DNA from: Escherichia coli
GTDB taxonomy: Bacteria; Pseudomonadota; Gammaproteobacteria; Enterobacterales; Enterobacteriaceae
NCBI RefSeq assembly: GCF_024223415.1
Contig: NZ_CP100500.1
Reading direction: 5' to 3' (one strand)
Length of the DNA: 64,000 nt
The position numbers and the translations under genes were made by a program. Below are positions 1 through 64,000 of the stretch, piece after piece (positions within the stretch are counted from its first letter, which is position 1; each line of letters starts with the position of its first letter). A model generated the notes under the pieces. That model ran no database searches. It worked only from the letters and a program-made list of their open reading frames with translations, and had not been told where the DNA came from.

Positions 1-1
1 T

Positions 2-604
2 CCGCTGGTCGGTCGTACTGCGCTGTATGCGGAAATCGAACCCACCGACCGCATGAAAAATCTGGTCTCCCGGGGTAAGAAAATTTACTCCAGTATTGAG
101 CTGGCACGAAATTTCACCCCTACGGGCACCCCGTATCTTATTGGCCTTGCCATGACAGACACCCCGGCAAGCATCGGCACGGAGCGTCTTCAGTTCGCCC
201 TGCAGCAGCGCCGTTCGGTCATGACCTTCAATAATCAGCAGACGGAAGCACCGATGTTCTCTGACGCCATTGAGGCTGAAGTGATCGAACTGACGGAGCG
301 CCGCAGCGAGGAAGGTGCGCAGTGGCTTAACCGCGTGATGAACATGATTGGGCGAGGACGCAGGGCTGACGACACCCGGTTCTCCCGCATTCATGACGCC
401 GTTGAGGGGATAGCCTCATCGCATGCCGACCTTCTCGACCGCTTCAGTGCACTGGAATCGCGCCATCAGGCAGACAGACAGAAAATCGCCACCCTGTCCA
501 CTGAGCTGGCAGAGCTGAAAAACAGACTGCGCGGACTGGACGCTGATCAGGAAAGTCGTTTTACGGCAACCGGCGGGCAGTCCAGACAACTGGCTGACTA
601 CTGA
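2..604 (+). CDS. O: capsid scaffolding protein, P2 gpO family (5' end outside window)
   Basis: Frame is open from base 2. PLVGRTALYAEIEPTD...YLIGLAMTDTPASIGTERLQF resembles the remembered P2 gpO core. It sits directly before the gpN/gpM homologues. Confidence 0.8.
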   Translation, partial: PLVGRTALYAEIEPTDRMKNLVSRGKKIYSSIELARNFTPTGTPYLIGLAMTDTPASIGTERLQFALQQRRSVMTFNNQQTEAPMFSDAIEAEVIELTERRSEEGAQWLNRVMNMIGRGRRADDTRFSRIHDAVEGIASSHADLLDRFSALESRHQADRQKIATLSTELAELKNRLRGLDADQESRFTATGGQSRQLADY

Positions 605-632
605 CAGAAATAACCACAAGAGGTGATAACCG

Positions 633-1772
633 ATGAATCTGATCATGAGCGATGCCGCGCGGGCCGAGCTTTTTGCTTACCAGGCACAACAGGCGGAGAT
701 GAATAACATCACAATATCTGCGCTCTCCTCCCGCTTTTCGGTACAGCCGGCAGTGCAGCAGAGATTTGAAAACGCATCAAAGGAAAGCCATGATTTTCTT
801 CAGAAAGCCAACAGCATTGGTGTGACAGAGCAGAAAGGTGAAAAGGTACTCCTGGACACCACCGGGCCGGTTGCGCGCACGAACAGCAGTTATGACGGTA
901 CAAATCGTCGTAACCCGCTGAATGTGGTGGACATGAAAGCGCGACGCTATGAGTGCGAGCAGGTGAACTACGACACCTTCATCTCCTACCCTCAGCTTGA
1001 CATGTGGGCCGGACACCCTGACTTCCAGCTGCGTGTGAGTCGCCAGATTGCCAGACAGGTGGCACTTGATCGCATCATGACAGGTTTTAACGGTACGCAC
1101 CATGCGGAAGTCTCGGATATAAAAAAACACCCGCGACTTGAGGACGTCAATAAGGGGTGGCTGCAGGATATCAGGGACCAGGCCCCGCAACGCGTCATGA
1201 AAGACGTGATGCTGACTGCGCGCAATATGGACAATTCGGTGGCATACACAGGCAGATACGCCAATCCCGATGCACTGGTCCAGGATGCACGCTCATCCCT
1301 GCTTGACGAATGGCACAAGGACGCAGACGACCTCGTTGTCATCATGGGGCGAAACCTCTTTAACTCCCTGCGCCTGCCGGTCCTGAACAGTATCAGCATG
1401 CAGAATGCGAATGCCGAACTGCTTGCCGGACAGCTCATTGTGTCAACGCGGACCATTGGCGGCCTTGATGTGTACCTTGCGCCATTTTTCCCGGCTCAGT
1501 CAATGCTCATCACCTCATTCAGCAACCTGTCGGTTTACTGGCAGAAGGGGTCCATGCGTCGTCTCATGAAGGATGAGCCCGAATACAACCGTATCGCCAT
1601 CTATCAGTCCGTTAACGACTGCTATGTGGTTGAGGACCATGGTAAGTGCGCACTGATTGAGAATATCAGCTTTGCCACATATGACCATGACGCGCCGGAC
1701 TGGTACCGGGAGGACATAAAAGCACTGTCAGCGCAGGCTGAAGACAAGGATGCAGGGGAAGAGGAGGATTAA
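633..1772 (+). CDS. N: major capsid protein, P2 gpN family
   Basis: 379 aa with an AGAGGTG SD upstream. Colinear with remembered P2 gpN (YECEQVNYD...DMWAGHPDFQLRV, GFNGTHHAEVSD, GWLQDIRDQAPQRVM). Confidence 0.9.
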   Translation: MNLIMSDAARAELFAYQAQQAEMNNITISALSSRFSVQPAVQQRFENASKESHDFLQKANSIGVTEQKGEKVLLDTTGPVARTNSSYDGTNRRNPLNVVDMKARRYECEQVNYDTFISYPQLDMWAGHPDFQLRVSRQIARQVALDRIMTGFNGTHHAEVSDIKKHPRLEDVNKGWLQDIRDQAPQRVMKDVMLTARNMDNSVAYTGRYANPDALVQDARSSLLDEWHKDADDLVVIMGRNLFNSLRLPVLNSISMQNANAELLAGQLIVSTRTIGGLDVYLAPFFPAQSMLITSFSNLSVYWQKGSMRRLMKDEPEYNRIAIYQSVNDCYVVEDHGKCALIENISFATYDHDAPDWYREDIKALSAQAEDKDAGEEED

Positions 1773-1774
1773 CC

Positions 1775-2551
1775 ATGCTGACACCGGCACAGGCTCATTT
1801 CCAGCACGTGATGGCTTTACGGGCAGGAACGGCAGCAGAAAACGAGGATATCGTGGCCCGCACGGCTCATGAGCAGGTCCTTCACCGTCTGCGCCTGGCA
1901 CAGCAACGCATAAAGGGCGTCCAGGCAAAAGCGGCAAAGGCCGCGCTCAAGCGTGAAATGCTGCCGGGTTTTGCAGGCTGGATAGACGGCACGCTGGAAG
2001 CCGACGGCGGACAGCAGGATGAGGTGATAGCCACACTCATGGTGTGGGCCGTGGACTGTGGCGACCTGGCGCTTGCACTGCGCATCGGGGATTATGTGGT
2101 TCGCCACAACCTCACGATGCCTGACAACTTCGGGCGTACGGCAGCCACGGTACTGACCGAGGAAATCTGCAACCCTGTTCTGACACAGGCCGGAACGGAT
2201 GCACACGCCGATTTGTCCGGCTACATCGAACCGCTGGACACCCTCTGGCAAATTGTCGCGAACCGGGACATGCCCGATGAGGTCCGCGCCAAGCTGTGCA
2301 AGGCATGCGCCTTTGCCCGTCGTGGCCTGACCGATGCCGACAGCATGGCGGTGAGTCTGAAGCTGTTCCGTGAGGCAATGCACCTTAACCCGAATGCGGG
2401 GGTAAAACGTGAGATTGCCACGCTTTCACGGGCCCTGAAAAAGGCCGGACAGGATGAAGCCGCTGCCGCACAGGAGCCTGCGGCACAGAAAGATACAACC
2501 AGAGAACAGACCACGACGCCGAAGGCGAAAGCGAAGGCGAAACGTGGTTAA
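1775..2551 (+). CDS. M: terminase small (endonuclease) subunit, P2 gpM family
   Basis: 258 aa. Matches the P2 gpM pattern (MLTPAQAHF..., DMPDEVRAKL, GVKREI) with a basic K/A-rich tail. Position after gpN fits. Confidence 0.85.
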   Translation: MLTPAQAHFQHVMALRAGTAAENEDIVARTAHEQVLHRLRLAQQRIKGVQAKAAKAALKREMLPGFAGWIDGTLEADGGQQDEVIATLMVWAVDCGDLALALRIGDYVVRHNLTMPDNFGRTAATVLTEEICNPVLTQAGTDAHADLSGYIEPLDTLWQIVANRDMPDEVRAKLCKACAFARRGLTDADSMAVSLKLFREAMHLNPNAGVKREIATLSRALKKAGQDEAAAAQEPAAQKDTTREQTTTPKAKAKAKRG

Positions 2552-2569
2552 CGGCTGACCCCGTCAGAA

Positions 2570-2639
2570 GGCGGCGTGCCGGGCGTTCCGGTTACGGTTT
2601 TCCGTTCCCCTTACACCCGGCACCCACCGCCTTTTTTTT
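2570..2639 (+). terminator. long GC-rich hairpin plus T8 run between gpM and gpL
   Basis: GGCGGCGTGCCGGG (2570-2583) pairs with CCCGGCAC-CCACCGCC (2616-2631) and is followed by TTTTTTTT (2632-2639). Confidence 0.5.
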
Positions 2640-2654
2640 CTGAAGGAGCGATTT

Positions 2655-3149
2655 ATGAGCATGGTCGCAAGACCGGAAGCCGCCCCTGCACGGGACGATA
2701 TCCCCGACACCGACGACGGCGACGCCACCATCACCGCCGGGGCATTCTGGCCGGAGATTGTGCTGCGGGAGCTGCGCCTTGCAGTACGCCTGCCGGGCCG
2801 CATCACCTCCACACGTCTGGCGCACGTTGCCACGGGAGCCGTGGCTCACGTCACGCGGGAGCTGGAAGAGTGGCAGAAGACGCAGTCTGCCGCAGGGTTC
2901 AGCATCCTCGCAGAAGTGCCTGCCGCCACCATCAACGGTGAGAGCGTCAACGTATGGCATTACCGCAACGCCGTCTACAGCGCCACCCGCGCCCTGATTC
3001 TGGAACGCTGGCGGGATGTGGACACCACTGATAAAGGGAACCGCCGGGCTGACGCACTGGATGAGCAGATGGAAGACTTATGGCGCGATGTGCGCTGGTC
3101 CGTGGCAGATATTCTGGGTCGCCCCCGTCTTTTTGCGGAGCTGGTGTGA
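2655..3149 (+). CDS. L: head completion/stabilisation protein, P2 gpL family
   Basis: 164 aa with a GAAGGAG SD at 2641-2647. Size and position between gpM and gpX match P2 order. Confidence 0.75.
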   Translation: MSMVARPEAAPARDDIPDTDDGDATITAGAFWPEIVLRELRLAVRLPGRITSTRLAHVATGAVAHVTRELEEWQKTQSAAGFSILAEVPAATINGESVNVWHYRNAVYSATRALILERWRDVDTTDKGNRRADALDEQMEDLWRDVRWSVADILGRPRLFAELV

Positions 3150-3346
3150 TGAAAGTGAGGGCACTCCAGGGGGATACCGTCGATTTACTCTGTTTCCGGC
3201 ACTACGGCACCACGCAGGGGGTGACCGCACAGGTACTTGATGCCAATCCCGGGCTCTGCCGCCAGGTAATTCTGGAAGCGGGACAGGAGGTGGAGATGCC
3301 GGAGCCGGAAAAGAAACAGCAACGCGAAAAGGTAAAGCTATGGTGA
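3149..3346 (+). CDS. X: tail protein X, P2 gpX family
   Basis: MKVRALQGDTVDLLCFRHYGTTQGVTAQVLDANPGL resembles P2 gpX (MKTFALQGDTLDAICVRYYGRTEGVVETVLAANPGL). The ATG overlaps the gpL stop; the longer ORF-track start is rejected. Confidence 0.8.
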   Translation: MKVRALQGDTVDLLCFRHYGTTQGVTAQVLDANPGLCRQVILEAGQEVEMPEPEKKQQREKVKLW

Positions 3347-3630
3347 CGGGATTTTTTCAGCGCGTCAGTGACTGGATCACCTTCTGGGCGTCAGTGACGG
3401 CAACAACCATTGGTGTTATGACCATCAGCGAAAAAATTGCGCTGGCCGGGCTGCTTCTGGGGTCACTTTCCGCCATCCATGCCTGGTGCCACCGCAGGCG
3501 TACGGAGCAGGCAATGAAGCGCCGCAATGACCTTATCGCCCGCATCCTGGCACGTTCAGAAAACCGCGAGCTTCACGACGGTGAGAGACGGGCACTGGAC
3601 AGCGTGAGACAGGACGGAGAAGAGCGGTGA
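3340..3630 (+). CDS. holin (P2 gpY position)
   Basis: 96 aa with two hydrophobic segments (ITFWASVTATTIGVMTI, IALAGLLLGSLSAIHAW) and a charged C-terminus. Lies immediately upstream of, and overlapping, the endolysin. Confidence 0.6.
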   Translation: MVTGFFQRVSDWITFWASVTATTIGVMTISEKIALAGLLLGSLSAIHAWCHRRRTEQAMKRRNDLIARILARSENRELHDGERRALDSVRQDGEER

Positions 3631-4172
3631 AACTGCCGGTAAAACGTTATGCGGTGGCGGCCATTGTGGCGCTGGGCGTCTCCATGGCACCCGGTGAACT
3701 GAGAACCTCACGGGAAGCACAGATAAAAATCGCCACCCGGGAAGAGTGCCGGGCGACACCGTACCGTGATATTGCAGGAGTAATGACCGTGGGATGTGGT
3801 TCAACAGGGGGCGTGGAGAACCGGGTTTACGGAGAAAAGGAGGTGGCCCGCCGCTGGGTGAATGACCTGCGGCACGCGGAAAACTGTATCAACCAGAACT
3901 TCAGCGGTGCCGCCATGCCCCAGTCCGCCTTTGAGGCGATGACCGACGCGGCGTTCAACGTCGGCTGTACCGGCCTGATGTGGTACCGGGACAGGAGCGG
4001 CAACCGGCAGCGCACCACCATCTGGAAGCACGCACAGGCGCACCGCTGGGTGGCGATGTGCGGGAGACTGACCGATTTTGTCAACAGTGGCGGACGCCGC
4101 TCACAGGGGCTGGTTAACCGCCGGGAGGAGTTCAGACAGTGGTGTCTTCGCGACACGGGAGGCAGCACATGA
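3627..4172 (+). CDS. endolysin, GH24 (T4/P21-type) lysozyme with N-terminal signal-anchor-release-like segment
   Basis: GTG start overlaps the holin stop. The E-8x-D-5x-T catalytic spacing is visible in REECRATPYRDIAGVMT. The N-terminal weakly hydrophobic YAVAAIVALGVSMAPG is like SAR endolysins. Confidence 0.8.
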   Translation: MKLPVKRYAVAAIVALGVSMAPGELRTSREAQIKIATREECRATPYRDIAGVMTVGCGSTGGVENRVYGEKEVARRWVNDLRHAENCINQNFSGAAMPQSAFEAMTDAAFNVGCTGLMWYRDRSGNRQRTTIWKHAQAHRWVAMCGRLTDFVNSGGRRSQGLVNRREEFRQWCLRDTGGST

Positions 4173-4576
4173 GACCGGTTTACGCCGTGATTGTTGCCCT
4201 CATGGTGACCACCCTGACGGCGGCGGCCATGTGGCAGTCATACCGGCTGGGGCGTGCCGGTGAGGCACGTGACGCCGCAGAGCAGCAGCTGGGCGAATAC
4301 AGCCGGGCGCTGCGTGAGTCCTCCGCCGTTATCAGCGATGCCTCCGCCGTACTGCATGAGGTGATGACGCAGCGACAGAAAAGGGCACAGGAAGGAGAAG
4401 TCAGACGTGAACAGCTTCGCGAAATTGCTGCGACGGATGAGTGCGCCGGCACTCTTCCTGACCACCGTTTTACTGACCGGCTGCGCGAACACACGGAACG
4501 CGCCACTGCCCGCGCCCTCCTTCCGGTTCATTCCGGCGGGACTGACGACGGGAACACGGCCCCCGCCCTTCCCTGA
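4169..4576 (+). CDS. i-spanin (P2 LysB / Rz-like)
   Basis: GGGAGG SD; the ATG overlaps the endolysin stop. One N-terminal TM (VYAVIVALMVTTLTAAAMW) followed by a charged coiled-coil-like region. Confidence 0.65.
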   Translation: MRPVYAVIVALMVTTLTAAAMWQSYRLGRAGEARDAAEQQLGEYSRALRESSAVISDASAVLHEVMTQRQKRAQEGEVRREQLREIAATDECAGTLPDHRFTDRLREHTERATARALLPVHSGGTDDGNTAPALP

Positions 4577-4721
4577 ACACCCCACCTGGGGAAATATCGG
4601 GATATGGAGCGACAGCCTCCTGGATGCACTGGAAACCTGCAACGCAGACAAACGGGCCATTGAGGCGATGGAGCGCCGGAGACTCAACCGACAGAACGGA
4701 GAGGCGCATGCTGAAAAGTAA
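4407..4721 (+). CDS. o-spanin lipoprotein (P2 LysC / Rz1-like), overlapping the i-spanin in the +1 frame
   Basis: Signal peptide ends in the lipobox LLTGC and the mature part is proline-rich. It begins inside the i-spanin and extends past it, as in P2 lysB/lysC. An alternative start is at 4437. Confidence 0.65.
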   Translation: MNSFAKLLRRMSAPALFLTTVLLTGCANTRNAPLPAPSFRFIPAGLTTGTRPPPFPEHPTWGNIGIWSDSLLDALETCNADKRAIEAMERRRLNRQNGEAHAEK

Positions 4722-5172
4722 ATCCCTGAGCACACACATGAGTACAGCGTGCCGGTGGTGCAGGGCCAACCCGGAAAAGTTCACCGTGTTCATTGAACGT
4801 GGCGGGATAGAGACCACCGGCGAGACGCCGACGTTCGTGTACAACTACCGGCTGGTGATGTTCGTGATGGACTACACGGGCGATCTGGACAACCTGACGC
4901 TTCCACTGATTGTCTGGCTGGCAGAGAACCAGCCGCAGTTGCTGCTTAATCCTGAGCGCAACAACGATATTCAGTTCACGGCGGCCATTAACGACGACGA
5001 CAGCGCGGACGTGCTGTTTGAGCTGCCGTTACGTGAACGCGTGCGCGTCACCCGCAGGGATGACGGCACCCTCATGACAGAACATCTACCGGAGCCGAAA
5101 TCACGCATCCCGCAGGACGGCGACTGGTCACACATTCTGGAGGATGTGACGTGGAACATTGTCACCGGATAA
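4708..5172 (+). CDS. R: tail completion protein, P2 gpR family
   Basis: MLKSKSL... with a GGAGAGG SD. Colinear with remembered P2 gpR (MLKPDSL..., ...WLRENQP...). 154 aa against 155 aa. Confidence 0.8.
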   Translation: MLKSKSLSTHMSTACRWCRANPEKFTVFIERGGIETTGETPTFVYNYRLVMFVMDYTGDLDNLTLPLIVWLAENQPQLLLNPERNNDIQFTAAINDDDSADVLFELPLRERVRVTRRDDGTLMTEHLPEPKSRIPQDGDWSHILEDVTWNIVTG

Positions 5173-5187
5173 CACGCGGAGAATGTT

Positions 5188-5844
5188 ATGGGGAAACTGA
5201 GATACCGTAACCTCGTTCCCGCTGAAGGAATGAGTAACATGTTTGTCAATATCCGGCTGGCAACCAGCCCGCAGGCAGTGAAGCGCATTGCCGCGCATGT
5301 GGGTAAGGAGCTGCGGCGCGTGAACCAGAGCCGGATGCGCGCCCAGAAAGCGCCGGACGGTTCGGTGTGGACACGCCGTAAACGCCGTATATCACGCCTT
5401 CAGGAGCGCATCAGCTTTATCTGGCAAAACCAGAACCGCACCCTGAAAAACTGGCATCACGGTTCAGGAAAATACGGCCAGACCATCACCGGCTGGGATG
5501 AAGACCGGAGCGGCATACGTACCTTTTACCGGAGTGATATCCTCCGTTTCCTTGAAATCAGGACACGCCGCATCAACCGTGACACCACAAAAACGGTGCC
5601 GATGTTTGCGAAGCTGCGCACGGCCCGTTATCTGAAAGTGAAGGCGGACGCATCAGGTGTGACGGTGGGCTACAGCGGCGTGGCGGCACGCATTGCCCGC
5701 GTTCACCAGTTCGGGGAGCGCGACCGGGTGGCCGCAGGGATGTATACGGATTATCCGGCCCGTGAACTTCTTGGAATAACACCGGCAGATGAACGACTTA
5801 TTCAGCGTATCATTATGGACAATATCGCGAGGGCTGTGGCATGA
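5188..5844 (+). CDS. S: tail completion protein, P2 gpS family (about 65 aa longer than P2 gpS)
   Basis: Motifs MRAQKAPDGS, MFAKLRTARYLK and IARVHQFG match the gpS pattern. An extra internal segment is present relative to P2. Confidence 0.75.
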   Translation: MGKLRYRNLVPAEGMSNMFVNIRLATSPQAVKRIAAHVGKELRRVNQSRMRAQKAPDGSVWTRRKRRISRLQERISFIWQNQNRTLKNWHHGSGKYGQTITGWDEDRSGIRTFYRSDILRFLEIRTRRINRDTTKTVPMFAKLRTARYLKVKADASGVTVGYSGVAARIARVHQFGERDRVAAGMYTDYPARELLGITPADERLIQRIIMDNIARAVA

Positions 5845-6422
5845 ACGCGGAATTAATGCGCCTTATCAGCAACATCATCAGAACCGGCGTGATTTTCGAC
5901 GTGAACCCGCAGACCTGGGAGGTCCGGGTGCGCAGTGGCGGACTGGAGACAGGCTGGCTTCGCTGGAGCACCGCGCGGGCGGGCGCGTTCAGTGTCTGGG
6001 TGCCGCCAGCCACCGGTGAACAGGTGGCGTTCGTCTGTATCGGTGGTAATCCCGAAACCGCGATAATCATCGGCAGCCTCTGGAGCGATGATATCCCGGC
6101 ACCGGGCAGCACACTGAAGGAAATCATCATGACAGCACCGGACGGTGCGGTATTCCGCTACGATGCAGACGCCGGTGCACTGGAGGTTAAGGGGATTAAA
6201 ACAGCCAGCATTCAGGCCGACACGCGCATCACCCTGGACACGTCGGAGGTGGTGTGTACCCGCAAACTTATCACCGCCACCCTGGAGGTGCAGAACGGCG
6301 GCGAGATGCGCGGCAGCATATCCCACAGCGGCGGCAGCCTGACATCCAACGGTATCACCGTTCATACGCACACCCACGGTGGCGTCAGGACGGGCCCGGG
6401 CACCACGGGAGGCCCGCAATGA
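5841..6422 (+). CDS. V: baseplate spike/assembly protein, P2 gpV family
   Basis: N-terminus LISNIIRTGVI...VRVRSGGLETGWLRW...GEQV resembles P2 gpV. The ATG overlaps the gpS stop. Confidence 0.85.
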   Translation: MNAELMRLISNIIRTGVIFDVNPQTWEVRVRSGGLETGWLRWSTARAGAFSVWVPPATGEQVAFVCIGGNPETAIIIGSLWSDDIPAPGSTLKEIIMTAPDGAVFRYDADAGALEVKGIKTASIQADTRITLDTSEVVCTRKLITATLEVQNGGEMRGSISHSGGSLTSNGITVHTHTHGGVRTGPGTTGGPQ

Positions 6423-6769
6423 CCGCTGTTTACAGGGGGATGAACCCGCAGGGAACCGGCACGCTGAGCGACAGCGAACACCTGAAAAACAGCGTGCGGG
6501 ATATCCTGACCACACCGCCAGGCAGCCGGGTGATGCGCCGCGAATACGGCAGCCTGTTACCGGACCTCATCGACGAGCCCATGAACGACACCACGCGTTT
6601 ACAGTGCATGAGCGCCACGGTGACTGCGCTGGCGCGCCATGAACCCCGTATAGCACTGCAGAACGTCGATGTGAACTGGCGGGCTGGCGGACGCGCCGTG
6701 GTGACGTTATCCGGCATCATCACCGAAACCATGCAGAACATCACATTCAGTATCACCCTGAGGGAGTAA
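6419..6769 (+). CDS. W: baseplate protein, P2 gpW (gp25-like) family
   Basis: 116 aa. SVRDILTTPPGSRVMRREYGSLLPDLIDEP is the typical gpW/GPW_gp25 motif. The ATG overlaps the gpV stop; the longer ORF-track start is rejected. Confidence 0.85.
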   Translation: MTAVYRGMNPQGTGTLSDSEHLKNSVRDILTTPPGSRVMRREYGSLLPDLIDEPMNDTTRLQCMSATVTALARHEPRIALQNVDVNWRAGGRAVVTLSGIITETMQNITFSITLRE

Positions 6770-6772
6770 ATC

Positions 6773-7669
6773 ATGCCTTCCGTTGACCTGTCACAGTTAC
6801 CGGAACCGGCCATCATCGCGCAGCCGGATTTTGAGTCCATCCTGGCAGACATTAAAACCATGATGGTGAGCTCCTTCCCGGAAGAATACCGCGCCGCCGT
6901 CACCCGTGCCCTTACTCTGGAATCCGAGCCATTGAACATCATTTCCCAGGCCATGGCCTTTCGTGAAATGCTGCTTCGCCAGCGCATCAATGAAGCCGCC
7001 CGCGCCTGCATGCTCAGCCACAGCCGGGGCAGTGACCTGGACAATCTGGCCGCCAACAACAACACCCGCCGCCTGGTCATTCATCCGGCCACTGATACCA
7101 CGGAAGCAGTGATGGAAAGCGACACATCGCTGCGTCTGCGTGCCCAGTCAGCCTGGGACGGCCTGAGTGTGGCCGGACCGTCCGGCGCGTATGAGTATTT
7201 TGCCCGGAGCGCAAGCGGTCTTGTCCGTGATGCGCGCGCCATCAGCCCGTCACCGGCCACAGTCACCGTCTCCATCCTGTCAGCAGACGGTGACGGCACC
7301 GCCGGTGAGGCGTTACTGAACACGGTGCGCACCGCCCTGAATGCCGAGAACGTGCGCCCGGTTGCCGACCGCCTGACTGTGCAGAGTGCTACCATCGTGA
7401 ACTGGGTAATGGAAGCGAAGCTGTATTTTTATCCAGGGCCGGAGTCTGAACCCATGCTTGCGGCCGCTGACGCCGCTTTCCGTGCATGGCTGGCAGACCA
7501 GGGCCGTATCGGTCAGGACGTGGCCCTGTCAGCCATCACTGCAGCGCTGCATGTTCACGGTGTCCAGCGCGTTGAGGTCATAAAACCCACGCAGAACATC
7601 ACCATCAGTGACACTCAGGCAGCCAGATGTACCACATTCAGCATCAGCGAAGGAGGACGCAATGAGTGA
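6773..7669 (+). CDS. J: baseplate wedge protein, P2 gpJ family
   Basis: 298 aa with a GAGGGAG SD. Size and position match P2 gpJ. Confidence 0.85.
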   Translation: MPSVDLSQLPEPAIIAQPDFESILADIKTMMVSSFPEEYRAAVTRALTLESEPLNIISQAMAFREMLLRQRINEAARACMLSHSRGSDLDNLAANNNTRRLVIHPATDTTEAVMESDTSLRLRAQSAWDGLSVAGPSGAYEYFARSASGLVRDARAISPSPATVTVSILSADGDGTAGEALLNTVRTALNAENVRPVADRLTVQSATIVNWVMEAKLYFYPGPESEPMLAAADAAFRAWLADQGRIGQDVALSAITAALHVHGVQRVEVIKPTQNITISDTQAARCTTFSISEGGRNE

Positions 7670-8225
7670 CAGGAAAAAAACAGACAGCGCACAGCACAGT
7701 ACATCACTGCTTCCACCGTCCGCAGGGCCATTCATGCGCGCCACAGAGGCGACAGGAGTACGCATCAGTACCATACCGGTGGACGCCGACACCCTGTGGT
7801 CGCCGGACCGCTGCCCTGCTCACCTCCTGCCCTACCTTGCATGGGCATGTTCCGTTGACAGCTGGGACCGCAACTGGCCGGAAGAGACCAGGCGACAGGT
7901 GATTCGGGACGCATGGATGATACATCGCCACAAAGGGACCATCAGTGCACTCCGCCGCATCGTTGAACCACTGGGCTACCTCATCCGTGTATCAGAATGG
8001 TGGGAGTTTGACGGCTCGCCCGGGACCTTCACCATTGAGATTGGCACACTTGAAACCGGAGTAAGTGAAGAGCTGCATGAAGAAATGGAGCGTCTGATTG
8101 CCGATGCGCGCCCCGTCAGCCGCCACCTCGTGGGGCTTAGTATCATCCAGGAAATACACGGTGCCATTTACGCCGCTGCCGCAGGTTACGACGGCGACAT
8201 CATCACCATTTACCCGGAAGACTGA
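7662..8225 (+). CDS. I: baseplate/tail fibre-attachment protein, P2 gpI family
   Basis: GAAGGAGGA SD before the ATG at 7662. Contains a LLPYLAWACSVDSWD motif typical of gpI. Overlaps the gpJ end. Confidence 0.8.
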   Translation: MSDRKKTDSAQHSTSLLPPSAGPFMRATEATGVRISTIPVDADTLWSPDRCPAHLLPYLAWACSVDSWDRNWPEETRRQVIRDAWMIHRHKGTISALRRIVEPLGYLIRVSEWWEFDGSPGTFTIEIGTLETGVSEELHEEMERLIADARPVSRHLVGLSIIQEIHGAIYAAAAGYDGDIITIYPED

Positions 8226-8228
8226 ACC

Positions 8229-10463
8229 ATGAGCACGAGAAAATTCAGAACCCTTATCACCGACATCGGGCTGGCAAAGCTGGCCGCAACAACGGCGCCT
8301 GGCGGTAGACCTGTACGCCTTACGCACATGGCTGTAGGGGACGGCAATGGAGAGCTTCGTCAGCCGCAGAAAAACCAGACATCGCTTTACAATGAGGTTT
8401 GGCGCCAGTCTGTCAACCGCGTCTTCACCGACCCGGAGAACCCGAACCGCCTCATCGCCGAACTGGTCATTCCTCCTGAAACCGGCGGATTCTGGGTGCG
8501 TGAAATTGGTGTGTTTGATGATACAGGTACAATGATTGCAGTAGGAAATACCGCTGAAAGTTACAAGCCCACCAGAGAGGAAGGTTCAGGGCGGGCGCAG
8601 ATATTCCGTGCAGTAATCACCGTCACCTCCGACGCCGTGGTGGAACTGGTCATGGACACAACAACAATTCTGCCGACCACGGACTACATTGATGAGAAAA
8701 TAGCGGAACACGCACGTTCCCGTAACCACCCTGACGCGACACTGACAGAAAAAGGATTCACCCAACTGAGCAGCGCCACAAACAGCACCTCTGAAACACT
8801 GGCCGCCACACCGAAGGCCGTCAAGGCTGCATATGACCTTGCAGCCGGTAAAGCACCCGCCAGCCACACCCACCCGTGGAATCAGATAACAGGTGTGCCA
8901 TCAGCCTCGCTGACGGCAAAAGGCACCGTACAGCTGAGCAGTGCCACAAACAGTGAGTCAGAGACTGAGGCCGCCACCCCCAAAGCGGTTAAAGCCTTAC
9001 ACGATATGGTGACGAGCAAGTATACAGGACAGGATGCAACCACCGGACGCAAAGGCATCGTACAGCTGAGCAGCGCCACAAACAGCAATTCCGAAACACT
9101 GGCGGCCACACCGAAGGCAGTAAGTGATGCACTGAGCATGGCGTTCGTGAAGCCAACAACATCCCTGGGGGAAACAGACCTGAACACTCTGGGGAGTAAG
9201 GAAGACGCGGGAGATTATTACCAGCAGAGTGACTCAGGTGCGAGAACAGACAGAAACTATCCTGTAGAGAAGGCAGGAGAGTTACGCATCCGTGTTGGTG
9301 CATGGGGATTCTGCCAGCATGAATACACGAGCTGGGATCCGCCACGAAAATTTATCAGGACAGTTACCGGAAACTTTAACGGTAACGGCCCATGGTCAGA
9401 GTGGGTGGAGGTGACAAACACAGATGCAACAACTGGACGCAAAGGCATCGTACAGCTGAGCAGCGATACAAACAGCAATTCCGAAACGCTGGCGGCCACA
9501 CCAAGAGCCGTCAAGGCTGCATATGACCTTGCAGCCGGTAAAGCACCCGCCAGCCACACCCACCCGTGGAATCAGATAACAGGTGTGCCATCAGCCTCGC
9601 TGACGGCAAAAGGCACCGTACAGCTGAGCAGTGCCACAAACAGTGAGTCAGAGACTGAGGCCGCCACCCCCAAAGCGGTTAAAGCCTTACACGATATGGT
9701 GACGAGCAAGTATACAGGACAGGATGCAACCACCGGACGCAAAGGCATCGTACAGCTAAGCAGCGCCACAAACAGCAATTCCGAAACGCTGGCGGCCACA
9801 CCAAAAGCTGTTAAAGCTGCGTATGACCTTGCCAACAGCAAAGCCTCGGCAGCCCACACTCATCGCTGGGCTCAGATCACAGACGCCCCTGTTTTTTCGT
9901 CTGTTGCCCGCGTCATCATGGGTAAACAAAGCATAAAAGATATTCTTGATTACCTTGGTTTAGGAGAAGGCTCGACGCTGCCAGTTGGCGTACCCGTTCC
10001 GTGGCCTTCGTCAAGACCACCTGAGGGGTGGTTACAGTGCAACGGTGCCGCATTCACGCGTACAAAATACCCAAAACTGGCGGTGGCCTACCCTGACCTC
10101 AGGCTACCAGATTTGCGCGGGGAATTTATTCGTGGATGGGATGACCTGCGAATGATTGACAGGGGACGCTTATTGTTATCCACACAGGAAGCAACATATA
10201 TTTGTACCGCCATACAGGCGTACCACGGCGTAGCGGGAGGTGCAGATATTCAGGCAGGGATTTCATTTGCATCACATGATAACGACATCATAAACATAAC
10301 CCCTGATCAACCCAGAACCGGTAACGGCATCCTGTACGGCACAAAACCAGTTGACAGATGGGCAATAGCCAGAGCCGGTAAGCTGGTGAGTAATGAAAAA
10401 GACAGATGGATAGCGATCAGACCGCGCAATATCGCTTTTAATTATATTGTGAGGGCAGTTTAA
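8229..10463 (+). CDS. H: tail fibre protein, P2 gpH N-terminus with a mosaic distal part
   Basis: The first ~200 aa are colinear with remembered P2 gpH (KFRT.IT..G.AKLAA.TAPG..., AELVIPPE.GGFW.RE.G..DD.GT.IAV.N.AESYKP). Six QLSSATNS.SET.AATPKAV repeats. C-terminal tail-collar-type motif PEGWLQCNGAAF...YPKLAVAYP...LPDLRGEFIRGWD. Confidence 0.9.
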   Translation: MSTRKFRTLITDIGLAKLAATTAPGGRPVRLTHMAVGDGNGELRQPQKNQTSLYNEVWRQSVNRVFTDPENPNRLIAELVIPPETGGFWVREIGVFDDTGTMIAVGNTAESYKPTREEGSGRAQIFRAVITVTSDAVVELVMDTTTILPTTDYIDEKIAEHARSRNHPDATLTEKGFTQLSSATNSTSETLAATPKAVKAAYDLAAGKAPASHTHPWNQITGVPSASLTAKGTVQLSSATNSESETEAATPKAVKALHDMVTSKYTGQDATTGRKGIVQLSSATNSNSETLAATPKAVSDALSMAFVKPTTSLGETDLNTLGSKEDAGDYYQQSDSGARTDRNYPVEKAGELRIRVGAWGFCQHEYTSWDPPRKFIRTVTGNFNGNGPWSEWVEVTNTDATTGRKGIVQLSSDTNSNSETLAATPRAVKAAYDLAAGKAPASHTHPWNQITGVPSASLTAKGTVQLSSATNSESETEAATPKAVKALHDMVTSKYTGQDATTGRKGIVQLSSATNSNSETLAATPKAVKAAYDLANSKASAAHTHRWAQITDAPVFSSVARVIMGKQSIKDILDYLGLGEGSTLPVGVPVPWPSSRPPEGWLQCNGAAFTRTKYPKLAVAYPDLRLPDLRGEFIRGWDDLRMIDRGRLLLSTQEATYICTAIQAYHGVAGGADIQAGISFASHDNDIINITPDQPRTGNGILYGTKPVDRWAIARAGKLVSNEKDRWIAIRPRNIAFNYIVRAV
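8817..9105. repeat. ~290-bp direct repeat inside gpH, copy 1
   Basis: Near-identical by eye to 9507-9795 (offset 690 bp), e.g. tcaaggctgcatatgaccttgcagccggtaaagcacccgccagccacacc occurs at 8821 and 9511. Confidence 0.85.
9507..9795. repeat. ~290-bp direct repeat inside gpH, copy 2
   Basis: See copy 1. The two copies bracket 9106-9506, which encodes a knob-like domain. Confidence 0.85.
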
Positions 10464-11074
10464 TGAGTAACACTGCAGTTCTGGATGAAAACGGTATCGC
10501 CACTTTCGCAGGCGATATCACTGTATATCACTATGATGAGGAAACCCGGGAATACACCTCATCCTCTGTGGAGTATCTGGCCCTGGGGGTGGGTACCCCG
10601 GCACATTCATGCGCCGATGCCCCGCCAGAGGCAATGCCGGGTTACGTGATTTGCCGGACGTCCACGCTGGACGGGTGGGAGTATGTCCCCGATCATCGTG
10701 GAGAGACGGTATACAGCACAGAGAACGGTAATCCGGTCCAGATTACCCAACCAGGTGACTACCCGGAAGGGACAACGACAAAACAGCCTGCCACACCATG
10801 GGATACCTGGAACGGTGAGGCGTGGGTAACCGATACAGAACGGCAGCAAGCCGAAGAGCTGGAGGTTGCCAGACAGCAACGCAAGGAACGGGTGGATCAG
10901 GCGATGAAGTCCATCGACCTCATCAACCTTAAGTTGCGGGCAGGTCGCAGTCTGACACCAGAAGAAACGGCAAAACTGAATGCCGTGCTGGATTATATCG
11001 ACGAGCTGAACGCACTGGATATCAGCACGGAGCCTGAAATAAGCTGGCCGGAAACACCACCAGAAATGGAATGA
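10463..11074 (+). CDS. G: tail fibre assembly chaperone (P2 gpG / Tfa family)
   Basis: TAATG overlap with the gpH stop. 203 aa with the typical Tfa features (W.W....W......) and a C-terminal coiled-coil-like part. Confidence 0.8.
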   Translation: MSNTAVLDENGIATFAGDITVYHYDEETREYTSSSVEYLALGVGTPAHSCADAPPEAMPGYVICRTSTLDGWEYVPDHRGETVYSTENGNPVQITQPGDYPEGTTTKQPATPWDTWNGEAWVTDTERQQAEELEVARQQRKERVDQAMKSIDLINLKLRAGRSLTPEETAKLNAVLDYIDELNALDISTEPEISWPETPPEME

Positions 11075-11117
11075 GCGGGGAAAAGGAACGGGCATTCATA
11101 AATAATTCATCATGCAG

Positions 11118-11137
11118 GTGCCGCAAGAATGCGGCAC
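11118..11137. terminator. hairpin between the convergent gpG and gpU genes
   Basis: GTGCCGCA-agaa-TGCGGCAC, a perfect 8-bp stem, lies between two convergent stop codons (11074 and 11145). There is no strong T-run. Confidence 0.45.
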
Positions 11138-11144
11138 ATTACCT

Positions 11145-11633
11145 TCACATCAGATCATTTACGCCGCTTACTGTGGTATTCCAGACCGAACTTAACTTCC
11201 CTTTCATTCCCGAAAGCATATCAGACACCGGTGACGAGGCCATACTCTCCCGCAAATCCTCATCACAGCGTTCCAGACTGACAGTGAACTCAATTTTTTT
11301 GGCCTTACCGTGGCGGTCAAGTTCGCTTCGCGTTGTGCGGACAGCCGTTATCACATACATGCCGTATATCTGCCCCACACCGTCAATCAGCGGCCATGGG
11401 CGACCAGTGTAAGCCTGCGTCGTTAAAAGGCTGAGGGAAACCTCACCGCCGGTAATTTCGGGATAAAGCACACCGGACAACGTGATCTGGTCGTCACCCG
11501 CCCCGATATACTGCCAGCTGGCCGAACGATTGATGCGTTCATTTTTAACGTGGCGCCAGGTTTTATTATGTTGCAGTTGTTGATGAGGCAGCGTACGCAA
11601 CTCAAAAACAAACATGCCGTAAATCATCATCAT
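11145..11633 (-). CDS. U: tail protein, P2 gpU family
   Basis: FVFELRTLPHQQL...WRHVKNERI...ITLSGVLYPEITGG...GRPWPLIDGVGQIYGMYVI is colinear with remembered P2 gpU. Confidence 0.85.
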   Translation of the reverse strand: MMMIYGMFVFELRTLPHQQLQHNKTWRHVKNERINRSASWQYIGAGDDQITLSGVLYPEITGGEVSLSLLTTQAYTGRPWPLIDGVGQIYGMYVITAVRTTRSELDRHGKAKKIEFTVSLERCDEDLRESMASSPVSDMLSGMKGKLSSVWNTTVSGVNDLM

Positions 11634-11644
11634 GCGAGGTACTC

Positions 11645-14600
11645 CTAATCTCTGTCACGGAAACTACCGACTGTCTGGCGGATACGGCGTTCCATTTCCG
11701 CACGGACGGCATCACCCACCATTTTTGCCAGTTCGCGCGGGTTTTGCGTGTGAACATCATGCAGGTGAATATGCAGTTCGCCAGTTAATCCCCATGGTGC
11801 CGCCTCACTCTGGCGCGGTCGGGGCGATGCGGGGGATATGGGCTGGCGCACAGCCTCAACCACCGGACGGGATGTTGCCGCCATCACTGGTGTCATTAGC
11901 GGGGAGAACGTCGGCATGACATCGTGAGTCATAACCGGTTTGATCACCGGCGGAACCACTGGCGTAATATTACCGGACAGTACCGGACGGACGACCGGAG
12001 GAATAACCGGCACATTATTCACGGACACCACCGGCTTCACGACCGGCGACACGTTCGCCGTGGTGGATATCAGCGGCGAAACACTGACAGGCGGTGGCGC
12101 TGGCAGCGGTGGCAACGAAGGCACACTGACCGACGGCACCTGCGGCAGTCTGACAGGTGGCTCACTGACACTACCCGGTAACAGGGAAGCTGCGCGGTTA
12201 AAGCGTTCCTCCTTCCACTCACCACGAACGGCCAGCGCTTCCGGCAGGTTTTTAAAGATAATATCGCCGGGACCAGCGCGTTTTTTCGCCTGTTTCGCCT
12301 CATCCAGCAGACCACCGGTGTTATCGACGATTTTGTTCAGGCGGCGCATAGTGCCGGTATTCTCCCCCGTCAGGGGTGGTTGCCCCCCTTTGGGTTTTTC
12401 GCCGTATTTTTTATCCTCGTCCTTTTTCGGCGGATTAATGACGTTAACATCCGCCAGAAGCATGGCAGCTTTCTCGTTCAGCAACTCCTTCTGTTTTAGT
12501 TCTTCCGCTTTTTTCCGGGCGCGCTCAACCGCTGACGGAATCAGCCCGAGTTTTTCCAGCACCCGGGTTAATGAGTCAATCAGCAGCGTAACCGGACCGG
12601 TCACCAGATTGCTGATAAACTCCCCGACCTTCTGCCCGAACGTCCGCCCGGCTTCCGTGCACTTGTCCAGCTCATCCTTTGTTGTGCTTACCGGCGCGAA
12701 CAAATCCACGAACCACTGCCACACACGCCCGATTGTCTGCCCGACATACTCAAACAATGGTCCCAGTGGTGCCACAGCCTCGCGCAGTGGCGTAAGCCCC
12801 TGCCACAGGCCGGACAAGAACCCGCCCACGACAGCCTTCAGCTGGTCCCAGTGCCGCCAGATAAGCACTGCCGCACCGACCAGTGTCGCCACCACAAGGC
12901 CCACCGGACTTAACAGAAAACCCAGCGCCCCGCCAAGTGCGCCCACCGCACCACTCACCATCCCCCACAGTGCGGGCAGACCTGACAGTCTGAGCGCCAG
13001 TATTCCGATACCGCGCCCCAGTGAAATCAGTGCGCCGCCAGGTGAAGTGAACGCAGCCAGCAGACCACCACGCAGCGCGCCAAGTCCCGCCTGCACACCA
13101 CGAAGCCGCCCCGCAACTACGCCCAGCAGTGCAGCAAACCGTCCGGCACCGGAGGTGATACCGACAAACAGCACGCGCCAGCCACCGATACCGCCCAGCG
13201 GACCACCGAGTACGCCGCGCAGCTGCGTCAGTAACGGCAGCGCACGACCGAGGCCGGATGTGCCGGTCAGCAGGGCAAACCCAAGACGCAGTTTTGCCAG
13301 CGGCCCCATCAACACACCAGTGGCAAGTGACAGCGCCCCCATGGCCGCAACCGCAGCCAGCAGTACACCACCGGCAATCAGCAGTTGTTTTGTCAGTTCA
13401 GGGTGCGCCTGAGCCAGCGCGGTGACTTTCGCAATAACCCGGGTGAACGACTGCGTGACAGAACGCAGCGGCCCGTCAACGAGGTCAGCGATACGGATAC
13501 GCAGTCCTTCCCATGCGCTGTTCAGTGATTTCAGGTCACCGTCCAGGTTATCAACCATAACACGGGCAGTCTGATTAAGTTCCCCGGTGGCCAGTTCAAT
13601 CTCCTGCGTAAGACGGGGAAGATTATTTTCCCCCGCCGCAGTGACAAGATTCATCAGGGAAACATAGGACTCCTGCCCGGCAATAGCCCTGAAAAAGGAG
13701 ACCTGCGCGGCATTACCGTATTTTCGGGTGGCCTGGTACAGCTCATTCAGGATATTTTCCATCCGGCGCATGTTCCCGTAAGCATCCTGCGTCTCCACGC
13801 CAAGCTCTTTCAGTGCCATTGCAGCGGCCTTCGGCGGATCAACCAGACGTGACAGACTGGCACGCAGCGCCGTACCTGCATCACTTCCACGGATCCCCAC
13901 ACTGCCAAGGACACCCGTCATGGCTGCCGCCTGTTCAAGGGACAGGCCAAGTGAAGCTGCAACCGGCCCCGTGTACTTCATGGTTTCACCCAGCGAACGG
14001 AGATCCGTATTGGTTCGTGTGAAGGTGGCGGCCAGCGTGTCACCCACGCGATCCATCTGGTCAGCGGACAGACCAAACTGTGTGAGGATATTCGAACTGA
14101 TATCGGCAGTCTGTCCCAGGTCCATCCCTGCAGCCATTGCCAGATCAAGCACGCCGGGTAGCGCCGCCTGTATGGCCTGTGGTGTGAAGCTGGCCATGGC
14201 AAGGAACGCCTGACCGCTGGCAGCATCACCGGCGGTAAACTGCGTTTCAGAGCCCAGCTTAATGGCCTGTTCGCGCAGCGCCTTAAACTGCGGACTGTTT
14301 TTGTCAATACGGGTCAGCGCCTGGACGCGCGACATCTCCTTACCAAAACTGACCGCCGGTTGCAGGAAACGTCCGGCCGCATAGCCGCCTGCCGCCGCCG
14401 TACCAACCGCCGTAAGTCCGACCGTTTTAAGTTTTCCCGCCGTCTCCTGAGCACGGGAATATTGCTGGCGTGCCTGCGTGACACGTGCCAGCGCCTGCCG
14501 TTCGCGTTCCAGCTGGTCGTTGTATTGCTGTGTTCGCCGTATGGCCTGTTGAATGGTGTTGTCACTGCCGGAAAGCGCAATACCGTGGCGCCGCAGCTCA

Positions 14601-14956
14601 CCACCCAGTTCGCGCATTCGCTGAACTTCACGCGCACGGACCTCATTGAGACGCTCAAGTTTGAGGCTCAAATCGTTCATCAGCTTTTTCTGTTTGTCAG
14701 ACAGCACGGTTCCGGCGCGCTGAATTTGCTGAAGTGCGCTTAACTGGCGTTGCGCCCTGACAATGCCGTTTCCGGCCTTGTTTGCAGCCTCGCGGGCGCG
14801 ATCAAATGAACGGGCGTGGCGTTCCAGGTTTTTGATCGCACCCTGCGTTCTCTGTATGGAGTCGCCAAGCTGGCCCATCATGCGACGGGCGTTTTCGGTG
14901 GGACGGGTCAGCCTGTCAACAGCGCTGAAGGCGACCCGTATATCAAGCGTTTTCAT
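11645..14956 (-). CDS. T: tail tape measure protein, P2 gpT family
   Basis: About 1100 aa: coiled-coil N-terminus, central Gly/Ala-rich TM-like region and a P/V-rich C-terminal repeat region. The ATG at 14956 overlaps the E' stop as in P2; the ORF-track GTG at 14992 is less likely. Confidence 0.85.
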   Translation of the reverse strand: MKTLDIRVAFSAVDRLTRPTENARRMMGQLGDSIQRTQGAIKNLERHARSFDRAREAANKAGNGIVRAQRQLSALQQIQRAGTVLSDKQKKLMNDLSLKLERLNEVRAREVQRMRELGGELRRHGIALSGSDNTIQQAIRRTQQYNDQLERERQALARVTQARQQYSRAQETAGKLKTVGLTAVGTAAAGGYAAGRFLQPAVSFGKEMSRVQALTRIDKNSPQFKALREQAIKLGSETQFTAGDAASGQAFLAMASFTPQAIQAALPGVLDLAMAAGMDLGQTADISSNILTQFGLSADQMDRVGDTLAATFTRTNTDLRSLGETMKYTGPVAASLGLSLEQAAAMTGVLGSVGIRGSDAGTALRASLSRLVDPPKAAAMALKELGVETQDAYGNMRRMENILNELYQATRKYGNAAQVSFFRAIAGQESYVSLMNLVTAAGENNLPRLTQEIELATGELNQTARVMVDNLDGDLKSLNSAWEGLRIRIADLVDGPLRSVTQSFTRVIAKVTALAQAHPELTKQLLIAGGVLLAAVAAMGALSLATGVLMGPLAKLRLGFALLTGTSGLGRALPLLTQLRGVLGGPLGGIGGWRVLFVGITSGAGRFAALLGVVAGRLRGVQAGLGALRGGLLAAFTSPGGALISLGRGIGILALRLSGLPALWGMVSGAVGALGGALGFLLSPVGLVVATLVGAAVLIWRHWDQLKAVVGGFLSGLWQGLTPLREAVAPLGPLFEYVGQTIGRVWQWFVDLFAPVSTTKDELDKCTEAGRTFGQKVGEFISNLVTGPVTLLIDSLTRVLEKLGLIPSAVERARKKAEELKQKELLNEKAAMLLADVNVINPPKKDEDKKYGEKPKGGQPPLTGENTGTMRRLNKIVDNTGGLLDEAKQAKKRAGPGDIIFKNLPEALAVRGEWKEERFNRAASLLPGSVSEPPVRLPQVPSVSVPSLPPLPAPPPVSVSPLISTTANVSPVVKPVVSVNNVPVIPPVVRPVLSGNITPVVPPVIKPVMTHDVMPTFSPLMTPVMAATSRPVVEAVRQPISPASPRPRQSEAAPWGLTGELHIHLHDVHTQNPRELAKMVGDAVRAEMERRIRQTVGSFRDRD

Positions 14957-15469
14957 GCTCTGCGTTCCCGCTGCGAAGGGCCGCCCGCTCACGCCAGGCG
15001 ACCACCTCGCCGGGATCCATCAGGAAGATTTCAGCGGGAGACCAGTTGAAAATAACGGCGATATCCGCCACAAAGTCTTCAATGTGCTCAAAGGGCACGA
15101 CGGTTATCAGCCTGCCGTCGCCGCCCCGCTCTTCCCGCCAGAGTCCTGACCGGCCAAAAAATTAACCGCCACCCCGCACAGCTGAATAAAATCAGCGGAC
15201 CCCATGCGCTTAAGCAGAACCTCGTCCAGTCGCGGCGAAGTGACGCGCGGGAGTAACTCAAACATCGCGTCCGTTTTCATGTTCAGCACGTCAAGCAGTG
15301 ACAGCCCGCGCAGTGAACCGGCCTGCTGTACAGCAGGCGTGATTTCCACATACGTGATTTTTTTGTTACCGAGCACAAGGGGCGTTTTCAGCGTCACGCC
15401 GCGCTCACTGGTCACGTCCGCCGCATCAGCACCGTCAGTAACAGGGGCAACAACCGGATTTTCTTTCAT
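14943..15469 (-). CDS. E': tail assembly chaperone E+E' (programmed -1 frameshift product)
   Basis: After the slippery TTTTTTG the -1 frame stays open to the TGA at 14943-14945. It encodes ...PFEHIEDFVADIAVIFNWSPAEIFLMDPGEVVAWRERAALRSG..., the usual E' tail. Confidence 0.75.
15107..15469 (-). CDS. E: tail assembly chaperone, P2 gpE family
   Basis: GAGG SD. LRGLSLLDVLNMKTDAMFELLPRVTSP resembles P2 gpE (LRGVSLAAVANSEVDALIKVLPRMTAP). Confidence 0.85.
   Translation of the reverse strand: MKENPVVAPVTDGADAADVTSERGVTLKTPLVLGNKKITYVEITPAVQQAGSLRGLSLLDVLNMKTDAMFELLPRVTSPRLDEVLLKRMGSADFIQLCGVAVNFLAGQDSGGKSGAATAG
15155..15161 (-). other. -1 ribosomal frameshift slippery heptamer T TTT TTG
   Basis: Plus strand reads CAAAAAA, which is TTTTTTG on the coding strand near the end of gpE. 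This is the same heptamer as the P2 E/E' site. Confidence 0.75.
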
Positions 15470-15519
15470 GCATAAAACCTCAAATCAGGGGGCGACGCCG
15501 CGCGCCGCCGTGGGAAACA

Positions 15520-16038
15520 TTAACCACCAAGACCAATCGCCGAGCGCACGCGGTCCGGGAAGACGTTTTTGCCGTCCTTGCGTTCGATGTGGTTCAGTAA
15601 ATCAATCTCCAGCACCGGACGGTCGTTAATGCTGAGTTTGTAGTAGGTACTCCTGACCGCATAGGTGTGAGACGTGACCTCACCCTGTTTTGCCTCCCCC
15701 GTATCAATTTCCGTCACGCGGCCGCGAAGCTCAATTTCATACAGGTCGCTCTGCTCTTCATCGTTGTAGTACTCACCGACAAAGCGCAGCAGCGTACCGT
15801 CGATCGTGCCGCCGTACTTAAGGAACAGTTCGCGGGTCGGCCCGCCCATGGTGAAACTCGCATCCAGCGCGCCGTCATCCAGACCAAGGTCGATATTCAC
15901 CGCGCCGGCCATACCACCACCGCGATAGGCTTCCGTTTTACGGGTCAGTTTGGGGGGCGTGAAGCCGGTCACCCTGCCAATCTGGTTCACCCCGTCAGTA
16001 AACAGCGTGAACACCCTGAGATTTTTTGGTACGGCCAT
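15520..16038 (-). CDS. FII: tail tube protein, P2 gpFII family
   Basis: 172 aa, the same length as P2 FII. TAATG overlap with the sheath stop. Confidence 0.9.
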   Translation of the reverse strand: MAVPKNLRVFTLFTDGVNQIGRVTGFTPPKLTRKTEAYRGGGMAGAVNIDLGLDDGALDASFTMGGPTRELFLKYGGTIDGTLLRFVGEYYNDEEQSDLYEIELRGRVTEIDTGEAKQGEVTSHTYAVRSTYYKLSINDRPVLEIDLLNHIERKDGKNVFPDRVRSAIGLGG

Positions 16039-17321
16039 TAAGCACCTCCAAGCGTCGCAAATGCAGGACCAAAGAATTCATCAGTAAACGTCTGGTAAAG
16101 TTCCATATCCTCAAGCGGCGGAACGGGCGTGTACTTGTAGCGGATACGCACGCGTCCCTGACGAAGTTCCGTGGTGCTGTTATCCACCACGTCATACCAG
16201 CACTCCGCACCAATGAGACGTCCTGACGTAACCAGCGCATCCAGTTTTGCGCGAATTGCGCTTAACACGTCTTTCACATTAGCAGGGGTCAGCGGGGCAT
16301 CAATCGTTTCAAACTGCGCTTCCGCAATGGAATCAGCCAGCACCTGAGCGGTTCGCGTGTACACCTCAAAGATATACGCCTTCGTTTCCGGCGTACGGTT
16401 GCCCCAGAAGCGGAAACCGTTACGGCAAATGATGGTAGTGATTTCCTTGTTGTTGAGATTGTTGGCATCGCTGTCTTCGGACTGAAGGGACCAGAACACC
16501 GGGCTGGAAATACCCAGCACATTTGTTACCGGCACGTTGGACAGCGATTTATGCCAGCCCTGTTCGTGGTCAATACGTGCACGTAAACCGCAGGCGTACG
16601 CCGCAGCCGGGAAGACCTCATTAGCGCCGGATTTCGGGTTATAGGCGATGAAGTCAGGCCAGAGCAGCATAAGTTCGCGCTCGTTAAATCTGGCGCGGTA
16701 GCTGATTGCATCAGCGGGCTTCTTGCAGTTGTGACAGCCCGCGTAGACAAATGCGCGAAGTTTTTCTGCAATTACACACAGGGATTTTGTGACAGCTTCA
16801 GTATCCAGTCCGGGAGCTGCGATGATGCGCGGACGGTAACCGATGGCATCATCCTGTTCAGCTATCAGAAGTGCATACATACCGGTATAATTACCGTCGC
16901 CATCCGTGCCACCAATGACATACTGGTCCTGCGTTTTGTGTGGGTATACAGGATGTGCATCTTCAGACTCATCAATACCAAAAAATGCCCTGTCTTCAGG
17001 ATCCAGATGACCGAATGATGTAACTCCTGTATCCGGGGCGCCCTGAGAACTGGTATCAGGAACGCGCACCACAATCACCTTCGTGCTCACCTGGTCGGCG
17101 ACAGCCTTAAGCGATTTGTAAAGCGTCCCCTTTGTGCCGGCCTTACCCAGCACATCACTGACGCGGGTCAGCAGTGTGGGTTTGTTCAGCGGGAACAGAG
17201 TTTCATCCGCGTCATCTGCCGTAGCCACAATACCAATAACACTGGAATCCACATCATTAATGGCGGTGGCAAGGCCGGTACTTTCCCTTACGCGCGCACC
17301 ATGAAAGCGTGTTTCACTCAT
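16038..17321 (-). CDS. FI: contractile tail sheath protein, P2 gpFI family
   Basis: MSETRFHGARV...IGIVATADDADETLFPLNKPTLLTRV...AGTKGTLYKSLKAVADQ is colinear with the remembered P2 FI N-terminus. The 49-codon upstream extension in the ORF track is rejected. Confidence 0.9.
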   Translation of the reverse strand: MSETRFHGARVRESTGLATAINDVDSSVIGIVATADDADETLFPLNKPTLLTRVSDVLGKAGTKGTLYKSLKAVADQVSTKVIVVRVPDTSSQGAPDTGVTSFGHLDPEDRAFFGIDESEDAHPVYPHKTQDQYVIGGTDGDGNYTGMYALLIAEQDDAIGYRPRIIAAPGLDTEAVTKSLCVIAEKLRAFVYAGCHNCKKPADAISYRARFNERELMLLWPDFIAYNPKSGANEVFPAAAYACGLRARIDHEQGWHKSLSNVPVTNVLGISSPVFWSLQSEDSDANNLNNKEITTIICRNGFRFWGNRTPETKAYIFEVYTRTAQVLADSIAEAQFETIDAPLTPANVKDVLSAIRAKLDALVTSGRLIGAECWYDVVDNSTTELRQGRVRIRYKYTPVPPLEDMELYQTFTDEFFGPAFATLGGA

Positions 17322-17394
17322 ATGTTTCACCCTTGTCTGGCTGGTTGATTTTGCGTAATCATTACCCACACACGCGGTAATCTCACCCCTTTGA

Positions 17395-17418
17395 TGTTGT
17401 CTCCTGACAGCGACAACA
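17395..17418. promoter_or_regulatory. Ogr/Delta-type late-promoter activator site (TGT-N12-ACA dyad)
   Basis: TGTTGTC-tcctgacagc-GACAACA. The inner TGT (17398-17400) and ACA (17413-17415) are exactly 12 bp apart. It lies in the divergent FI/D intergenic region, about 55 bp upstream of a plausible FI transcription start. Confidence 0.55.
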
Positions 17419-17482
17419 AAACAGCCATTCAACGCCGCTGCGGTGCATGAAACCATTACAGAACGCACCAGGAGAGAACACC

Positions 17483-18574
17483 ATGAAAGAGCTGTCAGTT
17501 ACCGTTCCGTCACCGGATATCGACATCACCATCAACAACAACACACTGGCAAACCTCACAGAGCGACTCATGACGCTGACCCTGACGGATAACCGGGCCT
17601 TTGAGGCAGACCGCGTCACCCTCACCCTTGACGATACGGACGGGCAGTTACAGTTGCCACCACGTGGCGCACGCCTGAGAGTGATGATTGGCTGGCGAGG
17701 AGAATCACTGGTTAACAAGGGCACCTACGTCGTTGATGAGGTTGCGTGGGAAGGACCTCCAGATAAACTGATCATCACCGCCAGCAGCGCAGATTTTCGG
17801 GAAGAGTTCAACGTGAGGCGGGAGGTATCCTGGCACGACGTGACCGTAAAACAGGTTGTGTCAGCCATCGCTCACCGCTACGGCCTGAAGACACAGATAA
17901 GCGAAATCCTCATGGATATCGAAATTGACCACGCTGACCAGACCGAAGAGAGCGATATATCCTTCCTGACCCGCATGGCTGAAATGCTGGGTGCGATTGC
18001 CACCGTAAAAAACGGCAGCCTGTTATTCATTCTGCCGGGTGGCGGAACCGGGCCGGACGGAAGAGCCCTGCCTTCGTTCGCCATTACCCGCAGCAGCGGC
18101 GACAGTCACCGCTTTCGCATTGCTGACCGTGATGCGTATACGGGGGTCCGGGCGCACTGGCTCGATCTGAAGTTCGGGCAAAAGAAAAAAGTGAACGTGA
18201 AGCGACGCAGGGAAGCCGGGAAACAGAAACAGGAGAAGAGCAGCAGCCGGGAGGGTGATTACATGGAAGGCGCGGAAGGGAACGTCTACGTTCTGCGCAG
18301 GACTTACCAGAATGAAGAAACCGCACGACGTGCAGCTGCGGCAAAGTGGCAGGAGTTACAGCGGGGAGCAGCGGCATTCTCCATCACTCTGGCACGGGGT
18401 CGTGCCGACCTGTACCCCGAAATGCACGGCAGGGTAACAGGTTTTAAAAGCGAGGTGGACAATCAGGACTGGATTATTGCCAGGGTGGAGCACATCATAG
18501 ATGAAAGCGGCTTCACCACACAACTGGAGCTGGAAGCGAAAATCCCCGAATGGATAGCAGATTCAGGCGGATAA
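17483..18574 (+). CDS. D: late control/tail protein, P2 gpD family
   Basis: GGAGAG SD. LMTLTLTDNRAFEADRVTLTLDDTDGQLQLPPRGA is the hallmark gpD motif. Confidence 0.85.
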   Translation: MKELSVTVPSPDIDITINNNTLANLTERLMTLTLTDNRAFEADRVTLTLDDTDGQLQLPPRGARLRVMIGWRGESLVNKGTYVVDEVAWEGPPDKLIITASSADFREEFNVRREVSWHDVTVKQVVSAIAHRYGLKTQISEILMDIEIDHADQTEESDISFLTRMAEMLGAIATVKNGSLLFILPGGGTGPDGRALPSFAITRSSGDSHRFRIADRDAYTGVRAHWLDLKFGQKKKVNVKRRREAGKQKQEKSSSREGDYMEGAEGNVYVLRRTYQNEETARRAAAAKWQELQRGAAAFSITLARGRADLYPEMHGRVTGFKSEVDNQDWIIARVEHIIDESGFTTQLELEAKIPEWIADSGG

Positions 18575-18617
18575 AATTAAAATGAGCCATCTCCACTCAG
18601 CCAGATAAGGAGAAGCC

Positions 18618-18869
18618 ATGTTCCGTTGTCCCCTATGCGGTGCATCCGCACGTATCCGCACCAGTCGCAATGAAAATGATTCAGGCACAGTTCGCCTGAA
18701 GTACTACCAGTGCAATAACCTCGAATGCGGGATCGGCTTTACCACACTGGAGGGTTTTAACAAATTCACATCAAAACGCGCCCCGTCGCCGCAGGGTACA
18801 GAGCGGATACCGTGGGAAGATTTTCCGGGATCTCACAGGGGGAATACTCAGATTAATCTTGATATTTAA
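18618..18869 (+). CDS. ogr: late gene transcription activator, Ogr/Delta zinc-finger family
   Basis: MFRCPLCGASARIRTSR...YYQCNNLECGIGFTTLE matches P2 Ogr (MFHCPLCQHAAHARTSR...YHQCQNVNCSATFITYE) with the CxxC...CxxxxC arrangement. Confidence 0.9.
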   Translation: MFRCPLCGASARIRTSRNENDSGTVRLKYYQCNNLECGIGFTTLEGFNKFTSKRAPSPQGTERIPWEDFPGSHRGNTQINLDI

Positions 18870-18918
18870 GAACAATAATCAGGTTGAGAGGACATCATAA
18901 GGCAAGTAGATTAACGGC

Positions 18919-19013
18919 AGATACTTTCCCGCAACCACGGGCAAGTATTTAATTATCCATGATGAAATATGACCTAAATTGTTTTTTGCCCGCCGGAAAG
19001 CGGGCATTTTTTT
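18919..19013 (+). ncRNA. predicted sRNA, A-type copy A0 (directly after ogr)
   Basis: Promoter TTGAGA (18884-18889), 17-bp spacer, TAGATT (18907-18912). Internal hairpin CCCG-caacca-CGGG. Terminator GCCCGC-cggaaa-GCGGGC (18988-19005) followed by a T-run. The 5' end is estimated. Confidence 0.45.
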
Positions 19014-19227
19014 ATTCTTTTGTGGTTATGGGGTCATCAGGAACCACGTGCAGATTATATTTTTGTTTTTTTGGCGTTCCTCCGGCAGCAACGAGTTCAT
19101 CAATAAGACACTGACACGCCTGAACATCCCGGGCATGTCTTAGTTTCACCTTTATTGATTTAACCTTATCCTCACCGGAGGAGAAATGCAGTTCAATCTC
19201 AATATCGTTTCTTCGGAACAATCTCAT
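19012..19227 (-). CDS. hypothetical small protein R1 (71 aa), the only intact copy of a triplicated ORF
   Basis: MRLFRRNDIEIELHFSSGEDKVK.... The start with an SD is conserved in the two decayed copies (AGGAGG in copy 2). The stop abuts the bidirectional terminator. No family recognised. Confidence 0.4.
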   Translation of the reverse strand: MRLFRRNDIEIELHFSSGEDKVKSIKVKLRHARDVQACQCLIDELVAAGGTPKKQKYNLHVVPDDPITTKE

Positions 19228-19321
19228 ACGCCCCCTGAATATATCAGAAATACTAGTATCGAAAAATGAGAAAACAGTTAGACAGGAGAAACATATTAAC
19301 ACAAATCATTTATACCTATAG

Positions 19322-19339
19322 ATGAAATTATAATTTCAT
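19322..19339. promoter_or_regulatory. perfect 18-bp palindrome ATGAAATTATAATTTCAT between divergent R1 and B1
   Basis: Read directly from the sequence. Degenerate versions sit at the same place in unit 2 (~20497) and unit 3 (~21143). Confidence 0.4.
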
Positions 19340-19371
19340 TCATGAATATGATAGATAACTATATTGTGAAC

Positions 19372-19478
19372 AAAATGAAAAATGGCTAAATTAAAAATGG
19401 GCATGGAGGAATGCCCGGTTATCAATATAATGTGACGTAGATCATTGTTTTGCCCGCCGGAGAGCGGGCATTTTTTTT
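19372..19478 (+). ncRNA. predicted sRNA, B-type copy B1
   Basis: -10 TATATT at 19360-19365. Hairpin GGGCAT-ggagga-ATGCCC. Terminator hairpin 19452-19469 followed by T8. Ends are estimated. Confidence 0.35.
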
Positions 19479-19582
19479 GCGCCTGCCATCGAGGCGCCTT
19501 CCCTGGCGCACACAAAGCAGCCCTGATTTTCCATGAAAACTTCAGGGTTGAGCTGCGGGCACAAAGTGAGTAGATTAGCTAC

Positions 19583-19679
19583 GGGTACCTCCCCCTGACA
19601 ACAGGAAGGGTGTCCATTATCCATGATATACAAACGAAAAGTCTTGTTTTTTGCCCGCCGAAGCGCGGGCATTTTTTTA
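19583..19679 (+). ncRNA. predicted sRNA, A-type copy A1 (immediately upstream of hok locus 1)
   Basis: TTGAGC (19548-19553), 17-bp spacer, TAGATT (19571-19576). 5' hairpin around CCUGACAACAGG. Terminator 19653-19670 followed by T7. Confidence 0.45.
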
Positions 19680-19723
19680 TGCATCAGACAAGATACAGCC
19701 CACCCCAACTGACACCTGAAATA

Positions 19724-19752
19724 TTGCCGCAACAAAAAGAAACAGTTAAATT
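19724..19752 (+). promoter_or_regulatory. candidate hok/mok mRNA promoter
   Basis: TTGCCG (19724-19729), 16/17-bp spacer, TTAAAT/TAAATT (19746-19752). The predicted start coincides with GGGUGCCUU (19759-19767), which is complementary to a 3' element (20102-20110). Confidence 0.5.
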
Positions 19753-19794
19753 ACGCGCGGGTGCCTTTCGGCTGATGGCCGGAGGGAAAACCTG

Positions 19795-19864
19795 AAGGCC
19801 GGATGTGGAAAGGCCCCGGAAAACATTTCTGTTTAACCGAGGCCCTAACCGCATTACCTTGACA
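19795..19864 (-). ncRNA. sok: candidate Sok-like antisense RNA (ends approximate)
   Basis: Minus-strand promoter TTGCTC (19899-19894), 17-bp spacer, TAACCT (19876-19871), overlapping the hok SD. The transcript would cover the mok start at 19805, as in R1 hok/sok. No terminator could be resolved. Confidence 0.35.
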
Positions 19865-20038
19865 AGTGAAAGGTTAGCGCCTCTCCGGAAAAGGAGCAAG
19901 TGCTATGTCGCAAAAATCGCTTACGGCCATCACGTTCTGCGTGACGGCAATCCTCATCATCTGGATATTGCACGGTTCGCTGTGCGAAATACGGATGAGC
20001 TTCTGGGGAGCGGAGTTTGCGGCGTTCTTACAATGTAA
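19805..20038 (+). CDS. mok: mok-like overlapping reading frame
   Basis: 77-codon ORF with a GAAGG SD. It starts 100 nt upstream of hok and overlaps almost all of it in another frame, which is the hok/mok architecture. Confidence 0.5.
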   Translation: MERPRKTFLFNRGPNRITLTSERLAPLRKRSKCYVAKIAYGHHVLRDGNPHHLDIARFAVRNTDELLGSGVCGVLTM

Positions 20039-20045
20039 GAAGTAA
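19905..20045 (+). CDS. hok: Hok/Gef-family type I toxin (46 aa)
   Basis: AAGGAG SD. MSQKSLTAITFCVTAILIIWILHGSLCEIRMSFWGAEFAAFLQCKK has one TM plus the SLCE...AAF motif of Hok proteins; closest by memory to HokA. Confidence 0.8.
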   Translation: MSQKSLTAITFCVTAILIIWILHGSLCEIRMSFWGAEFAAFLQCKK

Positions 20046-20134
20046 GGAAACCGCGACGGGGGAGCAATCCCCCGTCAATCGGTTGCCAGGGTAAGGTCGA
20101 TAAGGCACCCTATCTCACAGACATGAACAAACAA

Positions 20135-20167
20135 ACCCGCAGCATAAAAACTGCGGGTTTTCTTTTT
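20135..20167 (+). terminator. intrinsic terminator of hok locus 1
   Basis: ACCCGCAG-cataaaaa-CTGCGGGT followed by TTTTCTTTTT. Confidence 0.7.
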
Positions 20168-20298
20168 GGTGTCCTCACCGACTTGAAACAGTGATCAGAC
20201 TATAAGACAAAGCCCGCAATGTTGCGGGCTTACTCTACCTCTCGAAAATGTGGTCACTGCGTGGACATACGCTGATACAAATCCTTTATATCAATAAA

Positions 20299-20397
20299 TT
20301 AAATCTTTGTTTTTTTCATCAACAATGATTTAACCTTATCCTCACCGGAGGAGAAATGCAGTTCAATCTCAATATCGTTTCTGTGGAACAGCCTCAT
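20299..20397 (-). pseudogene. truncated copy R2 of the small ORF (32 codons)
   Basis: MRLFHRNDIEIELHFSSGEDKVKS is identical in pattern to R1; it then diverges and stops. An AGGAGG SD is retained. Confidence 0.4.
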
Positions 20398-20544
20398 AAG
20401 ACAACCTCCTGAATTCATCAGAAACACAGTCAACTGAAAACCAGAAAGCAGACAAACAGTGGACACACATTAATACAAATCATTTATACCTATAGATGAA
20501 ATTGCAGTTTCATCTATAACATGACAGGTAACAATATTGTGAAA

Positions 20545-20651
20545 AAACTCAAAACTCGTTAGATTAAAGACGGACAGAGCAATGCTACTTTATCAATAAC
20601 ATGTAACCTGTACTTCCTTATTTTGCCCGCCGAAGCACGGGCATTTTTTTT
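20545..20651 (+). ncRNA. predicted sRNA, B-type copy B2 (divergent body)
   Basis: -10 AATATT near 20533. Terminator 20625-20642 followed by T8. The body differs from B1/B3. Confidence 0.3.
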
Positions 20652-20755
20652 GCGCCTGCCATCGAGGCGCCTTCCCTGGCGCACACAAAGCAGCCCTGAT
20701 TTTCCATGAAAACTTCAGGGTTGAGCCAAAAGCACAAAGACAGTAGATTAACCAC

Positions 20756-20849
20756 GGGTGCCTTCCACCTGACAACAGGAAGGGTGTCCAGTATCAATGA
20801 CAGACAACTCACATTGCTGTTTTGCCCGCCGGAAAGCGGGCATTTTTTT
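20756..20849 (+). ncRNA. predicted sRNA, A-type copy A2
   Basis: TTGAGC (20721-20726), 17-bp spacer, TAGATT (20744-20749). Hairpin CCTTCC-acctgacaaca-GGAAGG. Terminator 20824-20841 followed by T7. Confidence 0.45.
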
Positions 20850-20981
20850 ATTCTTTTGTGGTTATTGGGTCATCAGGAACAACATGCAGATTATGCTTTG
20901 ATTTTTTTGGTGTTATTACAGCAGCAACGAGTTTATTAATAAGACACTGACATGCCTGAACATCCCTGACATATCATAATA

Positions 20982-21053
20982 TCACTTTATTTTTTTAGCT
21001 TGTCCTTTCTGGAGCAGAAATATCTCAACATCGTTTCTGTGGAACAACCTCAT
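20982..21053 (-). pseudogene. decayed copy R3 of the small ORF (stop after 23 codons, internal deletions)
   Basis: MRLFHRNDVEIFLLQKGQAKKIK*. Flanking DNA is still alignable by eye to the R1 gene. Confidence 0.35.
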
Positions 21054-21192
21054 TTGCCCTTGAATGTATCATAAATATCAGCATCGGAAAACCAACAGCA
21101 ATACAGAAGAAACATGTTAATGCAAATCACTTATACCTATAGATGAAATTACAGTTTTGTTCATAAATATGATAAGTAACTATATTGTGAAT

Positions 21193-21300
21193 AAAATGAA
21201 AACTAGCTAAATTAAACGTGGGCATGGTGGAATGCCTCGTAATCAATAATACATGATCCGTACTTCCTTGTTTTGCCCGCCGGAAAGCGGGCATTTTTTT
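21193..21300 (+). ncRNA. predicted sRNA, B-type copy B3
   Basis: -10 TATATT at 21181-21186. Hairpin GGGCAT-ggtgga-ATGCC. Terminator 21275-21292 followed by T7. Confidence 0.35.
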
Positions 21301-21404
21301 GGCGGTTACCATCGCCTCACCTTCCTGGTTCACATGAAGCAACCCTGATTTTCCATGAAAACTTCAGGGTTGAGACAAAAGCACAAAGACAGTAGATTAA
21401 CCAC

Positions 21405-21497
21405 GGGTACCTTCCACCTGACAACAGGAAGGCTGTCCAGTATCAATGACAGACAACTCACATTGCTGTTTTGCCCGCCGGAAAGCGGGCTTTTTTT
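21405..21497 (+). ncRNA. predicted sRNA, A-type copy A3
   Basis: TTGAGA (21370-21375), 17-bp spacer, TAGATT (21393-21398). Terminator 21473-21490 followed by T7. Confidence 0.45.
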
Positions 21498-21601
21498 GGC
21501 AGTTATCATAGCCGCACCTTCCTGGCACATATGAAGCAACCCTGATTTTCCATGAAAACTTCAGGGTTGAGACAAAAGCACAAAAACAGTAGATTAACCA
21601 C

Positions 21602-21699
21602 GGGTGCCTGCCACCTGACAACAGGAAGGGTGTCCATTATCCATGATATACAAACGAAAAGTCTTGTCTTTTGCCCGCCAAAGCGCGGGCATTTTTTTA
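21602..21699 (+). ncRNA. predicted sRNA, A-type copy A4 (immediately upstream of hok locus 2)
   Basis: TTGAGA (21567-21572), 17-bp spacer, TAGATT (21590-21595). The 3' half is identical in pattern to A1. Terminator 21673-21690 followed by T7. Confidence 0.45.
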
Positions 21700-21909
21700 T
21701 GCATCAGACAAGATACAGCCCACCCCAACTGACACCTGAAATATTGCCGCAACAAAAAGAAACGGGTGCCTTTCGGCTGATGGCCGGAGGGAAAACCTGA
21801 AGGCCGGATGTGGAAAGGCCCCGGAAAACATCTGTGTTTAACCGAGGCCTGACCCTTCCTACCGTGACAAGTGGAAGGTTAGCGCCTCTTTGTAAAAGGA
21901 GCAAGCGCT

Positions 21910-22050
21910 ATACCGCAAAAAACGATTATTGTTGGCATTTTATGCCTGACAATAACCCTGGTCATCTGGATGGTCCACGATTCGTTATGTGAATTCAGCT
22001 TTGATATCTGGGGAGCGCGTTTTGCGGCGTTCTTGCAGTGTAAACCGTAA
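21910..22050 (+). pseudogene. hok: hok-family toxin gene with ATG>ATA start and deleted promoter
   Basis: (I)PQKTIIVGILCLTITLVIWMVHDSLCEFSFDIWGARFAAFLQCKP. The first codon is ATA where locus 1 has ATG. A 16-bp deletion removes the -10 element present in locus 1. Confidence 0.65.
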
Positions 22051-22200
22051 GAAACCGCAGCGGGGGAGAAATTCCCCGCTATCCGGTTGTTGGGGTGGGC
22101 CGATATGGCGCCCTTTCCCTGTAGAGACAAAACAAAAAACCAGATTTGCCCGCCATTGAGAGGGCTTTTTTGTCACCCTCACCAGTGAGGGCATCATCAT

Positions 22201-22422
22201 TCAGAGGCGCGTAAGCCACCCGGCGTTAACATCCTGCCTGTCAACCCTGGCCGCAGAGTCTGAACGGCAGGTACCGGAAGGAGTACCAAAAACATCCCTG
22301 ACAAGTTCCGCCACCTTCCCGATATCATCAGGTGTCACATTCCTCACCTCGGCAGTGATCCGTGGCGTACCATCATCGTTAACAAGAGTGGCTTTAAAGC
22401 TGGTGCGAAGGGAAAACAACAT
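22201..22422 (-). CDS. hypothetical small protein (~73 aa)
   Basis: GGGAGGGG SD upstream of clustered ATGs. No family recognised. Not part of the serS region as I remember K-12. Confidence 0.3.
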   Translation of the reverse strand: MLFSLRTSFKATLVNDDGTPRITAEVRNVTPDDIGKVAELVRDVFGTPSGTCRSDSAARVDRQDVNAGWLTRL

Positions 22423-22626
22423 CAACATCCCCTCCCTTTGGTTCGTTGCACTGACGGCACGACACCATCAGGAAAAAGAAAAGCCCACAACGTCAGTATT
22501 GTGGACTTTTTTCTTCAAAGATGGACATTATCTGGACACATGAAAATAAAATCCATTTATTTTCATATAGTTAAGTACCATGCAAAAGCGCCCGCAGGCG
22601 CTTTTTAGATTCAGAAAAATTAGGTA

Positions 22627-23940
<1,314 letters not shown>

Positions 23941-24009
23941 TTAAATGGGAGATGTGGCCACAGCCTGCGACCACAGGGATACAGTAACAACATTACCGCA
24001 ACGATAACA

Positions 24010-25353
24010 TTAACGGTAGCGTTTTATGGGGCTATTTTGATCCTGTTCAGCCAGCCAGGCGAGCTTTTCGCCAATCTTGCCTTCAAGGCCCCTGTTTGTC
24101 GGGAAATAATAGCGTGTTTGTGCTATTTCCGGCGGGAAGTAAACCTCACCGGCAGCATAAGCGTTTGATTCATCATGAGCGTAACGATATTCCTGCCCGT
24201 AGCCCATTTCCTTCATTAATTTCGTCGGCGCATTACGCAAATGAACCGGCACGTCATAATCCGGGCGTTCGCGAGCATCGGCCAGCGCGGCTTTAAACGC
24301 AGTGTAGACAGCGTTGCTTTTTGGCGCGCAGGCCAGGTAAACAATCGCCTGAGCAATGGCGCGTTCACCTTCCGCCGGGCCAACGCGAGTAAAGCAATCC
24401 CAGGCCGCAATTGCCACCTGCATCGCCCGTGGATCGGCATTACCGACGTCTTCAGACGCTATCGCCAAACAGCGACGCGCGACATATAACGGATCGCCAC
24501 CAGCGGTAATAATTCGCGCATACCAGTAGAGCGCCGCATCGGGTGCGCTACCACGTACCGACTTATGCAGTGCGGAAATCAGATCGTAAAAGCGATCGCC
24601 TTTGTTATCAAAGCGGGCGCTACGTTCACCGGCGATTTCGGTCAGTAATTCAGGCTTCAGGACCCGCTTACCGCTATCATCGACTTCGGCCATATCCGCC
24701 ATCATTTCCAGCGTATTTAACGCCCGGCGCGCGTCGCCATTCACCAGTTCTGCAATGGCACGTCGTGTTTCATCTGGCAGAACAATATCCTGACCACCAT
24801 AGCCACGGGTTTTGTCTTCCATCGCCTGAGTTAGTACTTGCTCAATATCCTCTGTACTCAGGGATTTCAACAGATAAACACGGGCACGGGAAAGCAGTGC
24901 CGAATTAAGCTCAAACGACGGGTTTTCAGTGGTTGCGCCAATAAAAGTGATGGTGCCGTCTTCAATATGTGGCAGAAATGCATCCTGCTGGCTTTTGTTG
25001 AAACGGTGAACTTCGTCAACAAAAAGAATAGTGCGGCGACCTGCATTGCGGTTTTGCCGGGCGCGCTCGATCGCCTCGCGAATCTCTTTCACGCCAGAGG
25101 TGACGGCAGAAATACGTTCCACATCAGCGTTCGCATAGCGGGCAATCACTTCAGCGAGGGTTGTTTTGCCGGTACCCGGTGGCCCCCAGAGGATCATAGA
25201 ATGCAAATGCCCGGCTTCGATAGCGCGCGGCAGCGGCTTCCCCGCAGCCAGCAAATGTTGCTGGCCGATATACTGTGCTAAATTTTCTGGCCGCATACGC
25301 GCGGCCAGAGGTTGAAAAGTATTATCCGAAAAATCGAGCGACAGATTGCTCAC
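24010..25353 (-). CDS. rarA: replication-associated recombination protein A (AAA+ ATPase)
   Basis: 447 aa; Walker [10 protein letters not shown]; matches E. coli RarA/YcaJ and the K-12 synteny. Confidence 0.95.
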
Positions 25354-25363
25354 TCAGGTGCCT

Positions 25364-25975
25364 CTACTTACGTTGATCATCTACCGTGACGCCTTGCGGC
25401 GGGGTGAAGGTAAATTTCGCTGCATCCACAGCCCCATTTTGCTGGGATTTCAGCTGATAACTGCTGCGCTGATCGTCCTGCTCCACCGCGCTAAACTGAT
25501 GGATTGTGCCATCACGTCCCACGTTAATGGTGAACTGCTTCAGATTGCCATTGCTGGCTTTCGGCGTCAGGACAAAGTCATCGCCATTCTGTTTGATATT
25601 GTACTGCTGCCAGTCGCTGGACTGGTTGCGGGCAATCAGCATAAACGGCGTATTACCGGTGGCATCTTTCAGCCAGGTTGCCGTAGCTTGCTCAACGAAC
25701 GGGTTATAGAACCACAGTGTTTTACCGTCAGAAACCAGAATGCTTTCATCAGGTTGTGTCATATGCCAGTTGAATAAGTTTGGACGTTTCACCCACAGAT
25801 CGCCCTGACCTTCCTGCACCGCCGCGCCGCTACCGTCAGTCACTTTTTGTGTGAAGCTGGCGTGGAAGCTGCTGACTTTATCCAGGCGGCTTTTCAGATC
25901 GCTTGCGGCATCAGCCCAAACGCTGCTTGCTACTAAGCTTGAGAGTAATGCACAGGTGATGGCAATTTTTTTCAT
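25364..25975 (-). CDS. lolA: outer-membrane lipoprotein carrier protein
   Basis: [31 protein letters not shown]... matches E. coli LolA. The ORF track adds one extra Met. Confidence 0.95.
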
Positions 25976-26086
25976 CATTATTCCTCAAATTACGTCACTC
26001 CCGATCGGGAGTTCCCTCTACTCTCTATTCCAGGCTAATAATCAGCTTGAGGAAAGAAGAAAATACTGAATTTTCAGTTGATAGAG

Positions 26087-26124
26087 TGCCGGATGCGACG
26101 CTACCGCGCCTTATCCGGCATACG
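26087..26124. repeat. REP (repetitive extragenic palindromic) element
   Basis: GCCGGATGCGACGCTACCGCGCCTTATCCGGCATAC fits the REP consensus. Located between ftsK and lolA. Confidence 0.6.
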
Positions 26125-26133
26125 ATGCATTAA

Positions 26134-29100
26134 TTAGTCAAACGGCGGTGGGGCCAGCACTTCACGATTACCGTTGTGCCCCTGTTCGCTGACAATCCCC
26201 TGCGCTTCCATCTGTTCGATAATACGCGCTGCACGGTTATAACCAATGCGGAACTGACGCTGTACGCCAGAAATTGACGCTTTGCGTTTTTCAGTGACAA
26301 ACTGCACCGCCTGATCGAACAACGGATCCAGTTCTTCAGCGCCATCGAAACCACCCGCACCACCTTCGCTTTCGCTGTCGGAGGTGATGCCATCAACATA
26401 CTGTGGGCGACCACGCGCTTTCCAGTCCTGCACCACGGCATGAACTTCCTGATCGCGAACAAAAGCACCATGGACACGTACCGGCAACGTGGAGTTCGGC
26501 CCAGAGTAGAGCATATCCCCCATACCCAGCAGTGATTCCGCGCCAGCCTGATCAAGAATGGTACGTGAGTCAATCTTACTGGATACGGTAAAGGCGATAC
26601 GGGTCGGAATATTCGCTTTAATCAGACCAGTAATAACATCAACCGATGGACGCTGAGTTGCCAGTACGAGGTGGATACCCGCGGCACGGGCTTTTTGCGC
26701 CAGACGTGCTATCAGCTCTTCCACTTTTTTACCTACCGTCATCATCAGGTCGGCAAATTCATCCACCAGCACCACAATGTATGGCTCTTTTTTCAGCACC
26801 GGATGCTGAGCATCCATACTGTCACCCGGCTTCCAGTACGGGTCTGGAATCGGACGCATCATGCGATCGGCTTCAGCAATTTTTTCGTTATAACCCGCCA
26901 GATTACGCACACCCAGCGCAGACATCAGTTTATACCGACGCTCCATCTCGTTAACACACCAGCGCAGCGCGTTGGCGGCATCTTTCATATCAGTAACGAC
27001 TTCCGTTAACAGATGCGGAATGCCTTCATAAACCGAAAGCTCCAGCATTTTCGGGTCGATCATGATGAAACGCACATCTTCTGGCTGCGCTTTATAAAGC
27101 ATGCTCAGGATCATCGCGTTCACACCGACAGACTTACCGGAACCGGTAGTCCCCGCAACCAACAAGTGCGGCATTTTCGCCAGATCGGCAACCACCGGCT
27201 CACCGGCGATATCTTTACCCAGCACCACGGTTAATGGCGACGGATTATCGCGGAATTTGGCGTTATCCAATACTTCGCGCAGATAAACGGTTTGTCGTTT
27301 TTTATTCGGTAACTCCAGACCTACATAGGGTTTGCCAGGAATAACTTCAACGACACGCACCGCCACCGTCGAAAGTGAACGGGCAAGGTCCCGTGACAAG
27401 TTAGAAATGCGCGCCGCTTTTACGCCCGGTGCCAGGTTAAGTTCAAAGCGAGTGATAACCGGCCCCGGAGAGTAATTGACGACATCGGCTTTAATACGGA
27501 AATCAGCCAGACGTGCTTCCACCAGACGCGCCATTTGTTCAAGCGCAAAGGTATCTACCGGCTCCACTTCGCTCGGCGGCGGTGTCAGCAAATCCAGAGA
27601 AGGCAGCGGCGTCGTCGGTTTATGCAACGGACGGCTGTCGCCATTACGCATCAACAGCGGATGAAGCAGAGTATCCTGCGGCTGTGGCGCAACTGGCTGT
27701 TGCGGCTGCTGATATTGCGGCTGTGGTGCAGCCGATTGTTGTGGCTGCTGATACTGCGGCTGCGGCGCAACTGGCTGTTGCGGCTGCTGATATTGCGGCT
27801 GCGGTGCAACCGGTTGTTGCGGCTGCTGATATTGCTGCTGCGGTGCAACCGGTTGTTGCGGCTGCTGATATTGCTGCTGTGGCGCAACCGGCTGTTGTGG
27901 CTGCTGATACTGCTGCTGCGGTGCAACCGGTTGTTGCGGCTGCTGTACAGGTTCAACAATTGGCGTAAACAACGGTTCGTGTGGACCATCATCCAGCAAC
28001 GCTTTCATTGGCGAAAATTCAAAATCATCCAGCGAGAACGGATTCGCCCCAGCCGGTTGTTCGCCGGAATAACGTTGTTGTTGAGTTTGCGCAAACTGAC
28101 GAGCCAGTTCAGCCTCTGCCGCAGCATCTGCATCTTCTGCGTTTACGGGCACATCATGTTGATACTGTTCGCCATAGCGTTGCTGCTGTGTCTGGGCGAA
28201 CTGACGTGCCAGTTCATCCTGCTGCATCGCATCGATTTCATCATCGTTATACTGATCGCCAGAATCGTACTGATTGCGCTGGGCTTCACGGGCTTTTTCT
28301 TCCGCCGCACGCTGTGAGGGCAGCTTAATACCGTAAGACGCCAATTCACGACGAGTTGGCACGCGGATACGTTTCGGTCGTGGCAACTGCGGGCCAATCC
28401 CCTCTTTGACCTGCGGACGCGGTCCACCGCTATTTGCCAGACTGAAGACTGGCGCGGCAACGGTTGCGGCAGCCCCCGTCGCCAGTGTCGCTTTTTTCAC
28501 GCCAGATGCCAGCGGAGAAACAGCGGCAGCGGCTTCTACTGGAGGTACTGCTGCAACAGAAGGTGCTTTCAGCGAAGATTTGATCGGTTCTGGTTCTTTA
28601 ACCGGTTCTGGAATCGGTTGATACCAGGCCGCAAGTTGTTCACGTTCACGGGCTCGCTTCTCTTCCACTTCTTCAAAGTAGTAAAGCGGCGGACGCGCGG
28701 GTTTTGTCTCTTCTACAACGGGTTCAGGCTCCACAATAGGCTGCTGTTCAACAGGTTGCTGCTGTTGGTACAACGGCTCCTGAGCGGCTGGCTGCTGATA
28801 AGTTTGCTCAGTCTGGTATGTAGACTGTGGAGCAAAAGTGGATTGCTGCTCTTCGGCTTGCCAGGCGTTACCTGCCACCGGTTGTTCTGGCGCAGGGGCA
28901 TAATACGGCTGTTGCGCAGGCTGTTCCGGCGCAGTTGCGTAATACGGTTGCTGAACAGGTTGTTCCGCCGCAGGAGCGTAGTAAGGTTGTTGCGCAGGTT
29001 GTTCAGCTGCAGGTGCATAATACGGCTGCTGCGGCTGTACTGGTTGTTGCAGCGGCTCATTATATTGCACTGCAGGCTGCGCATATTGTGACTGCTGTGG

Positions 29101-30240
29101 GTAACCTTCCGGTGCAGGAGCAATAACCGGCTCTCCCGTTTGTGGACCCGGTACAGGCTGCCAGGCTACTGTAGGTTGCGCAGGTGGAACATCAACAGAG
29201 GCAACAGGTGGCGTCTGAGTCACAGGTTCAACCGGTGCAGCCCAGCTTTGCGTCGCCGTGGTAGCAGCAGCTGCTACAGCGACAGGTTCGGTAATTGGCG
29301 CACCGTTTAATAATGGATCGTATTCGTCATATTCTGGCTGCGTTGCACGATTGCCCGAAAATAGGACGTCGTCCGGGTCGGCAGCCACACCGCGTGCAGT
29401 GTAGGTAATCTCTTCGTCATCATCCATCCGCTTACCGGAGAACAACGCAGCGTCTGTTTGCCGCCCCATCGGATTAATGAATTTTTCCGCCAACCGTTTA
29501 CGACGCGCTAGCGCGCCGCGAAGAATACGGGCACGGCGTGATTCATGCTGTTTGCCGTGATTTTCATCTTCATACTCTTCGTCGTCTTCATACTCATCTT
29601 CATCGACCCAGGTATCATCGCGACGGGTACGATTACTGGCGAAGGTGAGAATGTTTAAAATCCAGCCGCCGAGTTTTTCAGCAATGGTCACCCATGACCA
29701 ACCGGTGAACAACGTCAGGCCCGCTGCCCAAACGCAGAGCAGCGCAATAGTTCCCCCGCTACTGTGTAGCAGTGGTTGTAGCGTAGTGCTTAGTAAGCTG
29801 CCAATGACGCCACCGGAGGCAAAATACCAGATATCGTCAGCGTTGATTGCCGCCAGACCACAGGAGGTAAGGATGAGCGCCAAAACGCCAATGATGCGTA
29901 GCGAAACGGCAAAATAATCAATGTATTCGTCGCTGGACTGATGACGCCAGGCAAACCAACAACCGCCGACAATAATGACGGGAATGGTGTAAGCCATCAC
30001 GCCAAAAATAAAGAACAGCGTATCTGCCAACCACGCACCGGGCATCCCACCTAAATTATGGATAGGTTCATGCCAGGCCGTTTGCGACCAGCTGGGGTCC
30101 GAAGGGTTAAAGCTTAGTAAGGCAGCCATCAACCAGACGGCAAACAGGACAATAAGGATCAGCAACGCCTCCAGAAGGCGGCGGCCGCTACTTAACTTTG
30201 TCAATGTGACTTCTTTGTCTTCAGTGTATTCCTGGCTCAA
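26134..30240 (-). CDS. ftsK: DNA translocase FtsK
   Basis: 1368 aa. The N-terminal membrane domain, PQ-rich linker and C-terminal motor (GTTGSGKS) plus gamma domain match E. coli FtsK. Confidence 0.97.
27680..27950. repeat. tandem 39-bp coding repeat (~7 units) in the ftsK linker
   Basis: Units such as ctgcggtgcaaccggttgttgcggctgctgatattgctg repeat head to tail and encode [10 protein letters not shown](Q/P)QY. Confidence 0.85.
28880..29035. repeat. second tandem 39-bp coding repeat (~4 units) in the ftsK linker
   Basis: Encodes QPYYAPA(A/P)EQP(A/V)Q repeated four times. Confidence 0.8.
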
Positions 30241-30374
30241 GAAAGGCTCTCCAGGTTACAGGCTTTTCCTGCCCGATGCTAAAACGGACAACAGTACCAG
30301 GTTACCCCAGTACTGTTGCTGTATGGATTAACAGGAGTGTAATCAAAATACGCCGATTTTGCACCTGTTCCGTG

Positions 30375-30869
30375 TTAGCGCGTCTTAATAACCAGACGAT
30401 TACTCTGCTTGACTTCTTCCATAACAACGTATGTCCGTGTGTCATTGACGCCAGGCAGACGCAGCAGGGTTTCCCCCAGCAACTTACGGTAAGCTGACAT
30501 ATCCGGCACGCGTGTTTTCAACAGGTAGTCGAAATCACCGGATACTAAATGACACTCCTGAATTTCTTCAAGTTTTTGTACAGCGGTATTGAATTGTTCA
30601 AACACATCCGGTGCGCCACGATTCAGAGTAATCTCAACGAATACCAGAAGTGATGCATCCAGATAATGGGGGTTCAGCAGCGCCGTATAGCCCTGAATAA
30701 ACCCTTGTCTTTCCAGCCGACGCACACGCTCAAGGCACGGCGTTGGGGAAAGTCCCACACGTTTAGAAAGCTCGACGTTAGAAATACGCCCATCCTTTTG
30801 CAACTCATTAAGAATGTTACGATCGATACGGTCGAGATCTTTGCCAGGGCGCTTCTTGCTATCTACCAT
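30375..30869 (-). CDS. lrp: leucine-responsive regulatory protein
   Basis: MVDSKKRPGKDLDRIDRNILNELQKDGRISNVELSKRVGLS... (164 aa) matches E. coli Lrp. The ORF-track extension is rejected. Confidence 0.97.
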   Translation of the reverse strand: MVDSKKRPGKDLDRIDRNILNELQKDGRISNVELSKRVGLSPTPCLERVRRLERQGFIQGYTALLNPHYLDASLLVFVEITLNRGAPDVFEQFNTAVQKLEEIQECHLVSGDFDYLLKTRVPDMSAYRKLLGETLLRLPGVNDTRTYVVMEEVKQSNRLVIKTR

Positions 30870-31296
30870 TATTATTGTCTCTCTGTATTCCTTCCCTACT
30901 CCTGTCTGACCCTGAAACATCACTGTTCAGAGTCGCTACCCGTCACGATAGACCGAAATCATGAAGATTCACGGCGCGCAATGCCTGGGTCTACGGTGAG
31001 AAGACCGTTGCCTTGTGGCAGCTATCGACATCACGAATGGCGTCTGTCCACGCCATACGTAGATTTCACTAGCACGGTAAACATGGTATTTACATGCATG
31101 GTTATGCGCATATAAGAATACTGTTTTTTTTCTTCCTCGAATGTTTTCGCAAAACACCAGGGGATTGTCAAAGCAAAACATCGATTTTTAGTACAACATG
31201 CCAGATATTCATTAACAGGGGCGTTTATTCATCATTTAATCGGCTTATAAAGCGGGAAATTTAAGTAGCAGAGGTGATAATGACGGGAGAATTTGA

Positions 31297-32379
<1,083 letters not shown>

Positions 32380-32501
32380 TTTTACAAATCAGTAACAAAA
32401 GTAAAGAAGGCGACACCATGCGACTATGGGTCGCCTTTATTTTTTCCCCGTTGTAACATTGCTCTGCAAATAATTCTGATAACTCACCTGCTAAGCGTGC
32501 A

Positions 32502-34268
32502 ATGAATAAATCTCGTCAAAAAGAGTTAACCCGCTGGTTAAAACAGCAAAGCGTCATCTCCCAACGTTGGCTGAATATTTCTCGTCTGCTGGGCTTTGTG
32601 AGCGGCATATTGATCATTGCCCAGGCATGGTTCATGGCGCGAATTCTGCAACATATGATTATGGAGAATATTCCCCGTGAAGCCCTGCTGCTTCCCTTTA
32701 CGTTACTGGTTCTGACCTTTGTACTGCGCGCATGGGTGGTCTGGTTACGCGAACGGGTGGGTTATCACGCCGGGCAGCATATCCGCTTTGCCATCCGCCG
32801 TCAGGTTCTCGACCGTCTGCAACAAGCAGGGCCAGCGTGGATTCAGGGTAAACCTGCGGGGAGCTGGGCGACGCTGGTACTCGAGCAAATTGACGATATG
32901 CATGATTACTATGCACGCTATCTGCCGCAAATGGCGCTGGCAGTGTCGGTGCCGTTGCTGATTGTGGTGGCGATCTTCCCCTCTAACTGGGCTGCGGCGC
33001 TCATTCTGCTGGGCACAGCACCGCTAATTCCGTTGTTTATGGCGCTGGTTGGAATGGGGGGTGCCGATGCTAACCGACGTAACTTTCTCGCTCTTGCTCG
33101 CTTAAGTGGGCATTTCCTCGATCGCCTGCGCGGCATGGAAACATTGCGTATTTTTGGTCGTGGTGAAGCTGAAATTGAAAGTATTCGTTCTGCTTCGGAA
33201 GATTTCCGCCAACGGACAATGGAAGTGCTACGGCTGGCGTTTTTATCCTCCGGCATTCTCGAATTTTTTACCTCGCTGTCAATTGCTCTGGTGGCGGTCT
33301 ACTTTGGTTTTTCCTATCTCGGCGAGCTGGATTTTGGTCACTACGATACTGGCGTGACGCTGGCTGCGGGTTTTCTGGCCCTGATCCTTGCGCCAGAGTT
33401 TTTCCAGCCATTACGCGATCTCGGTACGTTTTATCATGCTAAAGCCCAGGCTGTTGGCGCAGCTGACAGTCTGAAAACGTTTATGGAAACCCCGCTCGCC
33501 CATCCGCAGCGCGGTGAGGCGGAATTAGCATCGACCGATCCGGTGACCATTGAGGCCGAGGATCTGTTTATCACGTCGCCGGAAGGTAAAACGCTGGCCG
33601 GACCGCTGAACTTTACTTTGCCAGCAGGCCAACGTGCAGTGTTGGTTGGTCGCAGCGGTTCAGGTAAAAGCTCACTGCTGAACGTGCTTTCTGGTTTTCT
33701 CTCATATCAGGGATCATTACGAATCAACGGGATAGAATTACGTGATTTATCACCAGAATCATGGCGTAAACATCTCTCCTGGGTTGGGCAAAACCCACAA
33801 TTACCGGCAGCAACATTGCGGGATAACGTACTACTGGCGCGACCTGATGCCAGCGAACAAGAATTACAAGCAGCGCTGGATAACGCCTGGGTCAGCGAGT
33901 TTCTACCGCTCCTGCCACAAGGCGTTGATACACCTGTTGGCGACCAGGCTGCCCGCCTTTCCGTGGGGCAGGCGCAGCGCGTGGCGGTGGCCCGTGCGTT
34001 ACTAAATCCCTGTTCGCTATTACTGTTGGATGAACCCGCTGCCAGCCTTGATGCTCACAGTGAACAGCGCGTAATGGAGGCGCTGAATGCCGCCTCTCTG
34101 CGTCAGACAACGTTAATGGTCACCCACCAGTTAGAAGATCTTGCTGACTGGGATGTCATTTGGGTTATGCAGGATGGCCGGATTATTGAGCAAGGACGTT
34201 ACGCGGAATTAAGTGTGGCTGGTGGCCCATTCGCCACATTACTTGCCCATCGTCAGGAGGAGATTTAA
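32502..34268 (+). CDS. cydD: cysteine/glutathione ABC exporter subunit CydD
   Basis: 588 aa with TMD plus NBD (GRSGSGKSS, LSVGQAQR). K-12 synteny. Confidence 0.95.
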   Translation: MNKSRQKELTRWLKQQSVISQRWLNISRLLGFVSGILIIAQAWFMARILQHMIMENIPREALLLPFTLLVLTFVLRAWVVWLRERVGYHAGQHIRFAIRRQVLDRLQQAGPAWIQGKPAGSWATLVLEQIDDMHDYYARYLPQMALAVSVPLLIVVAIFPSNWAAALILLGTAPLIPLFMALVGMGGADANRRNFLALARLSGHFLDRLRGMETLRIFGRGEAEIESIRSASEDFRQRTMEVLRLAFLSSGILEFFTSLSIALVAVYFGFSYLGELDFGHYDTGVTLAAGFLALILAPEFFQPLRDLGTFYHAKAQAVGAADSLKTFMETPLAHPQRGEAELASTDPVTIEAEDLFITSPEGKTLAGPLNFTLPAGQRAVLVGRSGSGKSSLLNVLSGFLSYQGSLRINGIELRDLSPESWRKHLSWVGQNPQLPAATLRDNVLLARPDASEQELQAALDNAWVSEFLPLLPQGVDTPVGDQAARLSVGQAQRVAVARALLNPCSLLLLDEPAASLDAHSEQRVMEALNAASLRQTTLMVTHQLEDLADWDVIWVMQDGRIIEQGRYAELSVAGGPFATLLAHRQEEI

Positions 34269-35990
34269 ATGCGCGCTTTGCTACCCTATCTGGCACTGTA
34301 TAAACGTCATAAATGGATGTTAAGTCTTGGTATTGTGCTGGCAATTGTGACGCTGCTCGCCAGTATCGGTCTGTTGACACTTTCCGGCTGGTTCCTCTCG
34401 GCCTCAGCGGTTGCGGGGGTTGCCGGACTGTACAGCTTCAACTATATGCTACCCGCTGCGGGCGTGCGTGGTGCAGCAATCACCCGTACTGCCGGGCGTT
34501 ATTTTGAACGTCTGGTAAGTCACGACGCGACTTTCCGCGTGTTGCAGCATCTGCGCATTTACACCTTCAGCAAATTGTTGCCCCTCTCCCCTGCCGGACT
34601 GGCGCGCTATCGTCAGGGCGAATTGCTCAACCGCGTGGTGGCGGATGTTGATACGCTCGATCATCTTTACCTGCGCGTTATCTCGCCGCTGGTGGGCGCT
34701 TTTGTGGTGATTATGGTGGTGACAATCGGGTTAAGTTTCCTTGATTTCACCCTCGCCTTTACGCTGGGCGGCATTATGTTACTGACGCTTTTCCTGATGC
34801 CACCGCTGTTTTATCGTGCGGGAAAAAGCACCGGGCAAAATCTGACTCATCTTCGCGGACAGTATCGCCAACAACTGACGGCCTGGCTGCAAGGGCAAGC
34901 TGAGCTGACCATTTTTGGTGCCAGCGATCGTTATCGCACGCAACTAGAGAATACAGAAATTCAATGGCTGGAAGCGCAACGCCGTCAATCTGAACTGACC
35001 GCATTGTCGCAAGCGATAATGCTGCTCATTGGCGCGTTAGCGGTGATCCTGATGCTGTGGATGGCGTCTGGCGGCGTTGGCGGCAATGCTCAACCCGGCG
35101 CGTTAATTGCCCTGTTTGTCTTCTGCGCGTTAGCCGCGTTTGAAGCACTGGCACCAGTAACGGGTGCATTTCAGCATCTGGGGCAAGTCATTGCCTCTGC
35201 CGTTCGGATCACTGATTTAACGGATCAAAAACCGGAGGTCACCTTCCCTGATACCCAAACTCGTGTTGCCGATCGCGTTTCGCTGACGTTACGGGATGTT
35301 CAGTTCACTTATCCGGAGCAATCTCAACAGGCACTTAAAGGGATTTCTCTTCAGGTAAACGCCGGGGAACATATAGCGATTCTCGGGCGAACCGGATGCG
35401 GCAAATCAACACTGTTACAACTGCTGACCCGCGCATGGGACCCGCAACAGGGCGAGATTTTGCTTAACGATAGCCCCATATCCAGCCTGAATGAAGCGGC
35501 TCTACGACAGACCATCAGCGTTGTTCCTCAGCGAGTGCATCTGTTTAGCGCCACGCTGCGTGATAATCTGTTACTCGCCTCGCCTGGCAGTAGTGATGAG
35601 GCTCTGTCGGAGATCTTGCGTCGCGTTGGTCTGGAGAAGCTGCTCGAGGATGCAGGTCTCAACAGTTGGTTAGGTGAAGGCGGACGCCAGCTCTCCGGTG
35701 GTGAACTGCGCCGTCTGGCTATCGCCCGTGCGCTGTTACATGATGCGCCACTGGTGTTGCTGGATGAACCTACCGAAGGCTTAGATGCCACAACCGAAAG
35801 CCAGATCCTTGAATTGCTTGCAGAAATGATGCGTGAGAAAACGGTGTTAATGGTCACCCATCGACTTCGCGGACTCTCTCGTTTCCAACAAATAATAGTG
35901 ATGGACAACGGGCAAATTATTGAGCAAGGTACTCACGCAGAACTGCTTGCCAGACAGGGGCGTTATTACCAGTTCAAGCAGGGTTTGTAA
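34269..35990 (+). CDS. cydC: cysteine/glutathione ABC exporter subunit CydC
   Basis: 573 aa with TMD plus NBD (GRTGCGKST, LSGGELRR). Its start abuts the cydD stop. Confidence 0.95.
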   Translation: MRALLPYLALYKRHKWMLSLGIVLAIVTLLASIGLLTLSGWFLSASAVAGVAGLYSFNYMLPAAGVRGAAITRTAGRYFERLVSHDATFRVLQHLRIYTFSKLLPLSPAGLARYRQGELLNRVVADVDTLDHLYLRVISPLVGAFVVIMVVTIGLSFLDFTLAFTLGGIMLLTLFLMPPLFYRAGKSTGQNLTHLRGQYRQQLTAWLQGQAELTIFGASDRYRTQLENTEIQWLEAQRRQSELTALSQAIMLLIGALAVILMLWMASGGVGGNAQPGALIALFVFCALAAFEALAPVTGAFQHLGQVIASAVRITDLTDQKPEVTFPDTQTRVADRVSLTLRDVQFTYPEQSQQALKGISLQVNAGEHIAILGRTGCGKSTLLQLLTRAWDPQQGEILLNDSPISSLNEAALRQTISVVPQRVHLFSATLRDNLLLASPGSSDEALSEILRRVGLEKLLEDAGLNSWLGEGGRQLSGGELRRLAIARALLHDAPLVLLDEPTEGLDATTESQILELLAEMMREKTVLMVTHRLRGLSRFQQIIVMDNGQIIEQGTHAELLARQGRYYQFKQGL

Positions 35991-36031
35991 GCTATTATTG
36001 AACGATCCGACTTGCGTGGAGTTTTGCGGTC

Positions 36032-36736
36032 ATGCGCCTGGTTCAGCTTTCTCGCCATTCAATAGCCTTCCCTTCCCCGGAAGGCGCATTACGTGAGCCT
36101 AACGGCCTGCTGGCACTTGGGGGCGATCTTAGCCCTGCGCGCCTGTTAATGGCTTACCAGCGTGGTATTTTTCCGTGGTTTTCTCCAGGCGACCCCATCC
36201 TCTGGTGGTCGCCAGATCCCCGCGCGGTGCTATGGCCAGAATCACTGCATATCAGCCGTAGTATGAAGCGATTTCATAAACGCTCGCCCTATCGTGTCAC
36301 GATGAATTACGCTTTTGGTCAGGTCATTGAAGGCTGTGCCAGCGATCGCGAAGAAGGAACCTGGATCACGCGTGGCGTGGTCGAAGCCTACCATCGCCTT
36401 CACGAACTCGGTCATGCCCACTCCATTGAAGTCTGGCGTGAAGATGAGCTTGTCGGCGGTATGTACGGCGTGGCCCAGGGAACGCTATTTTGTGGCGAGT
36501 CCATGTTCAGCCGGATGGAAAATGCGTCTAAAACGGCGCTTCTGGTATTCTGTGAGGAATTTATCGGTCATGGCGGTAAGCTTATCGACTGCCAGGTCCT
36601 TAACGATCACACAGCATCGCTTGGTGCCTGCGAAATTCCCCGCCGGGATTACCTTAATTATCTCAATCAAATGCGCCTCGGACGATTGCCGAATAATTTC
36701 TGGGTACCACGATGCTTGTTTTCACCACAAGAATGA
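36032..36736 (+). CDS. aat: leucyl/phenylalanyl-tRNA--protein transferase
   Basis: 234 aa; [50 protein letters not shown] matches E. coli Aat. Confidence 0.95.
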
Positions 36737-37017
36737 ATGTTTTCGGCACATTTCTCCCCAGAGTGTTATAATTGCGGTCGCAGAGTTGGTTACGCTCATT
36801 ACCCCGCTGCCGATAAGGAATTTTTCGCGTCAGGTAACGCCCATCGTTTATCTCACCGCTCCCTTATACGTTGCGCTTTTGGTGCGGCTTAGCCGTGTGT
36901 TTTCGGAGTAATGTGCCGAACCTGTTTGTTGCGATTTAGCGCGCAAATCTTTACTTATTTACAGAACTTCGGCATTATCTTGCCGGTTCAAATTACGGTA
37001 GTGATACCCCAGAGGAT

Positions 37018-37239
<222 letters not shown>

Positions 37240-37420
37240 TTGTTTTACCGCCTGATGGGCGAAGAGAAAGAACGAGTAAAAGGTCGGTTTAACCGGCCTT
37301 TTTATTTTGTGATATGTAGGAAGTACTTTGGAAGTATAAGTCCATAACTTGTCTCGATGTAGATATACTGCACAACTTGTTTACAGTATGAGCAAACAAT
37401 AATTATCATTAAAATTCTTC

Positions 37421-37449
37421 TTGACCGTTTTACTCCAACTCCCTATAGT
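37421..37449 (+). promoter_or_regulatory. serW promoter
   Basis: TTGACC, 17-bp spacer, TATAGT, followed by a GC-rich discriminator (GCGCCCCG). Lies 44 nt upstream of the tRNA. Confidence 0.6.
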
Positions 37450-37492
37450 AGCGCCCCGTTGCCCCCCATGAGGTCAGGCAACAAAACAATTT

Positions 37493-37580
37493 GGTGAGGT
37501 GTCCGAGTGGCTGAAGGAGCACGCCTGGAAAGTGTGTATACGGCAACGTATCGGGGGTTCGAATCCCCCCCTCACCGCCA
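37493..37580 (+). tRNA. serW: tRNA-Ser (anticodon GGA), 88 nt with a long variable arm and encoded CCA
   Basis: GGTGAGGTGTCCGAGTGGCTGAAGGAGCACGCCTGGAAAGTGTG...GGTTCGAATCCCCCCCTCACCGCCA. Its position after infA identifies it as serW rather than serX. Confidence 0.97.
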
Positions 37581-37588
37581 GATATTGA

Positions 37589-37621
37589 GCGCATGTTATT
37601 GTTTAACATGCGCTTTTTTTA
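37589..37621 (+). terminator. intrinsic terminator after serW
   Basis: GCGCATGTTA-ttgt-TAACATGCGC followed by a T-run. Confidence 0.7.
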
Positions 37622-37731
37622 TTTTTCCTTCCAGGCAGTATGCCACAGGGTATGCCATCTGAAACCGGTTTGTATGAGCCTCGATCACATCTTATCAGAC
37701 AATTTCCGATCTTTGAGCATACAGGGCAAAG

Positions 37732-38574
37732 CTATACTGCCAGCATGTCAGGATAGTGTCTGACGATAATATCATTCAGTCTGTCAACCAGTTCCGGTTT
37801 CCTGAACGTGATATGCGCGGAGCCTTTCCTGAAGTATCTGATGCTGAACATCTCATCCTCATAGCATGCTTCACCCTGAACGGACCGGATGTGCTCATCC
37901 AGACGAATGAGGATATTGTCCCGGTCAGTGGGTATGGGTTTACCGCTGAACAGATACAGTATCCTTTCCAGGTCGGCAAGCCGCCCGGCCTGCGGACCAT
38001 GGTTCAGACCAAATACCCACCAGTCCCATTTCACCAGGTTGTTGAGGATAATCTTACTGCCGAATTTACAGGGTGACCCGCTGTTGTGCGTCCGGCTCAG
38101 TCCTCTGAAGAGGTTGATGACGCCCCGTTCAGCCATTTCATCCCTGTTACGGTGCAGTTGTTCAGACGTACTCAGGATATTCGCTTCGCTGATTTCCGGA
38201 AAATTATCCTCCTCCAGTGAACGGTACCATTCATCACGCGCCTGTGCATCCATCAGACTCAGCATCCCGGAGCGTTGCATCAGGTCACGCCAGATTTCAC
38301 GGTCAAGGTTCCGGGTGATGGCTTTCATTGCGGTTTCCGGTTTTTCCATCAGCCAGCAGCCACAGCGAAAATCCTGTTTCACGGCCCAGTCCCGGGCCGT
38401 TTTACCTCCGATGCTTTCTGTCATTACTGAGATTTCTGCCAGTTGCCGGATAAGCCTTTCGGTTTGTTGCAGTGCTTCATTCCGTACCGTCACAACGTGC
38501 CGGATACTGGTTGAGCAGATAACGTCCGTATGTCCGTTAAGCGTTTCCGGACGGGAGACTGTGATATCAGACAT
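37732..38574 (-). CDS. DUF4942-like protein (usual distal gene of CbtA-type islands)
   Basis: 280 aa. Position downstream of the cbtA/DUF5983/DUF957 genes. The family name is from memory and no search was run. Confidence 0.55.
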   Translation of the reverse strand: MSDITVSRPETLNGHTDVICSTSIRHVVTVRNEALQQTERLIRQLAEISVMTESIGGKTARDWAVKQDFRCGCWLMEKPETAMKAITRNLDREIWRDLMQRSGMLSLMDAQARDEWYRSLEEDNFPEISEANILSTSEQLHRNRDEMAERGVINLFRGLSRTHNSGSPCKFGSKIILNNLVKWDWWVFGLNHGPQAGRLADLERILYLFSGKPIPTDRDNILIRLDEHIRSVQGEACYEDEMFSIRYFRKGSAHITFRKPELVDRLNDIIVRHYPDMLAV

Positions 38575-38670
38575 AACCGATATTCCTTTTTGCAGATAAA
38601 TGAAAACGCCAGCCGTATTCGGACTGGCGTCAGTGGAATGAATCGTGGTGAGTGAGATGATGAGTGAGAC

Positions 38671-38868
38671 TCACAGGTTCTGGTGCTGAAGCTGCAGCTG
38701 GCGCAGGGTGCGGATATCCTCCCTGGCCTGTTCGATACAGGGCAACAGTGCTGCCGAATCCGTTTTATCCTCATCGTTGTCGAAGATAATGCAGGAGCCG
38801 CAGTCGATATTGTCCTGCAGCCACGCAATCAGAATATCCGGTGCTGTTTCTGTGGTTAATGATTTCAT
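38671..38868 (-). CDS. DUF957-like small protein (65 aa)
   Basis: MKSLTTETAPDILIAWLQDNIDCGSCIIFDNDEDK.... The longer 194-aa ORF in the track is a frame artefact. Confidence 0.55.
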   Translation of the reverse strand: MKSLTTETAPDILIAWLQDNIDCGSCIIFDNDEDKTDSAALLPCIEQAREDIRTLRQLQLQHQNL

Positions 38869-38887
38869 ACGGTGTCTTTTGTCCCGG

Positions 38888-39376
38888 TTACCAGTCGAAA
38901 GTGGGAAAACCCGGCAGACATTCAGCGCCGGCATCCAGATGAATGAGACTGACGCCATAACGCCGGATGAGAGTGACAACCAGACGACGAAACGTTTTTG
39001 ACAGACCCAGGCGTTTAAGCCGCAGAGCCGGGTACGACCACGCATCAGTACGTAACAGATATCCGCTGCCTGTAAAATGAATCCATTCTGATTCGCCGTT
39101 GTCATTCGTCTGATGCGACAGCGAGTACAGCCAGGCATTGTCCTGCTCCGTGATATGTGCGGTACTGCAGCGTATGCCGGTAAGGGCCGCAAATGGTGGC
39201 ATGCAGTCTGCTGAGGTCCGGTCAGATTCATCAGCAACACGAAGGGAACAGCCATTATCGCAGACCACGTTAATCAGTTCAGCGAGATTAACACCATCGA
39301 CGTCAGCGACAATGCGCCCCATGTTCAGTGCCTGTACGTTAACGCTGTCGGCTTCCAGTGTCAGGGACAGTTTCAT
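38888..39376 (-). CDS. DUF5983-like protein
   Basis: 162 aa; [23 protein letters not shown].... Its start overlaps the cbtA stop (ATGA). Confidence 0.55.
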
Positions 39377-39750
39377 GGTTTCACCTCACAGTGTTTACCC
39401 AGGGTGATGTTGTTCACCATTCTGTAGTGGCTGCGGGTCATCAGGCCGGTCGCCCGGCGGGCCCGGAGAATATCAATGCTGCTGATTAACTGCGATGAAG
39501 CTCCTGCGCTGAATCCCGGCTGGTCGGTACGCACCAGCGCGTATTTTTCCACAAGAAAGTTCACCGCATCACACAGTGAAATACCCGCCTCAATATGCTG
39601 CTCAATCACACGTTCATCGGCGAACGGTGTGTCATTCAGCGTGAGGCCGTAGTGCTGGTCCAGCAGCCGGGTGAGCAGTGTCTGCCAGATTTCAACCGGA
39701 GACGGGCAGCGCGATGTTGCCCGTACGTGTGTGTCGGGGAATGTTTTCAT
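39373..39750 (-). CDS. cbtA: CbtA/YkfI/YpjF-family type IV toxin (cytoskeleton-binding)
   Basis: ...[66 protein letters not shown]... is nearly identical to remembered K-12 CbtA. Start taken at MKTFPD. Confidence 0.85.
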
Positions 39751-39808
39751 CTTAAGTACTCTGTAACAGGTGATGATAAAGAAGTGCTGTCCGGGGTTAT
39801 GCGGTGGT

Positions 39809-40174
39809 TCAGGGTGTTGCCGGTGTCGGATAAATGGCGATATACACGTAACCACAACTGCCGAGGGTGTCGGCATCGCAGGTCAGCCCTTTCGCATACA
39901 GTGTCACGGTATGCTGATGGCGGGGACTGAGTTCACCGCTGGTGAGCATGAGTTCCAGCTGTTTCATCAGCAGCGGAAAGGCCTGGTCCAGGTGGTACGC
40001 ATCTGCGTCGCTGAACCGGCCTCTGATACCGGCGCGGTCTGCAAGGTAATGCAGGCGGTTACCCTCCTGCACCAGACGGGCACCAAAACAGGGTGTCACG
40101 GTGCAGGGCAGTCCCCACTAGGGGCGGTCGCTGTTGTCGTCAGGATGCGTTGTCCCGGTGAGTGTGTCTGACAT
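39809..40174 (-). pseudogene. cbeA: cbeA (yeeU)-family antitoxin interrupted by an in-frame TAG at codon 19
   Basis: Reads MSDTLTGTTHPDDNSDRP*WGLPCTVTPCFGARLVQEGNRLHYLADRAGIRG.... K-12 CbeA has W at the stop position. The TAG corresponds to plus-strand cta at 40118-40120. Confidence 0.8.
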
Positions 40175-40224
40175 GATAAAGTCCTCACTGATAATCGGTT
40201 AAGAATGGTTTTAACAATGACGGG

Positions 40225-40869
40225 TCAGCCGGTGCGCAGACCGGCTTCGGTGAAGGTGTATCCGTTGATGAGAAGGGCCTCATCCACGGCGTCGTCTGAG
40301 GTCAGCCAGTCGTACTCGTTTTCCAGTTGACTGTATAACCAGAAGGCAAGGTCCCGCAGGGCGTCACAGACAACGGTTTCCGCGCTGGCTGTCATTGCCT
40401 GTCCGGTCGGACTGTCCCGGGTGACGGTGATATCCATGCTGTACGGATGGCAGTAGTGTCCCCGGTGGCGGATTTCAGCCTGAAGCTGCCGGAAGTTACG
40501 CTTCTGCACCGCCTGCAGGGCATCCGCGATACGATGAAGCTCACGGTCCTGCGGGGCATATTCCCTGATTTTCCGGGGTGCCGCTGGCTGCCAGCGCCAG
40601 CGTCCTTCAAAACAGGCTCCGTCCCCCTGGCTGCAGAATCCGCTGAACCAGATGCACGGCTCTTCCATAAACCTGCCGTTGCTGAGCCGGATAACACGCT
40701 GGCGGAGGGCAATCCCGACAATCTCACAGACCGTCCTGAAGTCCTCATACACGTTTTCATACCAGTTGCTGTCAGCATGATGCTGACGGTACCATTCACG
40801 GGCCTTCTCCCGTGCTGTGGCGGAAAGTTCATCCGGCGTATACACGGTGGTGATGATAATTCTGCTCAT
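40225..40869 (-). CDS. hypothetical protein (214 aa) inserted between the yeeT and cbeA homologues
   Basis: GGAG SD 6 nt before the ATG at 40869. Motifs FSGFCSQGDGACFEG and a C-terminal ENEYDWLTSDDAVDEALLINGYTFTEAG. No family named with confidence. Confidence 0.5.
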   Translation of the reverse strand: MSRIIITTVYTPDELSATAREKAREWYRQHHADSNWYENVYEDFRTVCEIVGIALRQRVIRLSNGRFMEEPCIWFSGFCSQGDGACFEGRWRWQPAAPRKIREYAPQDRELHRIADALQAVQKRNFRQLQAEIRHRGHYCHPYSMDITVTRDSPTGQAMTASAETVVCDALRDLAFWLYSQLENEYDWLTSDDAVDEALLINGYTFTEAGLRTG

Positions 40870-40885
40870 CCGCATCTCCACTGAC

Positions 40886-41107
40886 TCAGTTCAGGGTGAC
40901 GCTCATCAGCCGGACATACGGGCCAAAACTGTCCTTCCGGCGTTCGGCAAACACGGCAAGCACACCGGGGATATCCTGCACTTCACGACCGGTATACGCT
41001 TCAGCACTGCCGTGCCAGCGGTATTTACCGGTACAGAACGGAAAAAGACGGGATGACGGATACTGACGGTGAACGCGCATGGCTTCACCACGGGTGATGA
41101 TTTTCAT
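40886..41107 (-). CDS. yeeT: YeeT-like protein (DUF987)
   Basis: MKIITRGEAMRVHRQYPSSRLFPFCTGKYRWHGSAEAYTGREVQDIPGVLAVFAERRKDSFGPYVRLMSVTLN is nearly identical to K-12 YeeT. Confidence 0.85.
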   Translation of the reverse strand: MKIITRGEAMRVHRQYPSSRLFPFCTGKYRWHGSAEAYTGREVQDIPGVLAVFAERRKDSFGPYVRLMSVTLN

Positions 41108-41196
41108 GAGAACAGTCCTCCTGAATGTGAAAGTGAGAAACAGCTGAGAAAGAGAAACTGAAGTGACAATATGAAGGTGGCTGTGACGGTGACGGA

Positions 41197-41673
41197 TTAA
41201 AGCAGACCGTGTTCCGCAAAGGAGAACACCCGGCTGCCACCGACTATCAGATGGTCCGGTACCCGGATATCCACCAGGGCCAGTGCCTGTACCAGACGTT
41301 CAGTGATAAGGCGGTCTGCCTTACCGGGTGTGACCTCACCGGACGGATGATTGTGCGCCAGCACCACGGCAGCGGCATTGTGGTACAGGGCGCGTTTAAC
41401 CACCTCCCGGGGATGCACTTCCGTGCGGTTGATGGTACCGGTGAAGAGGGTTTCACCGGCAATCAGCTGATTCTGGTTGTTCAGGTACAGCACCCGGAAC
41501 TCTTCCCGCTCCAGTCCCGCCATGTGCAGAATCAGCCATTCCCGTGCCGCATGCGTGGAGGTGAAGGCCACGCCGGGTTCATGAAGATGGCGGTCCAGGG
41601 TTTTCAGGGCCCGCTGAATGAGGCTGCGCTCGCCGGGCGTCATCGCGCCGGGCAGAAAGGAAATCTGTTGCAT
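41197..41673 (-). CDS. yeeS: RadC-like JAB-domain protein (YeeS/YkfG/YfjY family)
   Basis: Metalloprotease motif HNHPSGEVTPGKADRLIT. GAGG SD before MQQISFLPG. Confidence 0.85.
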   Translation of the reverse strand: MQQISFLPGAMTPGERSLIQRALKTLDRHLHEPGVAFTSTHAAREWLILHMAGLEREEFRVLYLNNQNQLIAGETLFTGTINRTEVHPREVVKRALYHNAAAVVLAHNHPSGEVTPGKADRLITERLVQALALVDIRVPDHLIVGGSRVFSFAEHGLL

Positions 41674-41684
41674 AACCTCACCCC

Positions 41685-42158
41685 TCAGTCGATGATGCGC
41701 ATAATGGCGCTGCATTCCGGATGCTGCAGGGCGTAATCCCGCAGCCGGTAATAATGGACCGTCATGGCATAATGCTCCGTACGGCAGGCGTGATGACTGT
41801 AGGCCATCAGGCAGGCGGCAATGCCGGCGGCTTCAGGGCTCATTTCCGCGCGGTTGCCGTTCATGGTGTTAAACAGTGCCCATGTTTCGTCATCATCGTC
41901 ACCCGGTTCGGGAGCCATAAATGCGCCGCCGTTGTTCAGGGTGTACATATTCCAGATACCCCCACTGTAGTCTTCACACAGACGGTCCATCCAGCCGAAG
42001 ATTCGGGGCTCAAGGGTCACCCACTGCGGAATGAGGCCAAAGTGCTGCGGCCAGAAGCTGATGCGCTGTTCGTCAGGCACTGGGCTGGCAACCAGCTGAG
42101 GTGGATTATTCCCGGATGCAGTGGTTGCGGAAACAGAGTCATGCGAAACCGTTTTCAT
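41685..42158 (-). CDS. antirestriction protein (KlcA/ArdB-like; YafX/YfjX family)
   Basis: 157 aa; WPQHFGLIPQWVTLEPRIFGWMDRLCEDYSGGIWNMYTLNNGGAFMAP is the characteristic block of this family. Confidence 0.75.
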   Translation of the reverse strand: MKTVSHDSVSATTASGNNPPQLVASPVPDEQRISFWPQHFGLIPQWVTLEPRIFGWMDRLCEDYSGGIWNMYTLNNGGAFMAPEPGDDDDETWALFNTMNGNRAEMSPEAAGIAACLMAYSHHACRTEHYAMTVHYYRLRDYALQHPECSAIMRIID

Positions 42159-42262
42159 AAGTGAAATCCTTAAGTGAATAAGTGAACAAGTGAATTAAGG
42201 AAATAAGTGAATGAATAAGTGAATAAGAGAGAAAAGACAGGGCACTGACAGCGTCGCGTTAA

Positions 42263-43081
42263 TCAGCGCATGCTCTCCAGCAGCGTTTCTGCCATCACCC
42301 ACAATGCGCGGTTGAGTTTTATATCGGTATCAATGCTGTGAATGGCCCGGGTATGGATACGTTTTCCTTTTGCACTGCGACCGGAAATCCCGCCTTTCAG
42401 CATATTCTCCTGGATGGTCTGATAAGCACTCCACAGGTCCTTACCGTAATCCTCCCGGCGTCGTGGTGTCAGAATGTCGGCGGTGGTGACGGGCTGATGT
42501 TCGTCACCATAACGGTAAGTCAGTGCCGCCTGTGCCAGCGCCTGGCGTGCCGGTGGCGGCAGGACCAGCGACTGCATGGCATCACGCTTCTCCTCTATCC
42601 GGTCAAACACGCCCACCACCTCGTAAGCCCCTTCAATGACTCTGTCCACCACATTTCCCCGGTGCGGAACACGCACTTCCCCCAGAGACTGACCGCAGAC
42701 GCATCCGTTCTGGCAGACGAACCTGAAGTAACCCGGCAGCATCTGGTAGCTGGAGGTACCGTCATGAGAGTTGAGCAGAATAATTTCAGGGACATGTTGT
42801 CCGTTTATCTCCCCGTCACGGCGCAGACGCAGCATGTGTTTGGTATACCCCCGGCGGCCCGGGTCCCGCACGCGGGTCTGGCAGGCAAAGAAGGGCTGAA
42901 AGCCTTCCCGCTGCAGGCTTTCCAGCACGGTAATGGTGGGGATGTATGTATAGTTCCGGCTCCGGGAGGTGTGCTTATCTTCCCCGAAAATCCCGGGCAC
43001 ATGGTGCATCAGTTCTTCATGTGTCAGCGGACGGTCACGGCGTATCTGGTTCGCATAACCAAAACGACTGGCTAATCGCAT
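42263..43081 (-). CDS. DUF932 protein (YfjQ/YafZ family)
   Basis: 272 aa; MRLASRFG...PLTHEELMHHVPGIFGEDKHTSRS.NYTYIPT pattern; island context. Confidence 0.75.
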   Translation of the reverse strand: MRLASRFGYANQIRRDRPLTHEELMHHVPGIFGEDKHTSRSRNYTYIPTITVLESLQREGFQPFFACQTRVRDPGRRGYTKHMLRLRRDGEINGQHVPEIILLNSHDGTSSYQMLPGYFRFVCQNGCVCGQSLGEVRVPHRGNVVDRVIEGAYEVVGVFDRIEEKRDAMQSLVLPPPARQALAQAALTYRYGDEHQPVTTADILTPRRREDYGKDLWSAYQTIQENMLKGGISGRSAKGKRIHTRAIHSIDTDIKLNRALWVMAETLLESMR

Positions 43082-43125
43082 ACTTTGCTCCTTATCAGTG
43101 GTTAAGACTGACTGACGTAATCAAT

Positions 43126-43157
43126 GAAAAAGCCGCGTCTCCCGGAGAAGACGCGGC
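43126..43157 (-). terminator. intrinsic terminator upstream of the DUF932 operon
   Basis: GCCGCGTCT-cccggaga-AGACGCGGC, with an A-run on the plus strand (a T-run on the minus strand). Confidence 0.5.
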
Positions 43158-43605
43158 CTGATGGATGAAATGAATGAGGGTTTACCGAAGTCCTTCAGCA
43201 TTGAGGTGAAGCCGCCGGAAATGTGTTCCCGGGTCATCTTCGATAAATACATTGCGGTAAGCTGTTATGGCAGAAACCGCCTGCACGTGTGAGAAAGGTC
43301 TTCGCTTAAGACGTACTCTGTGTGATCCGGTATTTCTGGTTTCTCCTGATTAATAGCCTCTGCCACAAAGTGTGGAAGAGGCTGAATCATGGTATTTACT
43401 TCTTTCATCATGGTGGTATTCCGGTGTATTAACCGGGATCTGATTCCGGAAAATAAGGAATAAACGTAAAGGAGCAGAATGCTCGTTATGCCAGACACGC
43501 AGGGGGTAATGCCTCTTCCGGGTGGTTAACCATATTGCCGGGATGTGATGCTTCATATTCCATAACAGAGCGTTGCCTGATGATACTGACTACCAGTGGT
43601 TTGAT

Positions 43606-44060
43606 TCACATATTGGTCGCTGCCCGTTGCTGTACGCCGGCGGCGAAAATGATCTCCAGAGCATTCTGATCGATAACACGGGCCAGATTCGCGTTCAGAT
43701 TTTCAGTTTCATTTTCGGTCAGCAGGAAACTGACGGCAAGCCACGTCACCTGCTCCTGAATCATGGCAGGAATTTTGATGCGCTCCTCTTCAGCCAGAGT
43801 ACCGGCAATTTTTCCTGATACCACTGCAATCATTCCTCCCGGAACGCCGCCCGCCAGCGAATATGAAATAACCGGGGTATGCGTTCAGTGATACAGCCAG
43901 CCAGTAAAGCCGGACCGGACAGACACAGCAATATGAGTCCTGCCAGCACAGACGCTGTGCTGGTTAATGCTCTGAACAAAAAGCGAAGAATGGCAAATCC
44001 TGCGATAAGCAGGATCAGCACGCCGACTATCTGTAACATAGTCCCCCTGATAAATATCAT
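43606..44060 (-). pseudogene. yeeR: yeeR remnants (N-terminal about 60 aa and C-terminal about 70 aa, internal part missing)
   Basis: MLQIVGVLILLIAGFAILRFLFRAL... and ...GKIAGTLAEEERIKIPAMIQEQVTWLAVSFLL... resemble the two ends of the much longer YeeR as I remember it. Confidence 0.4.
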
Positions 44061-44159
44061 GTTATTGTTAATGCCAGCGAATGTGGCGTTGAATATCCGT
44101 TGCGCCGGTCCGGGTCCCGATCATGATGACCGGGACCACAAAGAGGCAATGCAGAATTG

Positions 44160-47100
44160 TCAGAAAGTCACATTCAGCGTGGCCTGACCGTTATAACCTT
44201 CAGCGCTGCTGCCGCTGACGCTGCGGGCATAACCGGCCTGAACACCCAGGGTGATATTTTCCCGGACACGGGCTTCCAGTCCGGCCTGCAGGTCCAGTGA
44301 TGTGCCATTCTGTGACGGTGAGAACATCATGTTACTGCCGGCTGCGGCTGTACCCATGCTCATGTCTCCCCGGGAGCTGAAGGTGCGGATAACAGAAGGC
44401 TGTACCCACCCGTTCACCGGCAGTTCACTCACACTGTGTCTGGCACTGCCGCGCAGGGTGTCACGGGATGAGCTGCCTTCACCAAAGCTCATATCGTTGT
44501 GGCTGCCCAGACGGAAACCGGCACGCACATGTTGTGCACTGCCATGCCCGAACTTCACATAACCGGCGTTATCCTGGCCGTCATCCAGGGAGAGTCCCTG
44601 CCAGGTGTACTGCAGTTGTGGCTCCAGCATCAGATGGTCAGTGATACTGAAGGGCAGACCGGTTTCCAGTGAGCCCAGCCAGCCCCGGCCCCGGGCGCGG
44701 AAGTCGTTACTGTCCGATGACGCTTTCATGCTGTGGCGGGTTTCCTGTGCCACAAGGTCAGCCCACAGGCCGGAGGACGTGTGTACCAGATTCAGGTATC
44801 CGCCCAGGCTGCCGGCATCATCCCGGACCGTGCCGGCGCGGGAGCCGTTATCATCCCTGACATCAACGGCAGAATGACCCGCAGCACCATATACCCCTGC
44901 GGTCACAGACATACCGGCAACCTCTGTTCTCAGCAGGTCCCCCTCCAGACGGACGAAGCCATAGCTGCCGCTGCTTTCCGGCGTGGCCCCACGGACAATA
45001 CCGCCGTTGTTACCGTGACCGAGATGACCGCCCTGAATGCTGAGGCGGACGCTGTTATTTTCACCGTTCACATCGCTCTGATGGCTGCGGGAGCCTGCCA
45101 GAATCCGGTCGTAGTCCATCCCCTGCGTCAGCATGGAGGCGTACAGGGGGACTTCCGCGCGATAACGCGTTTCACTGCGCAGATACCAGCTCTGGTCACC
45201 GTCACGGGTCAGGGTGTAGTCATACACCCCGGCCTGCAGCGGGTTGCCCTGAACAAAAGCGCCTTCCTCCGTGGTGGCACCATTAATGGCCTCCACCACC
45301 TGAATGCCCTTACCGGTGGTCGCCAGCCCCGACGCACTGTTGCCGGCGTTCACCAGGTTCAGGGTGGTTTTCCCGGTGGCACTGCCACCGTCAATCACCA
45401 GCCTGTCGGCATTGTGCTGTGCCAGGTCAGGGCGGACACGCAGGGTGATGCTGCCGTTCTGTCCCCGGAGATTTTTCACCGTCAGGGTGGCCGGCGTGAA
45501 GGCTCCGCTGCGGGTGCTGACGAAGTTAATCTTCCCGGCATGACGGAGTTCATCCACCACCGATTTCACCGTGGCGTTGTCCGGAATGTTCCAGGTGGCA
45601 CCGGAGGTGAGGGTGACATCCGTGGGGTCAATGGCACCGGTCAGCACGGTGCTGCCGGTCAGGCTCAGGGTGGTACCGCGCCGGGCAATGATATCCGTGG
45701 TGACGGTACTGTCGGCCAGCGTCAGTGCGCCTTCGTTAAGGCTGACGGCGTTCCGGGTGAGAGTGGTGTTGCTGACAGTGAGTGTGCCGCTTCCTGATTT
45801 TTCCACCCTGCCGTTACCGGTGAGTACGCCCCCCTGCAGAAGCGCATCGCCTTCACGGGTGACCAGGGTGCCGTCATTCACCGTCTTCCCGGAGAGGGTC
45901 AGCGTGGCACCGTTATTCAGCGTGGTGGTGCCGGTCAGGGTTCCGCCCTGCGCGGTGAGCTGCCCGCCGTTCACGGTGGTGTCACGGGCGCTGTCGCCGG
46001 CCTTCAGGGTAAAGGCGCTTCCCTTGCCCAGCGCGAGTCCTGAGGCGTGTCCGCTGCCGATACTGAAGGCACCGCCACCGTCATACTGACCGCTGACAGT
46101 GGCACCGGAATCGGCCAGCAGCATACCGCCTCTGCCCATGGATACCGTGGTGGCTGTACCACCGGTCAGGACTGCCAGCGTGCCCCCGTCATCCACCCGG
46201 GTGTCAGTGGCCGTGTGACCGTTCAGTACATCAAGACGACCGCCTGACTCCAGCAGCACGCCGTCAGCCTTTCCGTCTGCCACGGAAAAGTGGCCCGCAC
46301 GGTTTGTGCCGGAGACGGTGGCTGCCGTACCGGTAACCAGCGCACCGCCCGTATTCTGGGTGACGGCGGTGGCCTTACCACCGGCATTCACCTGCAGCTT
46401 TCCTTTCTGATTGATGGTGGTATTCTCAGCCACCGCTCCCGTCTTCACCACCTGCCAGCCACCGTCGTTAATCACCGTGTTCTGTGCCACACCGCCCTGA
46501 TGAACATACTGGTTGCCGCCGTTAAGGGTGGTGGACAGAGCGTGACCATGTACCGACTGGTCGCCACCGGCCTGTATGGTGGTTTCTCCTGCCATACCTT
46601 CGCCCGCAATGACCTGCCGCCCGTTTCTGTTCACGGTGGTGGAGAGTGCCATCCCTGCCACGAGCTGACCGGTGGCATCGTTATCAGAGTCCGGCCCGCC
46701 TTCAGCGCCGGTATTCACAACGGTGTCGGTTGCCACTGCGCCGGGTTTAACGGTCTGATAACCGTCGCGGTTAATGACAGTACCGACAGCCCTGCCTCCC
46801 TGATGTACCCACTGCTCACCACCGTTCAGGGTGGTGTTCACCGACTGCCCCCGGAGGCTCTGCCCCCCGCCGGCATGGATAACGGTGTCAGTGGCTGTAC
46901 CGCCCGTCATCACAACCTGACGACCATTTGCGGTGACCGTGGTGTTGCTGGCTGTCCCGCCATTATCTATCCACTGCCCACCGTTGTTTTCCTCACTGTC
47001 CGGCCCCAGCTCCAGCCCGGTACTAATGGTCATGCCACTGGCCGTACCGAAGACAATCTGGTTGTCGTGATTTGTCAGCGTACCGCCATTCACTGTATCT

Positions 47101-47279
47101 CCTGCCTGTACAGCGCTGTCAGCAGCCGGCGCGGGCGCTGACATGACTGCAGCAAGGGACAGTGCGGCAGCCACGCCCGCACGCTTCCCCCGCGTGCGGG
47201 CCAGTTCAGAGGCCACCGCGAAGGTGCCCGTGACGTGATTCCATACCAGCCGGTAACTGGTGTTCAGATGTCGCTTCAT
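44160..47279 (-). CDS. flu: antigen 43 self-associating autotransporter adhesin
   Basis: 1039 aa, colinear throughout with remembered K-12 Flu (MKRHLNT.YRLVWNH...ASELAR.RGKR... to ...GYNGQATLNVTF). Confidence 0.95.
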   Translation of the reverse strand: MKRHLNTSYRLVWNHVTGTFAVASELARTRGKRAGVAAALSLAAVMSAPAPAADSAVQAGDTVNGGTLTNHDNQIVFGTASGMTISTGLELGPDSEENNGGQWIDNGGTASNTTVTANGRQVVMTGGTATDTVIHAGGGQSLRGQSVNTTLNGGEQWVHQGGRAVGTVINRDGYQTVKPGAVATDTVVNTGAEGGPDSDNDATGQLVAGMALSTTVNRNGRQVIAGEGMAGETTIQAGGDQSVHGHALSTTLNGGNQYVHQGGVAQNTVINDGGWQVVKTGAVAENTTINQKGKLQVNAGGKATAVTQNTGGALVTGTAATVSGTNRAGHFSVADGKADGVLLESGGRLDVLNGHTATDTRVDDGGTLAVLTGGTATTVSMGRGGMLLADSGATVSGQYDGGGAFSIGSGHASGLALGKGSAFTLKAGDSARDTTVNGGQLTAQGGTLTGTTTLNNGATLTLSGKTVNDGTLVTREGDALLQGGVLTGNGRVEKSGSGTLTVSNTTLTRNAVSLNEGALTLADSTVTTDIIARRGTTLSLTGSTVLTGAIDPTDVTLTSGATWNIPDNATVKSVVDELRHAGKINFVSTRSGAFTPATLTVKNLRGQNGSITLRVRPDLAQHNADRLVIDGGSATGKTTLNLVNAGNSASGLATTGKGIQVVEAINGATTEEGAFVQGNPLQAGVYDYTLTRDGDQSWYLRSETRYRAEVPLYASMLTQGMDYDRILAGSRSHQSDVNGENNSVRLSIQGGHLGHGNNGGIVRGATPESSGSYGFVRLEGDLLRTEVAGMSVTAGVYGAAGHSAVDVRDDNGSRAGTVRDDAGSLGGYLNLVHTSSGLWADLVAQETRHSMKASSDSNDFRARGRGWLGSLETGLPFSITDHLMLEPQLQYTWQGLSLDDGQDNAGYVKFGHGSAQHVRAGFRLGSHNDMSFGEGSSSRDTLRGSARHSVSELPVNGWVQPSVIRTFSSRGDMSMGTAAAGSNMMFSPSQNGTSLDLQAGLEARVRENITLGVQAGYARSVSGSSAEGYNGQATLNVTF

Positions 47280-47281
47280 TA
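47274..47281. repeat. target-site duplication CTTCATTA (flu side)
   Basis: Identical 8-mer at 49724-49731. It contains the flu start codon (the reverse complement of cat at 47277-47279). Confidence 0.9.
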
Positions 47282-47318
47282 GTAAGCGTACAGCGAGAGC
47301 CGTATTGACGGGGATGTG

Positions 47319-64000: not shown

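Follow-up and report, generated by a model that had tools for sequence, protein, structure and literature searches.

A predicted pyocin-type knob within the repeat-built shaft of an Escherichia coli P2-family prophage tail fibre

Why does a phage tail fibre gene carry long, nearly identical direct repeats on both sides of an internal globular domain and nevertheless end in a second, different distal domain? This question is raised by a gene in a 64,000-nt stretch of Escherichia coli contig NZ_CP100500.1 (assembly GCF_024223415.1), which is referred to here in its full length as the window. The original prediction for this gene was that two fibre ends had been fused in frame, and that homologous recombination between the repeats could delete the internal domain and thereby toggle host range. 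An answer requires that the setting of the gene, the identity of the internal domain, the nature of the repeats and the alleles found in other genomes are considered in turn.

The predicted 744-aa open reading frame is present in the ORF list (Table 1), and the locus is an ordinary, already annotated tail fibre of an E. coli P2-family prophage. PHROG tail fibre families match the protein with E values down to 1e-195 in profile searches, the gene is annotated as "tail fiber protein" in 22 complete E. coli genome records, and the product is identical to database protein P0186 (UTJ24874.1 / WP_254539300.1). According to Pfam and the annotation of homologous loci, the genes are arranged in the order baseplate J, I, fibre and tail fibre assembly protein, a P2-family prophage setting. 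The gpI-like gene starts at an internal ATG at 7662, as read from the ORF translation, and in homologous loci, the 564-nt CDS annotated as "phage tail protein I" stops 4 nt short of the fibre start. On the opposite side, the start of the tail fibre assembly gene overlaps the fibre stop (TAATG at 10461-10465), and a "tail fiber assembly protein" is annotated downstream in all homologous loci. Further P2-family genes surround the homologous locus, which adjoins serS, namely those for a GPO scaffold, a P2-family capsid, gpM, Ogr/Delta and a replication endonuclease. A promoter and terminator scan of 7500-11700 gave nothing above the shuffled expectation.

Table 1. Coordinates of the tail fibre gene, its neighbours, its predicted domains and the long direct repeat (positions in the window).
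Feature	Position	Strand	Basis
gpI-like baseplate protein, 187 aa	7662..8225	+	Pfam Tail_P2_I, E 1.8e-47; directly upstream of the fibre gene
Tail fibre gene, P2 gpH type, 744 aa	8229..10463	+	ORF; Pfam PF12571 + 6x PF03406 + PF07484
N-terminal baseplate-attachment domain, aa 1-~165	8229..8723	+	PF12571 Phage_tail_fib, aa 4-151, E 6e-50
Proximal shaft array R1-a-R2-b-R3	8754..9122	+	Phage_fiber_2 repeats at aa 176, 232, 276; motif positions, Pfam
Direct repeat copy 1, 297 nt	8817..9113	+	Dot plot at offset 690; 294/297 identical to copy 2
Pyocin-type knob domain (predicted), aa 299-398, single copy, mid-shaft	9123..9422	+	Between R3 and R4
Distal shaft array R4-a-R5-b-R6-a'	9444..9896	+	Repeats at aa 406, 462, 506; HxH at aa 443-445, 543-545
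Direct repeat copy 2, 297 nt	9507..9803	+	Dot plot at offset 690; 294/297 identical to copy 1
C-terminal distal domain, aa 557-744	9897..10460	+	Tail-collar + ~90-aa insert + terminal NIAFNYIVRAV strand
Tfa (tail fibre assembly protein, gpG-like chaperone)	10463..11074	+	PF02413 Caudo_TAP, E 4.5e-27

The fibre protein, which by analogy is assumed to form a homotrimer, opens with the PF12571 domain (169.6 bits versus a Pfam gathering cut-off of 23) that is nearly invariant, with two substitutions in an alignment of four alleles (A1). It is followed by a shaft with six copies of the motif G.[TV]QLSS.TNS.SET.AATP[KR]AV; Pfam scores these as six Phage_fiber_2 repeats with an E value of 9e-105. Module parsing of the proximal array gave two kinds of linkers, termed 'a' (33 aa, with an HTH (HxH) motif at aa 213-215) and 'b' (21 aa). 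Toward the end of the shaft, aa 498-556 match the shaft of the Mu tail fibre S (5yvq/8ju3, E 1.6e-7). The distal domain, for which 6,437 homologues were retrieved at E≤1e-5 (the best 120 being, with few exceptions, tail fibre proteins and fragments from E. coli), contains a tail-collar segment at aa 587-634 (E 3e-13, 49.9 bits versus a cut-off of 24). Its aa 581-641 match the T4 gp37 tip (2xgf, E 2.2e-12) as well as a short tail fibre (9cuy, E 1.4e-10), while aa 732-743 align weakly with the C-terminal strand of gp37, a stretch that alone is not significant. An AF2 monomer model of the C-terminal domain reached a pLDDT of 54.8 and is confident for the collar part only, with low values for aa 631-736. 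Because this model is poor, the presumed role of the domain as primary receptor-binding tip rests on its likeness to the collar regions of T4 gp37/gp12. The layout that had been proposed, i.e. a P2-like N-terminus, a repeat-bracketed globular internal domain and a different tail-collar distal domain, is thus borne out by Pfam and by the motifs.

The internal domain itself proved more elusive. Comparison with Pfam, NCBIfam and PDB sequences yielded no useful match and no Pfam or NCBIfam HMM matched it; in PHROG only fibre families did so, at internal profile positions, and a first word-indexed homologue search returned just five near-identical fragments. For an identical fragment, NCBI uses the name "pyocin knob domain-containing protein", which presumably derives from a CDD model. 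The domain was identified by an exhaustive representative search together with a structure model. The AlphaFold model (pLDDT 92.5) predicts a small antiparallel β-sheet of five to six strands with covering loops that can be superimposed on Knob1 and Knob2 of the R1/R2 pyocins, and the modelled fold matches internal knob domains of R-type pyocin fibres, T4 gp34 and Phi11 gp45. The sequence signature that had drawn attention to this segment is real and corresponds to the conserved core of the domain family, as the nearly invariant positions L20, N21, T22, L23, G24, Y32, Q34, Y46, P47, G52, L54, R79, W91 and W94 of alignment A2 illustrate. Its assignment to a C-terminal tip does not hold. Among 142 homologues, counted as those starting with M, the knob region has a median relative midpoint of 0.53 and is followed by a median of 185 residues; fewer than 30 residues follow it in merely two proteins, and 47 of the 142 contain two or more knobs. 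Moreover, the homologues pair the knob with different N-termini and different distal ends. The internal segment is hence, as judged from the modelled fold and the homologues, a standard mid-fibre pyocin-type knob module rather than a former C-terminal tip. Two fibre ends fused in frame are difficult to reconcile with a common mid-fibre domain that is internal in about 140 of these 142 proteins and whose structural relatives are mid-fibre knobs.

The long direct repeat is equally real. The proposed copies at 8817-9105 and 9507-9795 are identical at 287 of 289 positions, and the near-perfect block is slightly longer (Table 1). Its three mismatches lie at 9068, 9098 and 9113, the motifs spanning them being identical in the protein, and weaker homology extends in the 5' direction to 8751 (344/363). 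A repeat of 297 nt at 99% identity is far beyond chance. It exists because the upstream a-R-b-R block is also present downstream of the knob in this allele, and comparison of the allele architectures suggests that it most likely originated from recent intragenic gene conversion or unequal exchange. As the offset of 690 nt corresponds to 230 codons, recombination of the two copies would preserve the reading frame and afford a 514-aa product.

Searches for this 690-bp deletion remained negative. When a synthetic 1545-nt deletion product was compared with 5,426 complete E. coli genomes, no site matched over 80% or more of its length. The 514-aa protein had no exact database match either, a result that one substitution would suffice to produce, and no 514-aa allele was among the best 120 of 7,989 matches to the 514-aa query as ranked by summed score, which favours longer alleles, so that such an allele could have escaped. 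The bridging DNA pattern had no match in IMG/VR, where the 5' anchor occurs on only three contigs and the search consequently has no power.

Knob-less fibres nevertheless occur in nature, as part of a broader series of alleles. Complete genomes harbor alleles of 744, 756, 812 and 868 aa with the knob and of 626 aa without it, all sharing one N-terminus and one tip at 98.9-99.8% identity. The protein database adds knob-containing forms of 800 and 856 aa and knob-less forms of 614, 670 and 682 aa. In several cases, a knob-containing and a knob-less allele are exactly 130 aa apart in length. In a complete genome (L002), a knob-less allele with the same N-terminus and tip carries a junction repeat that is a hybrid of the 5' part of the pre-knob and the 3' part of the post-knob repeat; another allele (L009), whose length falls short of that of the window gene by exactly 390 nt, shows a hybrid junction of this type too. 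The natural junctions are located at repeats of 69-90 nt that directly flank the knob. Together, the 130-aa differences and the hybrid repeats point toward knob loss by homologous recombination through these short flanking repeats. Judged from the allele sequences, knob loss by homologous recombination thus occurs, with junctions that, taken alone, fit loss or gain. Of the predicted recombinational removal of the knob, the principle therefore stands, as supported by the knob-less alleles with hybrid junctions, but the specific 690-bp product was not found.

How often such events took place is less obvious. The junction repeats differ among three 614-aa alleles (D..R, A..R and A..K), and D..R-type repeats are also present elsewhere in the arrays, so that later conversion rather than independent deletions may account for the differences between the junctions. 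As these three alleles, one of them from GCA_049157045.1, stem exclusively from draft contigs of 3.9-4.6 kb, for which repeat collapse by the assembler is possible, the knob-less class rests on L002, P0166 and a few long contigs. P0166 is a knob-less 670-aa allele on a 5.56-Mb contig of the window's own genome, which accordingly combines it with the 744-aa allele. Two fibre alleles per strain are also found in TUM9803 (744 and 868 aa) and F374 (744 and 756 aa), and such combinations give related prophages an occasion to exchange fibre sequences. Across the 25 knob-carrying E. coli genomes, the sequence of the domain is 99.7% identical. Some of the carrier prophages are decaying, as indicated by an internal stop in the baseplate J gene of strain CM2 and by truncated tape-measure genes.

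Dedicated switching machinery was also considered. No inverted-repeat pairs were detected in 7500-11500, and the prophage annotation contains no invertase, other switch gene or reverse transcriptase. Switching via an invertible segment or a diversity-generating retroelement (DGR) was hence rejected for the locus and the annotated prophage. Since a deletion is irreversible within a single genome, it does not constitute a toggle either. The allele differences are a population-level polymorphism caused by general recombination and not the output of a programmed switch.

Taken together, the locus probably encodes a modular P2-family fibre with a mid-shaft knob in a recombination-prone array, and neither fused tips nor a programmed switch. 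In such a fibre, the N-terminal domain would dock onto the baseplate, followed by a shaft of Phage_fiber_2 repeats that are joined by 'a' and 'b' linkers; by analogy, the HxH motif of the 'a' linker probably binds a metal. One pyocin-type knob would be inserted between two of the shaft repeats. The tail-collar tip is the likely primary receptor-binding end, and its folding may be aided by the Tfa chaperone encoded downstream. Since repeats make up the DNA of the shaft, homologous recombination would keep yielding alleles with differing numbers of modules, either within one gene or between related prophages that share a cell. Occasionally, a crossover between the knob-flanking repeats would then remove the 130-aa unit of knob plus one repeat. 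The knob may provide a second, lateral carbohydrate-binding site or may merely act as a folding or rigidity node. Conceivably, fibre length and knob presence tune adsorption, as extrapolated from work on R-type pyocins.

Several other explanations have to be weighed against this reading. An assembly artefact in the window's genome is suggested by the fact that fibre genes with tandem-like repeats are notoriously prone to misassembly and that some variant alleles are known from short draft contigs only. Yet, the same 2235-nt gene is found at 99.7-99.8% identity and 100% coverage in the 22 complete E. coli records, which include re-deposits of one 5,067,659-bp chromosome but also different strains, hosts and countries, and 744-aa proteins are encoded on hundreds of contigs (P0200 on 444). 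Given the identical architecture in these complete records, an artefact was rejected for the 744-aa allele and is extremely improbable in general. Two fused distal ends with a RecA-mediated 690-bp deletion that toggles host range are improbable as well, and the "fused ends" part of this model is largely refuted. The model does account for in-frame repeats of a length sufficient for efficient homologous recombination and for the existence of knob-less alleles, and a receptor-binding role has been suggested for knobs of R-type pyocins and Pseudomonas phages (PMC6116203, PMC12625404). It conflicts, however, with the internal and often tandem position of the domain and its mid-fibre structural relatives, with the absence of the 514-aa product from the complete genomes, the exact look-up and the best 120 proteins, with natural knob losses that are 390-nt events at short flanking repeats, and with the irreversibility of a deletion within a single genome.

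The remaining alternatives concern the function of the knob. It might have no binding role and serve as a folding or registration node or as a shaft stiffener, so that its presence and the repeat number would drift nearly neutrally in rarely selected prophage genes. This would be in line with the near-invariance of the knob across the 25 E. coli genomes, which gives no sign of diversifying selection within this lineage, with knob-less alleles that retain the same tip and Tfa, with the visible decay of some carrier prophages, and with the multi-core knob structure that probably helps trimer folding (Buth et al., PMC6116203). On the other hand, near-invariance may simply reflect recent common ancestry, Knob2 variation tracks specificity in R-type pyocins and Migulavirinae phages (PMC6116203, PMC12625404), and the K1F endosialidase binds sialic acid through a knob-like domain (PMC6116203). 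A knob without binding role is possible, if on the unlikely side. Rather doubtful, too, is the proposal that the array works as a "length and knob" dial, in which recurrent independent changes in modules and knob would alter the reach of the tip through O-antigen or capsule as well as a lateral glycan site, while polylysogens would mix alleles and host ranges would differ. If it were true, knob-containing and knob-less alleles should differ measurably in host range.

The preferred reading of a modular fibre with a mid-shaft knob has practical implications. The signature D-LN-L..G.Y.Q...YP...G.L.V marks a mid-fibre knob module and not a C-terminal tip, which is helpful for the annotation of many fibres. 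In addition, the locus provides a natural allele series with common N-terminus and tip, varying shaft length, and presence or absence of the knob, which can be used to test the roles of knob and length in adsorption.

Programmed fibre switches are known in the form of the invertible segments of Mu (Gin) and P1 (Cin) and of the diversity-generating retroelement of Bordetella phage BPP-1. The locus resembles these systems in that a tail fibre gene is the target and an altered receptor-binding protein would be the outcome. In contrast to Mu and P1, it lacks inverted repeats, an invertase and alternative C-terminal exons, and in contrast to BPP-1, it lacks a reverse transcriptase and a template repeat. 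Instead of a programmed switch, general homologous recombination brings about the change, which a single genome on its own cannot reverse. With gpH/gpG of P2, the fibre shares the PF12571 N-terminus, the gene order I-H-G, a translationally coupled PF02413 Tfa and the P2-family setting, while its shaft of six Phage_fiber_2 repeats plus knob and its tip differ from those of gpH. At the DNA level, sequenced phages resemble the gene only within the repeat region (81-82% over 21-38% of the gene). The tip is reminiscent of T4 gp37 (2XGF) and short tail fibres (9CUY) with respect to the collar and, more weakly, to a terminal NIAFNYIVR strand that resembles the one of gp37. However, an insert of about 90 aa is located between the collar segments instead of the long needle and head of gp37, and the chaperone is Tfa and not gp38/gp57A.

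The closest counterparts of the knob are Knob1 and Knob2 of the R1/R2 pyocins from Pseudomonas aeruginosa (PA0620; PDB 6CL5, 6CL6, 6CT8/6CU2; Buth et al. 2018, PMC6116203), of which Knob2 was proposed as specificity determinant (PMC6116203; PMC12625404). These fibres likewise harbor a knob inside a P2-like contractile-tail fibre, between rod or shaft segments, with a separate C-terminal binding domain farther downstream (PMC6116203). While R-type pyocins possess a tandem knob pair, helix-plus-turn rods and a lectin-like "foot", the window fibre has one knob, Phage_fiber_2 flanks and a tail-collar C-terminus. The knob module is thus common to both, yet the protein falls outside the R-type pyocin fibre family, which is characterized by tandem knobs, an iron shaft and a lectin foot. 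What knobs and fibre length contribute to adsorption is likewise a question for R-type pyocins and bears on the engineering of retargeted pyocins and phages. Variation of a related kind has been described for the type 1 tailocin and RSA1-like (P2-like) fibres of the Pseudomonas syringae complex, in which alleles lose whole repeats or single knobs, and these deletions were proposed to shape the killing spectrum (PMC12208367). Like the window fibre, they are modular, and they consist of repeated shaft-plus-knob units. The P. syringae complex fibres belong to another host, differ in sequence and contain up to six internal knobs, whereas the window fibre has a single knob in a Phage_fiber_2 array, and among its alleles the recombination junctions could be read at the nucleotide level.

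For the internal globular segment of the 744-aa fibre, sequence searches of Pfam, NCBIfam and the PDB returned no match. It aligns with interior stretches of PHROG fibre-family profiles (e.g., 379–472 of 1210), and an identical fragment carries the NCBI name "pyocin knob domain-containing protein". An AlphaFold2 model based on a 41-sequence alignment is confident (pLDDT 92.5). Foldseek placed the R2 and R1 pyocin fibres and the AS12 gp42 tailspike at the top of its PDB matches (TMq 0.67–0.70, probability 1.00), largely the same set as the knob and knob-like domains of Buth et al. (PMC6116203). In R1 and R2 pyocin fibres, Knob1 (357–439) and Knob2 (445–528) are located mid-fibre, upstream of a shaft and a lectin-like C-terminal domain (PMC6116203).

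With this segment as query, phmmer was run exhaustively against 1.84 billion representatives and yielded 257 homologues at E≤1e-3. Local re-scanning of the best 153 of these 257 revealed two to five copies in 47 proteins, with a median of 180 residues after the last copy. Position statistics were restricted to the 142 homologues starting with M, in which the knob region has a median relative midpoint of 0.53 and is followed by 131, 185 and 291 residues (quartiles); only two of the 142 have fewer than 30 residues after the knob. Ten homologues analyzed with Pfam combine the knob with different N-termini (PF12571, PF08400) and with varying distal parts, i.e., collagen repeats, Gp53-like_C, Phage_tail_C_2 and Gp34_trimer. 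Taken together, the mid-fibre position in homologues and the fold matches to pyocin fibres identify the segment as a pyocin-type knob, a common mid-fibre module. Hence, the signature previously associated with receptor-binding tips is real and constitutes the conserved core of the knob family, but it does not mark a C-terminal tip, and the proposal of two fibre ends fused in frame finds no support, as the domain is not normally C-terminal. A diverged knob core (80–84% over ~116 nt) was also observed in thirteen other E. coli genomes (H53–H65, e.g., NZ_CP075697.1 883322–883437), either in DNA without annotation or in prophage fibre genes under other names ("phage tail-collar fiber domain-containing protein", "prophage tail fiber N-terminal domain-containing protein").

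The remainder of the gene, already annotated as a tail fibre, is conventional. Pfam searches assigned a P2-type N-terminal fibre domain (PF12571, residues 4–151, E 6e-50), six Phage_fiber_2 repeats (E 9e-105) and a tail-collar domain (PF07484, residues 587–634, E 3e-13), as well as a P2 gpI homologue in the upstream ORF and a tail fibre assembly protein (Tfa, PF02413) in the downstream ORF. The overlap of fibre stop and Tfa start suggests translational coupling of the fibre with its chaperone. In strain DG341-1, the homologous locus lies in an annotated P2-family prophage adjoining serS that encodes a GPO scaffold, a P2-family capsid, gpM, Ogr/Delta and a replication endonuclease. Several public records (P0184, P0191, P0192, P0200, P0201, P0218) call the fibre protein a "short-chain fatty acid transporter", an obvious annotation error that has spread in NCBI and UniRef.

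Among PDB sequences, the distal shaft matches Mu fibre S, residues 581–641 match the tip collar of T4 gp37 (2xgf, E 2.2e-12), and the C-terminal region also matches a short tail fibre (9cuy). The terminal NIAFNYIVR is similar to the final strand of T4 gp37. At E≤1e-5, 6,437 proteins are homologous to the tip domain; among the 120 listed, almost every one is a tail fibre protein or fragment from E. coli, most with ~50% identity. The tip shape can only be inferred, since the monomer model of residues 556–744 (pLDDT 54.8 overall) is confident for the collar part only.

The predicted direct repeats on either side of the knob were confirmed. Recovered by repeat search (family D2) with a start-to-start spacing of 690 nt, the copies are identical at 294 of 297 positions (287 of 289 over the originally predicted 8817–9105) and differ at 9068, 9098 and 9113, while the spanning repeat motifs are identical as protein; weaker homology reaches back to 8751 (344 of 363). 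The motif G.[TV]QLSS.TNS.SET.AATP[KR]AV occurs six times (residues 176, 232, 276, 406, 462 and 506). An assembly artefact is ruled out, as 22 records of complete E. coli genomes contain the 2235-nt gene at full length (99.7–99.8% identity) and 744-aa proteins are on record for hundreds of contigs.

Fibre features and shaft architectures (R, 23-aa Phage_fiber_2 core; a, 33-aa linker with HTH/HxH; b, 21-aa linker; KNOB, pyocin-type knob; TIP, collar-type end)
Feature	Position (nt)	Strand	Residues	Remarks
Tail fibre ORF	8229–10463	+	744 aa	ORF calling; N-[R a R b R]-KNOB-[R a R b R a]-TIP
Direct repeat, copy 1	8817–9113			position-by-position comparison
Direct repeat, copy 2	9507–9803			position-by-position comparison
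Globular segment (knob)	9123–9422		299–398	between motif copies three and four
HxH motif	8865–8873		213–215	a linker, SHTHPW / AHTHRW
HxH motif	9555–9563		443–445	a linker, SHTHPW / AHTHRW
HxH motif	9855–9863		543–545	a linker, SHTHPW / AHTHRW
Fibre stop/Tfa start overlap	10461–10465			TAATG
Alleles L001, L005			756 aa	N-[R a R a R b R]-KNOB-[R a R a]-TIP
Alleles L003, L006			812 aa	as 756 aa, three distal R a units
Allele L004			868 aa	as 756 aa, four distal R a units
Allele L002 (strain SCU-115)			626 aa	N-[R a R b R a R a R a]-TIP, no knob
Allele L007 (strain CS5L)	3001–5706 (of L007)		901 aa	same N-terminus, ~ten Phage_fiber_2 units, no knob, other collar-type tip

Alleles from complete genomes that share both N-terminus and tip (98.9–99.8% identical) differ in the order and number of these modules, and the long repeat-only shaft of strain CS5L illustrates the extent to which the array can grow. 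The best 120 of 7,989 proteins include knob-bearing (744, 756, 800, 812, 856 aa) and knob-less architectures (614, 626, 670, 682 aa), several pairs of which differ by exactly 130 aa, that is, the knob plus one R. An R b R block on both knob sides distinguishes the window allele. Replacement of one distal a by b with its partner repeat in a 756-aa form R a R b R-KNOB-R a R a R a gives exactly 744 aa, and the near-perfect 297-nt repeat was probably made by recent intragenic conversion or unequal exchange. The HTH of the a linkers is reminiscent of the HxH motifs that bind iron on the axis of T4 gp37; a buried iron ion has been reported in the R-pyocin shaft (PMC6116203). By analogy, the a-linker motifs may bind metal.

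As the repeat offset is 230 codons, a crossover between the copies would yield an in-frame product of 514 aa, as computed for the 690-bp deletion. The predicted product was not found: no place in 5,426 complete genomes of E. coli covers at least 80% of the synthetic sequence, an exact 514-aa look-up gave no match (one substitution would hide one), no such allele occurs among the top 120 of 7,989 homologues (a ranking that favours longer alleles), and a bridging pattern had 0 matches in IMG/VR, where only 3 contigs carry the anchor. All of these tests have limited power. Natural knob losses instead used 69–90-nt, ~89% identical repeats directly flanking the knob. The junction repeat of the 626-aa allele is a hybrid whose 5′ part is that of the pre-knob repeat (GCGCC) and whose 3′ part and downstream flank are those of the post-knob repeat (CCAAGAGCCGTC...). 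A similar hybrid is present in a 614-aa allele (L009), whose gene is 390 nt shorter, to the nucleotide, than that of the window. The junction repeats of the three 614-aa alleles differ (D..R, A..R, A..K), which would agree with repeated, independent events or with subsequent conversion.

Strain TUM9803 harbors two closely related P2-family prophages with fibres of 744 and 868 aa (the latter L004, at 2.65 Mb), F374 two with 744 and 756 aa (the latter L005, at 0.85 Mb), and the window's own genome encodes the 744-aa fibre (UTJ24874.1, P0186) and a knob-less 670-aa allele (UTJ25409.1, P0166). Hence, exchange between prophages is possible, and such polylysogens offer a ready substrate for recombination. 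The tape-measure ORF (11645–14992, minus strand, 1115 aa) is intact in the window. In strains DG341-1 and 23CRST011, its homologue is annotated as a pseudogene (incomplete), and baseplate J of strain CM2 is interrupted by an internal stop, so this prophage lineage includes defective carriers.

Nothing points to a programmed switch: the repeat search showed no inverted repeats, the prophage annotation lists no invertase or reverse transcriptase, and scanning for promoters and terminators gave no signal beyond chance. The best-supported reading is an ordinary modular P2-family fibre in which the knob is an optional mid-shaft module and general homologous recombination reshapes the repeat array. 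What the knob does may be viewed in two ways. A putative receptor-binding role is suggested by analogy, as Knob2 variation has been linked to specificity (Buth et al., PMC6116203; Migulavirinae fibre study, PMC12625404) and a knob-like domain of K1F endosialidase binds sialic acid (PMC6116203). Alternatively, the knob may be structural or neutral, consistent with its 99.7% invariance over the 25 genomes carrying it and with the decay of some carrier prophages. That length and knob polymorphism tunes host range in E. coli P2-family prophages appears rather unlikely.

The window fibre shares the knob family with R-type pyocin fibres by fold and position, yet its single knob and collar-type tip show that it is not an R-pyocin-type fibre. 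What it adds is limited to a neat series of natural alleles and to junctions read at the nucleotide level. In the modular tailocin and RSA1-like fibres of Pseudomonas syringae, whole knobs are likewise deleted among alleles, with the same speculation on spectrum (PMC12208367).

Follow-up and report, generated by a model that had tools for sequence, protein, structure and literature searches.

An inverted FI-U tail block is the ordinary gene order of a large branch of P2-like phages

Introduction

In phages P2 and 186, the tail genes FI-FII-E-T-U-D form one forward operon in which D comes last, overlaps U and lacks a promoter of its own, and the gene for the late activator (ogr in P2, B in 186) has its own sigma-70 promoter in the gap after D (80 bp in P2, 65 bp in 186). 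Their late promoters carry a TGT-N12-ACA dyad about 55-58 nt upstream of the start, and one such dyad is common to the divergent promoters pP and pO: the P2 record gives a single activator site at 3057-3087 for pP (start 3016) and pO (start 3127), 55.5 nt each way. TGT-N12-ACA is the published P2 late-promoter consensus, and one dyad has likewise been assigned to both the P and O promoters of Smp131 (PMC3931495). The colinear tail order is that of P2, Fels-2, 186 and phiCTX, and also of the Burkholderia P2-like phages KS5, KS14 and KL3 (PMC3091744).

A second arrangement, with the U-FI block reversed, is annotated in P88 and P884B11 (Xuanwuvirus), phiT5282H (Novemvirus), 3LV2017 (Reginaelenavirus) and ST16-OXA48phi5.4 (Reipivirus), and thus in four ICTV genera of Peduoviridae. 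Among phages with this order, P88 is plaque-forming, with a burst of about 65 (PMC5285337), and PhiSM forms plaques and lysogenises K-12 (PMC6456863). The P88 paper speaks of "similar functional modules" and leaves orientation unremarked, the Xenorhabdus tailocin paper reports inversions of the fibre region only, and our full-text literature search found no paper explicitly describing the inversion or the FI/D promoter pair.

The locus studied here comprises the late (tail) genes of a P2-like prophage adjoining serS in Escherichia coli. It lies in a 64,000-nucleotide stretch of contig NZ_CP100500.1 (assembly GCF_024223415.1), hereafter the window, which begins within gene O and does not take in the left half of the prophage with int, the repressor and the replication genes. 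The initial annotation had taken the order of its tail genes for a rearrangement of this one prophage, possibly an impairing one. Comparison with related loci instead identifies it as the normal working gene order of a large, catalogued branch of Peduoviridae, and so as ordinary.

Gene content and order

Pfam and PHROG scans together with the list of open reading frames place V-W-J-I-H-G, D and ogr on the plus strand and U, T, E/E', FII and FI on the minus strand (Table 1), in agreement with the initial annotation, and the PGAP annotation of a 99.7% identical E. coli copy (locus coordinate = window + 9601) gives the same gene ends. The complete set of V, W, J, I, H, G, FI, FII, E, T, U, D and ogr homologues is present, with a Pfam or PHROG match for every gene. 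P2 proteins match the window at 36-55% identity by tblastn, and the proteins of P2 and 186 are 40-55% identical to those of the prophage. Compared with P2 and 186, the segment that begins at the FI promoter (P_F) and ends with U lies inverted, with intergenic breakpoints, as had been proposed. V-G, at 5841-11074, comprises baseplate and fibre genes.

Table 1. Features of the prophage tail region, in window coordinates
Feature	Position	Strand	Basis and remarks
gpV	5841-6422	+	Pfam/PHROG; PGAP of 99.7% identical copy
gpW	6419-6769	+	Pfam/PHROG; PGAP of 99.7% identical copy
gpJ	6773-7669	+	Pfam/PHROG; PGAP of 99.7% identical copy
gpI	about 7662-8225	+	Pfam/PHROG; PGAP of 99.7% identical copy
gpH	8229-10463	+	Pfam/PHROG; PGAP of 99.7% identical copy
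gpG	10463-11074	+	Pfam/PHROG; PGAP of 99.7% identical copy
Convergent G-U spacer, 70 bp	11075-11144		Sequence, fold; hairpin at 11118-11137
gpU, tail protein	11145-11633	-	PF06995 Phage_P2_GpU, E = 2.8e-41
gpT, tape measure	11645-14956	-	PF10145, E = 1.4e-51; ORF list; start per PGAP; single open frame of ~1100 aa
E' extension via -1 frameshift (predicted)	14943-15161	-	Heptamer TTTTTTG at 15161->15155; -1 frame open to 14943
gpE, tail chaperone	15107-15469	-	phrog_103 tail protein, E = 4.7e-31
gpFII, tail tube	15520-16038	-	PF04985, E = 1.8e-44
gpFI, tail sheath	16038-17321	-	PF04984, PF22671, PF17482; phrog_23, E = 4.7e-120; start 17321 per PGAP
Predicted -10 hexamer of FI promoter P_F, AATGAT	17358-17363	-	Conserved ATnAT block; predicted start near 17351
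Predicted Ogr/Delta-type activator dyad, TGTTGT-N12-ACAACA	17395-17418		Core TGT-N12-ACA 17398-17415; centre 17406.5
Predicted extended -10 of D-ogr promoter P_D, TGaAACCAT	17448-17456	+	Conservation; predicted start near 17462
gpD, baseplate hub / late control D	17483-18574	+	PF05954; phrog_52, E = 2.2e-148; PGAP start
ogr/Delta-like zinc-finger late activator	18618-18869	+	phrog_603; PGAP 'ogr/Delta-like zinc finger family protein'
Intrinsic terminator 3' of ogr	18987-19016	+	Terminator scan, sequence; TGCCCGCCGGAAAGCGGGCA then T run

All frames of the tail region are open, and the E' frameshift site is intact, as the initial annotation had also stated. The slip site reads T TTT TTG in the E frame, and the E' frame overlaps the start of T. 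This is the P2-like pattern of a TTTTTTG heptamer and an E' reading frame running into T, and we predict a programmed -1 frameshift from it. PGAP labels 14943-15098 in the 99.7% identical copy 'GpE family phage tail protein'. Besides this frameshift at TTTTTTG, P2 and 186 share with the prophage the gene set, the ogr-type activator and a terminator in the same place after ogr or B; the gap between D and ogr is only 43 bp in the prophage. The most likely start of gpD is the ATG at 17483, which has a ribosome-binding site, AGGAGA, at 17470-17475; an upstream ATG at 17447 is less likely. No tandem repeats were found in 11000-17600, leaving the long tape measure without a repeat-based explanation.

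The G-U junction

The convergent ends of G and U enclose a hairpin with an 8-bp G+C-rich stem by folding. The hairpin noted here in the initial annotation is thus real, but as a terminator it is non-canonical, having none of the A and T tracts that mark the textbook bidirectional type, and the terminator scan did not list it. Most related loci have a hairpin directly after U, and the one here is a probable stop for both converging transcripts, V-G and FI-U. In relatives, the G-U junction is a cargo site; that of P88, for example, holds an invertase along with alternative fibre genes.

The initial annotation had also pointed to TCATGCA...GAATG in both the G-U and FI-D junctions. The inverted match exists, but at chance level. 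Its 7 nt are the longest inverted match between the junctions, an inverted 7-mer is shared by the two spacers in 35% of shuffles (P about 0.35), and the compound motif recurs in 11% of shuffles. We therefore rejected the repeats as recombination scars. The TGCATGA half of the match overlaps the conserved -10 block on the D side of the FI-D spacer.

The FI-D spacer

FI and D diverge across a 161-bp spacer that contains a predicted Ogr-type dyad with a predicted -10 element on either side. Only two perfect copies of the 12-base extended dyad exist in the 48.5-kb prophage locus, one here and one in the P-O spacer, against a chance expectation of ~0.003 matches (48,501/4^12). Elsewhere in the first 19.5 kb the only other TGT-N12-ACA lies inside gene R and looks like chance. 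No third late-promoter dyad was found 5' of V or R, though the pattern used does not detect the pV site of P2 either.

Across 63 distinct related spacers, conservation extends to the dyad and to both -10 blocks, which lie at -44 to -49 and +42 to +52 from the dyad centre. Six phages from four genera all have the same right half-site, ACAACAAAA; the left half is degenerate in several relatives, with TCT for TGT, as in phiT5282H and ST16-OXA48phi5.4, whereas 3LV2017 keeps TGT. On the P_F side it is the ATnAT block, 44-49 nt left of the centre, that is conserved across the 63 spacers, and the T, G, A, C and T positions of the P_D element, conserved in the same spacers, are invariant in the six phages. 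Within the prophage itself, the D-side element and its O-side counterpart (TGcCATCAT) have an identical offset from their dyad centres, +41.5 to +49.5. Elements about 45 nt to each side of a dyad reproduce the geometry of P2's shared pP/pO site. By eye, the P-O and FI-D spacers have the dyad and the spacing in common and no wider sequence similarity, and common descent of the two spacers was rejected on that ground.

A sigma-70 consensus scan that took in the FI-D spacer and the D-ogr gap gave nothing useful, with no promoter and no -35/-10 consensus in the spacer. Because activator-dependent promoters lack a -35 element, this blank is expected, and it lends no support either. Judged from conservation and spacing, P_F and P_D would be active promoters dependent on Ogr. 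The initial annotation had concluded that the inversion severs gpD from its usual operon; the FI-D spacer instead offers D a conserved promoter-like region of its own, and gpD is probably not orphaned.

Relatives and distribution

The closest described phages, P88, P884B11 and Citrobacter phage PhiSM, have the same order and strands as the prophage, with a hok/gef-type gene after ogr. In P88-type phages the FI-D region is collinear with that of the prophage at about 76% nucleotide identity, gpD, gpFI and gpU are 78-80% identical to their counterparts, and the dyad half-site and -10 blocks of the spacer are conserved. They differ in carrying an invertible alternative fibre segment and a DNA invertase between G and U, where the prophage has 70 bp, and the P88 tape measure is ~170 aa shorter. 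P88 and P884B11 align to only about 11% of window positions 5000-20000, at about 80% (megablast). Genera of the ICTV are conventionally set at about 70% nucleotide similarity over the full length. Over window 5000-20000 and the FI-D region, the portion available in a window that starts inside gene O, the prophage falls outside Xuanwuvirus in the strict sense, and by these alignments it represents a species, and probably also a genus, different from those of P88 and P884B11.

Enterobacter phage phiT5282H and the Klebsiella phages 3LV2017 and ST16-OXA48phi5.4 have the same inverted block and divergent FI/D pair, with gpD 67-73% identical to that of the prophage, but differ in hosts, fibre genes and cargo. 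The G-U junction is short in phiT5282H and 3LV2017, as in the prophage, and holds DUF262 genes in ST16-OXA48phi5.4. A single collinear match covered at least 80% of the FI/D junction query in 24 phage records, and 58-78% of it in Serratia phage KSP20 and further Klebsiella phages.

We also surveyed species-representative genome loci, namely the closest 80 of 360 gpD relatives, a sample in which rarer exceptions could be missed. The order was inverted outright in 57 and partly in three short loci. The 57, together with the window and four phage loci, make 62 of 62 fully classifiable loci whose gpD reaches 58% identity or more to that of the window, 58% being the lowest gpD identity within the inverted clade; among the closest 80 of 360, every fully classifiable locus with gpD at 54% identity or less was colinear. 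The 62 span more than 25 bacterial genera, and in this sample all their hosts belong to Enterobacterales except for one contig labelled Vagococcus. The window sits within this clade: U-T-E-FII-FI opposes V-G and D-ogr, its FI-D spacer of 161 bp compares with roughly 110-220 bp in the clade, and its gpD is 67-77% identical to those of clade members versus 47-49% to those of P2 and Fels-2. Both its gpD and its gpFI group with inverted-order phages rather than with P2, 186 or Fels-2. In E. coli, the divergent FI/D junction appears in one collinear match in 1162 of 5426 complete genomes (about one fifth). The stretch 10400-18900, including both junctions, is matched collinearly by 27 complete genomes; identity is at least 99% for 26 of these and 95-99% for the remaining one. 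The synteny comparison with other P2-like phages suggested in the initial annotation thus returned an order conserved in a described lineage.

Origin of the inverted order

Very probably, the prophage belongs to a deep branch of Peduoviridae whose standard order (V-G, reversed U-FI, D-ogr) goes back to one ancestral inversion, with separate transcription units and a shared Ogr dyad. We infer a single-inversion history in which the segment from the FI promoter through U would have turned over once, in the ancestor of the branch, and been inherited since. In neighbour-joining trees, whether of gpD or of gpFI, the inverted and colinear orders fall cleanly apart, which fits one old event, and an inversion is the most economical evolutionary account of the order. 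Since U and D abut in P2, the translation start of D would have needed some mending had a P2-like ancestor undergone a perfectly clean inversion.

An exchange of modules, by which a foreign FI-U cassette with its promoter was acquired in the opposite orientation from another P2-like phage, would fit the mosaicism of P2-like phages, among which rearranged tail clusters are known, for example in Smp131 (PMC3931495), and with U and D abutting in colinear phages, a clean cut between them would be awkward. The block bears no sign of foreign origin, however: identity to P2 is alike for genes within it (FI 43%, FII 40%, U 50%) and beyond it (V 46%, J 55%, D 48%), and the tree of gpFI divides the phages as that of gpD does, so we regard this origin as unlikely.

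Distinctly unlikely is the opposite polarity, with the inverted order ancestral and that of P2 and 186 derived. The direction of change rests on few outgroup phages, the trees are unrooted, and the inverted clade is very diverse, down to its minimum gpD identity. Against this, the colinear order occurs in distant outgroups, Pseudomonas phiCTX and Burkholderia KS5, KS14 and KL3, as well as in P2, 186 and Fels-2, and the inverted order is confined to Enterobacterales hosts in this sample, bar the Vagococcus-labelled contig.

We consider it very improbable that the block is a reversible switch flipped by a Gin/Cin/Pin-type invertase. A DNA invertase does lie exactly at the G-U junction of P88 and P884B11, and serine invertases can use secondary sites. 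Yet the P88 enzyme flanks the usual alternative fibre segment, the 70-bp G-U interval here holds no invertase ORF, and the junctions share no inverted repeat beyond chance. The opposite orientation was seen neither in the 62 fully classifiable clade loci nor among the 27 near-identical E. coli copies. The marks of an invertible segment are crossover repeats at both ends, an adjacent invertase and both orientations in nature; the prophage shows neither of the first two, and the third was not seen in these loci and copies.

A recent inversion specific to this prophage, perhaps leaving gpD without a promoter and the phage crippled, is just as hard to credit. The order does differ from that of P2 and 186, and one 99.7% identical copy has a tape-measure pseudogene flag and an IS element in the early region, so some copies are decaying. 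But this reading fails because the same order is conserved and functional in a described lineage: it is common to the four genera, the 62 loci and the 1162 E. coli genomes, P88 and PhiSM form plaques with it, and the FI-D spacer is a conserved promoter-like region. An assembly artefact joining a contig segment in the wrong orientation, which has nothing in its favour beyond the unusual order and which the initial annotation had wanted excluded, is excluded, its probability negligible, because the two junctions recur unchanged in 27 complete E. coli genomes that were assembled independently, and the junction architecture is also kept in isolated phage genomes.

Under the ancestral inversion, V-G and FI-U would be separate transcription units converging on a short hairpin spacer, and FI-U and D-ogr would diverge from the 161-bp spacer, whose symmetric Ogr dyad has -10 elements about 45 nt to each side; this division into separate units would be what lets the arrangement work. 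One bound activator would then turn on both the FI promoter and the D-ogr promoter, as at P2's single pP/pO site. We give about even chances to the further idea that the inversion was tolerated because the Ogr dyad is symmetric: once P_F had flipped and stood back-to-back with D, one site could drive both FI-U and D-ogr, copying the P/O arrangement.

Implications

Minor as a discovery, the inverted order here signals neither misassembly nor defect nor a recent event. It does mean that P2 and 186 are not a universal synteny template for "P2-like" phages, and scoring prophage integrity against P2 order would raise false alarms in about one fifth of complete E. coli genomes. As a candidate bidirectional late promoter that is compact and conserved, the FI-D spacer could be of use in studying how one Ogr-type site serves two promoters. 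If the proposed arrangement is true, four late transcription units in this branch would be under the control of two bidirectional Ogr sites, and ogr, lying in an Ogr-activated operon, would form a positive feedback loop absent from the P2 layout.

Gene map of the window prophage

Genes were identified from an ORF list together with Pfam and PHROG scans, all of which agree with the initial annotation in placing V–G, D and ogr on the plus strand and U–FI on the minus strand (table below). Gene ends match those that PGAP assigns in an E. coli copy with 99.7% identity (locus coordinate = window + 9601), and an in-frame ATG at 17447 is a less likely gpD start than 17483, because PGAP uses the latter and AGGAGA lies 7 nt upstream of it. 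As had been stated, the E/E′ frameshift site is intact, with T TTT TTG (15161→15155) in the E frame and a −1 frame open to 14943 that overlaps the T start. The prophage adjoins serS; the window starts inside the scaffold gene O, and the early half lies beyond its left edge.

Late-gene features of the window prophage and its right flank
Feature	Coordinates	Strand	Basis
gpV	5841–6422	+	Phage_base_V, spike and apex domains
gpW	6419–6769	+	Pfam/PHROG scans
gpJ	6773–7669	+	Pfam/PHROG scans
gpI	about 7662–8225	+	Pfam/PHROG scans
gpH	8229–10463	+	Pfam/PHROG scans
gpG	10463–11074	+	Pfam/PHROG scans
gpU	11145–11633	−	PF06995, E = 2.8e-41
gpT, tape measure	11645–14956	−	ORF list, Pfam/PHROG
gpE	15107–15469	−	Pfam/PHROG scans
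gpFII, tube	15520–16038	−	Pfam/PHROG scans
gpFI, sheath	16038–17321	−	Pfam/PHROG scans
gpD	start 17483	+	PGAP on 99.7% identical copy
ogr/Delta-type zinc-finger gene	18618–18869	+	Pfam/PHROG scans
Strong intrinsic terminator after ogr	18987–19006		Terminator scan and sequence
hok/gef toxin gene, phage-borne	19905–20045		
serS, host	22627–23919		

The tape-measure gene is a single open frame of about 1100 aa, ~170 aa longer than that of P88, and no tandem repeats accounting for the extra length were found. In E. coli NRZ14408, which holds the 99.7% identical copy (locus L088, 21234–24557), PGAP calls the gene a pseudogene that lacks its C-terminus. The early region of that same prophage carries an IS21-like ISEc12 (L088 3547–5849, left of the window start), so decay is under way in at least some prophages of this type. 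The matching RefSeq genome annotates no gene in the ~2.6 kb between hok/gef and serS (about 20050–22600), which may hold the attachment site or phage/host remnants.

The inverted order in described phages

Misassembly, a concern raised in the initial annotation, is excluded by the recurrence of both junctions in 27 complete E. coli genomes assembled independently of one another, which are collinear with window 10400–18900 (identity at least 99% in 26 and 95–99% in one). Among phage records, the closest are P88 and P884B11 (genus Xuanwuvirus) and Citrobacter phage PhiSM. Like the window, they are annotated with V-W-J-I-H-G forward, U, T, E′, E, FII and FI in reverse, and D, ogr and a hok/gef-type gene forward; at the G/U junction they carry an invertible alternative-fibre segment and a DNA invertase, whereas the window prophage has 70 bp. 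Only about 11% of window 5000–20000 aligns to P88 (megablast), and the prophage probably falls outside Xuanwuvirus as strictly defined.

We then used a 2.5-kb junction query across FI (reverse) and D (forward), for which a single collinear match requires divergent FI and D. It was covered to at least 80% in 24 phage records, including P88, PhiR44_2, Chuche, PhiSM, Enterobacter phiT5282H and a set of Klebsiella phages; Klebsiella 3LV2017 and ST16-OXA48phi5.4 and Serratia KSP20 gave the same collinear match at 66–76% coverage, and P2-type phages matched over part of D only. The junction lay in one collinear match in 1162 of 5426 complete E. coli genomes. Annotation of the inverted order in phiT5282H (Novemvirus), 3LV2017 (Reginaelenavirus) and ST16-OXA48phi5.4 (Reipivirus) brings the ICTV genera with this order, Xuanwuvirus included, to four. 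At least two such phages are functional: P88 is plaque-forming and has a burst of about 65 (PMC5285337), and PhiSM, also plaque-forming, lysogenises K-12 strains (PMC6456863). Our literature search found no paper remarking on the inversion; the arrangement is plainly visible already in deposited, classified and annotated genomes.

Extent and history of the inverted order

gpD was aligned across inverted and colinear phages, and a scan of one genome per bacterial species yielded 360 relatives, of which the closest 80 were kept with 10-kb flanks. Gene order was classed by tblastn with window and P2 proteins in these 80 loci, the window and six phage loci. The inverted order was found in 62 loci, with three short loci consistent with it, and the colinear P2 order in 20, with one partial; two were uninformative. 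Within this set (the closest 80 of 360 relatives plus phages), every fully classifiable locus is inverted where its gpD shares at least 58% identity with that of the window, and colinear where identity is 54% or less. Hosts of the inverted order include Salmonella, Serratia, Symbiopectobacterium, Edwardsiella, Enterobacter, Pantoea, Kosakonia, Erwinia, Brenneria, Klebsiella, Citrobacter, Pectobacterium, Providencia, Xenorhabdus, Photorhabdus, Morganella, Hafnia and Yersinia. Neighbour-joining trees built from 84 gpD and 82 gpFI sequences each contain a bipartition separating all inverted from all colinear members.

Because P2, Fels-2, 186 and Pseudomonas phiCTX (phage records) and Burkholderia KS5, KS14 and KL3 (PMC3091744) are all colinear, the P2 order is most likely ancestral, and the window order most likely a derived trait uniting an old enterobacterial branch. 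The order does differ from that of P2 and 186, as initially proposed, but the difference is conserved lineage-wide rather than specific to this prophage. This is the outcome that the initial annotation had named as refuting a rearrangement, and that reading gives way to a conserved order in a described P2-like lineage. The region belongs, as a typical member, to the P2-like family of tail and late genes and to the inverted-order branch within it, and the arrangement is real but ordinary.

One locus (L008; NZ_JBQPOM010000071.1, 'Vagococcus sp. WN89Y', match 10001–11050) is a P88-like enterobacterial prophage on a contig labelled as Gram-positive, with a gpD 77% identical to the window's and the layout of P88; the assembly is probably contaminated or mislabelled.

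Junctions of the inverted block

Comparison of the G/U and FI–D spacers gave a longest inverted match of a length (at least 7 nt) reached in 35% of shuffles. The initially reported TCATGCA...GAATG match is present at both junctions but arises in 11% of shuffles, which is chance level, and on the right-hand side it overlaps a conserved, predicted promoter element. Recombination scars are not expected, because the event predates 40% protein divergence. A reversible switch of the FI–U block is unlikely: no invertase gene lies between G and U, the junctions carry no significant inverted repeats, and the opposite orientation occurs in none of the 62 classified clade loci and none of the 27 near-identical copies.

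The 70-bp G/U spacer folds into an 8-bp G+C-rich hairpin (11118–11137), which lacks A or T tracts on its flanks and is absent from the terminator-scan list. Most clade members have a strong hairpin directly after U, often with A/T tracts on both sides, so the clade conserves a probable stop signal where the two units converge. In relatives, this junction is a variable cargo site, akin in role to the Z/fun site between G and FI in P2; it is empty in the window prophage (11075–11144), holds alternative fibre genes and a DNA invertase in P88 (locus L001, 7934–10082), and a DUF262 gene pair in ST16-OXA48phi5.4 (locus L005, 6142–8045).

A candidate shared activator site between FI and D

The 161-bp FI–D spacer holds TGTTGT-CTCCTGACAGCG-ACAACA at 17395–17418 (centre 17406.5), a perfect, extended form of TGT-N12-ACA, the dyad characteristic of Ogr-dependent late promoters in P2 (consensus cited in PMC3931495). 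Only two perfect matches to this 12-base pattern occur in the 48.5-kb E. coli locus containing the whole prophage, against a chance expectation of about 0.003 (arithmetic); the second, TGTTGT-CGGCATTCGCTT-ACAACA, lies in the P–O spacer. The P2 record assigns one activator site (3057–3087) to pP (start 3016) and to pO (start 3127) alike, with the dyad centre (3071.5) 55.5 nt from each start. In the window, the FI side has a conserved AATGAT (17363→17358) and a predicted start near 17351, and the D side a predicted extended −10, TGaAACCAT (17448–17456), and a predicted start near 17462, which precedes the D start codon by 21 nt and lies a little ahead of the ribosome-binding site. The O-side TGcCATCAT of the same prophage has an identical offset from its own dyad (+41.5 to +49.5). 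The right half-site ACAACAAAA and the extended −10 positions T, G, A, C and T are invariant across six phages of four genera, and the dyad and both −10 blocks are the best-conserved columns across 63 distinct clade spacers; the left half-site is degenerate in some relatives. Given this rarity, the P2 precedent, the geometry and the conservation, we think that FI–U and D–ogr are divergent late units sharing one candidate Ogr site. The initial annotation had gpD cut off from the operon that normally drives it, a loss that a D-side promoter at this site, proposed from sequence, would make good.

For V–G, no TGT-N12-ACA dyad was found upstream of V or R in window 3600–5900, where the sole match (4859–4876) falls inside R; the pattern also misses the pV site of P2. 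S overlaps V, and V–G may be expressed by read-through from the O promoter or from a promoter missed by this simple pattern. The D–ogr gap is 43 bp (18575–18617). The corresponding gaps of P2 (about 80 bp) and 186 (65 bp) carry the sigma-70 promoter of ogr (B) itself; a consensus promoter scan of the window gap found none.

The candidate bidirectional Ogr-dependent promoter is the one mildly new point, and it suggests that the inversion may have been tolerated because the activator site is symmetric.

Follow-up and report, generated by a model that had tools for sequence, protein, structure and literature searches.

A single Ogr-type site as a candidate two-way late promoter between the divergent FI and D genes of a P2-like prophage in Escherichia coli

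In the 64,000-nt stretch of Escherichia coli DNA analyzed here (the window), the prophage tail genes FI and D point away from each other across an intergenic gap of 161 bp (17322-17482). Because the block of genes from FI to U is inverted relative to D-ogr, D needs a transcription start of its own, and the question is where that start lies and which activator, if any, it shares with its neighbor. A preliminary description of the locus, made from the letters alone, had proposed that one dyad of the type bound by the late activator Ogr could serve promoters on both sides of the gap. The comparison with related phages and prophages presented here favors this proposal, with one correction to the promoter elements.

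The gene calls on which the question depends are borne out by protein families. FI, D and ogr, as named in the preliminary description, match the Pfam sheath, GPD and Ogr_Delta families (E=4.9e-14 for the last), and the FI-FII-E-T-U unit on the minus strand gave matches to Phage_sheath_1, Phage_tube, PhageMin_Tail and Phage_P2_GpU. The RefSeq annotation of an identical E. coli locus agrees with both the FI and the D start, and the gene identities at the sibling locus agree as well. Copies of the gap that are 100% identical are present in at least 26 complete E. coli genomes. A prophage of E. coli SCU-115 (L002, hereafter the sibling prophage) shows 99.8% identity to the phage part of the window over the first 9 kb. 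The closest isolated phages are P88 and its relatives (Xuanwuvirus, ~74% DNA identity), followed by phiT5282H (Novemvirus) and 3LV2017 (Reginaelenavirus), and in the groups of all three FI-FII-E-T-U lie on one strand and D-ogr on the other.

How widespread this arrangement is was assessed by a gpD search with one genome per species, which returned 23 loci, 22 of them with both FI and D. The two genes diverge in 22/22, across gaps of 145-166 bp, and ogr follows D in all loci of the search that reach that far. The 22 loci come from Salmonella, Edwardsiella, Enterobacter, Pantoea, Kosakonia, Mixta, Brenneria, Kluyvera, Citrobacter, Izhakiella, Trabulsiella and Xenorhabdus. With every one of them divergent, the layout is the norm for a large clade: it is the standard arrangement of P88-like, phiT5282H-like and 3LV2017-like Peduoviridae and of related Enterobacterales prophages, and is not peculiar to the window.

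Some differences among close copies were also recorded. The sibling prophage, otherwise 99% identical, differs in a repeat region of the tail-fibre gene (window 8229-10463; 744 aa here, shorter there), and FI has a variable segment relative to it (window 16898-17056; 427 aa vs 396 aa, 88.8% identity). In SCU-115 the tape-measure gene carries a pseudogene annotation. In the P88 record (NC_026014, L001) a 43-codon "hypothetical protein" at 20246-20377 spans the FI/D gap, covering the dyad and the FI-side promoter elements, and is likely a spurious gene call.

The gap contains one activator-type site; the second-best match is the same site on the opposite strand. The perfect 7-bp inverted repeat reported in the preliminary description agrees with the sequence base for base, its halves TGTTGTC (17395-17401) and GACAACA (17412-17418) being separated by a 10-bp spacer and followed by a run of A (ACAACAAAA, to 17421). 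It is also, as had been stated, the only dyad in the gap that bears TGT-N12-ACA. That bare pattern means little when taken alone, because it is not enriched in the window (10 matches vs 18.6 expected, i.e. rarer than chance), and we dropped it as evidence. The extended form TGTTGT-N12-ACAACA, matching at 12/12 bases, has its sole occurrence in the 64 kb at 17395. Two other candidates in the window were rejected. One, at 56152-56175 (TGATGTTGTTATACCTGAACAACA), resembles TGTTGT...ACAACA with a different, 9-bp spacer and lies in AT-rich host intergenic DNA between an ABC-transporter ATPase gene and oxoprolinase-like genes, where it is probably a chance match; the other, at 4859-4876 (TGTTCGTGATGGACTACA), is a TGT-N12-ACA within the tail-completion gene 4624-5172, upstream of S, has four mismatches to the extended dyad and was likewise taken as chance. 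Across relatives the right half of the FI/D dyad, GACAAC(A), is kept throughout and the left half varies by lineage, so that the better-conserved half lies on the side away from FI, as at P2 pF and pV.

A consensus scan found no sigma-70 consensus promoter on either strand of 17322-17482. The preliminary description had assigned the -10 role to a mirrored pair of ATTAC motifs. The motifs do stand at the positions reported (Table 1), but as -10 elements they are about 3 nt off and are not conserved, being limited to this phage type: the FI-side copy is absent in P88, Enterobacter, Xenorhabdus and other relatives, and the D-side copy is likewise absent in relatives. The conserved hexamers, AATGAT on the FI side and AACCAT on the D side, lie 3 nt nearer the dyad, each overlapping the adjoining ATTAC by 2 nt, and we adopt them in place of ATTAC as the predicted -10 elements. 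Both retain -11A and -7T. Table 1 gives, by gap index, the invariant columns of a MAFFT alignment of 16 gaps (A1; mean identity 55%), among which A37, T38 and T41 correspond to -7T, -8A and -11A of the FI-side hexamer on the minus strand. The D-side hexamer is weak, matching TATAAT at 3/6 positions. The starts predicted from these hexamers are 112 bp apart; the predicted D leader includes an AGGAGA ribosome-binding site, and an in-frame ATG at 17447, upstream of the D ATG, would fall outside the predicted D transcript.

Table 1. Features of the FI/D gap and its surroundings (window coordinates; A1 columns by gap index)
Feature	Position	Strand	Remarks
FI, tail sheath gene	16038..17321	-	Pfam phage sheath domains (Phage_sheath_1); heads the FI-FII-E-T-U unit, down to 11145; start codon ends at 17321
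Predicted FI transcription start, ~17351 (A)	17349..17353	-	7 nt past hexamer; dyad at ~-55.5; leader ~29 nt; placed from the hexamer and P2 starts
ATTAC, FI side	17355..17359	-	plus-strand GTAAT; covers -8, -7 and three discriminator bases; not conserved
Predicted FI promoter -10 hexamer AATGAT	17358..17363	-	last base 48.5 bp from dyad centre; plus-strand A37, T38, T41 invariant in A1
Conserved TCAC(G/C)C element	17383..17388	-	~-36 to -31 of predicted FI promoter; C63, A64, C65 invariant in A1
Ogr-type dyad TGTTGTC-N10-GACAACA	17395..17418	.	perfect 7-bp inverted repeat; centre 17406.5
Inner TGT-N12-ACA core	17398..17415	.	classical P2/P4 late-promoter consensus; T77, T79, A92-C93-A94 invariant in A1
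Weak -35-like TTCAAC	17428..17433	+	17 bp upstream of AACCAT; 3/6 bases match; T107 invariant in A1; not called by consensus scan
Predicted D promoter -10 hexamer AACCAT	17451..17456	+	last base 49.5 bp from dyad centre; T135 invariant in A1
ATTAC, D side	17455..17459	+	present; not conserved in relatives
Predicted D transcription start, ~17463 (A)	17461..17465	+	7 nt past hexamer; dyad at ~-56.5; leader ~20 nt; placed likewise
D, tail/baseplate hub gene, GPD family	17483..18574	+	Pfam Phage_GPD; RefSeq start identical; ATG at 17483
TAAAATG, Pogr-like -10	18578..18584	+	34 nt before ogr ATG
ogr, late activator gene	18618..18869	+	Pfam PF04606 Ogr_Delta, E=4.9e-14; zinc finger C-X2-C ... C-X4-C
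Terminator-like hairpin and T run	18987..19006	+	downstream of ogr; simple scan

A further conserved element, TCAC(G/C)C, belongs to the FI side only: it lies 19-24 bp from the dyad centre without a mirrored counterpart on the D side, and the IMG/VR locus L031 described below lacks it. A hand alignment that paired CACGC at 17371-17375 with the CACGC of the relatives, implying a 12-bp insertion, was wrong; MAFFT and the dyad-anchored alignment both give TCACCC at 17383-17388 as the homologue, at constant spacing. A 10-mer, CTCACCCCTT, is found at window 17382-17391, on the FI side of the FI/D gap, and again at 2853-2862 of the sibling prophage, on the P side of its P/O gap, with its distance to the dyad centre being 15.5 bp in the former and 34.5 bp in the latter.

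Evidence that the two hexamers belong with the dyad comes from their spacing. We anchored 19 non-identical gaps from nine Enterobacterales lineages on the dyad without allowing gaps, and at each offset tallied hexamers of the form nAnnnT, in which the second base is A and the sixth is T. On the FI side such a hexamer ends 48.5 bp from the centre in 18 sequences and 49.5 bp in one (19/19), on the D side 48.5 bp in 16 and 49.5 bp in three (19/19), and at each of the remaining offsets between 28.5 and 63.5 it is found in 0 to 3 of the 19 gaps. A scan of IMG/VR added 80 loci with 45 unique cores, 45/45 of which have nAnnnT at 48.5/49.5 on both sides, counts that overstate the number of independent observations because related sequences have common ancestry, the truly distinct ones amounting to about nine lineages and a few IMG/VR types besides, perhaps a dozen in all. 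The distance from one -7 position to the other is 97-98 bp in all relatives (98 bp in the window), while the FI ATG lies 30-40 nt and the D ATG 19-37 nt from its own -7. Since the distance to the dyad is constant while the leaders vary by 10-18 nt, the position of the hexamers is set by the dyad rather than by the genes.

One of the IMG/VR loci is close to a natural swap experiment. In L031 (2778261447_000012, ~1800-2000) the sequence matches the window from FI to ~17367 and is unrelated beyond that point, the dyad and the entire D side having been replaced and the D-side hexamer being a different one; the spacing is still 48.5/48.5. The dyad of this locus, CGTTCTC-N10-TACAACA, has TTCGCTTACAACAAAC in common with the P/O site of the sibling prophage, and the junction may record an exchange between FI/D and P/O modules.

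A second candidate module of these phages lies between the divergent late operons that begin with P and O. For the window's phage this P/O gap falls just beyond the window and was read from the sibling prophage (L002 2823-2976), where a single dyad, TGTTGTC-N10-TACAACA, is flanked by TAAACT and CATCAT, both of which end 49.5 bp from its centre. In each of four phages of the group the P/O gap carries a single dyad, accompanied at 48.5-49.5 by CATCAT and by either TAAACT or TAATCT. Each phage has its own left half, common to its P/O and FI/D gaps (TGTTGTC in the window prophage, with P/O from the sibling; (T/C)GTTCT in P88; GGTCTGG in phiT5282H; GGTTGTG in 3LV2017), and the right half ACAACAA(A) is constant in both gaps of the four phages. 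Such a match between the two gaps of each phage would be expected were both sites read by a single activator, namely the Ogr that the phage itself encodes. A position-weight scan of the four genomes, partly circular because its matrix was built from known sites, scored two sites above 27 and nothing else above 16, bar the same sites reversed, and so revealed no third, pV-type site upstream of V; there is in addition no room for pV, because V overlaps S. Judged from these sequences, the phages of this group seem to control their four late units through two sites, each acting in both directions. We considered and rejected the idea that the FI/D gap is a plain duplicate of the P/O gap: its D-side flank resembles the P-side flank (a CGCGCGCG run, then a hexamer), but the orientation of the dyad would be reversed.

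Three other explanations have to be weighed. According to the first, the dyad is the Ogr site of the FI promoter only, equivalent to P2 pF, and D is read from an adjacent, Ogr-independent, weak sigma-70 promoter, TTCAAC-17-AACCAT. The well-conserved half distal to FI does make the site look oriented towards FI, as in P2 pF and pV, yet P2 pP already reads a shared site in this "reversed" orientation. On the D side, TT is conserved at +21/+22 from the dyad in the anchored alignment, placing TT(G) ~17 bp upstream of the hexamer at the distance of a -35 element, and Xenorhabdus has the pair TTGTCT-17-AATCAT; moreover, since ogr can be read from a promoter of its own, a link between the D unit and Ogr is not required. 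An Ogr-independent promoter, however, could drift relative to the dyad, yet the D-side -10 stands at 48.5-49.5 in 64 sequences in which the leader varies by 18 nt, and the mapped P2 promoters pP and pO use the same distance. The consensus scan calls no such promoter in the gap, and D is a structural tail gene that in P2 is expressed late, from the F operon. On balance we regard this explanation, the main rival to the two-way reading, as unlikely, and consider some Ogr-independent basal expression of D possible, given the conserved TT(G) at -35 distance.

The second explanation places no D promoter in the gap at all, with D read from elsewhere, such as a start within FI on the antisense strand, or expressed at a low level in a prophage undergoing decay. 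Some copies are decaying, as the tape-measure pseudogene annotated in one sibling genome indicates, but FI is divergent and leaves D with no co-directional upstream gene, the conserved D-side hexamer and the ribosome-binding site point to a local start, and isolated phages with recorded hosts (P88, phiT5282H, 3LV2017), which have to produce gpD, retain the layout; we hold this to be very improbable. That the inverted repeat arose by chance, acts as a hairpin or terminator, or is bound by another protein is barely credible: the bare core is not enriched and a weak terminator-like hairpin on the minus strand (17439-17420, simple scan) adjoins the dyad, but the 12/12 form has no second copy in the 64 kb, the dyad reappears in the P/O gap with the half-site characteristic of the phage, is conserved across genera and matches TGTTGT...ACAACA motifs at late promoter regions of other P2-like phages (PMC5694545; PMC3931495), and with both flanking genes diverging from it there is nothing to terminate.

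Our preferred reading, to which we assign a probability of a little over 70%, is that the FI/D gap would constitute a two-way late promoter module of the P2 pP/pO type, in which the phage's own Ogr acts on one dyad. Several lines of evidence from sequence comparison thus support the original suggestion that one dyad serves both FI and D: the mirrored hexamers in 64 gap sequences, the geometry of P2 pP/pO, the lack of a sigma-70 consensus, and the variable half of the dyad, in which the P/O gap and the FI/D gap of any one phage agree. The reading predicts a dyad centre ~55-56 bp from both starts, which is the position of all mapped P2 late promoters. It is from this geometry and the comparison with P2 that we infer the binding of Ogr, the exact starts and the Ogr dependence of the D side.

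Mechanistically, the phage's own Ogr-family activator, encoded 1.2 kb downstream, would bind the dyad at 17395-17418 and from about -55 recruit host RNA polymerase to two weak, divergent promoters without a real -35. Leftward transcription from near 17351 would lead into FI-FII-E-T-U, and rightward transcription from near 17463 into D and probably on into ogr, up to the hairpin at 18987-19006. Activation would involve the C-terminal domain of the RNA polymerase alpha subunit, as in P2 genetics, where a passage in PMC11434276 cites the suppression of rpoA109 (L290H) by ogr mutations, a genetic link between Ogr and alpha. The small promoter of ogr itself (TAAAATG) would allow Ogr to accumulate ahead of late promoter firing, and transcripts from the D promoter that run on into ogr would provide positive feedback, as does pF in P2. 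Because ogr keeps its own promoter and also lies downstream of the D promoter, Ogr could be made first and then boost its own synthesis. The annotated -10 of P2 Pogr (minus_10_signal 23996-24002) is the same heptamer at the same distance to the ogr ATG, and all relatives have a TAnAAT-like element at the Pogr position.

The DNA beyond ogr has features of its own. Some 3.7 kb (18870-22600) lack a long ORF and consist of nested repeats of roughly 200, 650 and 1170 bp, within which the terminator hairpin, TTTGCCCGCCGGAAAGCGGGCATTTTTTT, has nine copies; serS follows at 22627-23919. A search of 17000-23000 for known RNA families in Rfam gave just two sok-like matches (RF01794; 19759-19918 and 21764-21921), which at 48 and 46 bits are under the gathering score of 59, lie downstream of ogr and are unrelated to the FI/D gap. 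Together with a Hok-like ORF at 19905-20045 that carries an SLCEIR motif, they make the region look like an array of hok/sok-type toxin-antitoxin modules at the end of the prophage.

The orientation of the dyad suggests how the divergent arrangement may have arisen. The conserved half distal to FI, as in P2 pF and pV, fits an inversion of the FI-U block together with its promoter, which would have brought the pF dyad next to D. Extended to the clade (Xuanwuvirus, Novemvirus, Reginaelenavirus and related Enterobacterales prophages of the Peduoviridae), the proposal is that the whole late programme is driven from two palindromic Ogr sites firing both ways (P-Q | O...G and U...FI | D-ogr), that the FI-U inversion carried the pF dyad beside D, and that the near-symmetry of the site allowed its reuse for a new D promoter, with ogr under positive feedback. 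We lean towards this wider proposal with somewhat less confidence than towards the two-way module itself.

If the proposal is true, the P2-style sharing of an activator site extends to a second junction, and prophages common in E. coli, Salmonella, Klebsiella, Enterobacter and Xenorhabdus have a very economical late regulon of two sites for four operons. The locus would also be a simple natural case of a gene-block inversion that was tolerated because a near-palindromic activator site works both ways. In practical terms it shows annotators where late promoters should be placed and offers a compact, Ogr-inducible two-way promoter for reporters; the understanding of Ogr-type activation itself is unchanged.

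The closest known system is P2 pP/pO, whose promoter positions we took from the GenBank feature table of NC_001895. It lists one "activator binding site; pO, pP promoters" at 3057-3087, with mapped starts at 3016 (-) and 3127 (+), i.e. 56 and 55 bp from the centre of the site. The starts are thus 111 bp apart, as against the predicted 112 bp here, and the last bases of the hexamers TAGCCT and GAAACT lie 49 and 48 bp from the site centre, giving 97 bp from -7 to -7; GAAACT of pO resembles the D-side AACCAT. Both systems have a single TGTTGT-type dyad in a 150-170 bp gap between divergent late operons, no -35 consensus and a phage-encoded activator of the Ogr family. They differ in the operons served (P-Q and O... 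in P2, FI...U and D-ogr here) and in the dyad, which is imperfect in P2, with a degenerate right half, whereas here it is a perfect 7-bp repeat.

P2 pF is related in another way. It drives the homologous tail genes, has its conserved TGTTGT half distal to FI and its dyad ~55-58 bp upstream of the start, and has a leader similar in length to the one predicted here (25-29 nt). The annotated starts of pF and pV lie 58 and 55.5 bp from their site centres, and mapped P2 late starts overall lie at 55-58 bp. In contrast to the module proposed here, pF works in one direction and lacks a mirrored hexamer upstream, and FI-FII-E-T-U-D form one operon with D last (one operon of all seven genes when ogr is included).

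Activators that bind near -55 to -61 contact the C-terminal domain of the RNA polymerase alpha subunit, and a symmetric site could in principle serve both sides. Two-way activation from a single site occurs with CRP at divergent promoters, and in P4 the promoters Psid and PLL are activated by Delta or Ogr. CRP belongs to another protein family and the P4 satellite is another element, and these cases serve as analogies only.

Among other phages, the late regions of phiRSY1 and phiRSA1 contain the predicted promoter motif TGTTGT-N13-ACAACA without sigma-70 type promoters (PMC5694545), and in Smp131 the predicted promoters PP' and PO' are given on the two strands of the same 18 bp (PMC3931495). 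These phages have in common with the window's phage the extended TGTTGT...ACAACA dyad in the 5' regions of late operons, but their D stays in the tail operon, and neither paper has a shared site at an FI/D junction. Our literature search found no paper on the late promoters of phages with the divergent FI/D layout, and the papers on these phages that it covered are silent on promoters. For P2 pP/pO it is already accepted that a single Ogr site serves two divergent late promoters, and the FI/D case would therefore be an extension of that arrangement to a further pair of operons and not a new principle.

Follow-up and report, generated by a model that had tools for sequence, protein, structure and literature searches.

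An array of candidate small RNA genes between ogr and attR of a rare P2-like Escherichia coli prophage

In the stretch of E. coli DNA analyzed here (64,000 nucleotides, nt; referred to below as the 64-kb window), a P2-like prophage is inserted between dmsA and serS. Its final conserved gene is ogr, and between ogr and attR (18.88 to 21.70 kb) we located eight small units, each running from a promoter to a terminator, that fall into two families of five (A0 to A4) and three (B1 to B3) members, i.e., eight candidate genes in 2.8 kb. A previous sequence-only reading had proposed five such units, beginning directly after the prophage ogr gene. The position after ogr was borne out by the Pfam match, and all five proposed units are real (our A units), but B1 to B3 had been missed. 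The features of the region are as follows.

18618-18869, plus strand: ogr, late-gene activator (Pfam Ogr_Delta, E 4.9e-14; RefSeq annotation Ogr/Delta-like)
18884-19013, plus strand: candidate unit A0 (TTGAGA-17-TAGATT; fold z -3.4; 84 bits with model R1)
19012-19227, minus strand: orfX, a 71-aa orphan ORF (WP_001236182.1)
19364-19478, plus strand: candidate unit B1 (TTGTGA-17-TAAATT, 5' hairpin GGGCAUGGAGGAAUGCCC, terminator; 41.6 bits with the A-unit model)
19548-19678, plus strand: candidate unit A1 (seed allele AUUAUCCAUGAUAUACAAACGAAAAGUCUUGU; 108 bits)
19725-20170, plus strand: hok1 locus, with promoter, leader, Hok coding sequence (19905-20045) and terminator (20133-20160)
20240-20300, no strand assigned: possible relic P arm of a P2-type attP, deduced from alignment
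20299-20394, minus strand: truncated orfX copy (N-terminal 24 codons conserved)
20537-20651, plus strand: candidate unit B2 (lacks the 5' hairpin but retains promoter and terminator; 30.9 bits)
20721-20849, plus strand: candidate unit A2 (seed allele AGUAUCAAUGACAGACAACUCACAUUGCUG; 103 bits)
20860-21059, minus strand: degenerate third orfX copy, frame broken
21185-21300, plus strand: candidate unit B3 (41.2 bits)
21370-21497, plus strand: candidate unit A3 (seed allele as in A2; 94 bits)
21567-21698, plus strand: candidate unit A4 (seed allele as in A1; 110 bits)
21712-22100, plus strand: hok2 pseudogene (-10 lost via a 15-bp deletion; ATG changed to ATA)
22145-22170, plus strand: remnant of a unit terminator (GCCCGCCATTGAGAGGGC plus T run; 19.9 bits, E 0.44)
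22201-22428, minus strand: 75-aa ORF, the last gene before attR, with a conserved counterpart in L006 (the copA array)
22500-22598, no strand assigned: attR, TGGAC-type integrase arm repeats followed by the 15-bp core aaaagcgcccgcagg at 22584-22598

The att core makes up the left half of the serS terminator; a second copy is found at attL, adjacent to dmsA (L003, 11570-11584), and the entire array lies within attL/attR. The dmsA-serS empty sites of other strains hold neither a unit nor a unit fragment. By BLASTN, the units were found in 30 of 5,426 complete E. coli genomes, mostly from poultry and human isolates, and they were absent from 50,697 phage records and 72,556 plasmid records. When the GTDB species representatives were scanned with a looser pattern, only three matches came back, in unrelated taxa, and we took these as chance. 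The same cargo, in the order ogr, A0, orfX, B, A, A, also travels with related prophages beside zapB/glpF and at the copA promoter. The array at copA is the simplest, with four intact units and no debris, and the position of its last A-unit terminator is that of the terminator remnant at 22145-22170. P88-like relatives lack the array. The array is thus neither host DNA nor a host sRNA gene, but belongs to the accessory cargo carried by a rare P2-like prophage of E. coli (P88/Xuanwuvirus-like). To our knowledge, the site between ogr and att is not among the known P2 cargo hotspots.

P2 itself integrates into the 3' end of cyaR, so that its attB lies within an sRNA gene, and by analogy it had been suggested that A0 might be a new 3' end supplied by the phage to a host sRNA gene serving as attB, with the other copies as scars of repeated integration. 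The precedent of P2-like phages entering the 3' ends of RNA genes, the repeated terminators, and the possible relic arm region inside the array would all suit that suggestion, and here too a P2-like phage has an att core overlapping an intrinsic terminator. However, that terminator, at 22584-22598 as well as at attL, belongs to a protein gene, serS; the units lie outside attB; empty sites are free of units; the array follows ogr at two other sites with different host flanks; and the species representatives gave only the three unrelated matches. We therefore regard a host-sRNA origin of A0 as very improbable. A weaker form of the scar idea may apply, in which copies were gained via fusion of right ends, the result now being phage cargo rather than host DNA.

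Each unit has its own predicted sigma-70-type promoter of consensus level, without variation in the five A and three B units. The five A promoters (TTGAGN-17-TAGATT), all on the plus strand, begin at 18884, 19548, 20721, 21370, and 21567, exactly as had been described. The pattern TTGAG-N18-TAGATT has no further exact copy in the 64-kb window, and allowing one mismatch adds a sole match, at 20537 (unit B2); in shuffled windows, the one-mismatch pattern occurred 0.67 times on average, and none of 100 shuffles reached six. The promoter match of A0 is partly a matter of ascertainment, because A0 was found via the promoter motif. Across three promoter lineages (A0, A1, and A2-A6), TTGAG, TAGATT, and the 17-nt spacing are invariant, with spacers that are identical at only 8 to 10 of 17 positions. 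The predicted RNAs are ~95 nt for A units (A0, ~18919-19013, 95 nt) and ~80 nt for B units.

As previously noted, GCCCGCC-type terminators lie ~95 nt downstream of the A promoters, with stems at 18988, 19653, 20824, 21473, and 21673. We counted 17 terminator-like sites in the region, as against 5.0 ± 2.3 in shuffles. Terminator stems are invariant and their loops vary (GGAAA, GGAGA, GAAGC, AAAGC, GUUGC, and AGAA); one stem pair has changed from G-C to G-U, and the B2 stem has one mismatch. The nine plus-strand terminators within 3.3 kb, if strong and in part bidirectional, might themselves be the function, keeping ogr/late-operon read-through out of hok, orfX, and the host gene serS, which converges on them, and vice versa, an idea in keeping with the A0 terminator, which is bidirectional and also ends the converging orfX, and with the start of A0 only 15 nt past the ogr stop codon. 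A single terminator would nevertheless suffice for this purpose, the P88-like relatives manage without the array, and the conserved promoters, 5' hairpins, and variable middles would be left unexplained; we thus judge insulation to be an improbable explanation of the array. In all eight units, a tract of U4-6 precedes a 6-7 bp GC stem, which is followed by U7-8. A U tract before the terminator together with a long U tail reportedly constitutes an Hfq-binding module, and the predicted U tract and U7-8 tail of the units match it. Overall, the predicted layout (5' hairpin, variable single-stranded middle, U tract, and terminator) is that of Hfq-binding, base-pairing sRNAs.

The hairpins start 7 nt past the -10 and fold at -11.5 to -14.2 kcal/mol, the stable common fold being a terminal stem from the first transcribed G. 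The sequence-only reading had described a 5' hairpin whose sequence changes while its pairing is kept; we confirmed the fold, but A4 reads CCUGCC rather than CCUUCC, so the inner-stem register of that description is imperfect in A4. More specifically, A0 and A2 differ at 11 of 24 stem positions, yet each of the 12 pairs is still a standard one, 3 of them with both bases changed and 5 with one, a degree of retention reached in 5e-5 of trials under random substitution. Structure-preserving substitution is thus seen between A0 and A2, but covariation was weak on an unbiased MAFFT alignment, in which two pairs changed on both sides, a number reached by 35 of 500 shuffles, the sample being shallow (E. 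coli is the only source, with some five alleles of A units and three to four of B units). A covariance model of the A units, from which the B units were left out, recovered all three B units at 31-42 bits, indicating that the A and B families share a design. B2 (fold z -1.05) has lost the 5' hairpin, a possible sign of decay in at least one copy.

Coding had been deemed unlikely on the ground that the ORFs here read through terminators, and we agree. Such ORFs are present, with the KKMPALRRAK-type translations on the minus strand. No reading frame is conserved across the unit alleles, as suits non-coding genes. An ATG does occur at the same place in the middle of every A and B allele, and ORFs of 29-51 aa begin there, which could speak for small proteins. 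Against this, no Shine-Dalgarno sequence lies at a usable distance from these ATGs, the ORFs cross the terminator so that an RNA ending there would contain no stop codon, A0 and A1/A2 use different frames through the terminator, and in B1 and B2 the ATG is directly followed by TGA or TAA. We give the coding explanation almost no credence.

Among the closest known systems are the hok/sok type I toxin-antitoxin loci, of hokW type in P88-like and Stx phages. The A units align colinearly with the promoter and 5' end of hok1, hok2, and the hok gene of P88. They share with hok the TTG, the spacing, TAGATTA, and the first transcribed bases and stem (CGGGTGCCTT...CTGA...GGA.GG), and A1 and A4 stand directly upstream of hok loci. 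In contrast, the sequence past the first stem is unrelated, with the terminator ~60 nt on, and a Hok ORF, a mok/sok region, and a fold-back 3' end are all missing from the A units; neither A nor B units contain a HOK_GEF ORF or an RF01794 match. The alignment therefore points to shared ancestry of the promoter and first 5' stem only. The hok1 coding sequence matches Pfam HOK_GEF (PF01848), and the locus is 90-95% identical to hok of P88-like phages. Rfam sok (RF01794) matches the region only at the hok loci (19759-19918 and 21764-21921), in both cases below gathering (46.2 bits at hok1). Both hok loci that had been placed immediately after A1 and A4 are present, but the second is a pseudogene and has no PGAP annotation.

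The other neighbor, orfX, is convergent with A0 and divergent from B1. It has no Pfam match and is represented by only five protein clusters; in three of these a source is named, each time E. coli. The possible relic at 20240-20300 contains AAATCC and two arm-type repeats, TGGNCA, with the spacing of the genuine attR, as judged by aligning it with the P88 att side and with two attR sites, that of this prophage and that at copA (L006). It follows hok1 and adjoins the truncated orfX copy, an arrangement suggesting that copy number rose by fusion of the right ends of related phages. Identity among the units stems largely from recent block duplication and is not in itself proof of selection. We propose that a duplicated hok promoter and first hok mRNA stem were joined to a B-like 3' half to form the A units, and that the array would have grown by duplication or fusion of an orfX-B-A module of ~650 bp.

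Given this history, the units could be non-functional debris, i.e., hok fragments and shared terminators multiplied as related prophages recombined at their right ends, with any transcripts being noise. Such an origin would accommodate the homology of A units to the hok promoter and 5' end, the decayed neighbors (hok2, two orfX copies, and the terminator remnant), the possible relic att arm at 20240-20300, the lost B2 hairpin, the very narrow family (30 of 5,426 genomes), and the weak covariation on the unbiased alignment. It does not readily account for promoter hexamers and spacing that stay invariant over three lineages whose spacers are only ~50% identical, nor for an A0-A2 hairpin that survives 11 substitutions. 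Moreover, promoter, hairpin, and terminator are all intact in every A unit and in B1 and B3, within the same duplicated modules in which protein genes are broken, and the simplest array, at copA, combines four intact units with zero debris. On balance, we consider debris unlikely, though still deserving of some weight.

The explanation that we favor, with modest confidence, is that the A and B units are candidate members of a lineage-specific prophage family of trans-acting, probably Hfq-type sRNAs with variable seeds, and of the two possibilities raised earlier, the evidence leans to the second, a prophage-associated regulatory sRNA family. The RNAs would be produced constitutively in the lysogen, probably in association with Hfq, and their differing seeds would pair with RNAs of the host or of competing phages, tuning translation or stability. 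The units have the appearance of regulatory RNA genes that have not been described before, built around a reused hok promoter, and we regard the sRNA-gene array as a well-supported prediction rather than a finding.

Rfam 15 gave no gathering-level match across 18.5-22.7 kb; the best sub-threshold scores, RyhB (24 bits versus 55) and AgvB (23 versus 56), are mostly terminator-driven, and Esr41 reached 17 versus 102. Control of the host by prophage-encoded sRNAs is accepted but has been sampled only sparsely, mostly in lambdoid and Stx phages. The Hfq-type sRNAs and anti-sRNAs that prophages encode in pathogenic E. coli (PasA-D, AgvB, AsxR, Esr41, and DicF) are likewise short, accessory, and equipped with their own terminator and poly-U tail, and they too are lineage-restricted and occur as sequence variants in multiple copies per genome; sok is a frequent neighbor of PasA (bioRxiv 10.64898/2026.05.13.724894). 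They differ in that their carriers are lambdoid or Stx phages rather than P2-like, and in that a distance of 22 kb or more separates the Pas copies, whereas the units stand in tandem in a 2.8-kb stretch. An indirect comparison with the Pas genes gave no sequence match: the Pas reference strain E2348/69 is in the genome collection and is not among the 30 genomes that the units match by distant BLASTN. Side-by-side paralogous sRNA genes, each with promoter and terminator, are also known in LhrC1-5 of Listeria, PrrF1/2, and OmrA/B. The latter two are tandem duplicates (bioRxiv 10.64898/2026.05.13.724894). The array resembles these three systems in its conserved ends and diverging parts; they belong, however, to the core genome, their regulators and targets are known, and their seeds are conserved, whereas the array is phage cargo whose seeds are its most variable part.

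If real, the array would represent an sRNA family of unusual density on a P2-like phage, and one with a readable origin, in which a toxin-gene promoter and 5' stem were reused, seeds were swapped, and ends were kept. It would thereby offer a compact natural example of the birth and diversification of sRNA genes on mobile elements. As the carriers are mostly poultry and human isolates, fitness in those niches could be affected if the array acts on host physiology.

Three 3' alleles exist among the A units, as had been claimed (A1 = A4, A2 = A3, and A0 unique), and the array as a whole holds three A seed alleles and two to three B alleles. An 11-nt stretch of the A2/A3 seed, CUCACAUUGCU, is identical in the RyhB seed and occupies the corresponding place relative to the terminator, and A6 keeps 10 of the 11; the rest of the A2/A3 RNA is unrelated to RyhB. 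Corrected for how many sRNAs and seeds were compared, we estimate the chance of such an 11-mer match at ~0.2-0.3. It is conceivable, if rather doubtful, that the A2/A3/A6 allele is a phage mimic or sponge of this core host sRNA, with seeds diversified on a cassette that the phage derived from the promoter and protective 5' stem of its own hok gene, in which case the lysogen would have its iron or stress regulation rewired. Seed pairing with the sodB start region was no better than in shuffles (92 of 300), nor did pairing with the orfX, hok1, ogr, and ORF75 (75-aa ORF) mRNAs exceed shuffles, so that the search among neighboring genes and sodB gave no convincing trans target. A marginal match of 19 bp, counting G-U pairs, was seen between B1 and a site within the gpA gene.

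The five plus-strand promoters named in the sequence-only reading (units A0 to A4, predicted RNAs of ~95 nt) were recovered as exact matches to TTGAG-N18-TAGATT (i.e., TTGAGN, a 17-nt spacer, and TAGATT) at 18884, 19548, 20721, 21370, and 21567, all on the plus strand, and no sixth exact match was found elsewhere in the 64-kb window. With one mismatch tolerated, the count in the window rose to six against a shuffle mean of 0.67, and 0 of 100 shuffles reached six. The unit ends were also as described, with a GCCCGCC-loop-GCGGGC stem followed by 7 to 8 consecutive T lying ~95 nt past the predicted start; terminator-like sites in the region numbered 17, versus 5.0 ± 2.3 in shuffles. The predicted fold of an A-unit RNA comprises a terminal 5' stem-loop, then an open middle, and then the terminator. 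The one-mismatch match, at 20537, belongs to a second family of three shorter units (B1 to B3) that was not on the earlier list. In these units, as in the A units, a hairpin starts 7 nt past the -10, and it is followed by a variable middle and a terminator as in the A units; B2 has lost its 5' hairpin. A covariance model built from the A units alone picked up all three B units (31 to 42 bits), and thus the A and B families share one design.

Features of the array (window coordinates, with strand where assigned)
19012-19227, minus strand: orfX, a 71-aa orphan ORF (WP_001236182.1), intact once in the array
19364-19478, 20537-20651, and 21185-21300: the three B units, promoter TTGTGA-17-TA(A/G)ATT
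19512-19547, 20685-20720, 21334-21369, and 21531-21566: copies of the near-palindrome CCCTGATTTTCCATGAAAACTTCAGGG
19905-20045: coding sequence of hok1, intact, Pfam HOK_GEF
~20240-20300: P2-type arm-like segment, two TGGNCA repeats plus AAATCC with true attR spacing
20299-20394 and ~20860-21059: decayed orfX copies, truncated or frame-broken
21712-22100: hok2, probably a pseudogene, its -10 lost to a 15-bp deletion and its ATG replaced by ATA, the remaining reading frame being intact
22145: terminator remnant, followed by a 75-aa minus-strand ORF (ORF75)

The stretch is composed of three copies of a ~650-bp module, in which orfX on the minus strand is followed by a B and then an A unit. The near-palindrome CCCTGATTTTCCATGAAAACTTCAGGG directly abuts the -35 of A1 to A4, where it is invariant, and is absent at A0; in the related array at copA, a variant carries a one-base insertion on either side (a T and an A). 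This element could be an UP element or the binding site of a regulator. A Pfam search with orfX gave no match, and its relatives formed only five protein clusters among 5.8 billion sequences, of which the three that carry a source name are all E. coli, so orfX homologues were abandoned as a path to distant loci. The arm-like segment, which follows hok1, abuts a truncated orfX copy, and with moderate confidence we regard it as the relic right end, or att arm, of a related phage. On that reading, growth of the array from four to eight units would have proceeded by fusion or recombination of phage ends.

The window is 99.9% identical to the E. coli chicken isolate DG341-1, and most E. coli match only the final 37 nt of the query, which are the serS terminator. 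In the genome carrying this P2-like (P88-like) prophage, the phage integrase adjoins dmsA. A 15-bp core, aaaagcgcccgcagg, occurs at attL (11570-11584 of L003, the fetched locus carrying the attL side) and again at window 22584-22598, while in strain 5A, where the dmsA-serS spacer is empty, the core occurs once and units are absent. The att core at both ends and the unit-free empty site place the whole array inside an integrated element of ~37.4 kb, between ogr, the last conserved prophage gene, and attR. Related prophages carry the same cargo at two other sites, next to zapB/glpF in SCU-115 and immediately upstream of the copA promoter in CS5L and CM2; at both, it opens with A0, 15 nt past the ogr stop. 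Its simplest version, at copA, reads ogr, A0, orfX, B, A, A, a small minus-strand ORF, arm repeats, and att. The suggestion that the units derive from a host sRNA gene serving as the attB site, or are scars left at a host site by serial integrations, is therefore ruled out, as the array lies inside the element and the same cargo recurs at other sites. A second P2-like prophage end, with B, Cox, repressor-like, and integrase genes, was observed next to pflA (L003 1-2633, i.e., NZ_CM144243.1 1632000-1634632), with ~9 kb separating it from attL of the studied prophage.

Whether the units are genes or debris was judged from what varies among them. The promoters fall into three lineages (A0, A1, and A2 to A6, A6 being a further allele), across which TTGAG, TAGATT, and the 17-nt spacing are constant; the spacers are just 8 to 10 of 17 positions identical. 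Between A0 and A2, 11 of the 24 stem positions of the 5' hairpin differ, in 3 double and 5 single changes that leave each of the 12 pairs standard; upon random substitution at 11 stem positions, all pairs were kept in 5e-5 of trials. Further alleles contribute G-U/A-U and U-G/U-A exchanges. Terminator stems are constant and their loops vary. These constant promoters, the pair-keeping hairpin, and the constant terminator stems favour reading the units as genes rather than debris. Counting against this reading are the few independent alleles, the extensive identity among units that reflects recent block duplication, and B2 without its hairpin. Also against it is an unbiased MAFFT alignment, which puts the 3' strand of A0 one column off and yields only two double-change pairs, a number equalled in 35 of 500 shuffles; the earlier claim that pairing is retained while the sequence changes held for A0 versus A2 and was weaker in that alignment. 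The units are non-coding, as had been proposed: a small-protein reading was rejected because B1 and B2 have a stop after the conserved ATG, frames vary among alleles, and the ORFs cross terminators.

Every unit carries a U4-6 tract, a GC-rich terminator, and a U7-8 tail, with a variable single-stranded segment (the seed) just upstream. Enterobacterial base-pairing sRNAs share this layout, in which the U tract, terminator, and U tail form the Hfq-binding module and the seed lies upstream. Because of this fit, we lean towards reading the units as trans-acting, probably Hfq-dependent, sRNAs with different seeds. For the proposed prophage-associated regulatory sRNA family, the prophage location is firm, and the regulatory part is suggested by the Hfq-type layout. 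Pairing of the seeds with the orfX, hok1, ogr, and ORF75 mRNAs was no stronger than in shuffles. A type I toxin-antitoxin arrangement, in which B would be the antitoxin of the divergent orfX or A would regulate hok, was rejected, since complementarity was not significant and orfX is non-hydrophobic. A target search across the 37-kb prophage returned one marginal match only, between the B1 seed (window 19430-19448) and the inside of gpA, the replication endonuclease gene (L003 ~19150-19170), with 19 contiguous pairs, five of them G-U, and a rough chance estimate of ~0.08. The A2/A3 seed holds CUCACAUUGCU (window 20798-20808 and 21447-21457), which equals 11 nt of the K-12 RyhB seed and of which A6 keeps 10. 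Predicted duplexes between this seed and the sodB start region did not outperform shuffles (92/300), and we treat the 11-mer as a lead only, because its post-hoc chance is, by our own estimate, roughly 0.2 to 0.3. The motif UAUCAAU, common to the units, could pair with 7 to 8 nt of the OmrA/B seed, and A2 has a CA-rich loop similar to GcvB-binding sites; both likenesses are too short to count.

The sequence-only reading had matched this RNA to no sRNA it knew, and an Rfam search at the gathering threshold and also at E ≤ 10 assigned no family, giving sub-threshold, terminator-driven matches only. In our literature search, no paper connected the ogr-att region of P2-like phages with sRNAs. The closest class comprises sRNAs encoded by prophages in pathogenic E. 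coli (Pas, AgvB/AsxR, and Esr41). Pas sRNAs occur as variants and in multiple copies, with PasA linked to sok (bioRxiv 10.64898/2026.05.13.724894). However, these sRNAs reside on Stx-type phages, whereas the present units are on a P2-like prophage; copies of the Pas type lie at least 22 kb apart rather than in dense tandem, and the present units have no match in E2348/69, the reference strain for Pas. The dense tandem array in a P2-like phage and the apparent ancestry from hok are what set the units apart.

With respect to this ancestry, the A units are colinear with hok promoters: the -35 TTG occupies the corresponding position, P88 hok has the identical -10 (TAGATTA), and six bases past the -10 of the A units stands CGGGTGCCTT, the first bases of hok mRNA. 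Beyond CGGGTGCCTT, A units carry a shortened first hok stem and then a B-like 3' half. From this colinearity, the A family appears to combine an sRNA body with the promoter and protective 5' stem of a hok gene. The region upstream of hokW in Stx phages held no A-like unit, and in P88, the nearest named relative via its hok, ogr leads directly to hok without units.

The unit family is real but very narrow. Distant blastn searches found no match to B2+A2 or A0-to-A1 queries in 50,697 phage records, nor to the A0-to-A1 query in 72,556 plasmids. The gpD-ogr segment of the prophage (window 16500-18880) likewise went unmatched by megablast in the phage records, and this P2-like lineage therefore seems to have no representative among the phage isolates sequenced so far. 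In 77 right ends taken from other P88-like prophages with an Ogr ~70% identical, the A covariance model detected no units. The promoter-plus-terminator pattern matched three of 185,579 GTDB species representatives, in unrelated taxa (Dehalococcoidaceae, Desulfobacteraceae, and Ruegeria), which we take as chance. Among complete E. coli genomes, 30 of 5,426 carry units, in all cases on the chromosome. Pattern scans added three viral and five metagenome loci bearing units (a sixth metagenome match had none), with the same alleles and two minor sequence variants only. Elsewhere in the window, we observed an Rfam IS102 RNA (88 bits) at 49751-49947 on the minus strand and a tRNA gene at 37493-37577 on the plus strand.

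Follow-up and report, generated by a model that had tools for sequence, protein, structure and literature searches.

Organization of the locus

The window is a 64,000-nucleotide stretch of Escherichia coli DNA (contig NZ_CP100500.1). A P2-like (Peduoviridae) prophage of ~37 kb, the nearest sequenced relatives of which are Xuanwuvirus P88 and its kin, has its att-proximal cargo end at 18881–22598 of the window. This segment holds an array that starts 13 nt past the stop codon of ogr and has the order ogr-A0-R1(−)-B1-A1-hok1-R2′(−)-B2-A2-R3′(−)-B3-A3-A4-hok2′. It comprises one live and one dead hok locus, eight toxin-less units (A and B) and three truncated copies of a phage gene (R). The features are listed below.

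18618–18869, + strand: ogr, late activator of the P2-like prophage (Pfam Ogr_Delta, E = 4.9e-14; RefSeq annotation of identical loci)
18884–19013, + strand: A0 unit; promoter TTGAGA-17-TAGATT (18884–18912), terminator 18987–19006 plus U7
19012–19227, − strand: R1, 71-codon ORF with its own AGGGGG ribosome-binding-like site and ATG
19322–19339, no strand: perfect 18-bp palindrome ATGAAATTATAATTTCAT, between the divergent R1 and B1
19364–19478, + strand: B1 unit; promoter TTGTGA-17-TAAATT, predicted RNA ~19399–19478
19521–19678, + strand: A1 unit; promoter TTGAGC-17-TAGATT (19548–19576), predicted RNA ~19583–19678
19724–20167, + strand: hok1 locus; promoter TTGCCG-17-TAAATT (19724–19752), terminator 20133–20160
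20299–20397, − strand: R2′, R copy cut to 32 codons; convergent with hok1
20537–20651, + strand: B2 unit; promoter TTGTGA-17-TAGATT and terminator kept, predicted RNA start near 20572
20694–20849, + strand: A2 unit; palindrome, promoter, predicted RNA ~20756–20849
20848–21053, − strand: R3′, R pseudogene with a stop after 23 codons and 8-nt and 2-nt deletions; convergent with A2
21185–21300, + strand: B3 unit; predicted RNA start near 21221
21343–21497, + strand: A3 unit; tail class as A2, predicted RNA start near 21405
21540–21698, + strand: A4 unit; tail class as A1, predicted RNA start near 21602
21701–22172, + strand: hok2′, dead locus; terminator of the A/B type 22146–22165, Rfam sok model 48.1 bits
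21925–21952, − strand: predicted Sok2 antisense promoter TTGTCA-16-AATAAT inside hok2′ (10 of 12 consensus positions; consensus match only)
22201–22428, − strand: 75-aa ORF, last cargo segment before att (from the ORF list and relatives)
22584–22598, no strand: 15-bp att core AAAAGCGCCCGCAGG, overlapping the serS terminator

The first-pass annotation had placed three copies of a composite unit of R, B, A and hok at 18881–22090. Direct-repeat families do span whole modules there, not hairpins alone, and in the self-alignment similarity reaches far past the terminator hairpins, with an overall likeness between copies of 76–95%. The A copies are 66–95% identical across 174 nt in register, hok1 and hok2′ 82% over 231 nt, the A0 end plus R1 and the A2 end plus R3′ 87% over 169 nt, and the R–B spacer plus B 85% over 155 nt. 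Mean column identity in the alignments is 81% for A0–A4, 86% for B1–B3 and 72% for R1–R3. The natural module, however, is a convergent pair in which hok or A faces R. The 18-bp palindrome reported earlier is present; it is longer in the second unit (20491–20518) and degraded in the third, and is a candidate operator.

Terminator-like sites number 17, compared with 4.6 ± 2.0 in shuffles. All eight terminators named previously were located, on the + strand, and a ninth copy (22146, at the end of hok2′) had been missed. The motif TTGCCCGCC-N7-GGGC occurs nine times in the window, always on the + strand and within 18986–22165; the chance expectation is 0.24, and nine were reached in 0 of 100 shuffles. 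Nine one-family terminators, all on the + strand between ogr and a serS gene that is convergent with the array, could serve as an insulator that halts late D–ogr read-through into the cargo and serS, with the promoters being incidental. We consider this highly improbable: one or two terminators would suffice, a promoter-like element and a hairpin are found at a fixed distance before each terminator and are conserved with it as a unit, and even minimal arrays have four complete units.

The hok loci and the R genes

The hok1 locus is apparently intact, as had been proposed. Its hok ORF (19905–20045, 46 aa) matches Pfam HOK_GEF above the cut-off, a mok-like ORF lies at 19805–20038, and promoter and terminator are in place. 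The mRNA start, GGGTGCCTT at 19759, is complementary to a 3′ element, AAGGCACCC (20102–20110). At the DNA level the locus is 81–95% identical to prophage hokW-type loci, and it scores 46.2 bits against the Rfam sok model, under the gathering score of 59. It is a member of the hok/sok family (prophage hokW-sokW of Sakai prophage 5, PMC8621323; P88 hok), with which it shares the Hok ORF, the overlapping mok-like frame, the leader structure, the 5′/3′ complementarity and the terminator.

The second locus, hok2′, is dead, again as first described. A 15-nt deletion removes the −10 element and the start codon has changed from ATG to ATA (21910–21912), the 50-codon frame being otherwise open to 22050. 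Its Sok-target hairpin, CCTTCCTACCGTGACAAGTGGAAGG, lies at 21854–21878. Pedersen and Gerdes reportedly described, in 1999, chromosomal hok loci of E. coli that had decayed via insertion elements, point mutations and rearrangements. Like these, hok2′ is a dead locus: promoter and start codon are gone, and a predicted antisense promoter persists.

R1 had been called intact, at 71 aa. Its frame is open, yet it matches only profile positions 72–127 (E = 4.9e-12), the C-terminal 44%, of the 128-aa phage family phrog_14142 (role unassigned), and we rejected it as an intact gene. The N-terminal half is replaced by B-side sequence, and the C-terminal extension differs from that of phrog_14142. The stop after 32 codons in R2′, and both the stop after 23 codons and the deletions in R3′, are as the first reading had them; the frame is still open in one of the three R copies. 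An intact R ahead of a B2-type unit is present in loci L017 and L031. Full-length phrog_14142 homologues are convergent with hok at the ends of P2-like and HP1-like prophages in E. coli, Salmonella and Yersinia. They share with R1 the att-proximal position, whereas here R1 is partial and R2′ and R3′ are pseudogenes.

Derivation of the A and B units from hok

Judged by sequence comparison, A0–A4 are hok loci from which the toxin core has been deleted internally. From hok they retain the promoter, the initial bases of the mRNA, the Sok-target hairpin (as matched in hok2′), a short tail and a hok2′-type terminator, and are without a toxin ORF. A2 and the hok mRNA begin with the same sequence, GGGTGCCTT. 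Over the promoter and 5′ end, A2 and hok1 give a Smith–Waterman score of 40, compared with 21.8 ± 3.2 for shuffled sequences (reached in 0 of 300). The A2 and A3 hairpins score 26 against the hok2′ Sok-target hairpin (shuffles 14.1–14.6 ± 2.0–2.1; z 5.5–5.9; 0–1 of 500), and the A/B terminator regions score 30–40 against that of hok2′ (~15 ± 2.6; 0 of 500). The hairpin match is specific to hok2′, as no resemblance was found to the Sok-target hairpins of hok1, L008, L013 or 933W. In P88, hok lies directly after ogr. The P88 hok promoter, TTGCCG-17-TAGATT, can be aligned with that of A0, and both are equally far from ogr. A0 is convergent with R1, overlaps the R1 stop codon and has a predicted RNA of ~18919–19013 with a 5′ hairpin (fold z −3.2). 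In A1, a conserved 27-nt palindrome (19521–19547) lies directly against the −35 element.

B1–B3 have promoter and terminator in common with A and a different body, and appear to derive from hok in part. The B1 promoter aligns to that of hok1, with scores for B1 and B3 of 30 compared with 19.5–19.8 ± 2.5–2.7 in shuffles (0–1 of 300). The predicted B1 RNA consists of a 5′ hairpin (GGGCAU/AUGCCC), a tail and a terminator with U8; B2 has lost the 5′ hairpin. Under a covariance model trained on A, B reaches 32–42 bits, only slightly more than unrelated loci picked for the same terminator (32–33 bits). That A, and partly B, descend from hok, as the promoter, hairpin and terminator comparisons reveal, had been missed in the first reading.

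The A/B units are from hok loci, yet they are not toxin–antitoxin systems. Promoter, transcript start, one leader hairpin (in A) and terminator are shared with the hok/sok family, whereas toxin ORF, mok frame and antisense promoter are absent, the length is ~95 nt rather than ~400 nt, and eight copies stand in tandem. The decayed chromosomal forms described are single loci, whereas the array holds a repeated, uniform internal-deletion product; the literature searched contains no report of such a repeated product keeping promoter, 5′ end, target hairpin and terminator.

The resemblance of the A hairpin to the hok2′ Sok-target hairpin, UGACAA loop included, would also suit a decoy, in which the A1–A4 hairpin binds Sok-type RNAs (from hok1, the orphan Sok2 or other hokW-type loci) and buffers or triggers Hok, for example at prophage induction. 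Complementarity of A2–A4 to the predicted Sok2/Sok1 exceeds that of shuffles (z −2.5 to −3.4; 0–4 of 200), the Sok2 promoter (a consensus match) is intact within the dead locus, and hokW-sokW helps phage release, with sokW acting in part Hfq-dependently (PMC8621323). We nonetheless think this improbable. Common descent accounts for the complementarity, which is split into blocks of 3–6 bp, and A0 and B1–B3 show none; the likeness to the hairpin of the live hok1 falls short of significance, the Sok ends are predicted from a consensus promoter only, and titrating the antitoxin of the prophage's own live toxin would be risky.

Prophage setting, distribution and origin

The 15-bp att core is found on both sides of the prophage, which extends from the integrase gene to the array; the second copy lies beside the integrase gene, adjoining dmsA. 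Of 5426 E. coli genomes, 5075 contain, as one contiguous sequence, the empty site rebuilt from the dmsA flank, the core and the serS flank. The array DNA is accessory, as the first-pass annotation held, but not the separate 3.7-kb serS–dmsA unit that it envisaged: we rejected an independent island, as the array sits inside the prophage, between ogr and the att core. The same array start (A0, R, B and at least one further A) follows ogr in prophages of this type at ihfA, copA and zapB, giving four chromosomal sites in total, and an ogr-A0-R-B-A… start is also present in IMG/VR and metagenome contigs. The array is part of a mobile element, an outcome that the first-pass annotation had set against its own reading, although the array itself is undescribed in the literature searched. 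The 75-aa ORF, kept at ~90% DNA identity in copA-integrated relatives, has no family match in Pfam, PHROG or PADLOC.

Copy number, to which attention had been drawn earlier, varies: related prophages hold one, two or three units. The small units are carried by only 30 of 5426 complete E. coli genomes and are absent from the 185,579 species representatives searched. An identical 89-nt run (19465–19553 = 20638–20726) accounts for the 1173-bp difference from the two-unit form. The modules have been shuffled. In relatives, the place of the array is taken by a convergent pair, a hok/sok type I toxin–antitoxin locus facing the 128-aa phrog_14142 gene. Here this pair has probably been duplicated, internally deleted and shuffled via recombination between related prophages, giving a live hok, a dead hok, three N-terminally truncated phrog_14142 copies and eight ORF-less units. 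With R2′, R3′ and hok2′ dead and relatives at different unit numbers, the array looks like the duplication followed by erosion of coding parts that was first proposed.

The units as candidate small-RNA genes

We propose, with a probability of roughly 0.6, that the array is prophage cargo of hok-derived, toxin-less units working as small-RNA genes. All eight units have a σ70-type promoter, a 5′ hairpin (except B2), a variable single-stranded tail and an intrinsic terminator with 7–8 U. TTG-N19–21-TA[GA]ATT followed by terminator and U run is found in 17 of 17 distinct copies (13 loci), with unit promoters matching the consensus at only 8–9 of 12 positions. Variation peaks in the tail (mean pairwise difference 0.275, compared with 0.10–0.18 elsewhere), and the −10 element shows none; the −10 conservation alone is not significant, and promoter and terminator conservation is statistically inseparable from chance retention or gene conversion. 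The earlier statement that RNA-like parts keep promoters and terminators while protein parts die thus holds as a description, with weak statistics. One pair in the aligned set is fully compensated; the copies are so similar that covariation lends little support.

We infer from these elements that each unit would be transcribed in the lysogen from its hok-type σ70 promoter and would yield an RNA of 80–100 nt that ends at the strong intrinsic terminator. The U-rich stretch ahead of the terminator and the U7–8 tail would make up the kind of module that Hfq-bound small RNAs typically have. Pairing may fall to the variable tail, which has several classes, four in the smallest array (A0, B, A2-type and A1-type). 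Targets, and a benefit to phage or host, would follow from such a role; a search of the prophage itself for targets of the unit RNAs found none. The units match no Rfam family, and no matching account was found in the literature searched; the best Rfam matches, AgvB (23 bits versus 56) and RyhB (24 versus 55), are far below threshold and mostly terminator-based.

ORFs of 25–80 codons can be drawn through several units (19623–19712, 21643–21732 and the MKTSGL… frames), and the units might instead encode short peptides, such as new type I toxins. This is the least probable reading. No frame is conserved from copy to copy (that of MKTSGL ends after 14 codons in A1), and the frames have no ribosome-binding sites and run through the terminators. 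The Pfam scan covered R1, Hok1, Ogr and the 75-aa ORF.

A more serious alternative, possible though we hold it unlikely, is that the units are neutral debris of hok loci minus the toxin core and that their transcripts, if any, are noise. Toxin loss is easily tolerated or favoured, promoters and terminators could persist through too little time or gene conversion, and the 89-nt identity would reflect ongoing recombination or conversion. The neighbouring R2′, R3′ and hok2′ are all dead, B2 is without its hairpin and the conservation contrast is weak; given the narrow spread and the pseudogene neighbours, recent decay fits as well as function. However, paralogues that differ by 6–27% all keep the hexamers at 17-nt spacing, the stem and the U run (17 of 17), the distinct tail classes are found again in prophage lineages integrated at other sites, and A0, the hairpin of which differs from that of A1–A4 at most positions, has kept a stable fold.

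As small-RNA genes, the units would resemble the Hfq-associated small RNAs of prophages in pathogenic E. coli (AgvB, AsxR, HnrS, PasA–D, StxS and DicF), which are likewise short and prophage-borne, with their own promoter, intrinsic terminator, U tail and strain-variable copy number. Small RNAs of the AgvB/DicF type belong to lambdoid prophages and gain extra copies from several prophages, whereas here eight lie in tandem in one P2-like prophage. Tandem sibling small RNAs such as OmrA/B, PrrF1/F2, LhrC1–5 and Qrr are core-genome regulators with known targets. The array units share with them adjacent paralogues, a conserved scaffold and a diverging, here putative, pairing region, and differ in that their origin from a toxin mRNA is still visible.

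Prophage setting of the array

The array lies between ogr, the last late gene of a P2-like (Peduoviridae) prophage, and the attachment site. In order it reads ogr–A0–R1(−)–B1–A1–hok1–R2′(−)–B2–A2–R3′(−)–B3–A3–A4–hok2′, in which A0–A4 and B1–B3 are eight units without an ORF, R1–R3′ are copies of a truncated phage gene, and hok1 and hok2′ are a live and a dead hok locus. Its boundaries are:

18618–18869, plus strand: ogr
22584–22598: 15-bp att core, AAAAGCGCCCGCAGG, in the serS terminator; the other copy is at the integrase/dmsA end

P2-type late genes for capsid, tail, gpD and ogr lie upstream of the array, and an integrase gene adjoining dmsA opens the prophage in an identical genome. When the outer flanks are joined, the rebuilt empty site is found uninterrupted in 5075 of 5426 complete E. 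coli genomes. Given the two att core copies and this contiguous empty site, the 3.7 kb that the first-pass annotation, a reading of the sequence alone, took as accessory therefore forms the att-proximal end of a prophage of ~37 kb and is not a separate serS–dmsA island.

The part composed of R, B and A is carried by only 30 of the 5426 genomes, always 3′ of ogr in the same prophage type (30/30 carriers), with the carrier prophages integrated at serS, ihfA, copA or zapB. The nearest sequenced phages are Xuanwuvirus P88 and its relatives, with tail genes ~78% identical. No match to the R–B–A part was found in the phage collection, distant mode included. Among species-representative genomes the A promoter pattern had zero matches, and the terminator pattern occurred at 55 loci, none of which (0/55) had A- or B-like sequence past the terminator. 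In a lambdoid-type region of Kalamiella sp. (L059, 1245–2800, minus strand), found through the terminator pattern alone, five GCCCGCC...GGCGGGC-U-run terminators lie 100–130 nt apart with one gap of ~1 kb; they may mark small transcription units in a tandem set of unrelated origin.

In the prophage, the genes for tail sheath, tube, gpE and tape measure are on the minus strand (11645–17468) and gpD and ogr on the plus strand (17447–18869), a relative orientation inverted with respect to P2, as in Xuanwuvirus. RefSeq lists the tape-measure gene as an incomplete pseudogene in identical prophages; in the window its frame is open over 1115 codons (11645–14992). At the other end, 22465–22524 holds a 26-nt inverted repeat, AAAAGCCCACAACGTCAGTATTGTGGACTTTTTT, a terminator on either strand, between a 75-aa ORF and the att core. 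That ORF gave only a sub-threshold match in Pfam and none in PADLOC.

Repeated modules and their genes

The first-pass annotation had described a composite unit (small ORF, B-RNA, A-RNA and hok) present three times in states of decay. Self-comparison confirms the repeated modules, with direct-repeat families that span them entirely: four A copies repeated in register over 174 nt (66–95% identity), hok1 and hok2′ over 231 nt (82%), the end of A0 with R1 and the end of A2 with R3′ over 169 nt (87%), and the R–B spacer with B over 155 nt (85%). Mean column identity in MAFFT alignments is 81% for A0–A4, 86% for B1–B3 and 72% for R1–R3. The eight shared-stem terminators called earlier are all where they had been placed. 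The pattern TTGCCCGCC-N7-GGGC occurs nine times in the 64 kb, always on the plus strand within 18986–22165 (chance expectation 0.24), the ninth copy being the end of hok2′. A full-text literature search found no paper with the terminator sequence.

The two hok loci comprise the following features:

19724–20167: hok1
19759: hok1 5′ end, GGGTGCCTT, complementary to the 3′ element
19805–20038: mok-like ORF overlapping hok1
20102: hok1 3′ element, AAGGCACCC
21701–22172: hok2′
21925–21952, minus strand: near-consensus Sok promoter in dead hok2′ (10/12 positions, consensus scan)

The hok of unit 1, called intact, indeed encodes a 46-aa Hok/Gef ORF (29 bits to Pfam HOK_GEF, for which the cut-off is 22). 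The locus covers positions 1–157 of the Rfam sok model with a sub-threshold score of 46.2 bits (gathering score 59), and the consensus scan lists no minus-strand promoter in hok1, where the part equivalent to the hok2′ Sok promoter is at ~19920–19950. The region is ~89–92% identical to prophage hok loci, several of them annotated as Hok/Gef. The hok of unit 3 is dead, as previously read: a 15-nt deletion has removed the −10 element and the ATG has become ATA. Its frame of 50 codons is otherwise open, no toxin is expressible and the antisense promoter is the sole one left. Both loci are of ordinary kinds, hok1 a prophage hok locus and hok2′ a dead hok.

The copies of R are all incomplete. R2′ and R3′ stop after 32 and 23 codons, respectively, in agreement with the earlier reading, which had taken R1 as intact. 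R1 is instead a 5′-truncated remnant assigned to phrog_14142 (PHROGs; 128 aa, function unknown), matching only positions 72–127 of the 128-position profile; it retains an ATG preceded by a ribosome-binding-like site. In a full HMMER scan and a profile search, R falls in a small family in Enterobacterales, whose full-length members have 126–133 aa and include separately called homologues of 128 and 133 aa. In loci from both E. coli and Yersinia, the usual annotation is a 57-aa ORF but the frame is open further upstream, and in the E. coli locus L008 (4795–5174) the extended frame reaches a GTG start, giving about 126–133 aa. The usual 57-aa calls start at an internal Met, and the conserved frame is ~70 codons longer upstream (L008, L013, proteins P0013, P0014 and P0017, and others). 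Across Enterobacterales prophages these calls look like an annotation error of a systematic kind. The annotation is corrected both for a family usually called as fragments and for R1 as an incomplete gene. Neither R1 nor full-length phrog_14142 belongs to a Pfam family or is found by PADLOC; the AlphaFold model has a pLDDT of 61, Foldseek gave no PDB match with E<0.3, and the fold is uninformative.

In P2-like and HP1-like prophages, full-length phrog_14142 genes are located at the att end and face a convergent hok gene, and no A or B was found near them. The A0→R1, hok1→R2′ and A2→R3′ pairs keep this ancestral geometry of hok converging on R.

Anatomy and descent of the A and B units

Each A or B unit has a sigma-70-type promoter (TTGAG(A/C)-17-TAGATT in A, TTGTGA-17-TA(A/G)ATT in B), a GGG-type transcript start and a predicted 5′ hairpin, the last of which is lost in B2. 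A single-stranded tail containing UAUC(C/A)AU ends in UUGUUUUUU or GUUUU just 5′ of the terminator stem, and U7–8 follows the stem. With its own promoter, a U-rich stretch, an intrinsic terminator and a long U tail, the sequence has the layout of an Hfq-type sRNA gene. There is no ORF conserved between copies and no toxin ORF. Having no toxin, the units are not toxin–antitoxin systems, unlike type I hok/sok loci, which pair a toxin ORF with an antisense antitoxin.

Nor do A and B belong to any curated RNA family: a search of 17.5–23.5 kb with Rfam 15 (E up to 1) returned none at the gathering threshold, and the sub-threshold matches (E 0.17–0.6) were mostly to terminators. AgvB, RyhB, Hrs1 and Thr/Trp leader identities were rejected as terminator-driven noise, other matches being the sok leader. 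The lambdoid prophage sRNAs HnrS, Pas, AgvB and AsxR differ from the units in context and arrangement; HnrS and Pas were judged different from their genomic setting, in lambdoid prophages, and their prevalence.

We rate the array as a tandem set of toxin-less, small-RNA-like units, hok-derived, in a P2-like prophage, and give this account of anatomy, location and descent a probability of about 0.8. That the units descend from hok is a new finding, drawn from sequence comparison. The A2 promoter and first bases (...CAGTAGATTAACCACGGGTGCCTTCC) align with those of hok1 (...CAGTTAAATTACGCGCGGGTGCCTTTCG) with a score of 40 against 21.8 ± 3.2 (0/300 shuffles). The hairpin of A, CCTTCC-ACC-TGACAACAGGAAGG, resembles one in the hok2′ leader, CCTTCCTACCGTGACAAGTGGAAGG (z 5.5–5.9), which is in the part of hok2′ that Sok2, its predicted antisense RNA, would cover, and the terminators of A and B match that of hok2′ (0/500 shuffles). 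In P88, hok directly follows ogr, and the A0 promoter occupies the exact position after ogr of the P88 hok promoter (TTGCCG-17-TAGATT).

For B, the promoter aligns to that of hok1. The B body and the hairpin after the hok stop codon are alike by eye, a resemblance that is not significant (z ≤1.4). A covariance model built from A recovers every A copy and scores B slightly above unrelated loci with the same terminator, a margin so small that the model adds no independent proof of A–B kinship. Given the lack of a hok-like body and the weak covariance score, B is therefore linked through its promoter, short tail motif and terminator.

In A1–A4 the −35 element is immediately adjoined by a near-palindrome of 27 nt, CCCTGATTTTCCATGAAAACTTCAGGG:

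19521–19547, 20694–20720, 21343–21369 and 21540–21566: near-palindrome upstream of A1, A2, A3 and A4

It is the best conserved stretch of A1–A4, is absent from A0 and is a candidate operator. Neither this palindrome nor the one preceding B is related to the prophage immunity operator, GATAACCGTACGGTTATC. On the minus strand, 19399–19416 has a terminator-like score, since the B1 5′ hairpin is followed there by AUUUUUAAUU; this is probably an accident of the adjacent AT-rich −10 region.

Transcription and possible function

Transcription of the units in the cell is predicted and seems likely; a selected function is slightly less probable than not. Promoter spacing, −10 element, terminator and U run are preserved in each of 17 distinct copies (13 loci) at a divergence of 6–27%; the tail is the most variable segment and falls into recurring classes; and A0 has diverged in sequence yet its hairpin is stable. 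These features count in favour of real small RNAs. Counting against are weak covariation, the hairpin loss in B2, the narrow distribution, the pseudogene neighbours and conservation contrasts that are marginal.

Comparison of the tails with the prophage's own 47-kb region gave trivial self-antisense matches and no target, and unconstrained duplex folding against the hok and R1 mRNAs was uninformative except for the A0/R1 3′ overlap. The complementarity of A2–A4 to Sok2 and Sok1, the predicted antisense RNAs of hok2′ and hok1, exceeds that of shuffles (z −2.5 to −3.4), owing to shared descent. It is compatible with a putative role as Sok decoys. Under this reading, which we regard as improbable, A1–A4 would be "anti-antitoxin" RNAs: hok leader copies that have no toxin, retain the hairpin recognised by Sok and titrate Sok-type antisense RNAs. 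If true, the prophage would set the threshold for Hok release, for example for faster lysis at induction, or alternatively would interfere with hok/sok loci of competing elements, and the units would document a clear, datable birth of regulatory sRNA genes from a toxin mRNA. Prophage release is aided by hokW–sokW, and the action of sokW is partly Hfq-dependent (PMC8621323).

If expressed, the A and B units would form a tandem prophage sRNA family with an origin readable from sequence, and possibly RNA decoys against Sok-type antitoxins. A type I locus would have lost its toxin and kept promoter, 5′ end, antisense-target hairpin and terminator, before multiplying and diversifying its single-stranded tail. 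The origin of new bacterial sRNA genes, a long-standing question, would then be testable in one locus, because intermediate forms exist in related prophages. If the units are debris, the array is a tidy record of hok/sok decay and shuffling at the cargo end of a P2-like phage.

Array variants in related prophages

Forms of the array in carrier prophages
Smallest form (L002, L003, L005, L016, L028): A0–R–B–A–A, followed by HicAB or by the last cargo segment; the sequence covered in L016 and L028 ends with the second A
Two-unit form (L004): window minus 1173 bp (A1–hok1–R2′–B2)
Intact R before B2 (L031, L017): A0–R–B2, in L031 then A2 and unit 3; the contig of L017 breaks off in the opening bases of the following A
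Three-unit form (window and identical or near-identical copies, 25/30 carrier genomes): full array order

An 89-nt run is identical at 19465–19553 and 20638–20726 and is an evident place for the crossover behind the two-unit form. Across all carriers the left part (ogr, A0 and R) is 98–100% identical and the right part of the array differs by 11–23%, which fits recombination between related prophages. In the ihfA-integrated prophage of L002 (7004–7604), a HicA/HicB toxin–antitoxin pair follows the A–A pair in place of the last cargo segment; small toxin–antitoxin cargo is therefore swapped in the stretch from array to att.

Follow-up and report, generated by a model that had tools for sequence, protein, structure and literature searches.

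The segment 19724-20167 of the window, by which we mean the whole 64,000-nucleotide stretch of Escherichia coli DNA analysed here, has the sequence organisation of an apparently intact Hok/Sok-type cassette, in which a toxin gene is accompanied by a predicted antisense RNA. In all likelihood, it is a moron which a P2-like prophage of the P88/Xuanwuvirus type, inserted in the serS terminator, carries at its ogr-proximal end, and it specifies a type I system of toxin and antitoxin, of the Hok/Sok type; by analogy with the characterised systems, it would work as a self-contained unit. The sequences show a gene for a Hok-family membrane peptide under purifying selection, alternative pairings open to the 5′ tac element, with either fbi or ucb, a conserved putative antisense unit and the carriage of the cassette by phages. 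Neither the locus type nor the clade to which it belongs, cluster 72 of the Hok survey by Escalera-Maurer et al. (bioRxiv 10.1101/2025.08.07.668861), is new or rare, and both have been annotated and catalogued. The novelty that remains lies in the absence of a canonical mok and in the RNA anatomy of the cluster 72 clade, which had not been described before.

The preliminary description of this DNA had proposed a hok/sok-type locus, and this assignment holds: the two ends of the mRNA can close in the manner of tac/fbi, the encoded peptide is of the Hok family, a stabiliser hairpin and a terminator are recognisable on the 3′ side, and the antisense promoter has the same placement as those of the annotated K-12 genes sokB, sokC and sokE. 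Every sequence element that it listed (promoter hexamers, 5′-3′ complement, ORFs, hairpin, terminator and antisense hexamers) was found at the coordinates given (Table 1). Its further statement that all canonical parts are readable was right for the other listed elements, but not for mok, the frame of which is not conserved and the canonical ATG of which is missing.

Table 1. Features of the cassette and of its surroundings, with positions counted from the first letter of the window.
Feature	Position	Strand	Evidence
hok promoter: -35 TTGCCG 19724-19729, 17-bp spacer, -10 TAAATT 19747-19752	19724-19752	+	sequence, homologue alignment
tac-like 5′ end of hok mRNA, GGGUGCCUUUCGGCU	19759-19773	+	folds, complementarity
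short leader ORF, ATG 19803, 19 codons, MWKGPGKHFCLTEALTALP, stop TGA 19860-19862, GAAGG ahead	19803-19862	+	conserved ATG
mok-like ORF of the preliminary description, GTG start, 77 codons	19805-20038	+	ORF present, not conserved
ucb-like box, GAAAGGCCCC, alternative tac partner	19808-19817	+	complementarity, truncated fold
predicted Sok-like antisense RNA, ~55-60 nt	19808-19867	-	fold, conserved promoter hexamers
Sok-target hairpin, GGCCCCGG 19812-19819 with CCGAGGCC 19837-19844	19812-19844	+	fold, alignment
sok promoter: -35 TTGCTC 19899-19894, 17 bp, -10 TAACCT 19876-19871	19871-19899	-	conserved hexamers
dcb/anti-SD element, GCGCCUCUCC 19877-19886, and hok SD AAGGAG 19891-19896	19877-19896	+	folds
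hok CDS, 46 aa, MSQKSLTAITFCVTAILIIWILHGSLCEIRMSFWGAEFAAFLQCKK	19905-20045	+	Pfam, PHROG, RefSeq, pN/pS
3′ stem-loop, 9 bp, presumed protective end of processed mRNA	20055-20076	+	conservation
fbi-like element, GGUCGAUAAGGCACCC	20095-20110	+	minimum-energy fold, homologue pairing
intrinsic terminator of hok mRNA, hairpin 20133-20160 and T-run	20133-20167	+	terminator scan
decayed second hok/sok copy, ~76-82% identical	21764-22141	+	alignment, Rfam sok 48.1 bits
attR core, CCTGCGGGCGCTTTT, right boundary of island, inside serS terminator	22584-22598	-	K-12 collinearity, shared core

The Hok peptide and its relatives

The 46-residue product of the cassette matched the Pfam family PF01848 (HOK_GEF) over residues 7-44 with 29 bits (E 8.3e-7; cut-off 22 bits) and the PHROG_251 profile with 77.9 bits. 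Its RefSeq entry is WP_000078913.1, a Hok/Gef family protein, and the exact sequence is present on at least 1000 contigs. The Shine-Dalgarno (SD) sequence AAGGAG is located 8 nt ahead of the ATG. In an alignment with HokA-E, R1 Hok and the clade, residues M1, C12, T14, L26, C27, E28 and E37 fall in invariant columns, and all seven family-wide conserved residues of the survey logo (M1, C16, T18, L30, C31, E32 and E41) are present in the peptide, which also has the single N-terminal hydrophobic helix that, with these residues, marks a Hok/Gef protein. Moreover, over 23 distinct coding sequences the hok frame gave a pN/pS of 0.20, compared to 1.3-1.4 for the two remaining frames; as judged from these substitutions, purifying selection acts on the hok frame throughout the clade.

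The peptide is not identical with any of the five K-12 proteins. HokA is the closest K-12 paralogue, with 41% identity, and identity with any of hokA-E was ruled out by the alignment of the paralogues and by the NCBIfam scores, which remained below the cut-off both for the HokA equivalog (NF007290, 30.7 vs 89) and for the Hok subfamily (NF007279, 21.3 vs 73). R1 Hok is longer (52 aa vs 46 aa) and 28% identical. The alignment to hokA-E and R1, proposed earlier as a check, showed that K-12 hokB contains the same tac and fbi cores as the window, GGGUGCC and GGCACCC, and that the window has no canonical mok ATG. The three K-12 genes hokA, hokC and hokE have IS150 or IS186 next to them or inserted in them, whereas the window copy is uninterrupted and prophage-borne.

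In the survey, cluster 72 is a high-abundance cluster, from which the construct 72_1621 differs from the window peptide at I21M and K46Q (96% identical) and the construct 72_1589 is the 933W-type (Stx-phage) peptide; 42 of the 45 constructs were toxic, and the three non-toxic ones came from other clusters and did not include 72_1621 or 72_1589 (bioRxiv 10.1101/2025.08.07.668861). The survey dealt with the coding sequence only, Mok, Sok and mRNA structure being outside its analysis, and its account of the cluster does not include the position between ogr and att (bioRxiv 10.1101/2025.08.07.668861). Sequence searches of PADLOC, which has no model for the cassette, and of the PDB gave no match, and full-text searches of the literature, either for the peptide or on hok genes carried by P2-like prophages, were likewise negative.

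Messenger folds, leader elements and the antisense RNA

The transcription of hok would start at about 19759. The -10 had previously been read as TTAAAT at 19746-19751; the alignment of the homologues favours TAAATT, one base downstream, and the 36 homologues show TAGATT, TAAATT or TAGAAT in this column, including those with a different upstream flank. A consensus promoter scan returned 0 sites, neither the hok nor the sok promoter passing, and the two match 8 of 12 and 6 of 12 consensus positions, respectively; their support, therefore, comes from conservation and positional homology, not from the quality of the hexamers. A one-mismatch match to the Ogr-type late-promoter motif (TGT-N12-ACA), found by eye near -70 upstream of hok, was discarded, its flank being unshared by other copies.

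The sequence GGGTGCCTT (19759-19767) is a perfect 9-nt complement of AAGGCACCC (20102-20110), and in the minimum-energy fold of the RNA 19759-20167 (409 nt) the closure extends to 15 bp, the first 15 nt pairing with the fbi-like element (20095-20110). The energy of this fold is -181.2 kcal/mol, compared to -129.6 ± 5.8 kcal/mol in dinucleotide shuffles (z -8.95). The pairing between the two ends, predicted earlier from one sequence, is conserved in an alignment of 36 distinct homologues with 72-100% identity, in which the 15 pairs of the tac/fbi helix are 97.3% paired, seven of them varying on one side and one on both sides. Over the entire full-length fold, 93% of the cells are paired, vs about 42% when the partners are slid, and two-sided changes were observed at 20 pairs, vs 9.6 ± 1.9 in shuffles; the covariation is modest because the homologues are closely related. 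Both the folding and the family matches are beyond chance expectation. The 3′ stem-loop, the positional counterpart of the terminal stem of R1 Tr-hok (PMC9841398), is 99% paired in the homologues, with 3 compensatory pairs. The terminators that follow fbi differ among homologues in other contexts, so that the conserved module extends from the -35 to just beyond fbi.

Folding of the full-length and of the 3′-processed mRNA, another check that had been suggested, predicted the closure and then a switch to alternative pairings. In the full-length fold, CUCC pairs with the GGAG of the hok SD. In the 3′-truncated folds (19759-20080 and 19759-19910), tac moves to pairing with the ucb box, GAGGC (19839-19843) pairs with GCCUC (19879-19883), and AAGGAG is mostly free. 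The ucb box is 90% complementary to tac over 10 nt, and this helix is 99.3% paired in the 36 homologues and almost invariant; the GAGGC/GCCUC helix is 100% paired and mostly invariant. Since most pairs of the alternative helices never vary, they agree with the switch, as they do with several overlapping constraints, without proving it. The target hairpin holds the sequence GAGG (19839-19842), homologous to the mok SD of R1 in the alignment to R1, hokB and hokC, and its inner stem carries compensatory changes among homologues. Moreover, conservation is higher in the non-coding switch elements than at synonymous sites.

On the opposite strand, the predicted Sok-like RNA would begin with a single-stranded 5′ tail (from about 19864 to 19845), continue in a hairpin (19844 to 19813) and end in a UUUCC tail, with a fold of -31.1 kcal/mol (z -3.9). 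The consensus fold of 19 distinct homologues keeps a 10-bp stem, invariant or compensated, including a U-G pair where the sense strand shows a C.A mismatch, that is, a pairing possible in the antisense strand only; in the same 19 homologues, no part of the cassette varies more than the 5′ tail past the first 5 nt. As for its promoter, AGGTTA, the complement of the -10, is invariant in the 36 homologues and GAGCAA is nearly so, and the distance from the predicted start to the hok ATG downstream is about 41 nt, vs 44-49 nt for the annotated K-12 sokE, sokB and sokC. The Rfam family RF01794 (sok) matched 19759-19918 with 46.2 bits (E 4e-9 in a 701-base search). Unlike R1 hok/mok/sok, the locus stays below the gathering score of 59, as does the second copy described below (48.1 bits); the E-values of the local search for copies 1 and 2 range from 4e-9 to 2e-8. 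On this similarity, the locus is a relative overlooked by the curated Rfam threshold. The matching RefSeq record carries no sok RNA annotation; as the current RNA-family thresholds miss the sok and the leader of cluster 72, annotations show an orphan toxin gene without an antitoxin.

Taken along the strand, the order of the parts is shared with R1 hok/mok/sok (parB), with a weak promoter, tac, ucb, a target hairpin with GAGG, dcb and a strong hok SD, followed by the Hok ORF, the 3′ stem-loop, fbi and the terminator. As in R1, the -35 of the antisense promoter abuts the hok SD, and the predicted change from tac/fbi to tac/ucb upon 3′ truncation follows the R1 logic (summarised in PMC9841398). 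In contrast to R1, GAGG is not followed by a mok ATG, the leader is shorter by about 27 nt, and the cassette is borne by a phage and not by a plasmid.

Prophage setting and distribution

The window is part of an E. coli chromosome and is filled by a P2-like prophage up to ogr (18618-18869); the integrase of the prophage, which is outside the window, adjoins dmsA, and the prophage island is located between dmsA and serS. Collinearity with K-12 resumes at 22584, and the 15-nt core of Table 1 is common to the junction on the int side and to that on the serS side; both hok copies are therefore inside the att-bounded island. No internal att core, which would split the current prophage from older remnants, was found between hok1 and serS with up to 2 mismatches allowed. 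The earlier placement of the locus as chromosomal and next to a prophage end has, thus, to be corrected: the cassette is inside the island, and it is also found in phage genome records.

In fact, from the -35 to the terminator the cassette is 90-95% identical to a segment of the P2-like phage records P88, Chuche, PhiR44_2, P884B11, 500465-2 and Shae_phiSM. In Chuche the gene order is gpD, ogr, hok, com, methyltransferase and integrase; in P88, a record with no annotated ogr, hok comes after the gene of a gpD-type tail protein, close to where the record ends. In most P2-like phages, ogr is followed at 190 bp by hok, both on one strand and with no annotated feature in between, about 9 bp separating the ogr stop from the start of the cassette homology. 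In the window, the distance from ogr is 850 bp, vs about 190 bp elsewhere, and the upstream flank is atypical. In four sampled genomes with four integration sites, the ogr-hok pair adjoins ihfA, serS, a tRNA cluster and flk. In the ST131 strain MB1159, with the same att site as the window, ogr and hok are followed by a 110-bp arm, next by the core and then by serS; the same P′ arm and core come directly after hok, with no repeat array. The cassette is a moron of P2-like phages, placed between ogr and attP and provided with its own promoter and terminator.

Relatives are encoded on 291 IMG/VR contigs, in which hok very often closes a prophage call of about 35 kb as its final gene. Among complete E. 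coli genomes, the cassette (80% coverage or more) is present in 1660 of 5426 (31%), with up to 8 copies each, and 2514 of its 2531 places are chromosomal; among the full-length matches listed, every underlying feature is annotated Hok/Gef. The locus had been considered noteworthy as a rare intact one, which does not stand against this frequency, the existing annotation and the toxicity scored for a near-identical peptide. Outside E. coli, the cassette was found in E. albertii, Salmonella and Citrobacter, and a scan of genome contigs gave 7 loci only, three of them on probably contaminant contigs labelled non-enterobacterial. According to the survey, hok is enriched in prophages and not near defence systems (bioRxiv 10.1101/2025.08.07.668861).

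An 81%-identical copy, which encodes MSQKSLITVTICMTV..., is located downstream of lom in 933W and other Stx phages, and is unannotated in AF125520. A prophage-borne hok/sok has likewise been described as hokW-sokW of the Stx2 prophage Sp5 (Takada et al. 2021, PMC8621323), and the window cassette and hokW-sokW share the PHROG label 'MokW-like host killing'. Identity with hokW-sokW of Sp5 was considered and rejected: the 933W segment with the counterpart of the window cassette lacks the published leader primer sequence, and HokW is another peptide, of 51 aa, which begins with MKQQKAM and has a different leader (primers in PMC8621323), vs the 46 aa of the window Hok. The 28% identity of the HokW alignment is only indicative, because the middle of the HokW query was reconstructed. 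By these sequence differences, the Stx-phage homologue downstream of lom is a locus separate from hokW-sokW.

The second copy lies 2 kb downstream of the first. A 15-bp deletion takes out exactly its hok -10, the hok ATG is changed to ATA and fbi is mismatched, while both sok promoter hexamers are kept (21904-21899 and 21881-21876). The 3.7 kb from ogr to serS were also seen to be a repeat mosaic, with one terminator present nine times and a 174-nt unit present four or five times, the latter beginning with GGGUGCCUU and having hok-like promoter hexamers. Neither Rfam nor the phage collection contains this unit, which was found in 30 of 5426 genomes, too few for covariation analysis.

The mok question, activation and possible roles

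In R1, hokB and hokC, the canonical mok ATG follows GAGG by 6-8 nt. At the position of the window aligned to this start there is no ATG, GTG or TTG, the sequence being CGCATTAC in the window and TCGTACC in the 933W type. The alternative starts ATT 19853, TTG 19859 and GTG 19866 were rejected, as none is conserved in homologues. Upstream, the ATG 19803 of a short leader ORF is kept in 34 of 36 homologues and is absent from the two most distant members; the ORF has 8-24 codons in most homologues, and its bases double as ucb and as the 3′ end of Sok, so that it may be incidental. In R1, translation of mok up to the hok SD is required (PMC9841398), so a locus without mok could be translationally silent. 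In this clade, exposure of the hok SD probably has no need for a classical mok.

By analogy with R1 and from the modelled folds, we infer a mechanism in which the full-length mRNA would be inert, 3′ trimming would activate it and Sok would neutralise it. The full-length mRNA would be locked by tac/fbi, with GAGG held by ucb and the hok SD held by CUCC. Slow 3′ trimming to the hairpin 20055-20076 would remove fbi, after which tac would pair with ucb, GAGGC with GCCUC of dcb, and the hok SD would be freed. A constitutive Sok-like RNA of about 57 nt would pair with 19808-19867, block the switch and lead to cleavage of the duplex. Hok would then be made, and depolarisation would follow, only in cells that no longer make Sok, for instance upon prophage loss or transcription shut-off. 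Activation without a canonical mok would probably be direct, or occur via the short leader ORF.

Prophage retention, exclusion of other phages and help in lysis are the candidate roles. Tentatively, we suggest that cluster 72 could represent a mok-independent Hok/Sok, in which 3′ processing alone unmasks the SD, Sok blocks the flip and variable tails allow coexistence, the whole acting as a device for retention or exclusion; this possibility is far from assured. If it were true, the variable 5′ tail of Sok would let several copies, up to 8 per genome, coexist without cross-talk.

It seems rather unlikely that the cassette, instead of serving retention or exclusion, mainly aids lysis and phage release on induction. 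Such a role has a precedent in hokW-sokW, which raises the release of Sp5 after mitomycin C (PMC8621323), and would suit the position of hok close downstream of ogr, on the same strand, in most P2-like phages; however, hokW is a different hok, with its 51-aa product and its different leader, and in the window three terminators part ogr from hok1.

A canonical regulation of the R1 type, in which the ORF from GTG 19805 would serve as mok and be translationally coupled to hok, with the mok start blocked by Sok, appears improbable. This ORF, described earlier as a mok-like one overlapping hok, does exist and is open in the window, and in 7 of 36 homologues a long ORF of 61-79 codons, overlapping hok, runs in the same frame from the conserved ATG two bases upstream; the dependence of R1 on mok translation, cited above, would also speak for it. 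On the other hand, the frame is not conserved and its start is not homologous to that of the canonical mok. In most close homologues, including P88, Chuche and 933W, it is interrupted or startless, stops closing it 16-43 nt ahead of the hok ATG in most homologues with no later start codon, and over the stretch that overlaps hok its pN/pS is 1.33, vs 0.20 for hok. Moreover, the target hairpin lies between GTG 19805 and the homologous mok position, which is 45 nt further downstream, and the predicted Sok, ending at about 19808, barely reaches this GTG.

Equally improbable is a structurally intact but silent hitch-hiker, in which Hok is never translated since the coupling to mok was lost and no phenotype results: the canonical mok start is indeed missing, K-12 hokE, also without the canonical mok ATG, has no annotated mok and an IS186 insertion, and copy 2 in the same island shows the decay of such loci, but the clade-wide purifying selection on the hok frame, the conservation of the non-coding switch elements, the retention of the cassette in nearly a third of the genomes and in phage genome records, and the truncated fold, which exposes a strong, well-spaced AAGGAG with no need for mok, all argue against it.

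The practical value of these results is that of a correction, since the locus is a widespread, catalogued, phage-borne Hok/Sok cassette and not an unusual intact chromosomal hok. Being the last gene before att in P2-like phages, its effect on retention, exclusion or lysis is easily testable, and an abundant clade without a classical mok, but with all the RNA switch elements, offers a natural test of mok coupling outside R1.

Repeats between ogr and serS

The segment that separates the prophage gene ogr from serS is a mosaic of repeats, in which the plus-strand terminator TTTGCCCGCCGGAAAGCGGGCATTTTTTT occurs nine times in 3.2 kb (18985-22184), together with a 44-nt AT-rich segment whose last copy adjoins the attR core at the right boundary of the prophage island. 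Window 20186-20331 matches the pre-integrase region of Chuche, a P2-like phage carrying the hok/sok-type cassette, and a search between hok copy 1 and serS, with up to 2 mismatches allowed, found no internal att core.

A further repeat is a unit of ~174 nt. Each unit has a promoter-like layout (TTGAGC-17-TAGATT), downstream of which an RNA of ~95 nt is predicted; its opening sequence, GGGUGCCUU, is identical to the first 9 nt of the hok mRNA, and is followed by a 5' hairpin and then by a strong terminator. A small-RNA gene that arose from a hok leader is one candidate reading of the unit, a relic of stacked prophage ends another. Among 5426 complete E. coli genomes the unit is confined to 30, at 1-6 copies per genome; it is annotated in none of these occurrences, and had no match in Rfam or in the phage collection.

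Two small ORFs were also observed. The 71-aa product matches only through its C-terminal part the function-unknown family PHROG_14142 (positions 72-127 of 128), while the 75-aa ORF is missing from the RefSeq annotation and matched nothing in PHROGs, NCBIfam and PADLOC, the Pfam-independent libraries.

Features located in the window and in phage 933W
Feature	Position	Strand	Remarks
~174-nt repeat unit	18875-19015, 19502-19675, 20675-20848, 21324-21497, 21521-21694		4 or 5 copies
44-nt AT-rich segment	19285, 20261, 20459, 21106, 22532		five copies
71-aa ORF	19012-19227	-	RefSeq hypothetical WP_001236182.1
Degraded copies of 71-aa ORF	20314-20398, 20820-21059		two, further right
75-aa ORF	22201-22428	-	between hok copy 2 and attR arm
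Second hok/sok copy, decayed	21764-22141	+	~76-82% identical to copy 1
Stx-phage cassette copy	933W AF125520 45499-45865		81% identity to window cassette
Tail tape-measure ORF	11645-14992	-	intact, 1115 aa
tRNA	37493-37577	+	Rfam match; tRNA-Ser per RefSeq annotation of matching record
IS102 RNA	49751-49947	-	Rfam match, 88 bits

Elsewhere in the window, the tape-measure ORF is intact; the RefSeq record with a 100% match gives it as a truncated pseudogene. The IS102 RNA and the tRNA-Ser bear no relation to the hok/sok finding.

Further copies of the cassette

A second hok/sok copy, which RefSeq leaves unannotated, lies 2 kb downstream of hok copy 1. Its hok -10 was lost through a 15-bp deletion, the hok start codon reads ATA instead of ATG, and fbi, the 3' pairing partner of the mRNA 5' end, is mismatched. 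Since both sok promoter hexamers are intact (21904-21899 and 21881-21876), copy 2 could be an orphan antitoxin.

In Stx phages, a cassette copy is found directly downstream of lom. The product of the 933W copy is MSQKSLITVTICMTVIFTIWMLHGSLCEFRLNLWGAEFAAFLQCKQ; this copy lacks annotation in the original record and is a different locus from the published hokW-sokW of Sp5.

Variability of the predicted Sok tail

Up to 8 cassette copies occur per genome. When the antisense of window 19800-19867 was aligned with its homologues, no part of the cassette varied more than the 5' tail of the predicted Sok RNA past its first 5 nt, and the predicted hairpin was invariant. This pattern would fit a diversification of antitoxin specificity among coexisting copies.
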